A stretch of DNA of 64,000 nucleotides from Geosiphon pyriformis uo1 (taxonomy: Eukaryota > Fungi > Glomeromycota), in assembly GCA_016748015.1 (NCBI GenBank), contig JAAOMT010000436.1, forward strand, positions 362,703 to 426,702. Reading direction: 5' to 3'. The notes below the pieces were generated by a model. That model was not told the origin of the DNA and did no database searches. It saw nothing but the letters and a program-made list of their open reading frames with translations. Each line of letters begins with the position of its first letter. The stretch's first letter is position 1. This document shows, one piece after another, positions 1-64,000 of the stretch. Both the position numbers and the translations under genes were made by a program.

Positions 1-131
1 CTTTCTTGCATTTTTGTTTCGGTTTCTCCCTTTCATCAAATCTTCCCATTGCATCGGAGAATGGTTTTTGAGATTTGACGTTTTCTTTTATCAAAAGCTT
101 CATTCTCGCCTGTTTTTCACCTTCTTTTTAG

Positions 132-1137
132 GTGAAGCTGCTGTTGGTAAATCCAGTTTGGTACTGAGATTTGTGAATAACGAGTTTCAAGACAATAAAG
201 AGCCTACTATCGGCGGTAAGCTCATAAATTTTTTACAACAAACTTATTTGTGCTGGAATAATTTGTTGAATTAAAATTTTATCAAACATTTGATCTATCC
301 TATGATGAGCTAATTACTACATGGCTCTTGTCTTTTTTGATGAAAATTCTAGCTGCCTTTTTGACGCGGAAAACCCGGTCTGACGAAAAATGGGTCAAGT
401 TCGAGATTTGGGATACTGCTGGCCAAGAAAGATTTCACTCTTTGGCTCCAATGTACTATCGTAATGCCCAAGCGGCCGTGGTGGTTTATGATGTCACAAA
501 AGCCGTAAGTATTTATAGACCCATGATTGAGATGGTCCTTCTCAACTATAATTACGCCAATTTAATGATTAGTGCATTATATAAATGACATTTCTGACAA
601 TTATCCTGCGTCTTAATCATTTTAACTAACATAAATAGTAATTTTTATCAAAATATATGTAGGCATCTCTTGAAAAGGCTAAATCTTGGGTAAAGGAGCT
701 TCAACGTCAAGCGAATCCTAATATTGTTATCGCTCTCGCTGGAAATAAAGTAGATCTTGTCCAAACTGTCCAGGAAGGTGAGGAAGAATCTATGGAGAGC
801 GGAAGACAAGTCCCAACTGAGGAAGCCAAAGCTTACGCCAATGAGGCTGGCTTGTTGTTCTTTGAAACAAGTGCGAAAAGAGGGGATGGTGTTGATTTGG
901 TATTTTCAGAAATCGGTATGGTTATTCTCATTTCGTTTCGGAGATTCTTTCCAAACATTTTGCAAAATCTATATTCATATTCATCTAATTTTAGCCAAGA
1001 AAATTCCTTTGGAACATATTCTCTCCAATATGCGATCCGCACGTTCAGGTGGTCCAGGTCTCTCCAGACCCGTAAACTTGACTCAATCGCAGGGACTAGG
1101 ACCGAATGGCAGAGATCCAGGCAATTGCAATTGTTAA
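132..1137 (+). CDS. VPS21: Rab5-family GTPase (Vps21/Ypt51-like), 5' exon(s) outside window; visible exons 132-215, 353-504, 663-915, 995-1137
   Basis: Spliced translation gives GEAAVGKSS (P-loop), [31 protein letters not shown] and a C-terminal CNC prenylation motif; GT-AG introns at each junction. Confidence 0.9.
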
Positions 1138-2367
1138 CTCAATCATTTCGAGTAAATCAATTTCAGTATTTTTTCTTCCTTTTTTCTTTTTATAATCAGA
1201 ACAGAAATTTGAAAAATTACTCTATGAATTATATTAGCTTGTGGATTTATACTCTCTTATTTCACTATATATTTTTTATTGTTCTTTCTCCCTTATAAGT
1301 CGGTTTTTTGGGAATAATTTATTTTTTGAGTTTATTACCCAAGTATCCCTATATGTATAGATGTTGGGGAATGTTTCGGGCGATTGAGTGAGGAGTATAT
1401 TTTTGTCCCTCATTCGACGTCTTTGGTTCGATTTATTTTATATTTAGATTGAAATTGGTTTCTAGTTGTTGGGGAAAATGATGATAATAATTTTCCAGCA
1501 AATGGTCTTGTCCGAATTTTTCTTGTTTCACCACCACGCACCTCCTTTTTTAACTAGTTGTATTTTTTCATAAACTTTTTTTCATATATGCTTTCTTTTA
1601 TGAAATGTTCGAAGGGAAATTATTGGTGCTCCCTGAAAAAAATCCGGAAACGCAATCTTATTCTTACATGTGCTATCCAGGACTTCCCGAAAGAATTGAA
1701 CATTATCCCTTTCATTCTTCACCTCTATTAATACCACCAGTGGCATTAATATTATGTACAAGTGTAAATAAAGAAATTCGATTTTTATTTTCAGTATAGT
1801 ATTATGAGGTTGAGGGTTGGATAATTTTTGTGAGTTACGAGCCTATGCAAAAATGTTTAGAATCAAGGAATGCATGGATTTGACATGATGCTACAGTATT
1901 TTTTTGAACTACACAGAAAAAGTCTTATAAACCTATTGACGAAAATGATTATCTTATTTATCGTTATGGAACGGGCCTTTTTGCACAATTAGTAATATTC
2001 GCCATGTTTTTATTCAGAGATGAAGCCGATGAGGAAATTATATTAATTTTGTTGCTAATGTTCGTTCATAAAAAATTCTTCCTCTACCAAGTCGTTTTCT
2101 TCCAGTTTCACAAATTTATAATTAAAAATTTGAATACATAATTTTAAATAATATTTTTTTTAAGCTTAAAATATTTGTATTTGTTTATGTTAATTTAATG
2201 TGTTTAATTTTTAATATTTTTATACGATATAAAATATTAAAAAAAGAATTATTTTGTAAAAGTGACCAATAATGTATGATACTGATTATCACATTTTTTA
2301 GCGTTCACGTGTTTAATTTACTCATAAAAATGACTTTTTTCCTTTTTATCCAACTCGCAAAAAAAAA

Positions 2368-3781
2368 ATGCATTCACGGGTTTCGCCTCTCTACATTCGT
2401 GCTCCTATTACTTCTCTAGATCCCAATACAGTATGTTGAATACTTTTTTAAATTGGTAGTGAGTTTATTCAATGAAAAATTGTTGATACTCCATTTAAAA
2501 ATACCTTTTGATAGCTTTATCTTCCATCTTTTGGGGGTCTTTCGCGTCCGGAAATCGACCAACTCATTAAAAGAGAGGGAGTCCCTACATTTTCTGTAAG
2601 TCTGTTTTTCTTTCTTTACATAAGCACTTAAGCAGCAACATTTGTAACATATGTGCTTAAAAGAGCTTTTCAGGACCTTATATAATTAATACCATTATTA
2701 GACAATATAAATTTATTGTTCCTTTGTGTTTTTCTTTTGGCTCTTTGTTCAAGTGTTTGAGCATAAAAACCCGAGTTATTTAGTCTATATTCAAAGAATG
2801 TTAATTTGATTTTTTTTTTTACAGTTGCCGATGAAATTTGGAGCATTATCATTTCGTACACCTGTTAGTAATAGTTGGAAAAAAAGCAATACTAAAGTTA
2901 AAGAATTCAAAGAGGTACAATATTCTACCAAAGTAGATGAAAAACTAGAGAAAGAGGGGCAAGAAAGCAAAGACGAAAAACATACTTTTAATAATACCAC
3001 CACTATTGAAATAAACGATTCATCTGGTTCCCTGGATGAAGTTTATTCGGATGGTACAGCTTTGGAAAATACTGGCAAACAGATCGATGATATTCAGGGT
3101 GTCTCTGTTGAAGCATCACATGAATCAAGAGATCAACTTGTTCATGACACTCACACTTGGAAAGTTTTAGTTAAAACTTGGGACAAAAAAATGATAACAC
3201 TTGAAGTCCAACATACAGATCAAATATCATATATTAAAAGAAAAATTCAAGACAAGATGGGAATTTCAACCAATCTTCAGCGACTCTTTTTAAAACAAAA
3301 ACAGCTTGAAAATGAACGGACATTATCTGATTATTTAGCTTCCAGCCAAGATATCCTTGAATTAATCCTTCTTCACCGAGGTATATTACAAATAGACAAC
3401 TATTCAATAATCAATCAAGCTATAAATTCTGCACCAGCATCGAATGCAACGTTACAACTTCCAGATTTTACATCTGATACAGGAAATCAACATAACCAAT
3501 CATCATCTATCCCATTGAAATCATCCTTTCGCCGAGGTAAAATCATATCTAAATTTTTTATCGCCTTAAAAACATCTAAAAAAACCCATTTCCTTTTCAG
3601 GCATTGCTGCAACAATTCTCAGTATTGAAAATAGACCTAAAACGGTGCGATGGGAAGTGGACAATGAACTCACTCTCTATCGGGACTCAAGCTCGATCTG
3701 TAAATTCATGAATTCTATAATATCTGAATTTTTTATATCGCTCTTTTGAAATTGATTTGATAATCAGCATCTCAATTTTAG
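2368..3781 (+). CDS. Ubiquitin-like domain protein; predicted exons 2368-2430, 2515-2595, 2825-3536, 3601-3699, 3768-3781
   Basis: Phase-consistent GT-AG splicing; central exon encodes VLVKTWDKKMITLEV...IKRKIQDKMGI...QRLFLKQKQLENERTLSDY, a ubiquitin fold without the C-terminal GG; last exon uncertain. Confidence 0.7.
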
Positions 3782-6700
3782 TGGAAGATTTGTCCGCTTT
3801 TTATCTGAGTTTCAAAACCCGCATCGGAATGGGAGTGAAAACCCAACCCATTCGAGAAACCAAATAATAATAACGTAAGAAAGAATATTCATTTATGTAA
3901 TTTTTGGTTTATATAATTTCGAAATGAAAAATGCCCTTAAAATATAGTTATTGATTTTCCTTTTTGCTTTCGACGAACCTATCTTGCAATCTTCATAAAG
4001 CCTTAAATAAACTTGAAATGCCTCGATTCCGGTGTATATGTCAAACCGAGGAAATTTTTCATAACTCAAAAGTATTAGAATAATTTTTGGTAACATAAGT
4101 GCAGTAAATGGTAATGTTATGAACTTGGCTATTTTGTCTTTTGATCGAAAACTATTGTATGATACTAATAAACTTAATAGGAGATTAGGGGCTTCACTAA
4201 AGAATAAATTTCCTCACACCATCTCAAAATGTAAAATATTGCTGTTACAAGGTTTGAAGGGTTTTGTTTGATGTTTTATAGGGTTTCGCATTAAACGGTA
4301 AGGTTATGAATAATCCTACTTGGCAATTATTTCCCTTTATGAACCTGAATATAATTAATAATTATAATGATGCGACAGATTGAAATTCTACCGTGATGTC
4401 TTGAGACTGAATTCTATTCCGACGATGCCAAAATCTGACTGATCCCTAAAGAAATATAATTTAAATAATTGTGTCGGTCTTATTCAAAATTATTATTATC
4501 TAGGCTAATAATTAATTTCTTCACAAAATCTAGCTCGGATGTCACAATCGGCTCCATGATTATTGGCGAGAACGATTTCTCCAAGGTTATTCAGTAAAAT
4601 AAGTTCGAGGTAAAAATCTATAGCTTATAATTTCCGAATACTGGCTTTATTCCGATCCCAATAATCTGGATGGAAAAGGCTTAAATAAGAAAGTTCCGAA
4701 ATAACATGTATTGCAACGTAACATCAATTTAGAAAATTTAATTATGTGATGGTATATTTATTAAAAATTGTATGAACCTCCCCCCCTCGGGAACAATGAA
4801 AATAATGCTCGAAAATTATTTTTTCTGTCTGGACTTCCTTCAAGTTTGGCTTTGCAAAGAAAACCTTGGGAAAGGTGAAAGAACGATTCTAAAAAAATCA
4901 AAAAAAGCGAAGTTTACTGATAATTAAAACCCAAAAAAAGGTTTTGCGTGAAAATAAAAATAATTGTACAAGAAGTTCAATCTCAACATGAAAGATGACA
5001 TGATCACTATTAAAAATCTCAGCGCTCGCAATAAACGAAGGTCGAATACAACATTAATATTTCCAGAGATCTCGCCTTTTGCATTCTTTGAGGGACTGAC
5101 TACATAGAAGACATTTGGCGAACAAAATAGGATATAAGATCTTGATTCTCTCTCCTGGGACAAATATGGATGGTTTATTATCAAATCCACTCGACGTGGA
5201 AGGACCGATCTTGCACAATGTGATTCAAACTTCTTTATCACACAACCCGTTTCAAGACATTTAACCACAAAATTATTAAAAAGCACGAGAAGAGTGATTG
5301 CAAAAGCATTTTAACATGGAACTAAGTTTGAAATAATAAAATTGCCCTGTTTGTATAGCTCTTAACTTCACACCTCCATTCAATTGTTAATAAGGAGCCA
5401 TAGTCTTTAACTCTAATTGTTTTAAACAAAAGTTTGTGCATGTGGGTGGTGCCAACATCAATATCAATATTATAAGTGTGGATGATTATGCCAGCATTTG
5501 CAACCTATTGTGGTATCCAAATAGCATAATTATCCATAAGTATAATTTTATTGCCATCGATATCTGTTTGTTTCCCGGTCAGGTCGAAAATCCTGGAAAA
5601 GAAGATACAAGAAATTAGAAATATTTCTTAGCTAGCATATCTCTGGTACATATCGGATATCCGATTTCCCATCCCACAAGATCAGCGAGAAACCTTTAAC
5701 ACCAGATAACCGAAAAAGTCACCTGTGCCCCAGTGGGACCAGTGCTGGATCAGCTGGTTTTGTGGCTCAGCGAGCAGCCTTGAATGACAAAGAACCGAAA
5801 AAGTCCCTGTCACGCCACTAATTTCTAACCAAAAGATTTTACTTGCCTTTTTATATTTATCAAATAGCAGACCTGCAATAATTTCGAGGGATTTGGTATA
5901 ACAATTTATCTTGAGGTCAAATTGTTCTATTTAGGAAGTCCAAATTGTTCCATTTCGCAGACTTGTGTTCAAAGTACTCATGTATTTTGTTTTCCGACAT
6001 TAGCTAAAAATATGCTGTCTCCACGGACTTTAGATGCGTGTGTGCGAAGCAAACATGGGATCTAAAATTTGGGGATTAGTGCTTATGTAAAAAATCGTGG
6101 TTACCCAAAAATAATCAGTGAGCCAAAAATCCCAAGACGTTCAACACGGTAATTCAAAGAAGTTGTATTAATGCAACTCAGCGAGTTGCAAAAACCCTTG
6201 ACTTTCAGTATTGATCTGATACTCTTGGAGTTCAGAAAGTTTAATAGATAAGCCAATGGTAATTAAACTTTTACAAATCGATTCTGACAAATAATCACTT
6301 GGAGACCTTATGTCTAAGTGCGACAACGTCTCACCTACCAGGTGTGAGCCATCTTTTAAATGATCCTCTTCTTGAAAACAAAGGAGAATATTTTTAAAAT
6401 ATTATCCTGTAGCCAAAAGAATAGGACAATTAGTGTTCTGCCCATCTACTTTGTCCAAGTATTAAGGAGAAAGTGATAAATGCTTGTATTAAAATCAATT
6501 TTTGGTTAAGAATTTAACGAGACACTGATACTGAAGATAGTCAGCAGTGGAGATGACTGACTTATATAAGTATGATTCTCCATTTATAAAAGAGGGGAAG
6601 ACGTGATTCCCAATTATTTGTTGAATTAAAACATACAAAAAATTAAAATAACTTGAGATTTCGTTTTTTATTTATAATATTAAAGACATTTTCGATTTGA

Positions 6701-6877
6701 TTCTTTGATTTCAATCAGTAATTGATTTTATAGACTCAACAAATGATGTAATGCGGTTTGTGAAATTTTGACTAAGAAATTTACTGCTTAATCAAATAAG
6801 TCTAAGCCAAAGGCGAAGATACCAAAGACATAGGAAATTTTGATAAAAGCATATTGCCGATCTGGGTACATTCAGGC

Positions 6878-8681
6878 TCATCCTGTTCTTTTAAAAGATG
6901 ATCGTCGCTCCCTAACATTATAAATCTTTTCTTTGTCCTCGGAAGGGTTTTCTTCTTTCGGCTTTTTTTCACGCTTTGGCTTTACTTGGGGTGGAGATGC
7001 AGGCTCGAAGTCAACAGGTGTTCCTGTTGCAGGCCGCTGATCAACAGCATTTACATATACGTTCAAAACAGGTGACCATACATAATCGTGGTTCAAAAGT
7101 CTCAGAAGCCTTTTATAAGCATCTACCGTTGCATAAGGAATACCAGATTTAGGATCTTTATATTTAGCTGCAAGACCCGTAAATGGACACAAAACCTTTT
7201 TCATTTCTGGGAAAAGCGTATTGACGATTAAAAATCAAAGTTGAGTATATATGAGAGTCATTTAAAAGTAAAAGAAAAGAAGAAAATCGATATACTTAGG
7301 GGTTTTTTCCGCCACTCTTCGAATATTTTTGCCTCTTCATCTTTGGAAAAATTTTCAAAAATAAAGAGTTTTTTAGCCTGTCGCTTATTCACTTGCGGAT
7401 CCCCAAACCCGTCTGCACCATTCCACCACTGTACACCACTCAACTCTCGCGCAATATTCTTGCCATCTTCCCCACTTGACACTTCAACTATCAATTTTTT
7501 TTGTCTATATTGATCGTCGTCACCTTCTATATAAGATAGGTCACGGATAAATGGTCCCTCAATGAAATTTTTTTTGAAAGGTCGTGCTGATTCAATTTTT
7601 TTTGCTTCCCTTAATTCAAATTCTCGAAGCGAGGCAATGTTCGCTGCTTCAATTATTTTTGCTTCTTCAAGAAGTTCTTCCTGAGTCTTTGGTTGAACAA
7701 TAACTTTTTCACGTTTCGGTAATTGGGCCTAGATAATAATCAAAAAATTACTGATACTTTGATCAAAGAATATGCTTAGTTGCGAAAGATTATTTACCAA
7801 CCCTTCTCCTCTCATATTCCTTTAACTTTCTCTGCAAGATTTTTTTACTCTCTACGGTTTGCCGTCTTGAAGAAGATCGAACTCCGTTTAATACTGGGAC
7901 TGAAGAAATGAAGAGGATAAAAACTTTGAGTGTCTTGAAAAAGAATTAAGCCTCTAAAATAAAACTGAAAGTCAAGGAGAGGTTGGTGACCTGTAGATGC
8001 CGAAGGTTTTTTTGTCCGGATGGGTTTTCGCACCATGTACTCATTAGCCCCAGGCATTGAAGTAATTCGCCCAGAATTTGTCAAAGGTGGTGTTGTAATT
8101 TCAGGAAGTTTGCGTTTTCTGAGAACAGGACCAAGTTGGGTTAAACCTTTTTTATTCGCTGCCTGATTGAATTTACAAGCTTTAGTTTACCAGAAGCAAA
8201 TTAAGATTTTAGATTATAGAGAGTCCAAATCCCCAAAATTCACATCTGCCCTCGAAGACACACCTTCTTTGCCCTTTTCTCGTCGATTAGGATCTGTTTT
8301 TCTGCATCCTCGTTGTCCTCTTCCTCATGTCCACTACTTTGGTCAAAATCAGAATCCAAGATATCATCATCATCTGGTTCAAAAGATCATAACCTTTGTT
8401 AATGGTAAGGATATTTCCGCCAAAATTGAAAAAGTAAGGATGGCACAAAGCAAACCCAAGGGATACCATAATTTACAGTAAAATCTTCGTCGTTATCCAC
8501 TTCTAAGAAAATCTCATCAACTTCTAGTTCCCGTTGTAAAAGTTCATACATTCTAAAAGGGAACGACGTGTAAATCTAGTATAAAATTCTCTTTACTCTC
8601 CGCCATGAATTTTGCCAAAAATAATGCAGCTCACCGGTTGCCTGCGTTAGGCCGTCTTTCTCTTGTTGCCACAAGTGACAT
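6878..8681 (-). CDS. VPS72: Vps72/Swc2/YL1, SWR1 complex H2A.Z chaperone subunit, multi-exon
   Basis: N-terminus MSLVATRERRPNAGNR|MYELL followed by an acidic tract; TQEELLEEAKIIE motif; C-terminal YL1_C CPFTGLAAKYKDPKSGIPYAT; several GT-AG introns. Confidence 0.88.
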
Positions 8682-9299
8682 TTTGAAAAGCTTGTAGGCG
8701 TAAAAAAAATTTGTTGGTTTAAGAGAATTCGCCAAAGTTTTAAGATATCTGTGAAAATAACAACCTATATGATCGTCTTAGAAAAATAATGTTAATTTCC
8801 TAAGGTTACAGTGCTCCCATAATTCACATGACATTAATAATTACATGCTTAATTAATTCTTTAATAATAAATTTTTTATAATAATATATTTATAAAACTT
8901 GCAAAAATAATATATTATATAAAAAACATTTTTTTGTTGATTTTTTAATAATTAAAAACAATTAAACTATATATTTAATTAAAGTATTTTATTTTGTTTA
9001 ATATTTTAATTTTTTTTATTAATTTATTTATATTGTTCAAACCAAAGTTAAAACATTAAAATATCATAAAACCTATTAAATAAAATAATAATAATAATAA
9101 TAATAAACCTAATAAAAAAAGTAAGTTAAAATAAAAAAACACAGTAAAAACAAAAAGTTAACAAATTAATTAATATTATTTGAATATATAAATAATTTTT
9201 TTTTATGTTTAACAAGTAAGATCTACACATTATTATTATGGATTGACTAAACACTTTTTAAAAAATTGCAATAATTTTTTATTGTCTTTTTTAGCTCTT

Positions 9300-9945
9300 A
9301 AAAACAATAATATTCAGAACAACAAAATTATTAACAATAATACTTCTAATTAAAGACTTTATTATGACAATAAAAAAAATTTCTTAGTTAAAACCATTAT
9401 TTATTAGCCTTTAAACTAAAAGATATATTTTTAAAAAGTAAAAGTACAAATCAATTAGAAAAATTTTTTTTTTACACTTTTAACTTAACTAATAATAATC
9501 ATAACATAAATAAACTGGCTATTAATTTCTTTAACTTAACAAAAAAGAAAAAAGAAGCCAAAGTTAATTTTATTTTAGATTTTAACAAAGTCTCAACTTT
9601 TACTGTTAATAATAATAAGTTATTAAAAGCTAAAGTCTTTAAAAATTTTCCAAAGCTAGAATTACTAAAAATTATACAAAAATCTAAATCTTATTTTATT
9701 GTTAAAGATTTTATAAAAACCCTAATACACTTTACTTTCAACTAATTAATAATTTATCTATAATTTAAAAAAAATTTTCACAAATCTTTAATTTCAAAAA
9801 AAAAACCAAAAACCAACAAACACTTTTGTTAAGCTAAACTTGCTAATAATAGTAATATCACTCTTTTAATTTGTAAAATTTAAGTAATTAATTACTTTAT
9901 TGATTTAATTTTAAATAATAGATTATCTGTTAGTGTTATTGCCAA
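9300..9945 (+). pseudogene. Heavily decayed Gypsy gag/protease remnant
   Basis: Degenerate protease-like segment DLILNNRLSVSVI near 9902-9940, resembling LILDSGSAGSII; extremely AT-rich. Confidence 0.4.
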
Positions 9946-10585
9946 TATTACCAGAGTTTTTTGGTTTTTTTTTTTGAATGTTGTTGTTTATTGTTTTGCT
10001 GTTAATTCTGAATTATTAAAAACTTATAAATTTTCAATAATTAAATTTATCTTCAAATTATATCTTATAATTTAAACTACTAGACTTATGAGTAAAATGG
10101 CCAATTTTATGCCAATTATTTGTATAGTTACTTTGCAGTAAAAGTTAACTCTTTCCCAAAAATTGCTTATCTAAAAGCTCACTAAAAAATATGTAATTAC
10201 TTTGCTGTAAAAATTAACTTTTTTTTAAGAATTACTCATTTAGAAGTTCACTAAAAAATATATAATTATTATGAAAGTTAACTTTTTTCCAAGAATTGCT
10301 TATTTGAAAGCTTACTAAAAAATATATAGTTACTTTATTATAAAAGTCAACTTTTTTACAGAAATTTTATCTATAGACTACTCTAATATATATAATATAA
10401 AAAATATAAGAAAAAAAAAATTTTGTTAAGGAAATTATTTTTTGTTTAAGCTTAGAATCATTAAAAAATTACTGAAATTAGTAGTTAATTAATTTTAAAA
10501 TATTAGTTAAAATTTGGAAATTTTAAGTGTAATAATTTAAAAAATTTGTTTTTTAAAATATTTGTTTTATTAATTTTATATATAT
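9946..10585 (-). mobile_element. Truncated family-C LTR remnant
   Basis: Collinear with 37515-38040 and 56661-57190 apart from transitions; contains about four copies of a ~60 bp unit at 10134-10375. Confidence 0.8.
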
Positions 10586-13500
10586 TGTTATTTATAAAAA
10601 ATAGAAATTATAATAGTTAGATAAAACAGCCAATAAGAAATAAGTGTAGTAAAATGGAAATTCCAAAAAAATTTTCAAGAAATTTCAGGATTTCAGAATT
10701 CTAAAATCCCAGAATTTTTTTCAAAGAATTAAAAAATTTCAAGGAATCTTATATAACAAAAATTATGTATATATAACAAGAGTATTAAAAGTAAGAAAAA
10801 ACATTGAAAAATTCAAACAAATAGTTAGAGACAAGTAATTAAATATTTTTTTTTTCAAAAGTTAGATTTTTACATCTTGAAATAAAATCATCTAAATATC
10901 AAATAAAATTATTGTTTTATTATTTAAATTATTAAACTAAAATTGCTATTTCTTAACTACATTAACAATTCATGTTAATAACATTTGCCACTTAATCATA
11001 TTGGACTAATAGCTTTTAATTATAACTATTAACAGAATACTAATTTTTTATTTTTATTTTTTATTATTTTTGTTTTGTTTTTATTGTTAACTAATTAATT
11101 AAAAAATTAAGTGCTAAAATATTGATGTTAAAGATAGCCTAATAAAAAACCTGTGAAACAAGAATAACAAACTTAGAAAAAAAAATAGCTTATCAGAAAA
11201 GCATAATTGTTAGATTAAATTAGTTATTATGCTAAAAAAATTCATAGAAGAAAATATTATTTAAATCTCTGTTTATTATACAAAAAACTTTAACAAATTT
11301 CTTAGATTTTGAAAATCTTTAGAAATTAACAGTATTATTAACTATTGAGCACTAAGTTATAAGTTTGTTATTTATTTTAACACCCAAATAATTACTTGTA
11401 ATATTTGGTGTTCTTTGTAAAATATAATTTAACAAAAAACTAGCACCAACATCAACTAAAAATTAGAGAGATACTTAACTAACAATTAAGCAATTTATTA
11501 GCCTTTACAATGTTGTAACAATTAAGAAAACTCCAATTATTTCCAAAATTAATTGCATTTATCATCAACAAATTAACTATAATAACAAAAAATACATAAT
11601 TGTTACTATTATAGTAAACAAGGCCATTTAAAAGCAGATTGTCACTTTAAATTTAATAATTAATGATCAAAAAATTAGTATTAAAATCTTAATCACAGAT
11701 TTCAAACTCCGAATTACATCCCAAATTAAGAACAATATTAATATTAGCCTTATTACACCCCAATGATACAACAACTAATATATGTATCTTTAGTTTATAA
11801 GACTTTAGCACCAGTAATCTATTAACTATAACTACAAATAATTTATCAACCACAGTCACAAGTAATTTATTAAACTCAAACAATTCAAATACCACTTCAA
11901 AATTTAGCTTAAATAGCAATCAGAAATTAAAGACCAAGAATTACACATATTTAACAGGACTGGTAATTGATAATAGTAAGACACCAACCAATTTCCAATT
12001 CGTTAAATCAGCCATTAAGATCATGTCAGCAGAGTTTAAGAAATAAGTACACCCAAAACCCAAATTTTCAGAACTATTTAAGTCTCTTGATTATTCCAAA
12101 AAACAATTCATTTAACAACTTAAAACCCAATCTAATACCATTCACTAACAATATTCCACCAACAATGGTCACCAAAAATAAGTTACTTACAGCTATTTTT
12201 TTTTCAAATTAGAAGAATCAGCAATAACACTTCTATTTAGTAGAGCTGTTTTTAATGTTAAACCAATTATCATAATATATATGAATGCCAAAGTCTATGA
12301 CTAATCTATTAAGCTAATTCTTAATAGTAGGTTAGCAGACAGTATTATCATATGACAATTCATAAACCAACTAGGTTGCCAAATTGATTGTATTATTAGC
12401 ACCAAAATTATTACAGTCAATGGAACAATAAAAACTTCTATTGGCAAATTAATAACTTTTCTTTTAAAGTTAAAGACATTATCACATTAATTAAAGTGTT
12501 GGTAATAAAAGCTACACAATATCAAGCTTTTATTAGTAATAATTGGCTGTTCAAAACCAATGCTATGCTTGATTGAAATACTCAGAAGCCATAGCTTAAT
12601 TAAGATAATTAGCAAACTCAAGTATTTGCTACCTATGGCCACTTTAAAACAAACACACCATTTAATTACCACTAATTAAGTTCAAAAAAAAAAAACCCCC
12701 TATTTAAAAAATTTATTAAGTCTTGTAAGCTAAAGATAAACACAACAAACCATCACCAATACTCTCTTGGAATAATAATAAAAAGAAAAGAAAAGAACAA
12801 ACTGCAAGTTAACACCTTTTCAAAAGAAACAAATAATAATTAATATGTTCTATACTTATCAAAACCAAAAAAAAAACTATTCTACTACCAAAATATAGCA
12901 CTCACTTAAAAAAAACAAAAGCAGTATTTAGTATAATTAACCACTAAACTCTGTAAACATTATATAATTCTTAGTAACTTTGAATATTGTAATAATTATA
13001 ACTTTATTTACAATCTATTACCATGTTTAATTGATTTAATTTTTAAAAAAAAGAGCCAATCAACAACTGTGCTTCAGAATTAGAATCAAAATTTAATTCT
13101 GATTCAGACTTCAATGATGACAACAACAATAATTCTAATTCTGCTTAAAATAGCAATAACAATAATAACAATTCAAACTCCAATAAAAACTTCAAACAAT
13201 ATATCATGCTTTTAAATCTTTTATCAAAGCAAAAACATAAATGGTTTAGCAATAATAATGAGAGTATTAAATTAAAACATGTACATGATACCAATATAGG
13301 GTTTAAACTCAGATATCTAGAAAAAACTGCCATTAGATTAGAATATTATTTGCATATTAGTATAGAATTAAAAAATTTAAAAGATTTCAATAGAGCTTAA
13401 TATTAAAAAAAAATATTATTACTCATAGAAATTTAGGAATTTTTAATAAAGATATAAAGTAGCCAATTAGAAATAAGTATAGTAAAAAAAAAATTTCAGA

Positions 13501-14310
13501 ATTTCTCTTAAGAAATTACAAAATTCCAAAAATTTCAAGATTTCTTTTGAGAAATTACAAGATTTTAGAAATTCTAAAATTTTTGGCTAAAAAAATTAAA
13601 AAAATTCAAGAAATCTTATATAACATAAAATATATATATATAGTAAGAGTATTAAAAGCAGAAAAAATAATTTTTAAAGAATTTAATAGAGTTTATGTTA
13701 ATTTAAAACAATACTACTTTCTTCAAAAAATAGTTTTCTACAACTTGAAGTAAAATTATTTCTATATTAATAAAATTATTCATTATTATCAAATCTATAT
13801 TATTATCACTTGATTAAGAATATTAATCACTTTTACTACTATCAACACTTTATGTTGATAAAATCCAACACTTAACCATACTAAAACAATAGTTCTTGAT
13901 TACAGTTATTAACAAAATACTAATTTTTTATTTTTTTTTCTTAATTTTTTATTTTTTTTATTTTATTTTATTGTTGTTACTAATTAATTAAAGAGATTAA
14001 GCATTAAGTATTTAATATCAAAGATAATTTGGTAAAAAACCCAGGAATAAAAGTAGAAATTTAAGGATAGCTTATCAAAAGAGCATAACTGTTAGATTAC
14101 ACTAGCCATTATGCTGAAGAAAAAAATTCATGAAATAAACTTCTAAAAAAGTATTAAAATAATCATTGATTTCTGTTTATTATACAAAAGACTCAATCAA
14201 AACCTTTAGATTATGAAAACTTTCAGAAAATACCAACATTAACCAGCTATTAAACATCAAATTACAGATTTGTTATTTGTATCAACACTTCCAAATAATC
14301 ATCTGTAACA
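10586..14310 (+). mobile_element. Internally deleted, decayed Ty3/Gypsy element E1 (family-B LTRs 10586-11403 and 13417-14310)
   Basis: Paired LTRs, PBS remnant TGGTGTTC at 11406, gag knuckle/protease/Cys-rich/dUTPase-start remnants, then joins directly to the pre-PPT motif at ~13383; no RT or IN. Confidence 0.8.
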
Positions 14311-15245
14311 GTACTTTAGACTTTGTTTGACAAGTAAATTTACTTAAATTCTGATTGGACAACAAAATTTAGGAAATTTTTTGATAATAATAGAAACAAA
14401 ATTATAATTAAACAATTATTGACTTACTCTAAAAAAATATATAGGTCTTATAAGATATCAAAAACTAAGACTACTAAAGATTTTCATATTAGAACAGTTA
14501 TTATTAAACAAATAAAAGCTTTTGTTAATAATAAGAGTTAAATAATAAGAAGTATATTAAAAAACCTTTTAGTAAGATTATGCTGAATTATTTAGTTAAC
14601 AATAGTAAATTGGTTTTAAAGTCTAATGCAGTCAAATATAAAATTGATTTGATAATAAAAAATGGACCAGAAAATGCATAATTAAGTCTAATATTTTTTT
14701 TATTGACAGAGACAATTTGTATCTTTCAATTATATTGCAAATAATATATTTTCTGGTGTAATGTTTCATATTAGTTTTGATAAATTTTTGTTAATAGTTA
14801 AGAATCTTTTTGATAACAAAGCTGCTGGACTGTTTAGTATATCTAACAAGTTGTGAAAGGATTATAACAAGTTTGTTCTAAAGTGTTTTTTGCATTTTTT
14901 TAATTTATGCTTAGCAGCTAAATTGGTTTTTAATGTTTGGAAGAAAGTCTGAATGTTTATAATTTTAAAATGTTATAATTAAAAAGATGTTTTAACAAAT
15001 ACCAAACTTATTGCTTTTATTGAAACAATAAGAAAAATTTTTTGAAAATTCTGTCTAATTATATTTTTGAGGCCTATAGCAAATACAATGTTTTATATAA
15101 AAACAACTTTTCAGTTTTAAAAGGCATTTCAACTTAGTCTTTTATCTTTGCTGTTAGATTTGTAATAAAAAATGCTCTGAAAAAAAGTAGAGAAATCTGG
15201 TTTGTACTCCAAAACATATATAAAACATATAATTTAATGAATTGG
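14311..15245 (+). pseudogene. Decayed LINE ORF2 fragment (pre-RT and RT start)
   Basis: KAAGLFSISNKL...DVLTNTKLIAFIETIRKI...NNFSVLKGIST matches the LINE at 59750-60600. Confidence 0.8.
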
Positions 15246-16274
15246 TATTATCTGAGTAGAAAAACCAATCTAAAGTTATAAAAAAAACGTAACCAAAAAT
15301 GTGATGCCATAAAATAACACAAGATAATATGAAAGAATACAGAATAATACATAATAATTCAAGATAATATAATACAAAACTTAATAATATATTATAGCAT
15401 GAAATAACTAATTGAAACATAGAATAACTAGTAATAATATAGAAAAATAAAGTAATAACAGAAATAGTAAAGCAATAACTAGCAAGAATAAAACAATTAA
15501 AAAACAATCCTGTAAAACCAAAAAGAATATATAAAAATAAATAGTTGTAAAAGTTAAAAAAACAGCCAGACAAGAATCAATTTTTTCTTTCCTTATAATT
15601 ATCTTACAAAAATAAAGGACTTATTTAAAAACATGAAATTCTCGATATATAGTCATTAATTATTCTGTGCTTAAATCAAATTAATCTTTGTTTTATATTT
15701 TCATTCCAGGACAGATGCTCTGAATACAAATGCTTCGAATCCTTAATAACTTAGACCAATTATTCTTGATTACAGCAATTAATAATACTAATTTATTTTC
15801 TTTTATTTTCTTTTATTTTTCTTTTATTTTATTTTATTCTTTTTTGTGGAGTGACAACATAGAAAAATCAACTGTTTGAGAATAAATTTTGTAATAACTT
15901 GGTAAAAAAAGAAAGTTTTCTTTAAGTTTGAATATTAATATTATCTTGGTAGCTTATTAGAAAGGTGAAAAGATACTACCAGATCTTAATAACTATGCTT
16001 ATTAGCTCGAAAAAAATAGTTTACATTTATATACAAAAAGTTACAACACTACAAAACATATCTTTGTGCCTTATAACCAAAGAACTTCACAAGTAAATTC
16101 ATAACAATCAAACAGATCTTCAGAGACTGATAACACTAACACAACAAACAAGCTTATTAAATAAAAACCATTAAAAGCTTCTTAAAAACCCAAAATCTTG
16201 AGCACTAAACATTATTACCATATATTACTAAGTTTATTCATAATATTGGTTACATTTGAAAAACAGTTTAACAT
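15246..16274 (+). mobile_element. Family-D LTR (solo or remnant); right end approximate
   Basis: Starts TATTATCTGAGTAGAAAAACC, has AAAATAACAC-type repeats, the conserved LTR hairpin at 15757-15781 and a T-rich tract; start resembles 63846-64000. Confidence 0.6.
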
Positions 16275-19200
16275 TGTTACAAATGATTATTTAGGGTGTT
16301 AAAACAAATAACAAACCCATAATTTAGTGTTTAATAGCTGAAAATTTTGATAATTTCTGAAAATTTTGAAGTCTAAAGATTTTGGTTAAGTTTTTTATAT
16401 AATAAACAAAGATTCAATTGATGGTTTTTTTTATGAATTTTTTTTTTAGCATAGTGGCCAGTTTATTTTAACAGTTGTACTTTTTTGATAAGCTATTCTT
16501 AAATTTTTATTTTTGTTTTCAGGTTTTTTATCAGGCTATTTTTAATATCAAATATTCAGTATTTTATTCTTTTAATCAATTAGTAAACACCAAAAAAACG
16601 AAATAAATAAAAATAAAGAAAATAATAAAAAGAAATAAAAAATTAGTATTTTGTCAATAGTTATAATCAAGAACTATTGTTCTAGTGTAGTTAAGTATTA
16701 GATTTTATTAACATGAAATATTAATAGTAGAAAAAGTGATTAATATTCTTAATCAAGCAATGATTATATGAGTTAAGTGATAATTAAATATTTTTATTGA
16801 TATTTATGGGTTTTTACTTTAAGTTATAGAAAACTATCTTTTAAAAAAAGAGTAGAGATAAATAGTTATTGCTAGCTACTATTTTATCTAAGTTGAATGA
16901 ATCTTTGCTGCTTTTAATATTCTTGCTATATATATATATAATTTGTGTTTTATAAGATTTTTTGAAATTCTGCAATTTTGTAATTCCTCAAAAAAAATCT
17001 TGAAATTCTGGAATCCTATAATTTCTTAAGAGAAATCTTGCAATTTTTTTTTACTATGTCTATTTCTGATTGGTTATTTTACCTATTATTATAATTCCTA
17101 ATTTTTATGAGTAATATTATTTTTTTTTTTAATATTGAGCTTTATTAAGATCTCTTAAATCTCTTAACTTTTTTTTTAGATTAGTTTTATTACTTTTTTC
17201 TTAAGAATTACTTGGGCAATATTAGTTTGTAATTTTTCAAATTGAATATTGGTAATTTTTTCTAATTGGTTAATAATTACTGTGTTTATTGTTAAATATA
17301 ACAGTATTTCTGAACAGTTTTGAAATTCTGTTTGTAACTGGTATATTGCTTATGTCTATATAAATAGATTGTTCAAGTTGTTATAATATTGTTATGTTAA
17401 ACATCTATTTTGTTTTATCTGTATATAAGTTCTGAATATTAAGCTTTTGTTCTAAGTAATAATAGCAAAAATTTTTCGAAAATTGTTGTGTTCACTATTT
17501 TCAATTTTTTTTATTAATTTTTTGTATAATACTATTGTTTTTGGTATTTTTATAAATATTTTTATTTTTGCTATTATATTTTTTACTATATTTTTATATC
17601 TTCTGTATATCTTATATTGTATTTTATATTGGGATTTTTATTTCTTTTTAGTATATTGAATAGTTTGTTAATAGATTGTAATTTTTATGTTTAGTTTTTG
17701 ATGTTTAATTATTTGGAATAGTTATTAGGCTAGTGAATAAATGTTGTCAGTAATTTTCATCTTTTTATTTGCTTTTGTCATGTGTATTAAGTCTTTATAT
17801 ACTGTTTTTGTAGCTTACTTTAACATGTTTATGTCAAATAATTATAATTGATTTTAAATTTTGTGAAATCTTATCTGGTTGAAATAGTATTTATTGTAAT
17901 TTTAATTGTAAAATATTACTAATAGATAATAATACTATATTGTAATATGATTTCAGTCAATTCTTATGTGCAATTTTGTTGTTCTATCTTAATTTATAAG
18001 TTCTATTTCTTAGAATTTCTTTAATGTAAAATGATTTATTCTATTTAGAGTTAAATTTTCTACTTTATTGTTTTTCTGTTTTAGTATAATATAAGAATAC
18101 TTTGTCTCTAATTTTAAATTTAACTGGTTTATCTAATAACTAGTTATCATGTCATTTTTTTTGTTTTGCTTGTAACTTTTGTATATTATTAGCTGTTTTT
18201 TGTCTTTTGTTTTCTAGAGTTTCTATTAAGTTATATGTTTTTTTTAGTAATGTTTCTCGAAAGTTGTCTTTTGTTATTGGTTTTATTAGATATGTATTAA
18301 TATTTATTTTAACTAATAATATTGCTGTTTTACTATAAACAAGTTCAAATAGTATTGTTTATGTAATATCTTGTTTTATTGTTCAATAAACAAATAATAC
18401 TAATAGTATAAACAAATTCTATTCATTCTGGTTTTTTTGGCTGATCTTGACTATTACTTTACACAATATTCTGTTAAATTTTTTGACTAAGCCATTTGTT
18501 TATGAATAATATAGTAATGATAATAGTTTTTTAATTTCAAATCTTTAACTTAATTTTGTTAATGTTCTGTTTACAAAGTAAGTTTTTTAATCTGATAACA
18601 ATTTTTTTGGACATTTATATTAACAAATCAAATCTTAGTAGACAAATTCAGTTATAAATTTTGCATCTGCTTTTTGAATTGCTTTTGTTTCTGGCTATTT
18701 TGTAAGATAGTTTATGACTACTGCTATATATCAATTGCTTTTGCTGGTTATTATTAATAATCTAACTAAGTTAATTTCAATTCAATCAAATAGTTGTTCT
18801 ACTTTAATTGATCTTAGTGGTTTACTGGATATTATTTCTTTTCTTCTCTGACAAACATTACAATTTTGAACATATTAGATAATATTTAAATATATAAATA
18901 GCCAATAATATTTTTTTCTGGTTTTTTTTATGATTGCTTCTTTATGAAAATGTTTTGCTATCAAATTTGAGTATATATTAAACAATATTGTTTTTTTTTA
19001 ATTCTGTGATTATTTTGAGTGGCTAATTTAGATTTTTTCTGTTTTTTTAATATAATATATTTTGGTAAATAATAAAGTATTTTAATTGTTGTTTTATGTT
19101 GTTTTATTTTTTTTGAGATAATTTTTTCTTGAACTGTTGAGTATTAATATAATATTAGAATTGTTGATATTTTTGTGTATTTATTTTTTGTTATATTTTT

Positions 19201-21320
19201 GGGTTGAAATGTTTAGATTTGCCTAGATTTAATGTAGATTTTTGTGAAAACATTCCAAATAAATAGTGACTGCTTCAATATCATCTTGTTTAATTGTGGT
19301 AAAACTAATTAATAAGTAATTTAAACTATTATTATTATTAAAATACTATAAAAACGCAGTTTTAGACACATCAAAATCTTAAGATTTGTTTACAAAATTC
19401 TGGTACCACAAGTTAGCAGTATCTTAAAAAAAATATGAGATGGTTTAAATTGCTCTAATATTGTCTCATCTGTTAATTGCAATGGCTTTTTCTATATTGC
19501 TTAGCCATGCTTGAACATTGTTTTCTTTGTCAGTAAATTTTTTTAGTTTTATAATAAGTATATATGCCATTAGTGCAAGTTGTTATTGTTGTGATTGTTG
19601 TTAAAGTTGTGGTTATAATATGGCAATTGGTACAACTGGTAAATTGATTACAATAACTGGAGGTAAGTCTTGCTAAAAAATAGAAGCAGAATTTGTATTG
19701 TTTGGGTTTGGCTGAATTTAAACAATTGGAATTATAATTTTCAGATTATTTGTAATTGGGTTTTGGTTGTTATTTTTCTGATTGCTGTCTTCTTTTTCTT
19801 CTTCTAATTTGGTATTTTTTCAATGGCTGGTAGATTCGAAATTTGGTTAAGATAATAGTAATTAAAGTTCTAATAATGTTGTTGGTCACAATTTAAATCC
19901 TTCAAAAAAATTGCCATAGATTCCTAATAATTTGGCTTTCTCTTGATTATTTTGGAATGGTATTTTGAATAATAGTGTTTTTAATATGAGCACAGTTATT
20001 GATATTATTTGAATAATACTTTTTGGTATATAATAGTATAATAAGTAAATAGATAAAACAACTCTTAGTTTCTTCTAAGTAAATAGTTGTATTTTTTTTG
20101 GTGTTTCTGTTAAAGTTTTTAATTTTTTTTTGTCTACAAAAATAATAAAAAATATTTGTTGGTTGTATTTCTTAATTTTTCTGTTTATTTTTGTAATTAG
20201 TAGTGCAAACAGATAGTTTGGTAAAAGTGTGATGTTTTATAATAATTCACTGTAAAAATTCTTGAAAATGGTTTTTGGATCTTCTTGGTTTTTCAAGTAG
20301 AATTTTATTTTTTTATTAATGTAGAAGTTAAAAGCTAATTTTACAAACCAATAATTATTTTTTAATTCAAAATGAGTTTAATAATGTTGAAATAAAGATT
20401 TTGTGAATCCTAAATAATTTTTTTTTATGATTTTTTGGTTTGTTACTTTTCTGAATAGTTGATATTAGTGCTGGTTCTCTGTTAAATTATATCTTACAGA
20501 GAGCACCAAATATTACAGATGATTATTTGGAGTGTTAAAACAAATAACAAACCCATAACTTGGTGCTTAATAGCTGAGAATGTTAGTAACTTCTAAAGAT
20601 TTTGGTTGAGTTTTTTGTATAATAAACAAAAATTTAATTAATATTTTTTTTCATGAATTTTTTTTTTTAGTATAATAGTTGGCCTATTTTAATAGTCATG
20701 TTTTTTTGATAAGCTATTCTTAAATTTTTATCCTTGTTTTTGGGTTTTTTATCAGACTATCCTTAACATTAAATATTCAGTGCTTAATCTTTTTAATCAA
20801 TAAGTAAACAATAAAAAAAATAAATAAAAAAAAATAAAAGAAAATAAGAAAATAAAATAAAAAATTGGTATTTTATTAATAGTTATAATCAAGAACTATT
20901 GTTTCAGTATGATTAAATATTGAATTTTATCAACATAAAATGTTGATAGTATAAAAGCAATTAACATTTTTTTAATCAAATAATGATAATATGAATTGAA
21001 TAATAATGAATAATTTTATTGATATGAGAATAATTTTATTTTAAGTTATAAAAAACTATCTTTTAAAAAAAAAAATATTGTTGTTTTAAATTAATTTGAA
21101 CTTTATTAAATATTTTTTCTGCTTTTAATATTTTTACTATATATATATAATTTATATTATATAAAATTTCTTAAAAATTTTCAATTTCTTTAAAAAAAAT
21201 TTTAAAATCCTGTAATTTCTCAAAAAAAATCCTAAAATTCTGAAATTTTTCTTTTTATTACATTTATTTCTGATTGGCTATTTTATTTATTATTATAATT
21301 CCTAATTTTTATAAGTAACA
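16275..21320 (-). mobile_element. Internally deleted, decayed Ty3/Gypsy element E2 (family-B LTRs 16275-17116 and 20511-21320)
   Basis: TSD ACAT/ATAT; PBS ending at 20508; gag 20445-19230 fused to integrase 19185-17850 and ORF3; protease, RT and RNase H missing. Confidence 0.85.
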
Positions 21321-21624
21321 ATATCTTTAGAGTTTTAATTATTGCTAAAAAAACTAAAACTTTTATATAAAAATTTAGTTTTATAAACACAAAACTTATT
21401 TTATTTCAAGTATTATATATCTTATCTACAAAAAACTTTATCAAACTAGTTAGTCTTGAATTAAATAAAACTTTTTAATTAGATTATTCTATAAATAATT
21501 TAATTTTATTAAAACTTAATTTTTTTGAAAAAAATAATATTATGATTAAAACTCATAGTTTTTATTAATTATTATATGTATTAGTTATTAATATTATATA
21601 ATTAGTCATTTTATTTTTAGATAG

Positions 21625-21780
21625 TAATTATTAACTTAATTAATAATCTGACTATTAACTTAATTATTGACTTAATTAATGATTTAATTATTGATTTAAT
21701 TATTGATTTGACTATTGATTTGACTATTAACCTAATTATTAATCTAATTATTAATTTAGTTATTGATTTAGTTATTGACC
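21625..21780. repeat. 12 bp tandem repeat (ATTGATTTAATT-like), about 12 copies
   Basis: Visible 12 bp periodicity. Confidence 0.75.
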
Positions 21781-21799
21781 ACTTTTAATAACTATATAA

Positions 21800-22502
21800 G
21801 TAATAAATTTTTTAACTATAAAAAAATATGATCAAAGTAGCAAAATAAAATCTATTATTAATTACTTTTTTTTATATTTTATATTTTATATTTTTTATTT
21901 TTAAGTATTTAAACATTTTAAGATTAAAAATTACTTATTAGTATTTATATATCTTATCTTTTTTTTAATTTGTATTGTTAAAATTAGCTTAAAAAGTAAT
22001 TACTTACTTTTATAATTTATTAAATAAAAAAACAATTAAAAAACACAATAATATCTATTATTGATTCTAAGAATTACCAAGTTAAAACATAGAATAATAA
22101 TAGTGATATTATCTTATTAACAACTATAAACTATTTTTCTATCTTTAAATTCTCAAAAAAGATTTACAACTGTAATTTCTATAAGACTGTTTATATACAT
22201 TAAATCTTTACTTATTTAATTTATTCTTTTATTGTAATTCTCTCTTTAATTATTTCTATTATTCTATAATTCTGTTCTTCTTTGTTATTTATTAACTTGT
22301 TATTTCAATTTATAACAATATTATTAAACAATTTATTAAAAACTATTATAATTAACAATATTAAACAAATAATAAATTTTTAATTTAAAAAACTATAAAA
22401 AGCAATATTCAATATTATAATTAAATAATACATTAAAAAAACAATTTTTGAGAATATATATAATTTTACAAAAGCTTATTCTAAAAGAGAAAAATAATGC
22501 TA
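21800..22502 (+). mobile_element. 3' internal end of a very decayed Gypsy (family D) whose 3' LTR resumes at ~63846
   Basis: Ends ACAAAAGCTTATTCTAAAAGAGAAAAATAATGCTA, a degenerate pre-PPT motif + PPT + LTR start, immediately before the LINE poly(A). Confidence 0.55.
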
Positions 22503-24914
22503 TTTTTTTTTTTTTTTTGCTTTATGAGTGAAGTCCAAATACTACCTAGTGCTATACATCAAAGAAATGATCTAAACTAGGCATGAATTATGCACTTTTT
22601 ACACATGACCAGCCACTTGGGCCGATCAGAACAACACTATACAGCTATGTGAACTGAAACTGAGTCACTTACACCTGAAAAAAATAAACAAAATTTGCAA
22701 AAGCCAAAACGAATACCAAAAGCATTAGTAATGTCAAGCAATTTGACCACTCCAGCCAATAACTCCGAGACCAAACCAGAAATTGATGTTATAGATGATT
22801 ATTTGAGGTCTTAAATCAAATAACAAATCCATAATTTGATGCTCAATTGATGAAATAATGTTGATGTTTGAAAGTTTTGTTGTAAAGTTCTTTGTATAAT
22901 AGACAGAAATTTAATAGTTGTTTTCTGTAGCCTTCTGGAATTACAATTTCATCAAATTTTTTTCTCAGCATGGTGGCCGGTAATCCTCTTAGTAAGCTAT
23001 CCTCAATTTATGATTATTCTATCTTTGTTTCATGAGTCTTTTACCAGTCCCTATAATGTCTGTATTTTAGTGCTTAATCCTTAATCAATTTAGTAAAACA
23101 AAAAAATAAAAGAAAATAAAAGAAAATAAACAAAAGCAATTGCAAATTAGTATCTCGTCAATAGTTATGATCAAGAGCTATTGTTCCAGTGTGGTTAAGT
23201 ATCAATTATTATCAACATGAAGTGTTGATAGTGGGAGTAGATTTAGATAGTAAATAATTATTTATTTGATATTTGTGAATTGGAAAGTTGCTTAGATCAA
23301 ATCTAAACTGAGAGGTCTGTTTTTTTCTACTTCTAATGCTACTACTATATATACATAATTTGAATTCTATGAGATTGCTTATATTCTTGAGCAATGTGCT
23401 ATAATTTCTCAAGCAATGCTTATATTGCTAAGCAATATGTCATATTTTCTTGACATCGTTCTACATTGCTGAGTGATGTGCCATAATTTCTGACATTGCT
23501 CCACATTGCTGAGCAATGTGCTCATGTGTTAACTCCTATTCTCTTATTGGTCTACTATCTTTCTATATCTGTTCTCTTTTTTTGAGTAACATTATCCCCT
23601 TCTTTTAATATTGAGCTCTGTCAAAATCTTTGTTTTGAATTAATTCTAATACTTCTTTTTCAAGTATTGTTTGTTTGATTCTGTTTTTCACGTCTTCTAC
23701 TTGTGTATTGTTCATTTTTCCCTATTGGTTAATGGTTATGGTTTCTATGTCAAAGTGTAATAGTATTTCTGGATAGTTCTGAAATATGTTGTGTAGTCGG
23801 TACATTGTTTTAACATGTAGTGTTGAATTTGTTTTCTTTCCAATAAATTTTTCAATTTGTTGTATTATGTTTTGGTTGAATATTCTCTTAGATTTGTTGA
23901 TATACAACTCCTGAATATTCAACTTTTAACCTAATTGATAGCAGCAATATGATATTGGAAGTTATTCTGTCTATTGCTTCCAATTTTTTTTTGTAAGCTC
24001 CTCTGTTGGTATCATGATAAGTATTTTTCCAAATGTGTTTTTCACTTTTTCTATTAAGTTATCTGTCCAGTTTTTATTATTCTTTGGTAGCCACTAATAT
24101 GGTGTATTCTTTGTTTTTTTTTGGGTGTTTTGATAGCAAATTATTTGTTTGTTGATAACAATTTCCATGTTTAGCTGTTGTTGACTTAAGGCTTGGAACA
24201 ATTGTTAAGCTATAGTGTGAATATGATCTGGTATTTCTATTTTTTCTTGATTGCTTTTGTCGCATGTATTGTGTCTTATATATTTTTTGTTTGTTCAATT
24301 TGATGTGTTTGGTTCAATAACTATAATTGGTTCTAAATCTTGTGGAATCTTATCTGGGTGCACTAGTATTCTTTGTACTCTTAGTTGTGGAATATTATTG
24401 GTGAATGATAATGCTATTTGGTAATATAGTTTCAGTCGATCACCATGTGCTGCTTTGGCTAAAATTTTGTTGTTTCATCTTAATTTATAAGCTCTATTTC
24501 TTAGAATTTCTTCTATGTAAAATGGTTCATTCCATTTGGGGTCGAATTTTCCACTCCATTGTTTTTCCGCTTTGGTATGATATAATAGTATCTTGGTTTC
24601 AATCTTGAATTCAACTGGTTTATCTAGTAGTTGGTTATCATGTCATTTTTTTTGTTTTTTTTGTAACTTTTAAATGTTATTAGCTACTTTTCGTCATTTG
24701 TTTTCTAGTGTTTCCATTAAGTCATATGTTCTTTTCAACAATGTTTTTTGGAAATTATTTTCTGTTATTGGTTCAGTTGGATATGTATTGACCTCTATCT
24801 CAACTGGTAATGTTGCTGTTCTACTGTATACCAATTCAAATGATGTTGCTTGTATAGTATTTTGCTTTATTGTCTGATGTTACTCATCAAAAAAAACAGA
24901 TATAGAAAATAGCA

Positions 24915-25162
24915 GACCAATAAGAGAATAGTATTTAGCACATGAGCATATTGTTCAGCAATATAGAGCAATGTCAGAAATTATGGCACATTGCTTAGCA
25001 ATGTGGAGCAATGTCAGAAAACATGGCATATTGTTCAGCAATATAGAGCAATGGTAGAAAATTAGAGCTCATCACTCAGCAATGTAAGCATTGCTCAAGA
25101 AATCATAGCATATTGTTCAGAAATGTGAGGAATCTTGTAAAACATCAATTATGTATATATAG
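24915..25162 (+). promoter_or_regulatory. Family-A LTR promoter: CCAAT box, palindrome array, TATA box
   Basis: GACCAAT at ~24916, about five copies of CACATTGCT-C-AGCAATGTG at ~40 bp spacing, GTATATATAG at ~25153; repeated at 34268-34515, 23345-23552 and 36783-36990. Confidence 0.65.
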
Positions 25163-25809
25163 TAATAGCATTAGAAGTAGAAAAAAAAGAATCTTTTAGT
25201 TAGAAATCTCCCATCTACCAAATATTAAATAAATAAATCATCTACTATCCAAATCTATTCTCCACTATCAACATGAAGTGTTGATAGTAGTTGATACTTA
25301 ACTATACTGGAACAATAGCTCTTAATCACAGCTATTGATGAAATACTAACTTGCACATTGCCTTGGCTTATTTCTTTATTTTATTTTATTTTATTTTTTC
25401 TTTGATTTTTCTTGTTGAATACTAACTGATTAAGGATTAAAGCACTGAATTACTGATGTCAAGGATTGCCTGGTAAAAGACTTCTGCAAGTGGGTAGGAC
25501 ACATACAGTAGATATGAAATACTTACCAGAGGATTGCCAGCCACCACACCAAGAGAAAAATTGACAGAATTGCAATTCTGGGAAGCTATGAATAAAACAA
25601 CTATTGAATCTCTGTTTATTATACAAAGGACTCCAATAAAACCTTCAGACTACAAAATCTTCAGATTACCATTAACTGCAAACAGTCCTTTGAGCACCAA
25701 GTTATGGGTTTATTATTTGATTTGAGACTCCAAATAAATACTTATAACATTTGGTGCTCCCTATGAGGTATAATTCTACAGAGAACCAGTACCAACAACT
25801 CATCCAAAA

Positions 25810-28800
25810 GTGGCAGAATCAGAAAGTGTAGGAACAAACCATCTAGGATTCGCGAAATCTTTATTTTAACATTATTGCCAACACCTAAAGTTAAACCATA
25901 ATCACATATCAGCAGAATCAGCCTTTAATTTCTACATCAATGAGAAAATTGCATATTTGTTAGGTACATCAGTAAATATTGAATCAGCAAAAGAAACTTT
26001 TTACAACAAATTAATTCAAAACACCAGCCTACCAACAAATCATAATTTCGCATCCATCATCACTAAGATCAACAAAGAAATCAAACATTACATACAGCAA
26101 AAATACCCAATTACTTATGCAAGTAAAGGTAAAGAAAAACTACAAACACCAGCAGTAACACCTTAAAAGATACAACCATCTACTTGGAAGAAAACAAGAG
26201 TTGAATTACCAACCAACCTATTATACTATTATACACCCAGAAGTGCCATCAATATAACATTAATAGGCACGTCCACAACAACTGTGACATCAGCATTTGG
26301 AAAATTTTCATTTCAAAGTAAATAAAGAAAAGAGGATCTATTAGGACCATATGGCAAATATTTTAAAGGATTTAAATCTTGATCGCCAATACCATCAGGA
26401 TTTCAATTTCCGCCACCTTAACCAAATTTCGGAATAATGAGTCTGTGGGAAATTACTGAATCAGAAAAAGAACAAGAAAAGGAAGAGAAAGAAGAATACG
26501 AGAATCAAGAATTCACTTACCAGAATCTGATCACTGAAAACTCAGAATTTGGAACCCCAAATCCTCAAATCCAGCCAAATCTAAAGCCAGAAAACCCGGA
26601 AATCAAAATTCCAAATATTTAGACACTGCCAACTCAGAATAATTAAAACTCTGAAACAATCAATCAGCAAAACTTACCTCCAGAAATTATCATTAATCAG
26701 CCACCAATTGAACTGATTATTGAACCAATTCAACAGCAGCCACTCCAGCAACCAATTCAACACTCACAACAGTCAATTCAACAGCCACCAGTACCACTTC
26801 TACAGCAACAACAACAACCCATGGCATTTGCACCAATCACAAAACTTGAGAAGTTTACCAGCAAAGAGGATGATGTCCAGACATGGATTAATAATGTCAC
26901 CAAAGCAATCACGGTAAATAACTGGGACGACCAAAGAGCCCTCTAAGCAATTCTCTACTTTCTTCAGGATACTGCTGATTCTTGGTATCAAAGTTTAGCA
27001 GCCAGACCACAAAACTTCCAAGAATTCAAACTGGAGTTCTTGAGATATTTCAGTAATAATAATAGTATTAATCACTTGACCAATACTTTTACTACTATCA
27101 AACAAAAAAAAATGGAAGCAGTCACCACTTATCTGGAATGCTTTCATAGAAATCTGCGACAGATTCAAGCAATCAATGCTAACTATTTTACAGCACCACA
27201 AATCCTCAACCAGTTTATCCATAGCCTACACAGTAGTATCTTGCAGCATGTATGCACATTGTATCCCAACAATCTTCAAGATGCAGTTACATATGCCAGA
27301 GATTTCGAGTCAGCAGAGTTAGAAGCCAATCATACTCAAGCCATAAATCTAGTGATGAACAGATCATCTAAACTGGATTCCAAATTGAAACAATTTAGTG
27401 ATTCAATTAATCAGAAATTAGAGAGATACTTAGCTGACAATTGTGCAATTTATCAACCACCTCAATGATGCCATAATTTGGGAAATGCGAACCGTTTTCA
27501 AAATCAGTCACATCCATCATTGTCAGCAGTACCAAATCAGTTGTGGTAGCAAGAAACACATGTCTGCCACAACTGTGGTAAGCAAGGCCATATCTAAGTC
27601 AATTGTCATACTTATAGCAACTTACGATTAGGGAATCAATATCAAAATTCTGATTGCCAGTTTCAAACTCCGAATAACTATTAAAATCAAGATTAATCTA
27701 CTTACCAGCCCATGATGTAACAGCCAATCTATCAACCACCAGTATATCAACTATAGGTCATCTACCAACCACAGCCACCAGCAATTTATCAACCACCACC
27801 CTAAACAATTTATTAGCCGCCACTCCAGTTAATTTATCAAACACCCCAAATTCAAACACCACCACAAAACTTATCTCAAAATAGAATCCAAAGGCCAAGA
27901 ATAACACAACAAAACTGGAGATCAGCAATGATAGTTCACCAACTAATTCCCAGTTCATCAACACAACAATCTGGATCTCATCAGTAGAATTTGGGCACCA
28001 GTTTTACCCAAAATCAGAATTTCCAACACTATTTAAGTCTCCTAATTACTCCAGAAAATGCCATCTTCTACAACTCAGAAGCCAATCAACAACCAGCACT
28101 TACCAGCAACATACCTCCAGCCACCATCACCAATGACAAAACATTGGCTGCCATATTCCCTTTCGAACTCGAGGAAACCACAACAGTATCACTATTCAGT
28201 AGAGCTGCCCTAGAGGAAAAACCCATCACAATAATGTACACTAATGCAAAAGTCGATGGCCACCCCATCAAACTGATCCTAAATAGTAAATCAGCTGGCA
28301 GCATCATCACAAGACAACTCATGGATCAATTAGGTCGCCGAGTTGATCAAGTTATCAGCGCAAGAATCATCACTACCAATGGAGCAACCAAAACTCTTAT
28401 TGGCAAAATTGATGACTTCCCTATAGAAGTCAATGGCATAATTATTCCAATCAAAGTACTAGTCATGGAAGCCACTCAGTACCAAGTGCTAGTTAGTAAT
28501 AACTGGCTCACCAAAACAAATGCCATCCTTAATTGGACCACTCAGGAGTTACAACTTAGCCAAAACGGCCAACATACATGAGTACCAGTAATGTATAACC
28601 ATTTCAAACCTAGTCACATACCAGTCCCACTAATTAATTTGGAGAAAGAGAAGCCAAAACCCACTTGGAAAGCATACCAAGTGTCATGGGCCAATGTTGA
28701 CCACAACAAACTGCTGCCAATACTATCATGGGATGACAACAAAAAGGGAAAACAAAGAGAAAAACTTACCTGGGAGACTGACGATTTGACCGACAATGAT

Positions 28801-31800
28801 GAAAATGAGCCAATACCAAACTGGGAATGGAAAGAAGAAAATGATAAGGGAAAAAAAAAAGAAAAAGAAAAAGAAAAAGAAACAACAACCACCAACACCA
28901 CTTCTTTTAACTTCTACACTTACACTACACTACTACAATCTACCTATTGTTGACCAAAACTTATATGTGTTGATTGCGGCAAAAAATTGTCATCAATGAG
29001 CGCATGTTATGACAATGACAAGGAATATGCAACAGCAACTAAATTCTACTGCCACGCATGTGTAATAGAAAGGTTTGGATGACCAAAAAGGCAAGGAAAA
29101 TAGAACAACCAACCTTGTCTCACTTGTGGAGAAACTCTCTTGGATAAAGGAATGTGGAATGACATTCCAGAGCAAGAAAAAATGTGTAATGAATTGTGCC
29201 AATACACAATTCTAATCAGTGACTGGATAAGAAAAAGAACCCTGATAAAAGCAGTCTGGAAAAGAGCAGTACAACAATTGGACAGTTATCCATATAATAA
29301 TGATGAGATTTGGCAAATGGCACTCGCAAAAATAGAAGGACTGACATCCGAAGAAATTAGGAAGATTAAAAACAACCCACCAGAACCTATAAAACTTGAC
29401 TGAGACAAAGAACCAGCCATAAATCTCCTGGAACCAGAAAAATTTCATGAACACTATCAAACTTTGGCACTCACAAGAGAAAAACAGGAAAAGTGTTTAA
29501 CACAGTTAAACACTCGGCTATGTAATCACTGTTTGATTCCATGTGACTTTCAATATTGTAATGAGTGTGACCTCATTTACAATCCACCACCACGCATGAT
29601 CTACATGATTTCAGAAGAAGAAAAACCAATCAGCAGCTGCGCATCGGAATTGGAATCAGTTTTCAATCCCGATTCAAACTCCGACAATGATAACGACAAA
29701 AACACCGGTTCCAGCTCTGTTCAAAATGACAACAAAAACATCAGCAATTGGGACTCTGATTCAAACCCAGAAATATATATTGTGCTTCCTGATCTTACCA
29801 AGGAGCAGACCCTAAAATGATTTAGCGATAATAAGAAAGAGATCATGCCAGAATGTGTGCATAATACTGATACTGGGTTTGATCTGAGGTATCCAAGGAA
29901 AGATGTCATCAAATTAGAGCCACATTTGCACACGTGCATCAATCTGAAAATAGCATTGAAAATACTAACAACAACCATGGTTCAACTAGCTTCCAGAAGT
30001 AGTTTAGCAAAAAAAGAGATTACTATAAGAGAAGAAATAATCAACGCTGAATATGTAGGAAATATCATGGCAATGCTACAAAATAACTCAGAAAAGACCT
30101 ATATTATAGAACTAAATGAAAAGATAGCACAGGCAATATTTTTGCCTCTGATTAGAATAGTTCAGTTAGTATCAGTGGGAAAAAGGGAAGAATTAGGGAT
30201 AACTGTTAGAAGAATACAGAGATTCAGATCCACAAGTAGAATAGACATACCAGTCAATATGACAGAAGAAGAAATTATTGGCCAAGGAGAAATTATCTCA
30301 ACCAGTCAAGTAATTTCTATTCTACCATATGACCAGTACATGGTAGTTATAGAGAAAAAAGTGAAAGATAAGGATCAGATTTTTGAAGCAGAAACAAGCC
30401 TTTGTGAATCAAAAGAGATTGGACTTATCAATTTCCACATACCAGCCAAAAGCCACAACCATATCAAAATTCCCATTTACAACACAACAGGAGATGTCAT
30501 CACAATACTTAAGAGAACAATCATTGGATACATGAGCACTGAATTAGAAAATCAACCACCAAGCATTATTCCAGATTTTCCACAGCTTTGTGGATATGTT
30601 AACATTATATCACAAACAATATATGAACAAAATGAATGTTATTTGCTCCAACCAGAACAATTAGAACAAATAAACATAGGAAATCTAAACCCACTTCAAT
30701 GCATGCAGCTGAAGATATTGCTCAACAACTTCAATAATATCTTTGCTAGCGAAAACAAATTTGGCAGAACTGACATCATCTAATACTAAATCAAAACTGG
30801 AGATACTATGCCAATAAAACAACAAGCATACAGAGTACCACCAGCCAGCCATGAAATCATTCGTCAAAAAATCAATCGGATGCTTAAAAATGGGTTAATT
30901 CAGCCATCAATGAGCCTATAGTCATCACCAGTAATACTCGTCCAGAAAAAGAATAGGAAAATCCACTTTTGCGTGGACTACAGAAAGCTTAATAGAGTCA
31001 TGCGTGGAAACAGCTATCTAACTCCACAAATTCAGGAATTATTTGATGCTTTTGGAGGAAACAAATGGTTCTCAACATTGGATTTAGATAGTGGTTACTG
31101 GCAAATAGCCATGGATCCAGTGGACAAAGAAAAAACTACATTCACAACACAGAAGGGAAATTTTGAATTTGAAGTGATGCCATTCAGCTTAACAAATATT
31201 CCAGCCATATTCTAGCAGCTAATGAAATAGTATATACTGGCTTATTGTGGAAATCAGTAGTCATTTATTTAGATGACACCAATGTGTTCTCCAAAACATT
31301 TGATGATTATTTGCATCATCTATAATAAGTGTTTGAAAGACTATGATGGGCAGGACTAAAGTTAAATACCAATAAGTGCTTTTTTGACAAGACAGAATTA
31401 AACTTTTTAGGGCACATAGTAAGCAAAGACAGCATCAAAATAGATCCAGAAAAGATAGAGATAGTCAAAAACTTTCCAATACCAACCAATGTGGCAGAGT
31501 TAAAGTCATTTTTGGGATTCGTAGGCTATTATTAATGCTTCATCAAAAACTTTTTCAAGATAGCCCAACCACTCAATCACCTCCAAACCAAGAATGTGAA
31601 ATATGAATGGACAAAAGCACAACAAGAAGCTTTTGATATTCTAAGAAGAAAGCTTATACAAGCTTCAGTACTGATCTATTCAGATTACAATAAACCATTT
31701 ATCATTACTACCAATGCATCAGGCCAAGCATTGGGAGCAGTACTATCACAGAGAGGACCAGATGAAAGAGAACATCCAATCACATATGCCAGCCGAGGTT

Positions 31801-32069
31801 TAACTCTAGCTAAAAAAAATTATGGAACACCAGAATTAGAACATTTAGCAATTTATTGGGCAATCATGAAATAGAGTGAATACTTGAGCCAGAAGTTTAA
31901 TGTATACACAGACTACAAAGGATTAACAGCACTTCATAAACAGGAATTTGGAGATGGAAGACAATTAAGATAGAAAATAGCACTATCACCATATACTTAT
32001 ACTATACATTATAAAAAGAGAAAAGACAATGGAAATGCTGACAGTTTGTCGCAAATGAGACAAATCTAA
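25810..32069 (+). pseudogene. B1 gag-PR-Cys-rich-dUTPase-RT-RNase H polyprotein, stop-disrupted
   Basis: CHNCGKQGHI knuckle, LILNSKSAGS protease, TGFDL/RSSLA/KIAQAI dUTPase, LDLDSGYWQ and YLDD RT, ITTNASG RNase H; ORF-track fragments share one frame up to ~31215. Confidence 0.92.
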
Positions 32070-32142
32070 AAACATTTCAACCCAAAAAAAAAAAATATAT
32101 AACAAAACCAAACCAAACCCAATGAAAATATAACAAAAAAAA

Positions 32143-33525
32143 ATAAACACACAAAAATACCAACAGCTTCAACATTATATAATTACCCAACAGTTCAAGG
32201 AAAAATTATCTCAAAATGAACAAAATAGCATCAAGCAACAATCAAAATATTTTATCAATCATCAAAATATACTTTACTAGAAGAATAGACAAAATCCAGA
32301 CCAACTAACCAAAATAGTTACAGAACCAGAAAAAAAAACAATACTGTTCAACATGCATTCAGATCCAACAACAGGACATTTCAACAAAGAAGCAACCATA
32401 GAAAGGACCAGAAAAAGATACTATTGGCCATCAATGTATCCAGACATCATCCAATATGTCCAAAATTGTGATGCTTGTCAAAGAAAAGGAGAAACAAAAC
32501 CCAGTAAACCATTAAGACCAATCAAAGTAGAACAACTATTTGATCACATTGGAATTGATTTAGTCAGACCATTAACAATTACCAGCAGAGAAAATAGATA
32601 TATTGCAGTAGCCATGAACTATCTCACTAAATGGCCAGAAGCAAAAGCAATTCAAAGAGTGGATGCAGAATCTATTGCCGAATTCATTTATCAAGACTTG
32701 ATTTGTCGACATAGATGTTCAAAAGAATTATTATCAGACCAAAGAACTCACTTTGTGAACAGAACACTAGCAGAATTGAGCCAAAGATTCGGAATTAAAA
32801 GACCACTATCATCACCATATTATCCACAAACAAACAGTTTAGTTGAAAAATTTAATAGAACATTGTGTGAAGCAATTGCCAAACTCAGCCAAGAAAACCA
32901 GGACAAATGGGATTTGTTTATACCATCAGTATTATTTGCTTATTGGACAATGAGACAAGATACTATACAAGCAACACCATTTGAATTGGTATATAGTAGG
33001 ACAGCAACATTACCAGTTGAGAGAGAGATCAGCACATATCCAACAGAACCAATAACAGAAGCTAATTTCCAAGAAACATTGTTGAAAAGAACATATAACC
33101 TAATAAAAACACTAGAAAACAGATGACAAAAAGCAGCTGATAACATTAAAAAATCTCAAGAAAAGCAAAAAAAATGACATGATAACCAATTACCAGATAA
33201 ACCAGTTGAATTCAAGATTAGGAACAAAGTACTTCTACATTGTACCAAAGTGAAAAAACAATGGAGTGGAAAATTCAACACCAAATGGGATAAACCATTT
33301 CACATAGAAGAAATTCTAGAAAATAGAGCTTATAAATTAAGATGGGACAACAAAATTTTAGCCAAAACAGCACATGGTGATCGACTAAAACCATATCACC
33401 AAATAGCATTATCATCCACCAATACCATTTCACAGTTGGGAGTACAAAGGATAATAGTTCAACCAGATGAGATTTTACGAGATCTGGAACCAATCATAGT
33501 TATTAAACCAAACACATTAAATTGA
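32143..33525 (+). pseudogene. B1 integrase
   Basis: HHCC (MHSDPTTGH...CDACQ), IGIDLV, LSDQRTHF, VEKFNRTL, GPY/F-like WDKPFHI. Confidence 0.92.
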
Positions 33526-33549
33526 ACAACCAAAAGAGTATATAAAGAC

Positions 33550-34216
33550 ACAATACACACAACAAAAGCAACCAAAAAAAATGAAAATACCAGATCACAT
33601 TCACACCATAGCTCAACAACTGTTCCAGGCACTAAGTCAACAACAATTAAACATGGAAATTGTCATTAACAACCAAACAATTTGCTATCAAAACACAAAA
33701 AAAAAGACAAAGAATACATCATATTAGTGGCCACCAAAAAATAATAAAAACTGGACAGATAACTTAATAGAAAAAGTGAAGAACACTTTTGGGAAAATAC
33801 CTATTATGGCACCAACAGAAAAACTTACAAAAAAAAATTGGAAGCAATGGACAGAACAACTTCCAATATCATACTGTTACTACCAGCTAGGTTAAAAGTT
33901 GAATATTCAGGAGTTGTATATCAACAAATCCAAGAGAGTATTTAACCAAAACATAATATGGCAGATTGAAGAGTTTATTGGGAAAAAAACAAACTCAACA
34001 CTACATGTAAGAACAATTTATTGACTACACAACATATTTCAGAACTATCCAGAAATACTGTTACACTCTGACATAAAGACCATAACCATTAACCAATAGG
34101 GAAGAATAAACAATACACAAGTAGAAGATGTGAAGAACAGAGTCAAACAAACAATACTTGAAAAAGAAGTATTAGAATTAATTTAAAACAAAGATTTTAA
34201 CAGAGCTCAATATTAA
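33550..34216 (+). pseudogene. B1 ORF3, uncharacterised accessory protein
   Basis: Collinear with ORF3 of A1 and C (LNIQELYINKSKRVF...LHNIFQNYPEILL), ends DFNRAQY*. Confidence 0.7.
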
Positions 34217-37200
34217 AAGGAGGAGATAATATTACTCATCAAAAAAAAACAGATATAGAAAATAGCAGACCAATAAAAGAATAGTATTTAGCATGTGAGC
34301 ACATTGCTCAGCAATGTGAAGCAATATCAGAAATCATGGCACATTGCTCAGCAATGTAGAGCAATGTCAGAAAACATGGCATATTGCTCAGCAATATGGA
34401 ACAATGGTAGAAAATTAGAGCACATCGCTCAGCAATATGAGTATTGCTCAAGAAATCATAGCACATTGCTTGGAAATGTGAGTGATCTCATAAAACATCA
34501 ATTATGTATATATAATGATAGTATTAGAAGTAGAAAAACAGAATTTTTTAGTTAGAAATCTCCCATCTACCAAATATTAAATAAATAAATCATTTATTAT
34601 CCAAATTCACTCTCCACTATCAACACTTTATGTTGATAGTAGTTGATACTTAACTACGCTAGAACAATAGCTCTTGATCATGGCTATTGACGAGATACTA
34701 ACTTGCACATTATCTTGGCTCATTTCTTTTTTTTTTTTATTTTTTTTTATTTTTTTTATTTTTTGATTTTTCTTGTTGAATACTAACTAATTAAGGATTA
34801 AAGCACTGAATTACTGATGTCAAGAATTGCCTGGTAAAAGACTCTTGCGAGTGGATAGGACATATACAGTAGATATGGAATACTTACCAGAAGATTGCTG
34901 GCTATTATGCCAAAAGAAAAATTGATGGAATTGCAATTCTGGGAAGCTATGGATAAAACAACTATTGAATCTCTGTCCATTATACAAAGGACTCCAACAA
35001 AACCTTCAGACTACAAAATCTTCAGATTACTATCAACTGCAAACAGCCCTTTGAGCACCAAGTTATGGGTTTATTATTTGATTTAAGATTCCAAATAAAC
35101 ACTTATAATACTGGTAAATTTCTTAAGTTTTGCTATTGGAGTGTAGGTTATTGGATCTAAGTTTGGTTGTTGAAGTTGTTGTTGCAGCTGTTGAAGCAGG
35201 TGTTGAGATTGTTGGGATGATTAAAGTGGTAATTGAAATTGGAGTTGTAGTGGTGGCTGTTGTTGTTGTGGAACAACTGGTAATGGGTTGATAACAATGA
35301 CTGGAGGTAAGTTGTGTTAATTATTAATGTTGGAGTTTCGATTGTTCTGATTTTGCTGATTTTAAAAATTCAGAGTTTCAACTTCCAGATTTTCTAAATT
35401 TAGATCTTGCTAAGTCTAAAAGTTTGGGGTTCCAATGTCTGAATTTTCGGAAATCGGGTTTTGGTAAGTAAATTCTTGATTTTCAGATTCTTCTTCTTCT
35501 TTCTCTTCCGATTCCATTATTTCCCAAGGACTTGCATTTCTAAAATCTGGTTGAGGTGGTGGTGATCAGAATCCTGATGGTGTTGGCAATCACAATTTAA
35601 ATCCTTCAAAATAATCACTATAGGTTTCTAGTAATTCTGCTTTTTTTTGTTTACTTTGAAATGGTAGTCATCCAAATGTTAATGTTATGTGTGATGTAAA
35701 TACACCTGTTGATGAGATGTTGATGGTGCTTTCAGATGTATAGTGGTATGACAGGCTTGTTGGTGATTCAACTCTGGTTTTCTTCTAAGTAGATGGTTGT
35801 ATTTGTTTTGGTGTTACTGCTGGTGTTTGCAGTCTTCTTTTGCCTTTGTTAGCATAAGTGATGGAGAATTGTTGTTGTGTATATTTTTCAATGGTTTGAT
35901 TGATTTCCCTGATGATTGGTGTGAAACTGTAGTTTCTTGGTAAGCTGGTATGTTGAAATAATTCTGTATAAAAATTTTCTCTTGCAGATTCAATGTTAAC
36001 TATTCCTCCTAAGCAGTCTGTGATTTTATCATTGATGTAAAAGTTGAAGACTGATTCTGCTGGAAAATGGTTATTGTTTAATCCTAATTGTTGGCTGTAC
36101 TGTTGAAACAAGAATTTGGCGAATCCTAAGTGGTTTGCTCTTATGATTTCTGATTCTGCCACCTTTGAATGATTGTTGTTGATACTGTTCTCTGTAAGAT
36201 TATATCTCACAGGGAACACCAAATGTTACAGATGATTATTTGGGGTCTCAAATCAAATAACAAATTTGTAACTTGATGCTTAATTGATGAAATAATGTTA
36301 ATATCTGAAGGTTTTGTTGTGAAGTTCTTTGTACAATAGACATAAATTTAATAGTTGTTTTCTATAACCTTCTGGAATTACAATTTCATCGAATTTCTTT
36401 TTCAGCATGGTGGCTGGTAATTCTCCTGGTAAGCTATCCTCAAATTTATGAGTATTCTACTCTTGTTTTATGGGTTTTTTACCAGTCCCTATAATGTCTG
36501 TATCTCAGTGCTTAATCCTTAATCAATTTAGTAAAATAAAAAAACAAAAAAAAACAAAAGAAAATAAACAAAAGCAATTGCAAGTTAGTATCTCGTCAAT
36601 AGCCATGATCAAGAGCTATTGTTCCAGTGTGGTTAAGTATCAATTACTATTAACATGAAGTGTTGATAGTGGGAGTAGATTTAGATAGTAAATAATTATT
36701 TATTTGATATTTGTGAATTGGAAAGTTGCTTAGATCAAATCTAAACTGAAAGGTCTGTTTTTTTCTATTTCTAATACTATTACTATATATATATAATTTG
36801 AATTCTATGAGATCACTTATATTCTCAAGCAATGTGCTATAATTTTTCAAGCAATACTTATATTGCTAAGCAATATGCCATATTTTTTTGACATTGCTCT
36901 ACATTGCTGAGTGATGTGCCATGATTTCTGACATTGCTCCACATTGCTGAGCAATATGCTCATGTGTTAACTCCTATTCTCTTATTAGTCTACTATCTTT
37001 TTATATCTGTTCTCTTTTTATGAGTAATACCGAGATGAGAACCGAGCCATCAAGTGGAATCAACCCATATTTTTCCATATAAACACAATGTTTTGCATGA
37101 ACTAATCAGATATCACTCCTAAAAGCAAGACTAAAAAAGTGCACAAATTTGACAATCTCCAAGCCAGCAACTTTGGGGTCATGAAAGACAGTAACTGTCT

Positions 37201-38538
37201 CACAAAACCAACCATTAAAAACAAAACCCTTATAAAAAGCTATGGACAAAGATAAGTTAGAAGCACAAGATGACAACAATTGCAATATGTCTGAAGAAGA
37301 ATGAGTTAGACCAGAAACTGCTTTCTAGGATTTCACATAGAATTCCAGCAACTGATATCAAACAGAATTATTAATTTTGTAAGAAAACACATGATCCAAT
37401 GCCTCCACATCACTGCAATATAAGTATAACACACTTGAATATAGTTTATTATAAAGGCACTTCTGAACAACAACCGGCAGCTGGTGGTGCAGAGCTTTTA
37501 TAAAATAAGTACATTGTTACTGGAGGTTTTTGGTCTCTTTTCTTGAATATTGTAAATGTTTGTTGGTTGCAAATTCATGTTTTCTAGAAGTAGTTGAACC
37601 TCCAATAACTGAATTTATCTTTAAATTATCTTCTATAATTTGAACTTGCTGGGCTTATAAATAGAATGGCCAATTTCTTGCCAGTTACTTTATGTAATTA
37701 TGTTGTAGTAAATGTCAACTCTTTCCCAGGAATTGCTTGTCTGGAAGCTCACTAAAAATGTGTAGTTACTTTGCTGTAAAATTCAACTCTTCTACAGGAA
37801 TCTCGTCTGTAGGCTACTTTAATGATTATAATAAGAAAATAAAAAAAATGTAAAAGAAATGTAAAAAAAATTGAATTCTGTTAAAGGAAACGTTTTCTAT
37901 CCAGGCCTGAAGTCACTAACAGTTTACTAAAATTGGTAGCTAATCAATTTCAAAACATTAGTTGGGTTTTGGGGATTTTCCAAGTGCAATAATTAAAGAA
38001 TTTGGTTTTTTGAATTATTTGATATTTATTTTTTTGTGTGTGTGTAGAAATGGTTCTAAGTGATAAATCTAAAGTAAGATATATTTTCTTGAAGAGAAAA
38101 GCTCTTCTTTTATACAACTTGTTGTAATACTAGTCTATAAACTTGCACTTTTTCTCTTTGCTCAACTTTTGGCAAACTAAAGATATATTTTGATGAACTA
38201 CAAGTTATTTTGCTGAACTATTGATTAATTTGGATGAACTATTCATAATTTCGGCAAATTTCTATAAATTTCGGCGAATTTCTTATAAATTTCAGCCAAT
38301 TTCTGTAAATTTCGGCGAATTTTTGAATGTTACAAAGTTCAGAGTATTGTGTAATTTGATCATTCTACTTTCTGTTATACTAATTGGATTATTTAATTGA
38401 ATTGTGATATGTGATAATTGATTAAATAATAAATGATAATTTGAAATGATATTAATATATTAATTAATTATAGGAATTATAAGGGTAATTTTCCTGCTAA
38501 TTAATAGCTAAAATTCTACTGGTAACATAATCTCCTCT

Positions 38539-39214
38539 TTAAGACTGAGCTCTGTCGAAGTCCAAGCCCTATCTGTGATATTGAGATAGTGATCCAAAAT
38601 AATTGAAGTAATTTGGTCTGAAAATTGTTGAAATTTCAGTTCTGTAAGTTTGCCAATATATTGGACTTTCATTGGTTGCAGTATGAGATTTTGTAAAACA
38701 TTTTCACAAGTATTAAACAAATTATAAAGTCTAAAAGCTGCTCTAAGTTTGTAGTGAGTGTTTGTTAGTCCAGCTGCTGTTTTAAATTCATTGTGAATTT
38801 GTTTTTGTATAGCTTCAAAAGTGAGATTTGTTGTTTCAAGTTCTAGTTTTTGTTTATAAAGTGTTTTTTCAATGTGAAAGTATTTATAGATAGGGGTGTG
38901 TTCATTGTCCTGTTCATTGAGAAGTAGTAAAAGTTTTTGTTGCATTGTAGCATTTAGTAAAATGTTAATAGGGCAATTAAAAGATTTTCTTCTAGTGCTT
39001 GCTTCAAAAGTTTTGGTAACCTATTTTCAGAGTGACTTCTTGTTTTTCTTCTATAAAGGTGATAGTTCTGTGGATGATTTACTACTGGGGCTGTGGTTTT
39101 TTTCTGAATGTAATTAATTTGACTTCTATTAATCGTTATGGATAAGTCAGAAAGTGTTTTCAAGGCTAACATTAACTTTTGAGATATTTGTTGAATATTT
39201 TGGGGAATAATCAT
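38539..39214 (-). pseudogene. Element D ORF3, divergent accessory protein
   Basis: ORF-track 38954-39214 and 38508-38945; RAAFRLYNLF...IGKLT motif aligns with RAIYRIHTAF...LRKIT of element C. Confidence 0.65.
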
Positions 39215-39367
39215 GATAAAATTAACTAATTATGAAAAAGGAGAATAAAGAAAATTATTTTTGGATATGGGGTTTTTATTTGTTTTTGGGTTTGGGTGTT
39301 TTTTGTAATTATTTACAATTTTTTGTCTTTGTGTTTTTATTAAAAAATTATTGTAAAATTTAAGTGT

Positions 39368-40745
39368 CTAAGTTTGGTTGTTGTTCTATTATAATTATTG
39401 GTTCTAAATTTCGGGGAATATCTTTAGCATTAATTAAAAAGGAATGTGTACCAATTTGTGGAATTAATGTTTTAGGATTGTTTCTGAAATGATAGTGTTT
39501 CAATCTGTCTCTATGTATAACTTTTGCTAGTATTTTATCATCAAGTCTTAACTTGTATGATCTATTGTCTAGAATTTCGTGAATATAAAATGGTCCATCC
39601 TATTTGTTTTCAAATTTTCCACTCCATTATTTTTCAGCCTTAGTTCTGTGTAAGAGAACTTTATTTTCAACTTTAAATTTGTTGATAATGAGTGGTAATT
39701 TGTTGTTATGTCTTTCTTTTTGTTGAGCTTGGAAATATTCAATATGAGTTGCTGCTATCTTTTTTTTTCCTTCTAATGTACTGAGAAGAGTGTAGGCTCT
39801 TCTTTGAAGTGTTTCTTGAAAGTTTTTTTCATTGATTGGTTGCACTGGGTATGTTTCTACTGTGAAATTAATTGGTAATGTTGCTGTTCTTCCATAAATA
39901 AGGTCAAATGGTGTGTGTTTTGTAGTATCTTGTTTTAGTGTTCTGTATGCTAGTAATACTGATGGAATAAAGATATCCCATTCCTGCTCAAAGTCTGTTG
40001 AGACTTTGGCTAGAGATTCACACAATGTTCTGTTGAAACGTTCTACAAGTCCATTTGTTTAAGGGTAATAAAATGATAATAGAGATCTTTTGACATTGAA
40101 TTATTCACAAATTTTTTGTATCAAGTTGTTCACAAAATGTGTTCCTTGATTAGATAAGAGTTCAATTGGACATCCATTTCTACAAATAATGTCTTCATAG
40201 ATGAAATTTGCTACTGATTTTGCATCTGCTTTTTGGATGGCTCTAGTTTTAAGCCATTTAGTAAGATAATCTACTGCTACTGCAATATAGTGATTTCCTT
40301 GGGTTGTAATAGATAATGGTCCGACTAAATCAATTCCAACTTTGTCAAAAGGTTGTCCAACTTTGATTGGATTTAAAGATTCTGTGGGGCAAGTTCCTTC
40401 TCTTTTTTGACAACTATCACAAGATTCTATATATTGTCAAATGTCTTTTTGCATGTGAGACCAAAAATAATGTTCAAGAGTTCTTTGAATTGTTCCATTT
40501 CTTCCCAAGTGTGCTGAAAACAGATCTGTGTGCATGTTATATAAAATTGTTTCTTTTTCATTCTCTTGTACTAATCTGAGTGGTTGGTTTGGGTTTCTGT
40601 GATTTTTATAATAGATTTTGTTGTGGTGTATAAAATATTGCTTTGATTGGTGTTGTAAACGATGTTTTTCACTTGGAGACCAATTTTCTGGCATGGTAAG
40701 AGTCTCCAAATAGTTTTTAAGATTGCTGTAGTTTCTGGGATCTAT
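39368..40745 (-). pseudogene. Element D integrase
   Basis: MHTDLFSAHLG, VGIDLVGP, LSNQGTHF, VERFNRTL, DGPFYI. Confidence 0.9.
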
Positions 40746-42772
40746 TGTTGTTTGGTTATTTTGTTGGTAGGTTGGTAAGTTATGGTGAAATTGTTGTTGG
40801 TGTTAGTCTTGTCTCATTCTTGAAAGGCTATCAACATTGGTGTGTAGTTTTCCTGGTTTGTGATATACAATATATCTGTAGTCTGCTAGGAAGTTATTCT
40901 ATTGAGACTGTTTGGCACTTTGTTCAGTTTTCTTTTTATTAAGCCATTTAAGACCAATATTGTCAATTATTATGTCAAATTCTTTTCCATTCTTCAAGTA
41001 TTGTTGAAAATGTTTAAGAGCCCAGATGACTGCAGCAGCTTCCAATTCAGTTGAGCCATATTTGAATTCTGTTGGCTTGAGTGTTCTACTGGCATAGGCA
41101 ATAACTTGTTCCTGGCTATTTTCATTCAATTGTGATAAAATGGCACCAAATGCTATGTGTAAAGCATTAGTGGTTAATTGAAACCATTTGTTGAAGTCTG
41201 GATAAACAAAAACTGGGGCTGTTGTCAATTTTGTTTTGAGAGTTTCAAAAGCTTTTTGTTGTTCTTTAGTCCATTTGTATGGCATGTTTTTGTTGGTAAG
41301 ATAATTGAGTGGTTTGGCAATTTCTGAGAATCTTTTTATGAATTTTTGATAGTAAGAGGCTAATCCTACAAATCCTCTTAGTTCTGTGGTATTTTTGGGG
41401 GTTTGAAAGTTTTTGACAGCACTAATTGTTCCTGGATTTGGTTTGACTCCATCTTTACTAATTATGTGTCCAAGAAAGATCAAGCTTGTTTTTCCAAAGT
41501 GACATTTCTCAATGTTTAACTTTAATCCTGCTTTTTATAATCATTGAAAAACTTCATGCAGGTGAATAAGGTAGACTTTAAAGCTTAGTGAGTATACATC
41601 AGTATCATCAAGATAGACAACTACTAATTGCCACAAAAGCCCTTTATATACAATATCCATGAGTTGCTGAAATGTTGCTAGTGCATTGCAGAGTCCAAAA
41701 GGCATAACATTGAATTCATAGTTTCCTTCTTGGGCAGTAAATACTGTTTTGGGTTGGTCTTTTGGGTCTATTTCGACTTGCCAGTATCCACTTTCCAAGT
41801 TCAAAGTTGAGAAGAACTTGGCTTTTCCTAAAGCATCTAACATGTTATCAATTCTTGGAAGAGAGTAGGCATTGTTACAGGTGATTATTTCTGCTGTTGA
41901 ATTAAATAACAAACCTGTAACTTGGTGCTCAAAAGCTACTTCCATTAAGGCTGTTCTGCAGGTGCTGTATCTGAAGGTTTTGATGGATCTGAAGGTTTTG
42001 GTTAAGTCCTTTGTATAATGAACAGAGATTTAATAGTGTCAATAGTAGAGATATTTTCCAAGAGTTTTCCTAATTTCTTTCTCAGTGTGGTGGCTGGATT
42101 TAGTCTAGCAGTTGTGCCCTTCTGGTAAGCTATCTGATAATATATAAAAATCCTATTCATATTTCTGGGTCTTTTACCAGGCTATCCTTGACATTAATAA
42201 CTCAGCGCTTAATCTTTTATCAATTAGTATATAACAACAAATCAAAATAAAATAAAGAAAAAAGAAATAAAAGGAAATAAAGAAAGCAAAGAAATAAGCC
42301 AAGGTAATTTGCAGATTAGTATCCCATCAATAGCCATGATCAAGAGCTATTGTTCTAGCATGGTCAAGTATCAATTACTATCAACATGAAGGGTTGATAG
42401 TGAGGAATTGGATGGAGATATAAAATAATTATTTATTTGATGATTGCGTTTTTAGGCTAAAGATTCTGTAGTATCAATTCTGTCTTTTCTGTTTCTAACA
42501 CTACTGCTATATATATCCATAATTAAGATTTTTTAATTCCTCAATTCTTTATGACAGAAATTCTGGAATTCCTGGAATCCTGCGATTCCTTTGAGAGGAA
42601 TCCTGGAATTCTGGAATCCTGCAATTTCTCATTGGGAATCCTGAAATTCTTGGAATCCTGCAATTCCTGAGAGGAATCCTGAAATTCCATATTTACTATG
42701 CTTACTTCTGATTGGCTAATAATTATGCTAATATATTTCTTATATTTCTATGAGTAACATTATTCCCTCCTT

Positions 42773-43432
42773 TTAATATTGAGCTCTGTCAAAATCTAAC
42801 TCATGTAATTCCTCCTCTTGAAGTATTTCCTGGATTTTGTTTTCGAGAATTACTTGTGTTATTTGGGTCTGTAATTCTTCAAATTAAGCATTGGTGATTT
42901 TTCTCAATTGATTACTGGTAACCATATCCATTGCTCTGTTGAGCAATATTTCTGGTTTATCTTGAAATGCTGTGTGTATTCGGTATATGGCTCGGGCTTG
43001 TGTAGATAAGTTGCTCTTTTCCACAAAATATTCTAATTGTTGTAGTACTCTTTGGTCGAATAATTGCTTTGTTTTATCCATATATAGATTCTGGATATTT
43101 ACGTATTGTCCCAAGTAAAAATAACAATAGTTTTGTGGAAATTGTTGTATCCACTAATTCCAAGTTTCTTTAGTCAACTCTTGATATAGTGACTCCTTTG
43201 TCGATTCTTTTATTGCTAATTTTACTTTTGCCATGATTTTGTCCACAGTATTTTCAGTTTTCTTCTGTGTTCTGAGTTGAAATGTCTTTCTAGTATCTTG
43301 ATATTGAATGGTTTGTTGATTGATTGTAATCTCCATTTTCTGGTGTTGGATTAATTGAAAAAGTTGTTGTGCTAGTAAGTGAATGTTGTCTGTAATTTCC
43401 ATTTTTCTGATATTTCCTGTCGCGTCTACCAT
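42773..43432 (-). pseudogene. Element C ORF3 (~219 codons), uncharacterised
   Basis: Own ATG 24 nt after the integrase stop; ORF-track 43154-43432 and 42884-43114 are in one frame; ends DFDRAQY*. Confidence 0.75.
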
Positions 43433-43456
43433 GTCTTTATATATTCTTTTGATGGA

Positions 43457-44839
43457 TCAATTTAACGTGTTGTTGTTAATAATAATGATTGGTTTCCGGT
43501 CTTGTGGAATCTCATCTGGTTGGACTAGTATTCTCTGTACTCTTAATTGTGGAATATTACTGGTAGATGGTAGTGTGATGTTGTGATATGGTTTCAGTCG
43601 ATCTCTATGTGCTGCTTTAGTTAAAATTTTGTTATTCAATCTTAATTTGTAAGCTCCATTTCCTAGAATTTCTTCTATGTGAAATAATCCATCCCATTTG
43701 GGGTCAAATTTTCCACTTCATTGTTTTTCCGCTTTGGTACAATGTAGTAATACTTTGTCTCCGATCTTGAATTCAGCTGGTTTGTCTGATAGTTGACTAT
43801 TATGTGTTTCTTTCTGTGTTTCTTGTGACTTTTGAATATTATCAGCTGCTCTTCTTCGTTTGTTTTCCAATGTTTCTATTAAGTCATATGTTCTTCTCAG
43901 CAATGTTTCTTGAAAATTTTCTTCTGTTATTGGTTCAGCTGGATATGTATTAATTTTTCTCTCTACTGGTAACGTTGCTATTCTCCCATATACTAATTCA
44001 AATAGTGTTGCTTGTGTAGTATCCTGTTTTGTTGTCCGATAAGCAAATAGTACTGATGGTATGAACAAATCCCAATCATTCTGGTTTTCTTGGCTGAGCT
44101 TGGCTATTGCTTCACACAATGTTCTGTTGAATCTTTCTACTAATCCATTGGTTTGTGGATGGTATGGTGATGATAATGGTCTCTTGATTCCGAATCTTTG
44201 GCTTAATTCTGTTAATGTTCTGTTCACAAAATGAGTTTCTTGGTCTGATAATAATTCTTTTGGACATCCATGTCAACAAATCAAATCCTGATGAACGAAT
44301 TCGGCAACGGATTCTGCATCCGCTCTTTGAATTGCTTTTGCCTCTGGCCATTTAGTAAGATAGTCCATAGCTACTGCTATGTATCTGTTTCCTCTGCTGG
44401 TGATTGTTAATGGTCCGACTAAATCAATTCTCATACAGTCAAATGGTTGTTTCACTTTGATTGGTCTTAATGGTTTACTGGGTCTTGTTCCTCCTCTTCA
44501 CTGATAAGCATCACAATTTTGCACATATTGAATAATGTCTGAGTACATTGATGGCCAATAGTATTTTTTTCTAGTTCTTTCTATAGTTGCTTCTTTGTAA
44601 AAATGTCCTGCTGTTAGATTTGAGTGCATGTTGAATAATATTGTCTCTTTTTCTGGCTCTGTAATTACTCTAATTGGTTGATCTGAATCCCTTCTATTTT
44701 TCCGATAAAGTATATTTTGGTGAGTGATAAAATATTTTGATTGTTGTTTGATACTCTTTCGTTCTGTATGAAATAAATTCTCCTTGAACTGTTAAGTGTT
44801 TAGATAATGTTGCAATTGTTAATATTTTTGTATGTTCAT
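43457..44839 (-). pseudogene. Element C integrase
   Basis: ATG at 44839; HHCC remnant, RIDLVGP, LSDQETHF, PYHPQTNGLVERFNRTL. Confidence 0.93.
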
Positions 44840-44902
44840 CTTTTTGTTGTATTTTTCATTGGTATTGTTCTGGTTTTATTATATTTTTGGGTTGAAATGT
44901 TC

Positions 44903-47900
44903 TTAGATTTGTCCTATTCGTGATAAACCGTCAGCATTTCCGTTGTCTTTTCCCTTTTTGTAATGTATAGTATAATTGTATGGTGCAAGTGCCATTTTCC
45001 ATCTTGACTGTCTTCCATCTCCAAATTTTTGTTTTTGAAGTGATGTTAATCCCTTGTGATCTGTGTATACTTCAAACTTCTGGCTCAAGTATTCTTTCTA
45101 TTTCATGACGGCCCAGTATATTGTTAAGTGTTCTTGTTCCGGTGTTCCATAGTTCTTTTTGGTTGGTGTTAAACCTCTGCTGGCATATGCTACTGGATGT
45201 TCTTTACCGTCCAGTCCTTTCTGAGATAATACTGCTCCCAATGCTTGGCTGGATGCATCGGTGGTGATAATGAATGGTTTGTTGTAATCTGGATAGATCA
45301 GTACTGGAGCTTGGATGAGCTTTTTCCTCAGAATACCAAAAGCTTCTTGTTGACTTTCTGTCCATTCATATTTCGTGTTTTTGTTTTGTAGTTGATTAAG
45401 TGGCTGCACTATCTTGGAAAAGTTCTTGATAAAATGATGATAGTAGCTGGCAAATCTCAAGAATGATTTCAGTTCTGTTATATTGGTCAGCACTGAAAAG
45501 TTCTTTACTATCTCTATTTTCTCTGGATCCATTTTGATGCCATTTTTGCTGACTATGTGTCCCAAGAATTTGAGTTCTGTTTTGCCAAAGAAGCATTTTG
45601 TCATATTCAACTTCAGTTCTGCCCTTCTCAGTCTTTCGAACACTTGTTGAAAATAATGAAGATGATCATCAAACATCTTTGAGAATATATTGGTGTTATT
45701 CAAGTATACAACTACTGATTTCCACAATAAGCCAGTATAAATGATTTCCATTAGCCATTGGAAAGTTGCTGGGGCATTGGTTAAGCCAAATGGCATCACT
45801 TCAAATTCGAAATTCTCTTCTCTAGTAGTAAATACCGTCTTCTCTTTGTCAGCTGGATTCATGGCTACTTGCCAGTAACCACTGTCCAAATCTAATGTGG
45901 AGAACCATTTGTTCTCACTGAAAGCATCAAATAATTCTTGTATTTATGGAGTTGGATAACTGTCTCCACGAGTTACACCATTGAGTTTTCTGTAGTTTAT
46001 ACAAAACCGGATTTTTCCATTTTTCTTATGGACAAGTACTACTGATAACAACCATGGGCTCATTGATGGTTGAATTAGCCCATTGTCAAGCATTCTGTTT
46101 ATCTCTTGACGAATAATCTCATGGCTGGCTGGCGGCACTCTGTATGCTCTTTGTTTAATTGGCATTACATCTCCAGTCTTGATCTGATGCTAGATGATGT
46201 CAGTTCAGCCAAACTCATTTTCACTGGCAAAGATGTCATTGAAATTGTTGAGTAACATCTTGAGCTGCATACATTGGAGTGGATCTAAGTTTCCCATGTT
46301 TATTTGTTCCAATTGTTCTGGTTGGAGTAAATAACATTCGTCTTGTCCATAGATTGTCTGTGATGTGATGTCAACATATTCACAAAGTTGTGGAAAGTCT
46401 GGAATAAAGTTTGGTGGTTGGTCTTCTATTTTTGTGGTTAGATATCCAATAGTGGTTCCTTCTGGTATGTTGATGACATTATCAGTGTTGTTGTAGATGG
46501 GAATTTTTATGCTGCTATAGCTTTTGGCTAGTATGTGGAGATTGATCAACCCAATCTCTTCTGATTCACAAAGGGTTGCTTCTGCTTCAAAAATCTGTTC
46601 TTGCTCCTTTTCCTTCCTTTCTATTGCTAACATGTACTGGCTATATGGTGGAATGAAAATAGCTTGACCAGTTGAGATAATTTCTCCTTGGCCAACAATT
46701 TTTTTCTCTGCCATGTTAACTGGTACATCTATTCTACCTGTGGATCTGAATCCCTGTATTCCTCTCACCATTATTCCTAATTCCTCCCTTTTTCTCACTA
46801 ATACTAACTGAGCTATTCTAACCAGAGGCAGGAATATTGCCTGTGCTATCTTTTCATTGGGCTCTATTACATAGGTCTTTTCTGAGTCATTTTGTAGCAT
46901 AGTGATGATATTTCCTACATATCCCACGTTAATTATTCCTCCTCTTATATTGATCCCTCTTTTTGCTAAACTACTTCTAGATGCTAATTGAATCATTGTT
47001 GTTGCTGGAATTTCTAGTGCTATTTTCAGATCAATGCAGGTGTGTGAACATGGTTCTAATTTGATGGCATTTTTTCCTGGATATCTCAGATCAAACCCTG
47101 CATCTGTGTCATGCACATGTTCTGGCATAATACCTTCTCTATTGTCACTATATCATTTCAACTCTTGTTCCTTGGAGAGGTCTGGTAGTGCAATGTATTG
47201 TTCATAGTTTACATTGGGTTTTGAATCTGAGTCTGAATCGTTTTCATCGTTATTGTCAATTTGAACGAAGCTTGAACTGTTGTTATCGTCATCATCGTCG
47301 GAGTTTGAATTGCAATTGATCGGCGATTTTGATTCTGATGCGCAGCTGCTGATTGGTTCTTCTTCTTCAGGGATTGAGTAGATTATGTGTGGTGGTGGAT
47401 TGTAAATAAGGTCACACTTATCACAATACTGGAAGTCACAGAGAATTAGGCAGTATTGACATAGTCGAGCATTCAACTGCTCTAACCGTTGTTCTTGTTC
47501 TTCCCTTGTGGGTGCTAATTCTTGGTAGTGTTCGTGAAATTGTTCCAGATCCAGGAGGTTTATAATGGGTTCTGTGTCCCAGTCAAGCTCTAAAGGTTCT
47601 GGGGGGTTGTTTTTGATTGTTTTTATCTCTTCTGGCATCACTCCTTCAATTTTTACAAGTGCCATTCACCAAATTTGGTCATCATCATGTGGACAACTGT
47701 CCAGTCGCTGCATGGCTCTTCTCCAGGCTGCTTCTATTGGGGTTCCTTTCCTTATCCAGTCACTTATTAGAATTGTGTATTGACACAACACGTCACACGT
47801 TCCTCCCCATCTTGGAATGTTGTTCCACATCTTTTCATCTAGCAGGGTCTCCTCACAAGCGAGACAAGGTTGGTTATCCCATTTTCCTTGCCTCTTTGGT

Positions 47901-50900
47901 TGTCCGAAGCATTTGAGTAAGCATAAATGACAGTAGAATTTTGTTGCGGTGTGGTATTCCTTATTGTTGCCACAGCATGCACCTATTGACGACAATTTCT
48001 TGCCACAATCAATGCATATAAGCTTAGGTCAATGATAGGTAGATCGTTGTGAAATAATATAGGTGTTATAAGCGGTGGTGGTTTGGGTGGTCTCTTTTTC
48101 TTTTTCTTTCCCTTTATTTTCTTTGTTTTCTTCCTATTCTCAGCTTAACATCAGTTTGCTCTTGTCATTGTCAGTTCATGTCAGGTCATCGGTTTCCCAG
48201 ATAAGTTTTTCCTTTTGTTTCCCTTTTTTCTTGTTGTTGTCGTCCCAAGAGAGTATTGGCGGCAGCTCGTTGTGCTCTTCATCAGCCCATGATACTTGGT
48301 AGGCTTCTCAGATAGACTTTTTTTTCTCCTTCTCCAGTTTGATCAATAGTTTCTCTCTTGGAGGCATTTTGAAGTGGCCACACATGGCCGGAACACGTAT
48401 GTGTTGGCCCTGATATGTTAGCTGAAATTCCTGGGTGTTCTAGTCTAATGTTGCATTGACTTTGGATAGCCAGTTATTACCAACGAGAGCTTAGTATTGA
48501 GTGGCTTCCATTACTAAAACTTTAATAGGAGTTACGATGCCATTGACTTCAAAAGGAAACTCATCGATTTCACCGATTGGAGTTTTGGTCACTCTGTCGG
48601 CTGTGATAATTCTGGCGCTGGCAGCTCGATCAACTCGGTGACCTAATTGATCCATGAGTTGTCGTGTGATTATGCTGCCAGCTAATCCACTATCTAGGAT
48701 GAGTTTGATGGGGTGACCATCAACTCTGATATCCGTGTACATTGCTGTTATGGGTTTCTCTTCGAGGGTGGCTCCACTGAATAACAGTATTGGTGTGTTT
48801 TCTTCTAGTTCGAAAGGAAAAATGGCTGCTAGAGATTCATCGCTAGAGATGGTTGCCAGTGGAATTGTGTTAGTAGGTACATGCTGATTGAATTCTGTGT
48901 TGTTGGATGTAGCGTTTTCTGGGGTAACCAGGAGACTTAAATAATGTTGGGAATTTGGGTTTTGGACGCGACTGGTATCCAAATTCCGGGTGCGTGATTT
49001 TGATGGTGGGTCTAGCAAATGGGGAATCAGTTGGTAAACAACCATCGCCGATCTCCAGTTTTGAGTGACTCTGGATTGAAGGTTGCCTGATGTCATTTGA
49101 GCTGGGTTCTGGGGCAGTGTTTGAATTGGTTGGGATTGATAGATGATTTGTGGCTGTGGTTGATATATTACTTGTGGCTGCGGCTGATAAATCAAAGGTT
49201 GATATACTGATGGTTGATAGATTGGTTGCTGCATTATTGGCAGGTAATTATTCCGATATTGGTCTTGACTTTGATTTGGATAATGATTCGGAGTTTGGAA
49301 CCAGTAATCAGGGTTTCAATATTGATTTCCTGATTGTTGGTTATTTAAACGTTAATGACAGTCAATTTGGATATGTCCTTGGTTACCACAATAGTGGTAG
49401 ATATGCATTTTCTGTTGCCACTGTTGATTGGTTGATGAAGATGAACACGGTTGATTTTGGCCACGATTAGGATGTCCTTGATTATTGTGTTGTTGTGGGG
49501 GCTGATAAATGGCATGATTGTTAGCTAAGTATCCTTCCAATCTCTTATTAATTGATTCACTGAACTTCTCCAATTTGGAATCTAATTCAGATGATCTGTT
49601 CATTACTAGATTAATGGCTTGGGCATAGTTAGTCTCTGACTCAGTGGATTCAAAATCTCTGGTATGTGTGACTGTGTCTTGAAGCATGCCAGAATGCAAT
49701 GGACGTACATGTTGCAAGATGCTGCTGCATAGGCCACGGATAAACTGGTTGAGTATCTGTGGTGCTGTGAAATAGTTGTCATCAATTGCTTGAATTTGGC
49801 GCAAGTTTTGATGGAAGCATCCCAGGTAAGTGGTGACTGTTTTAGTTTCTCCTTGTTTCATGGTGGTAAATATATTGACTAGGTGATTGATGCTATTGTT
49901 GTTGCTGAAGTATCTTAGGAATTCCACTTTGAAGGCATTGAAATCTTGTGGTTTATTAACCAAGCTCTGATATCATGAATCGGCGGTATCTTTGAGAAAG
50001 TAGGGAATGGCTTGTATTGCTTGAGCATCATTCCATCCGTTGACTGCGATGGCCTTTTCTACATCATTCAGCCATATTTGAGTATCATCCTCTTCGCCAG
50101 TAAAGTTGTTGAGTTTTGTGATGGGTGCATAGGCCATTAAGTCTAAGTTAGGTGGTTGTGGTGACTGTTGAAGTAGTTGTTAGGGTGGTAGTTGAAGTGG
50201 CTGCTGTATGGGTTCGGCTATGGGATTAATTGGCAGTTGATCGATGACAATTACTGGAGGTAAGTTTTGCTGATTAATTATTTCGGGGTTTTGATTTCTT
50301 GGATTTGGCAGCATTTGAATATTCAGAGTTTCGATTTCTGGATTTTCTAATTGTTGCTGAGTTTGAATGTTCAGGGTTTTAACTTCCGGGTTTTCAAGGA
50401 TCAGGTGTAGGTAAGTGAATTCTTGATCCTCTGATTCTTCTTCCTCCTTTTTTGATTTTGCTGCTTCCCATGGATCAGAAATTCCGAAATCTGGTGGAGA
50501 TGATAGTAATTGAAGTCCTGATGGGGTTGATGATCGCAAATTAAATCTCTTAAAGTATTCGCCGTATGGTCTTAACAATTCTGTTTTCTTTTGTCTACTT
50601 TGGAATGGAAATCGTCCAAATGCTGATGTCACAGTTGATGAGAATGCATCAGTTGATAATATGTTGATGGCACTTCCAGGTGTATAGTGGTAGGATGGGT
50701 TGCTTGAGGATTCAACTCTGTTTTTCTTCCAAGCAAGTGGCTGTAATTTTCTGGGTGTTACTGCTGGTGTTTGTAATTTTTCCTTGCTTTTACTAGCATA
50801 TGTAATTGGATATCTTTGTTGAGTGTGGTGTTCAATTTCTTTGTTGATCTCAGTGATGATGGATGCAAAATTATGATTTGTTGGTAGGTTGGTGTTTTGA

Positions 50901-51106
50901 ATTAATTCTTTATAGAAAGTTTCTCTTGCTGATTCAGTATTCACTGGTGTTCCTAATAAAGAGGAAATCTTTTTGTTGATGTAAAAATTAAAGGCTGATT
51001 CGGTGAATATATAATTGTGGTTTAATTCCAAGTATTGACAATAGTGTTGAAATAAAGATTTTGCAAATCCTAAATGGTTTGCTCCTATGTTTTCTGATTC
51101 TGCCAC
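44903..51106 (-). pseudogene. Element C gag-PR-Cys-rich-dUTPase-RT-RNase H polyprotein, single frame, broken only by stops
   Basis: All ORF-track fragments start in the same frame; LILDSG protease, DAGFDL/RSSLA dUTPase, VMPFGLTNAPATF RT, TTDAS and NADGLSR RNase H. Confidence 0.95.
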
Positions 51107-51799
51107 TTTTGGTTTGGTGTTGTTGGTACTGGTTCTCTGTAGGATTATACCTCACAGGGAGCACCAAATGTTACAGGTGATTATTTTTGCTGTTGAATTA
51201 AATAACAAACCTGTAACTTGGTGCTCAAAAGCTACTTCCGTTGAGGCTGTTCTGCAGGTGCTGTATCTGAAGGTTTTGATGGATCTGAAGGTTTTGGTTG
51301 AGTCTTTTGTATAATGAACAGAGATTTAATAGTGTCAATAGTAGAGATATTTTTCAAGAGTTTTCCCAATTTCTTTCTCAGCATGGTGGCCGGATTTAGT
51401 CTGGCAGTCGTGCCCTTCTGGTAAGCTATCTGATAATATATAAAAATCCTACCTGTATTTCTGGGTCTTTTACCAGGCTATCCTTGACGTCAATAACTCA
51501 GTGCTTAATTGTTTATTAATTAGTATATAACAACAAATCAAAATAAAATAAAGAAAAAAGAAATAAAAGAAAATAAAGAAAGCAAAAAAATAAGCCAAGG
51601 TGATTTGCAGATTAGTATCCCGTCAATAGCCGTGATCAAGAGCTATTGTTCCAGTATGGGTCAAGTATTAATTACTATCAACATAAAGGGTTGATAGTGG
51701 GGAATTGGATGGAGATATAAAATAATTATTTATTTGATAATTGCGTTTCTAGGCTAAAGATTCTGTGGTATCGATTCTGTCTTTTCTGTTTCTAATACT

Positions 51800-52012
51800 A
51801 CTGCTATATATACATAATTGAGATTCCTCAATTCCTCGATTCTTCATGACAGGAATCCTGGAATTCCTGGAATCTTGCAATTCCTTTGAAAGGAATCCTG
51901 GAATTCTGGAATCCTGCAATTTCTCGTTGGGAATCTTAAAATTTCTGGAATCCTGCAATTCCTGAGAGGAATCCTGGAATTCCACATTTACTACGCTTAC
52001 TTCTGATTGGCT
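51800..52012 (-). promoter_or_regulatory. Family-B LTR promoter: CCAAT box, GGAAT(T)CC array, TATA box
   Basis: AGCCAATCAG at ~52005, dense GGAATTCC/GGAATCCTG units 51825-51985, GTATATATAG at ~51805; also 42505-42717. Confidence 0.65.
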
Positions 52013-55000
52013 AATAATTATGCTAATATATTTCTTATATTTCTATGAGTAACAGCATCTCCAATTGTCACACTGTTCAATTGGTGATAGTCAACACAAA
52101 ATCTGATTTTTCCATTTTTTTTTTTGACAAGGACTACTGGTGAGGCCCAAGGACTTCTTGATGGTTGAATCAATCCATTATTAAGCATTCTCTGGACTTC
52201 TTCTCTAATGAATTGATGACTGACAGATGGCACTCTGTAAGCTTGCTGACGTTTTGGTGAAGCATCCTCTGTATGGATCTGATGTTGAACAATATCCGTT
52301 TTTCCCAAGTTATTGTTGTTTTTTGCAAATATATCTGCAAATTCAGCTATCAATTGTTTCAATTGTCTTTGTTGTTAAGGTTCTAAGGGATCCATGTTAA
52401 TATGAGAGAGTTTTTCTTTCAAAAGATGGTAGTTTTCAATGGTAAGAATGATATTTGGATTTGGAAGTAGAGTATGCCTTACAATTTCGATAAAATTAGA
52501 GACAATTTGAGGGTTTTCATCTTGAAAAATATTGCTGTGTATGATTCCAATCTCTAATTTGTTTAATAAGACAATAGGGTAATTATTGGAGTTGTAGAAT
52601 GTAACTCAAAATTTTTTCATTCCTTTGGAAATATAAACATTTGGAATTGAGATTTCATGCTTCAAACAGATTTGTTCATTGGATTCAAAGATTTATTGGG
52701 TAGTAGTGGGTTTTGAGCAAGTGTAAATTTCATAATGTTCTTCAAAAGATGAAATGGTAATTGGTTGGGGAAGTTGAAAAATCTGGTAAGATTCATTTTG
52801 TGTATTAAGAGCTATGTTTACTGGAACTGTAAATCATTCAGTTGAACCAAAACCTTGAGTTCCTCTTTCACTTTTTCCCAATTGTTCTCTGTTGTTTACT
52901 GATTGTAAACCTGAAATGTTGATTAAGAGTAAGTAAATTGCTTGAACAATTTTTTCAGCATGTTCAATTTTGAATGGTTTGTCTGTCTCATTTTGTAACA
53001 TGATAGTAATGTTTCCAATATATCCTGCATCTATAACCCCTTCTCTAATATTGATTCCTTTGCTTGCTAATGATGATCTGGAGGCAATTTGAACCATTGC
53101 TCTTGGTGGTATTTCAAGAGCAATTTTGAGATTGATTTTTGTCAAGAACTTTGGTTGGAGAACCAAATTATCTTTTCCTGGGTATTTTAGATTATATCCA
53201 GCATCAATTTCGTGTGCTTTTTCTGGTCTGATTCCTTGGCCATGGTTGTCAAAATATTTAAGTTGTAGAGGTGGTTGCTTTTCAAGAAGATAGATGACAG
53301 TGGTTGGTAGTTTTTCTACTAGTTTAGATACTCCAAATTCGATTTCATTTTTATCATTCTCATCTGGCAGAGGAATGCTAAGAGCATAACATTCTAAACA
53401 CCATTGGTCATCACAAGGCATAACATATTCTTCACACAATTGAATGTTTATTTGCTCTAATCATTGAATTTGAGCTTCTTTGGTCGGATATGTGTGGCTT
53501 GCAATTTGGTAATAGGTTTCTACTTCATCTTCATAATCAAATCCAGCTAATTCTATGGTATACTCAATATATTCAGCTTCTTTCATTTGGCAGATATCTT
53601 CTTGAGTGGCTCCATTGATCAATGTCATTGCTAGATCAAAAATCATTTCAGCATCATGAAGGTAGTGGTAAAGTTTATTGAGAGCACTGTTGTATGCTGC
53701 ATCAAATGGTGTTCCTCTTCTAACTTTTTCCGAAATTGATAGAGCATATTGACAGGTTTGATCATATACTCCTCTTCTCATTGCTACATTAATCCAATTG
53801 CATTCTTCTGATAGCCTTTCTCCACAAGTAAGACAAGGAGTTTTGTTCCATTTTCTACTTCTCTTTGGGGATTCAAATTGTTCTCTATGGCATGCCTTGC
53901 AGAAGTAGCAAGTGGAAGTTTTGTATTTCTCTTCTGAGAAAATACAGGCTCCCATAGATGAAAGCTTCTTTTTGCAATCTTTGCATTTTAGTGGAATGTA
54001 TGGTGGTTTTTTTCGTAGTTCTGGTGTAAAATATCTAACTTTCTTCCATCCTCTTGATTCTTCTAAATCTCTTGTTCTGTTTCCTCAACCCAATTGGATA
54101 GTAATCCAAGAGCCATGTAGGTTTCAATGAGTGGCATTTCTTTCTCTTTTTCAAATTCAAATAATAAAGCTTTTTCTGATTGTTTGTTAAAGATACCACA
54201 GGTTGCAAGTACTATGGTATATTGTCCTTGGTATAAGATTTTAAGTTCTTAAGTTTCCCAGTTCAGGTTTGCATTGGCCTTGAGAAGCCAATCATTTCCG
54301 ACTAGAGCTTGGTATTGGGGTGCATCCATAACAAGAACTTTAACTGGAATGATGATTCCATCAATTGTAAAGAGGAAATCATCAATTTCTCCTACTGGAG
54401 TCTTCTTTATACCATCAGCTGTGACAATAACTGTTTGAGCTGGTCTATCTACATTTTGTTTGAATTGTTGCATCAGTTGGTAAGTGATGATACTTCCAGC
54501 CGATTTACTATCTAAGATTAAGCGAATGGGTTTTCCTTCCACTATAGCTTCTGTGTACATAGCAGTAATTGCTTTCTGTTCATTAACTACTGCATTACTA
54601 AGCAGAAATGGTGATTCATTTGCTTTAAATTCAAATGGAAATATATCTAACAGATTGGCATTTTGGGCAATTTGAGCTGGTGGAATGGTGTGGTTGAAAG
54701 GGTTTGATCTTGGTGCTGCAACTTTACCTTCAGAAAGTGCAGTTTGTTGAAAATCCAATTCCTCTGGTATTGTAAGATAACTGGGTTGAGTGTGATAGTG
54801 ATTGGGTCTTTGCTGACCAGAATTTCGGGGAACCAACTGGTTATTTGGATTGATTCTGTTGTTGTTGTTACTCTGCAATTGATTTTGGGGTGTAAATTGG
54901 TTATGTTGAACCAATCTTCTTGTTAGTACTTGATATTGTTAAATGAGTAGTGTCTGATATGGCTAAATTAGTAAAGGTTGCTAATATTGTTGCTGCATTG

Positions 55001-57249
55001 ATTGTGGAGCTGGTGGATAGTAACTGTTTTGATTTTGTGGTCTTGGTAAATAATAGGTTGGTGGTGGAGATTGGTAATAAAATTGTTGTGGTAAAGAGTA
55101 ACGTTGATTACTCCTGTTTTGTTGGTCTCTTTGTAATTTCCTACAATCTCGTTTCCAGTGTTCTAGAATTCCACAATAATGACAATTTTGAGGTTGGTTG
55201 TTGAATGGTGATCCAAAATTGTTTTGGTTGTGTCATTGTGGGGGTTGATATCTTTGTGGTTGTTGTTGCTATTGTTGTTGGTTTGTGAAGTAGCTTTCAA
55301 CCTTTTTTGTGAGTTGATCTATCTTCTCTTCAGCTGCTGAACTGGTTTCTCCAATTGCAAGGTTTACAAGCTTGGTGTAATTTGCTTCTTCTGTTGCTAT
55401 TTCATAGCTCTTTGCATGTCTAATAGCAGTTGCTAAGTCTGCTAGAGCATGTGAATGGACTTTTTTAATTAGTTTGTCTTTTAACCCTGCTAAAAACTGA
55501 TCCAGAATTTGAGCATCAGAATAATAGTCATTGGTTTCCAATTGTCAGATTCATCTGAGAAGTTTGTTAAATATTCCAAAATAGGTCATAACAGTTTCAG
55601 ATGTTTCTTGTTTGATATTGCAAAAACAGTTTCTGAGAGTGATAGAGGTATTATTGTCAGTGAATTGTTGTAAAAAAGCATTTTTGAATGCTTGCCAATT
55701 TTCAAATGGTTCTTCTAAATTTTCAAATCATTCTCCTGCTGTTCCTTAGAGAAAGTAGAGAATTGCTTTAAGCATTCTTGCTGCAATCCAACCATTTACA
55801 TTTCCTGCTTTTTGAACTTTGTCAAGCCATTCTTGAGGACTGGTATCATTGTTTTCACCAGTGAATTCTGGAATTTTTGCAATGTAAGCAGTTGTCATTT
55901 CTTTTTTGTTTCCTGTGATTTCTTCTGGTTCTGATTCAGTTTCTTCACTTTCCAAGCTTTTTGAATAATTACTTTCGTTTTCCTGTAAGTAATCAATGAT
56001 ATTGGCACTTGTTAATATTGGTTCTTATTGTTGAGTAGGATTTCTAGGTGACTGAAAATCTTCTGGTCTGGAGAAACAGTTAAGTAGTAAACTTGGTGTT
56101 TGTAGTTGAACAAGTGAAATTAGAAATGATGTAATAGAAAGTGGTAATTTAACACTGGTTCCTTGTTCAGGTGTTTGCAAGTGTTTGACAGTTGTCTTTA
56201 ATAGTATTGGAGTGTTTGAAGTGATTCTTGAATATTGTTTCACTTTTTGTTTGTCTTTGTTGCTTGTCTCTGTTTTTGATTTAAAGTTAAAAGAGTATTT
56301 GGGCTGTACTGGGTATTTTTCTTTACAGTACTCAATAATATTAAAATTAAGTTCTTGGAAGTAAGTAGCAAGTGTTTCACTGTTCAGGTTTTCTGTTTCC
56401 AATTGTGAATAGTGCACTAAATTATTGTAGAGGTTGCTTCTAACTTCTGAAATATTGTAGTTTCCAAAAAGATAATTGTTAATGCAATTTTCAATATATT
56501 GGTATACTGATTTCTTAAAAACTTCAATTCCGTCTAGAATGTTGAATCTTTGCTTGCAGTGGGTGTAAATTGACTGATGATACTCTAGAGTTGTTGTGTC
56601 TGGTGTGGTCACCACTTTGAATTTGTTGTTACTGTGTTATTTCTGTGAGAAAGCACCAAATATTACTGGAGGTTTTTGGTCTCTTTTCTTAAATATTGTA
56701 AATGTTTGTTGATTGCAAATTCACGTTTTCTAGAAGTAGTTAAACCTCCAATAACTGAATTTATCTTCAAATTATCTTTTATAATTTGAACTTGCTGGGC
56801 TTATAAGTAGAATGGCCAATTCCTTGCCAGTTACTTTATGTAGTTATATTGTAGTAAACATCAACTCTTTCCCAGGAATTGTTTGTCTGGAAGTTCACTA
56901 AAAATGTGTAGTTACTTTGCTGTGAAATTCAACTCTTCTACAGGAATCTCGTCTGTAGGCTACTTTAATAATTATAATAAGAAAATAAAAGAAATATAAA
57001 AGAAATGTAAAAGAAATTGAATTCTGTTAAAGGAAACGTTTTCTATCCAGACCTGGAATCACTAACAGTTTACTGAAATTGGTAGCTAATCAATTTCAAA
57101 ACATTAGTTGGGTTTTGGGGATTTTCCAAGTGCAATAATTAAAGAATTTGGTTTTTTGAATTATTTGATATTTATTTTTTTTTGTGTGTGTAGGAATGGT
57201 TCTAAGTGATAAATCTAAAGTAAGATACATTTTCTTGAAAAGAAAAGCT

Positions 57250-57540
57250 CTTCTTTTATACAACTTGTTGTAGTACTAGTCTATGAACTTGCACTTTTTC
57301 TCTTTGCTCAACTTTTGGCAAACTAAAGATACATTTTGATGAACTACAAGTTATTTCGCTGAACTATTGATTAATTTGGGTGAACTATTCATAATTTCGG
57401 CAAATTTCTATAAATTTCGGCGAATTTCTTATAAATTTCAGCCAATTTCTGTAAATTTTGGCGAATTTTTGAATGTTACAAAGTTCAGAGTATTGTGTAA
57501 TTTGATCATCCTACTTTCTGTTATACTAATTGGATTATTT
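57250..57540 (-). promoter_or_regulatory. Family-C LTR promoter: CCAAT box, AAATTCGCCGAAATTT array, TATA box
   Basis: CCAATT at ~57530, ~21 bp period units 57335-57470, GTATAAAAG at ~57257; also 38105-38390. Confidence 0.6.
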
Positions 57541-57677
57541 AATTGAATTATAATATGTGATAATTGATTAAATAATAAATGATAATTTGAAATAATATTA
57601 ATATACTAATTAATTATAGGTATTATAAGGGTAATTTTCCTGCTAATTAATAGCTAAAATTCTACTGGTAACAACAT

Positions 57678-60600
57678 GTATTAGCTGAAGGTCTGCTGGT
57701 AAAACTGGCAGCTATGTGCAAGTCAGGGTGCCATACCAAAGACAAATGGAGCCAATCAACCTCAGAAAGCAAACTGCCTGCCAAAAACTTGGAACCAGAG
57801 CCAACCTCCCAGCATACATGACAAACTGAGTAATAAATATCACAGACAAAATGTCTGAAATTGCCAAAAACAACACCACCATCAGCCAGCATGAAGCATT
57901 TACCCAAGTAAGAAGGAAGATACCACCCAGAGAAAGAAGCATCACCAGCTATTACATCTGCACACTCATTTCCTAAAACACCAGAGTGACCTTTAACTTT
58001 ATGTCAACTGACCCTTAAATTTTTACTGCAAATAACATTGAAAATATGACAATGTTTAACCCAATACTGATTATAAAAGTCAGGGCACACCAGATCCAAT
58101 TCTGATCTACAGACATTCAAAGCAGATTGACTATCTGAGAACAATTTAACAGAGCTCAGCAAGGGAATACACTCCAGAATTAGCGCTATAGTCTGCAATT
58201 CTGCTAAAGTTGATGACATCAAACCTGACATACCAATACTCAAACCCACATCAATGTCTTCGAAAAAGGTGGCAGTGCTAGCTCTACATCCAACTGTGTC
58301 CAAATTACTAAGGAACTTATTAGTATACACTGACAAACTGTCAGTATGAACTTGTGAGAAACAATCACAGACAAAAACAAAATCACAAGATTCAAAAATG
58401 TTCAAAGAACCAACACTGGTCAAAACTGAAGGATGAATAAAAGAGGAACTTCTAACATTGAGAAATGCAACAGAGAGCTTGAACCACTTAGGAACAGAGC
58501 CACAGGGGTCTAATCTCTTCCAATGCTTGAAAGTGTGCCAATCAAAGACAGAACCATAATGATCATGAAGTTAATCCACAAAGGCAATACTATACTGCTG
58601 GAGAGAGGAAGAGAACTTGAGAAATTGGAATTTACCCAAAATGTTTGACATAGGGACCCCACCATAAAACCAAAAGGAATTGGCCAAAAAGCCACCCAGG
58701 AACAAATTGCAATTAAAAAGAATGTGAACCATGCCCACCAGAAAATTATTGGAAGCACTGACATGAATATGAATGAGAGAGCTTAATAGATGAACAGAAT
58801 GCCAGTACTGAACTTGCAAGTCATGGGATCTGTAAGAGAATAAACAACTCAGAATACCACCAGAGTTTGCAAAACTAATTAAAGAGACCACTTTGCCTTC
58901 AGACTGGACTTGAAAAAAAGTCTTCAAACCATAAAAGGATGAGTGATAAATTGTATCACTAGGAAAATCAAGTCGCAAGCCAGATTTAAGCTTCAAGCTC
59001 CTTTGAATCATAGCATCCCACTTGTTGCATACACCAACAGGAACAAAACTGAATTGCATCCTATAACTGACTATAAGATGGAGAACTGCTAAAACTAAAT
59101 ACAGGAGCTGCTTATCCAAGATAGCCTTTCTCAGAACCAGATTGGTAAAAAAACGAACATTCGAATTCATCTTAGCCAAACTAGGCTTTGAGAAACCCTC
59201 AGTTGAAAGAAAATACTTAAATACCAATGAGATTCACTCTTTTTTGCAATGGAGATCAGAGATCTACTAATGAAAAGAGAAGAATTATTGGCCCTACTGT
59301 TGATGGGAATTACCACTGTTTTGTCATTATTAATAGAAATGTCATTGATTTGAAAGAATTCACCAACAACATCGAGAATATGTTAAGTAGCCCTCCGACT
59401 ACTATCAACCCAAATTGTATCATTGACAAAGGTGTCAGCAGCGAAAAAAAAAGAAAGCCCAGCCCAAGACTTAGCATGACCACTTTTGGAAACAAAATGA
59501 GAATTCAATCTATACCCACATATACTCTCTTAATGCTTGACTTTGCACAATAAAGAGTCATAAAATATGCATCACAGAAAGGGAAAAAACATCTTTCTTT
59601 GGTCTAAACCATCATGCACATGATAGCCACCTGTTAAACCAAAATCTGTCATAATTTTGTTGGTGCAATTTTTATAAATACCACCAAAGAAATGAATAAA
59701 CTTGCTGCATATTTTGATCCTGACCAAATACTTCTCAAGATATTCCCACCTAACCAAATTGTATGCTTTCCACATGTCTTGCAAAACCAGCCAAAGTTCT
59801 CAGTTTTTTTTCAAAGCATCCTCAATAACCAAACCAATAGCAAAGATGGGAGACTGAGTTGATGTACTCTTCAAAACTGAAAAATTGTTCTCATGAAAAA
59901 CATTAAAAGTGCTGCAAGCCAAAGAAATCCTGTCAGACAGTATCTTGAAAAGAATTTTATGAGCTGTTTTGATTAAAACAATAGAACAGGTATTTGTTAG
60001 AACACCCTCCCACTCATATGGTTTGGGAATTATTGAGACCCAAGCTTCTTTCCAAGGGCTGAGCACAGATTTATTAGACAAACAAGAGTTTAAAAGCACC
60101 AAAAGCATATTCAAAACTGACTTATTACAGTATTTTCAAAGCTCATTCAACACACCTGAAAGACCAGCAGCTTTGTTATCAGGTAGATTAGAAACCACAT
60201 TAACCAACTCATCAAATTTAATTAAACACATGACCCCAGAAAAAGCCTCATCAAAAACATACTTCAATGGTTGATATTGGCAGTGCCATTCACCAGAGAC
60301 ATCATCTACCACCCCATGCTTTCTAGTTCAACTCTCCATGATCACATCCACCTTAGCTTTAACCAAATCAAATTCCAAAATCAGATTGTTATTAACCACC
60401 AGATGATCAAGTGCCACTTTGCAAAAGGGACATTCTAGCACACTTCTAATTGTATGACTCTTATTAATCTCAAAGCTCTCCATTCTTTTATCAATAGCTG
60501 ATCTGATGTTCATCTCCTTAACCCTCAAAGATTTAGCAAGCTTGGTGGCCTGATAAGACTTTCTAGCACCAAAGAGAACAGAGCAGACATGATCAAAACC

Positions 60601-61734
60601 AGTGCCAGAGTTTACAATACCCTGAACAACTGAAGTCTTAACATTGTCCAAAAAACTCCAGCATCTCATAAGAGAATCAAAAATTACAATACTTTTTTCA
60701 TGAGAGGTTTTAACAATCTTGGAAACCAAAAGCTCCAACCTGTGAAACCTTGAAGATTTTTTGGTGAAAACATCATCAAAGTCTTTGAATTATTTCTTCT
60801 TAAACATTTCATTAGCCGACAGAACCATTATTTTGCAAATGATATCTCATATTGCATCCAGATCTAAAAATCTTGCAGAGGCAATAAACACATTTGAGAA
60901 TATTGCAGCATTGGCTGATGTAACACCTTTGAAATTGTTCTATTTACCTTTATCAGCATCTTTGAACTCGAACTTCCACCAATCTCTATTCACTTGTTTG
61001 TAAAGAGAATTCAACTGCTCGTCCAAAAGTCCACCCAAACCCACAGACATAAAAACCACCTGATAATCAGTATCAAAAAATTCACCAACATCAGACACCT
61101 TGTAAACTACCACAGTATTGACCAAGTTCGAAAAAATGAACAAAAAATTGATAGTCCTAGCCACATCTTGAGAGTTAGCCCATGTGGACTTTTTAATGTA
61201 AAAACTTCCACTCAAAGAATTAACCAAACCAAGATCTAGACATTTTCTGTAACTAGCACACTTTCAGGAGCCATCTTCATTGAAGTTGCCACCCAAAACC
61301 ACAAAAGAAGATTTATTAACTACCTTAGCTATCATAAAATTAATATTATTAGATTGAGAGAAACAAACAGCCAAAAATGCCCCAGCATAAAGCCCCAAAA
61401 TTGACACAGAAAGTTTATTTTTGAATAACAACTTGACTGAAAGAAGCTGACCAGGCACCTCAGAAATTCTACTAACATAATGAGCTAGAAAAGTGTTCAT
61501 AATAATCATGATTCTAGCACCAAAAAAGCTCTTGTCCAACCCAGATGAAAAAACTTTGACACCATTGAACTTATCCCTAATTCAAGGCCTGTTGCTAGAC
61601 CTCAGCTTAGTCTCTGTAATTATCAAAACCAAATTCCCTGAATCTCTATGCCAACAAATAATGTCCTCCTGCTTGGCAGAGACATTGATACCACAAAAAT
61701 TACACATTGCAAATTTCCACATGAAGTCACTCAT
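57678..61734 (-). pseudogene. LINE ORF2: AP endonuclease, RT, RNase H (zinc finger continues at 37514-37380)
   Basis: CNFCGIN/ITETKL/LGGNFN endonuclease; DMWKAYN and FVNDT (FVDD-derived) RT; VYTN..AEL..FSDSQSAL RNase H; C-terminal YLYCSDVEALDHVF. Confidence 0.9.
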
Positions 61735-63692
61735 TGGAAAGCAAGAGAAATTGACGAACCTAATTCCAAGCACAAATGATCCAATCTTTCCAAAACAGAT
61801 TCAACTGACACCTTCAAAACCACTATTTTGAACTCTAATCTACCAACTTTAGTGGTTAAAACTTTAGAACTACTTGTACTTAGGTTAATAACTAAATTAG
61901 CAACAACTGAAAAAGAGGAAGAAAGAGATACTGCTGTATCATCAATAGCCATATCTGAGTCCACATTAATTGTAACAGATGTAATAACAACTGAATGAGA
62001 TACATGAGGACTGAACACCAGAGGCACCAATTTCACAAAACTCAATTTTTTCAAAATATCTGAAACCTGGTCTGCTAAAAGCTCCAAAAAGCATTCCAGA
62101 AAAGCCAATTAATCAACCAAACAGAAACCACCAAGAGATTTAGAAACCAATGGGACAAGTTTTGCATTTGAAGATAAGCCAACACCAGAAGAAATCGACG
62201 AAACCACATGAGAAAAAGAACCACCAGCCATCTGGGCCCAAGTTTTCCCATTGAAAGAAACTGGGCGAACAATTGGTGTATGCTTCTTCTTATATATGTT
62301 TGGCAAACGGACCCAATCCTGAAGAGTTATTAACCACTTATCATAAACACCAGAATTCCCACCCAATAAACACTCTGTAGAGATATGATCAAACTGTTTG
62401 CAATAAACACAACGGGCCAAAGAAAGACCAGTCCAGTGCAAATTTACACTCTTAAACACTGGAATAGAACCAATAGTAGCCAATTTAGATGTCTCATCAA
62501 CAAAACACACAATCATATATCTATCATGCACATATGAGCTGGGATTATGGCCAATAAAGCAAGTCTTTCTATCATACAATTCCAACAAATCAGAAAAATT
62601 ATGAGCCATCATATCAACTAAAAGAGTATAAAGCAATGTCTAATAATAATCTCTCACTATCCACAATTTCTTGTTATTTACTGCCAATGCAACATTAACA
62701 GAATCTTTACCCATGAAAACTAACCATTTAGAAGCAACCAAGCCAGCCACATCTGATGAATTAAATTCTATTAAAGCTTTTTGCCAAAGCCCAATCAGTT
62801 GTATCCTAATCGAAATCACCTGACCAAATTTAGAAAATACTGACTCAATCACTGATCTGGAAAGATCCACTAGGATCTTCTTGACAATCATCTCTTAATT
62901 TAAATGGCTGTTTACTTTCCTCAAACCATTATTAACAAAAATTTTCTCACAAATTGCCAATTTTTTTGTCTTTTTCATATTAAACTCAGATGTAAATGAA
63001 GCTCTGATGATCTCTGAGAATTTTGAGGGAGTTAACACTCCCCCAAAACCATCAATTTGATAGAAAATTTTTTTAATTGCAATTAACTTATCATTATTTG
63101 TTTTTCTAGGCACAACAAACAACTCAATATCTAATGCGAATAATTTTACTGGCTCAAAGCTCCTTTTTTCCAGAACACATGATTTAACAAGTGGCAACAG
63201 ATTGGACTCAACAAATCTAGACTTAGGAAGCACTATTTCAGTGTTGTCGTTACTCAAGTTTTTGAAGAATGGTGTTTTTGGCAGCTGTTCTAAGACATAG
63301 GTTCTCATATGCATTTTCTTAGGAGTTGTATCATCCACCATATTATTAGTCTTAGAAGTATTGGAGTTCATGTAACTCATCTCTTCAGCCACTATGTTGT
63401 TTATGTTCCCAACATTGGATATTCTACTAATGCTGATATCTTTACTCTCCATCTCACTACCCTAAGACATCTTACATTCATCACAATCACTCTGTAAAAC
63501 GTGGCCAGGAAGAGGTCTGACCAATGAATCTATCACCATGCCAGTAACATCTGGTTTTTTTGATTTCTTATAAGAGGGACCCCAAGAGTACACACTCTCA
63601 ACATGCGCTTTTTTTTTAGCAACAGCCCAGGATCTCAATCCAGCTGAACCAGAACCAGAACCATCAGCAAAAGAGCCTACTGGATCCATTGC
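61731..63692 (-). pseudogene. LINE ORF1 (RRM-like region and CCHC knuckle)
   Basis: MDPVGS start region; IESVFSKFGQVISI...ALIEF RRM-like segment; CVYCKQFDHISTEC knuckle; fragments share one frame. Confidence 0.85.
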
Positions 63693-63845
63693 AACAAAAT
63701 TGAGTATGTTGGAAAAAATAACTAAAGGTAGCAAGGGGGAAGAAAAAAGAAAAAGCTATATTTTCGGCAGTACAAAAACTCTTATTATGATCAGGGGATT
63801 GACAAGAGAAAGAAAAGAAATTATATTTACACTTAATTTTTATTA

Positions 63846-64000
63846 TGCTATTTAAGTAAAAAAACCAGTAAAAAACTATTAAAAAAAATATAATTACATA
63901 GAAAAAACATAATAAACATGAGATAATATAAAATAATACAAAATAACACAAAATAATTCATAATAACACAAAATAACATTTAATAATATAAAATGATATA
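63846..64000 (+). mobile_element. Start of a decayed family-D LTR, runs off window
   Basis: TGCTATTTAAGTAAAAAAACC plus AAAATAACAC repeats resemble 15246-15400. Confidence 0.55.

What the first reader, a model, noticed from the sequence alone, without database searches (positions are those of the whole stretch)
34665..34689. Kissing-loop (DIS-like) hairpin with a 2+6+1 palindromic loop in all four LTR families
Seen: families A and B carry the 8 bp stem CAATAGCT/GGCTATTG with loop CT-TGATCA-(C/T) at 34665-34689, 25313-25337, 23159-23183, 36597-36621, 42328-42352 and 51624-51648. The family-D copy (15757-15781) has a compensatory swap once transitions are reverted (CAATAGC/GCTATTG vs CAATTGC/GCAATTG). 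Family C has unrelated sequence but identical geometry: TGAAATTG-AT-TAGCTA-C-CAATTTCA (57074-57098, 37928-37952). Known: the HIV-1 dimerisation initiation site is a stem with a 9 nt loop of 2 nt + 6 nt palindrome + 1 nt. Inference: this is a genome-dimerisation signal in the R/U5 part of the LTR, with family-specific palindromes (UGAUCA vs UAGCUA) restricting co-packaging.
Basis: partly seen in the sequence, partly recalled or inferred. Interest (0 to 1): 0.8.

Follow-up and report, generated by a model that had tools for sequence, protein, structure and literature searches.

The report
Kissing-loop candidate in fungal retrotransposon ends
Several families of jumping genes in a fungus keep a small conserved hairpin with a self-complementary loop in their terminal repeats, which likely lets two RNA copies pair up for packaging, much as the HIV dimer signal does, though the pairing itself is untested.

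Summary
The hairpin is real. It lies in the LTRs of Ty3/gypsy elements of Geosiphon pyriformis. TGATCA is intact in 5 of 6 young A/A2/B copies (25313 reads TAATCA) and in 0 of 5 old D/E copies. Family C has an unrelated stem with a TAGCTA loop in the same 2+6+1 register and at the equivalent position (0 of 4000 shuffles of that interval). The hairpin is the best-conserved 25-nt window of the LTR once transitions are ignored. One true compensatory pair exists (family E). A recombination change-point about 30 nt after the TATA box puts the hairpin about 125 nt into the RNA, and implies that two lineages with the same loop were co-packaged. Best reading, about 55%: a kissing-loop dimerisation signal. 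Against it: the loops are AU-rich, lack HIV's flanking purines and sit upstream of the PBS. Only two loop types exist, so they are not family-specific. Twenty outside relatives show no enrichment, and no RNA data were available. Palindrome-driven dimerisation is already known for Ty1 and Ty3, so this is a new variant. My look-ups of the scan's earlier notes found no report of this hairpin.

The parts
34665..34689 (+). Focal hairpin in the 3' LTR of element A: 8-bp stem (last pair U.G), loop CU-UGAUCA-U
25313..25337 (+). Same hairpin in the 5' LTR of A; loop palindrome lost by G>A (TAATCA)
36597..36621 (-). Hairpin in the 5' LTR of element A2, intact
23159..23183 (-). Hairpin in the 3' LTR of A2; loop intact, two G>A in the 3' arm
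51624..51648 (-). Hairpin in the 5' LTR of element B, intact
42328..42352 (-). Hairpin in the 3' LTR of B, intact
57074..57098 (-). Family C hairpin in its 5' LTR: unrelated 8-bp stem, loop AU-UAGCUA-C, on a bulged lower stem (about 57063-57108)
37928..37952 (-). Family C hairpin in its 3' LTR (one C>T)
10473..10497 (-). Decayed hairpin of an old C-type LTR (loop TAACTA)
15757..15781 (+). Decayed hairpin of a more distant LTR (E) with the A-T to T-A swap at stem pair 5; loop TGATTA
13887..13911 (+). Decayed D-type copy (loop TGATTA)
16655..16679 (-). Decayed D-type copy (loop TGATTA)
20877..20901 (-). Decayed D-type copy (loop TGATTA)
11007..11031 (+). Decayed D-type copy (loop TAATTA)
34230..35110 (+). 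3' LTR of element A (partner 24878-25749), preceded by a polypurine tract at 34215-34226
34507..34515 (+). TATA box, 156-158 nt before the hairpin (162-174 nt in A2, B and C; 111 nt in E)
34473..34541 (+). Support interval of the A/A2 recombination change-point (best cut 34539), read as the U3/R border and so the likely transcription start
34580..34589 (+). AATAAA-like motif, 81-85 nt before the hairpin; a similar motif lies 71-90 nt before it in A2, B, C and E
34617..34639 (+). Upstream hairpin 1 (9-bp stem, variable 5-nt loop), kept in A, A2, B and D but not in E
34695..34702 (+). ATACTAAY branch-point-like motif just after the hairpin (10 of 11 copies; D20 reads ATACCAAT), followed by a T tract with no AG for 57-105 nt
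25752..25768 (+). Primer-binding site after the 5' LTR of A; fixes the sense strand; the hairpin ends 376-476 nt before the LTR end
24878..35110 (+). Element A: gag with a degenerate single CCHC-type knuckle, protease, dUTPase, RT region and integrase, all broken by stops; 4-bp target duplication with one transition; nested in A2
41873..52054 (-). Element B, same gene order, 4-bp target duplication, nested in element C
37515..57673 (-). Element C (interrupted by B), 4-bp target duplication

Best explanation
The LTRs of these Geosiphon Ty3/gypsy retrotransposons carry a conserved stem-loop with a self-complementary six-base loop, likely about 125 nt from the 5' end of the genomic RNA, which likely works as the dimerisation start: two RNAs would first pair loop to loop and the Gag nucleocapsid would then convert them to a 22-bp extended duplex before packaging. 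Shown: the hairpin, its conservation, its position between an AATAAA-like motif and a T tract in two LTR types with unrelated stems, one compensatory pair, and a recombinant between two lineages with the same loop. Predicted by folding: an open loop, and homo- but not A-with-C hetero-duplexes. Inferred: that the pairing happens, that it is the packaging-relevant contact, and that the two loop types keep A/B-type and C-type genomes apart. The kiss alone would be weak, so protein help is probably needed, as for Ty1.
For: (1) Selection. With transitions ignored, the hairpin window scores 25/25 across six A/A2/B/D copies (none higher, 22 ties of 858 windows) and 23/25 with E added (none higher, 5 ties). 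A and A2 show no transversion or gap over 94 nt around it against a 9.5% background (P about 8e-5); A and B show none over 82 nt (P about 1e-6). Summed contig depth in the one DNA run peaks on the hairpin: 1.78-1.85 M against 0.6-0.9 M upstream for A, and about 8000 against 329-570 for E, where 74 of 147 contigs fit only partly, so LTRs with unlike flanks share the block. (2) Structure. Stem pair probabilities are 0.64-1.0 for pairs 1-7 and the loop hexamer is 0.66-1.0 unpaired in folds of 570-930 nt. The E swap is a transversion pair; the neighbouring bases revert to G and C in 38 and 45 contigs while no reversion is listed at 15761. (3) Dyad covariation. The A and C loops differ at the four central bases by complementary transitions. 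These bases cannot pair within one loop, and the chance of the strict geometry in that interval is 0 of 4000. In C the loop is open on the sense strand but zips into a 10-bp stem on the antisense strand. (4) Partner choice. Extended duplexes are -26.0 (A/A) and -19.9 (C/C) against -7.9 kcal/mol (A/C). A and A2 share their 3' region and U3 (33 differences in 1533) but not R/U5/gag (137 in 1440), the pattern expected from a strand transfer between co-packaged lineages, and both carry UGAUCA. (5) Precedent. Ty3 dimerises through a hexamer at a hairpin apex (PMC11381356, passages) and Ty1 through AU-rich 5'-UTR palindromes (PMC6844567, passages). Gag carries a single CCHC-type knuckle, intact in C and degenerate in A and B.
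Against: The hexamer duplexes are weak: -5.0 and -5.1 kcal/mol against -7.9 to -10.9 for HIV and -7.7 for Ty3, though Ty1 PAL2 is -4.0. HIV loops with more than one A-U pair replicate poorly, and the flanking purines matter (PMC5874298); here the flanks are CU/Y and AU/C. All 5 old D/E copies carry the same C>T at loop position 5 while only 1 of 5 carries the mirror G>A. The CA>TA rate in old D copies is 38 of 80 and 3 of 20 such sites are changed in all four, so a non-palindromic UGAUUA master (-0.6 kcal/mol) is not excluded. Two of the three two-sided stem changes are C-G to T-A and can be double deamination. A loop inversion in hairpin 1 shows that template-switch repair acts on these stems, and such repair could also make the E swap. 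Conservation extends beyond the hairpin to a branch-point-like motif, so the block may be selected for another reason. Of 20 LTRs of outside relatives, 2 had a palindromic loop against 1.6 expected, and the covariance model found 0 hits in 83 loci. Only two independent loop types were seen. C versus old C is uninformative (106 of 516 windows tie). Co-packaging of A and A2 does not show that this hairpin caused it.
Confidence: 0.55

Rival explanations
1. The hairpin is a conserved RNA structure with a job inside one molecule, for example a protein-binding stem-loop or part of an RNA-processing signal (splicing, 3'-end formation or export) together with the branch-point-like motif and the T tract that follow it; the palindrome is incidental or secondary.
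For: ATACTAAY follows 3-5 nt after the stem in 10 of 11 copies and is as conserved as the hairpin, then comes an AG-free T tract of 57-105 nt. An AATAAA-like motif lies 71-90 nt upstream. The stem sequence itself is almost invariant in A, A2, B, D and E. The kiss is weak and D/E may have UGAUUA.
Against: It does not explain why C, with an unrelated stem, has a different hexamer that is again palindromic in the same register. In C the ACTAAY motif lies before the hairpin, not after it. No conserved 5' splice site was seen in the alignments. Rfam gives nothing at gathering thresholds and nothing on the hairpin up to E 5.
Confidence: 0.27
2. The block acts as DNA: an imperfect 25-bp palindrome read by a dimeric transcription factor, or extruded as a cruciform, downstream of the promoter.
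For: The sequence is a near-perfect inverted repeat on both strands, with similar DNA folding energies for sense and antisense (-3.9 and -3.8 for A). GATA-like and GATC cores occur in hairpin 1 and in the loop (motif names recalled).
Against: A and C share the geometry but not the sequence, which one sequence-specific protein would not tolerate. The inner and outer dyads are offset by half a base pair in both. The closing U.G pair of A/B and the lower stem of C use wobble pairs on the sense strand.
Confidence: 0.1
3. An inherited quasi-palindrome kept symmetric by template-switch repair in the A-type families, plus a chance look-alike in family C, with no selected function.
For: A to E descend from one ancestor, so they count once. 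With loose geometry 261 of 1500 shuffles of the whole C LTR give some palindromic-loop hairpin. A loop inversion in hairpin 1 shows template switching. Outside relatives show no enrichment.
Against: The block is the top-ranked window for conservation while its flanks are barely alignable. The C hairpin is in the equivalent interval: 74 of 4000 shuffles under loose geometry, 0 of 4000 under strict.
Confidence: 0.08

Closest known systems
HIV-1 dimerisation initiation site (SL1/DIS); PMC5874298, passages and section 9 part 1 of 2; PMC10483063, passages
   Same: A hairpin whose apical loop holds a 6-nt palindrome with two 5' and one 3' flanking bases. Lineages differ in the hexamer. A kissing complex can convert to an extended duplex.
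   Different: HIV flanks are purines and its hexamers are GC-rich. Here the flanks are mostly pyrimidines and the hexamers have only two G-C pairs. HIV's DIS lies after the PBS, whereas this hairpin is inside the LTR, 376-476 nt before the LTR end. There is no sequence homology; the likeness is of shape.
Yeast Ty3 dimerisation site DS/PAL6; PMC11381356, passages
   Same: Same superfamily (Ty3/gypsy). A 6-nt palindrome at the apex of a hairpin near the 5' end is needed for NC-driven dimerisation in vitro, and a kissing-loop start was proposed.
   Different: Ty3's site is in the GAG reading frame (nt 391-396) and is GC-richer. Five other 5' palindromes of Ty3, among them one with the same hexamer as family C, showed no dimer-linked reactivity drop, so a palindrome alone proves little. 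The passages read give no cross-family covariation.
Yeast Ty1 SL1 (PAL1/PAL2); PMC6844567, passages; PMC5454406, abstract; PMC4974528, passages
   Same: An AU-rich 5'-UTR hairpin that converts to an intermolecular extended duplex, and only with Gag.
   Different: In Ty1 the palindromes form the stem and the loop is 3 nt. The proposed Ty1 kissing contact is between two different loops and is disputed. Ty1 is a copia-type element.
Moloney MLV SL-B (DIS-2); PMC5874298 and PMC7599994, passages
   Same: A palindromic stem-loop that starts with a few loop pairs and extends to a duplex. I recall that its 16-nt palindrome is centred on the same hexamer as family C; this is from memory, and searches found no paper to confirm it.
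   Different: MLV uses several hairpins in its packaging region, and SL-B is one long pseudopalindrome rather than a 2+6+1 loop.

Membership tests
Ty3/gypsy LTR retrotransposon (host element) | gag, protease, RT-RNase H, integrase order; paired LTRs; PBS, PPT and target-site duplication | tested here: met
   Pfam Retrotrans_gag, Ty3_capsid, aspartyl protease, dUTPase, RVT_1, RT_RNaseH, Integrase_H2C2 and rve; LTR pairs, PBS and PPT; 4-bp target duplications, exact for B and C and with transitions for A and A2
HIV-1-type DIS | Stem closing a 9-nt loop of 2 + 6-nt palindrome + 1 | tested here: met
   5 of 6 young A/A2/B copies and 2 of 2 young C copies have the palindrome; loop open in leader folds, though A2 and A3 often close a C-G pair giving an 8-nt loop; 0 of 5 D/E copies intact
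HIV-1-type DIS | Unpaired purines flanking the palindrome | tested here: not met
   Flanks are CU and Y in A/B, and AU and C in C; requirement from PMC5874298
HIV-1-type DIS | GC-rich hexamer with central G-C pairs | tested here: not met
   UGAUCA has a central A-U and UAGCUA has four A-U pairs; duplex energies -5.0 and -5.1 against -7.9 and -10.9 kcal/mol
HIV-1-type DIS | Position after the PBS, in the packaging signal | tested here: not met
   Inside the LTR, 376-476 nt before its end
Retroelement palindromic dimerisation signal (general) | Located in the 5' part of the genomic RNA | tested here: met
   Indirect only: 156-174 nt after the TATA box in A, A2, B and C and 3' of the A/A2 change-point at 34539; no RNA run was available, and R versus U5 is not resolved
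Retroelement palindromic dimerisation signal (general) | Covariation that keeps the stem and the loop self-complementarity | tested here: inconclusive
   One transversion pair in the stem; one A-versus-C loop comparison; other two-sided changes can be deamination
Retroelement palindromic dimerisation signal (general) | Loop-dependent RNA dimerisation, rescued by compensatory loops | not testable with these tools
   Only energy predictions
Rfam RNA families | Covariance-model match | tested here: not met
   0 matches at gathering scores in the window; two chance microRNA matches away from the hairpin at E up to 5 in 34229-38530

The most novel reading that the evidence does not exclude
A fungal Ty3/gypsy clade has evolved, independently of lentiviruses, an HIV-shaped 2+6+1 kissing loop inside its LTR, and the loop hexamer acts as a mating-type code: lineages that share UGAUCA co-package and swap U3 and R/U5 halves (as the A/A2 recombinant shows), while the UAGCUA lineage is cut off, so a two-step loop change splits retrotransposon families within one genome.
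Probability: 0.25. Interest if true: 0.8.

Novelty: new variant of a known kind. Interest (0 to 1): 0.5.

Why it matters
Among LTR retrotransposons, the dimer signals that my searches turned up are those of yeast Ty1 and Ty3, found by probing single elements, and part of that model is disputed. Here, comparative evidence from coexisting families points at one 25-nt hairpin and gives a natural pair of orthogonal loops. That makes two open questions testable with short transcripts: whether Ty3/gypsy RNAs start dimerising by a loop-loop kiss, and whether loop identity sets which families recombine in a genome crowded with LTR elements. Geosiphonaceae underwent a striking LTR expansion (PMC11952901, passages). 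If the signal is only a processing hairpin, the interest drops to a well-conserved LTR motif of one fungus.

Tried and rejected
No whole genome was held, so genome-wide family consensuses could not be built. Exact degenerate patterns found nothing in metagenome or viral contigs, nor did the single integrase in viral contigs. No RNA holder was listed; this is no evidence either way. The read tables list changes only 31 or more letters from a contig end. They missed variants known from the window (for example 34681) and show nothing 3' of 15763, so I did not use them for per-site rates, for the 3' half of the E swap, or for the loop base at 15771. Runs X2 and X3 gave 1 and 0 contigs. Relatives: 80 metagenome loci, 3 viral and 55 prokaryote-assembly loci were fetched; I used L001-L080 and L084-L086 and dropped the rest as distant or IS-type. 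They show no LTR homology. A strict scan of 65 of these 83 loci gave two 2+6+1 hits, both with A/T-only hexamers: one before the TATA box of L003 and one inside an integrase gene. The fold test used the 20 loci where I could delimit an LTR by eye; L047 and L033 lack a PBS, the L008 segment probably starts too late, and the test itself missed 1 of 3 Geosiphon controls. The only locus inside the Geosiphon clade, L003 (quick tree, support 99, careful tree unfinished), ends about 50 nt after its TATA box, so the negative concerns outside lineages only. The hairpins downstream of the integrase in L030, L032 and L033 were rejected: they are not in LTRs or fold as long stems. I first read the A/A2 crossover as falling on the hairpin. 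The change-point analysis put it at the U3/R border instead, so I do not claim a crossover hotspot at the loop. Ribozyme or snRNA origin was considered and has no Rfam support. Literature searches found no report of such a hairpin in Geosiphon or of family-varying loop palindromes in LTR retrotransposons; the library lacks most subscription papers, and I opened no supplements.
Full report
Setting. The window is fungal DNA. All 118 named hits among the 120 listed relatives of one element's dUTPase region are Geosiphon pyriformis proteins. From about 9.9 to 57.7 kb it is a nest of Ty3/gypsy LTR retrotransposons with gag, protease, dUTPase, RT-RNase H and integrase domains. Four elements have both LTRs and 4-bp target duplications (exact for B and C, with transitions for A and A2): A (24878-35110, +) inside A2 (22784-37029, -), and B (41873-52054, -) inside C (37515-57673, -). 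Four older AT-rich LTRs (D), one more distant LTR (E) and one old C-type LTR lie at 9.9-21.3 kb. Paired LTRs differ by 234 transitions and 15 transversions, most often at CpG, so decay is mostly C>T and G>A. No whole genome was held.

Observation. All nine hairpins are at the stated coordinates. The A/B-type stem and loop are exact in 4 of 6 copies; 23159 has two changes in the 3' arm, and 25313 has lost the palindrome. The two young C copies are the LTRs of one insertion and share the loop TAGCTA; the old C copy reads TAACTA. A covariance model built from 11 A-type copies found those 11 and nothing else of note in the window (next best E 0.61). None of the five D/E copies has an intact palindrome: four read TGATTA and one TAATTA. 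The palindrome is therefore seen in A, A2, B and C and only inferred for D and E. In old D copies CA>TA occurs in 38 of 80 cases and in all four copies at 3 of 20 sites, so both a decayed TGATCA and a TGATTA master remain possible.

More than chance. A to E share one ancestor and count once; C is the independent case. A stem of 8 or more with a 2+6+1 palindromic loop appeared in 7 of 1500 shuffles of the C LTR and in 0 of 4000 shuffles of the 150 nt between the AATAAA-like motif and the T tract, where both hairpins lie. With any flank of 0-3 nt and a stem of 7, the counts were 261 of 1500 and 74 of 4000. The two loops read C-U-UGAUCA-Y and A-U-UAGCUA-C. Their four central bases differ by complementary transitions, and these bases cannot pair inside one loop. 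This is the main argument for pairing between molecules, but it is a single comparison.

Selection. With transitions ignored, the hairpin window is fully conserved across six A/A2/B/D copies (25/25; none higher, 22 ties of 858 windows) and ranks top with E added (23/25; 5 ties), against 311 of 882 columns overall. A and A2 show no transversion or gap for 94 nt around the block, and A and B none for 82 nt. In the one DNA run that holds this genome, summed contig depth peaks on the hairpin for A (3495 contigs) and for E (147 contigs, 74 fitting only partly, with unlike upstream flanks). For E the contigs restore G at 15762 (47% of depth, 38 contigs) and C at 15763 (55%, 45 contigs) and list no change at 15761, so the 5' half of the A-T to T-A swap looks family-wide; the 3' half could not be read. 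Of three stem pairs with two-sided changes in 11 copies, only this one is a transversion pair. The conserved block also includes an ATACTAAY motif and a T tract, so selection need not be on the loop alone. C against old C adds little (106 of 516 windows tie).

Position in the RNA. No RNA run was listed. The hairpin lies 156-174 nt after the TATA box in A, A2, B and C, 111 nt in E, and 376-476 nt before the LTR end. A and A2 are nearly identical over the 3' internal region and U3 (33 transversions or gaps in 1533 columns) but diverge from 34539 on (137 in 1440; support interval 34473-34541). In the gag leader A is closer to B than to A2. By established reverse-transcription logic, U3 is copied from the RNA 3' end and R/U5 from the 5' end. 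A switch about 30 nt after the TATA box is therefore what a first-strand transfer between two co-packaged lineages leaves. This puts the likely start near 34540 and the hairpin near +125, and it implies that two lineages bearing UGAUCA were packaged together. It does not show that the hairpin did the pairing. Whether the hairpin is in R or U5 is open; the AATAAA-like motif 71-90 nt upstream suggests U5.

Predicted behaviour. In folds of 570-930 nt the first seven stem pairs have probabilities of 0.64-1.0 and the hexamer is 0.66-1.0 unpaired. In C the antisense strand zips the loop, while the sense strand leaves it open. Extended duplexes of 8+6+8 pairs are predicted at -26.0 (A/A), -25.3 (A/B) and -19.9 (C/C), and A with C gives only -7.9 kcal/mol, worse than two monomers. 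The bare hexamer helices are weak, -5.0 and -5.1, against -7.9 and -10.9 for HIV-1, -7.7 for Ty3 PAL6 and -4.0 for Ty1 PAL2. Gag has a single CCHC-type knuckle, intact in C and degenerate in A and B, so a nucleocapsid chaperone would be available.

Relatives. An integrase alignment fetched 80 soil-metagenome loci. In a quick tree the Geosiphon integrases and L003 form one clade (support 99; careful search unfinished), but L003 ends just after its TATA box. In 20 LTRs from outside that clade, 2 had a palindromic hexamer in a predicted hairpin loop against 1.6 expected, and the model had 0 hits in 83 loci. The hairpin is thus not a general trait of the wider lineage; it may be particular to the Geosiphon clade.

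Comparison with known systems. HIV-1 DIS has the same loop layout but needs flanking purines and GC-rich hexamers and lies in the packaging signal after the PBS (PMC5874298, passages and section 9 part 1; PMC10483063, passages). Three defining features are not met, so this is not filed as an HIV-type DIS; it may still work like one. Ty3 dimerises in vitro through a hexamer at a hairpin apex in GAG, while five other palindromes showed no dimer-linked change (PMC11381356, passages). Ty1 uses AU-rich 5'-UTR palindromes that form an extended duplex with Gag, and a rival kissing model is disputed (PMC6844567, passages; PMC5454406, abstract; PMC4974528, passages). MLV uses SL-A and SL-B palindromes. 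Ten searches found no report of this hairpin or of loop palindromes that vary between retrotransposon families; most subscription papers are not in the library and I opened no supplements. Rfam has no match. The scan's own notes held nothing on this hairpin.

Verdict. The feature is real, selected and probably structural at the RNA level. A kissing-loop dimerisation start is the most likely function (0.55). The rivals are an intramolecular processing or protein-binding hairpin (0.27), a DNA element (0.10) and neutral symmetry plus chance (0.08). Interest 0.5.

Noticed in passing
window 25265-25287 (+): The 5-nt loop of hairpin 1 in the 5' LTR of A is the reverse complement of the loop in the other copies (TGAAG against CTTCA): a micro-inversion within an inverted repeat.
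   Followed up: partly
window 34695-34795 (+) and equivalents in A2, B, D, E: A branch-point-like ATACTAAY motif, then a long T tract and a first AG 57-105 nt later: looks like a 3' splice site inside the LTR, with no conserved donor found.
   Followed up: partly
window 32950-35110 against 22784-24874: A and A2 form a recombinant pair that shares the 3' region and U3 but not R/U5/gag; further mosaic blocks among A, A2 and B occur along U5.
   Followed up: yes
window 22784-37029 (-): Element A2 keeps only about 2.4 kb of internal sequence (start of gag and end of integrase) between its LTRs, so it looks like an internally deleted, non-autonomous copy.
   Followed up: no
window 57030-57060 and 37885-37915 (-): Just after the family C hairpin lie two more near-palindromes, a CCAGG-CTGG type and an AAACGTTT core, which could be extra dimer contacts.
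   Followed up: no
L029 2659-2677 and L069 1492-1510 (approximate): Two distant relatives share a 5-bp hairpin with one compensatory pair and a 9-nt loop around GTACG in U5. Related GTACG motifs occur in L022, L026 and L055. It could be a wobble-closed kissing loop or a splice donor shown in a loop.
   Followed up: no
window 38508-39020 (-): A 170-aa reading frame with no Pfam match between the integrase and the 3' LTR of element C; several relatives also have an extra frame there.
   Followed up: no
window 29821-30783, 46205-47152, 52834-53460: All three full elements carry a dUTPase between protease and RT.
   Followed up: no
window 57700-64000 and 14749-15391: Decayed AT-rich reading frames on the minus strand with no Pfam match, and an old related fragment at 14.7-15.4 kb; they look like a non-LTR retroelement (name from recall).
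   Followed up: no
L007, L008, L014, L015, L022, L024, L026, L029, L030, L035, L039, L041, L043, L055, L069, L072, L085: Within this one integrase lineage the primer-binding site comes in several types, so the primer tRNA has switched repeatedly.
   Followed up: no
window 663-1298, 2810-3628, 7258-7728: Host genes at the left end: a Ras-family GTPase, a ubiquitin-domain protein and a YL1 nuclear protein.
   Followed up: no
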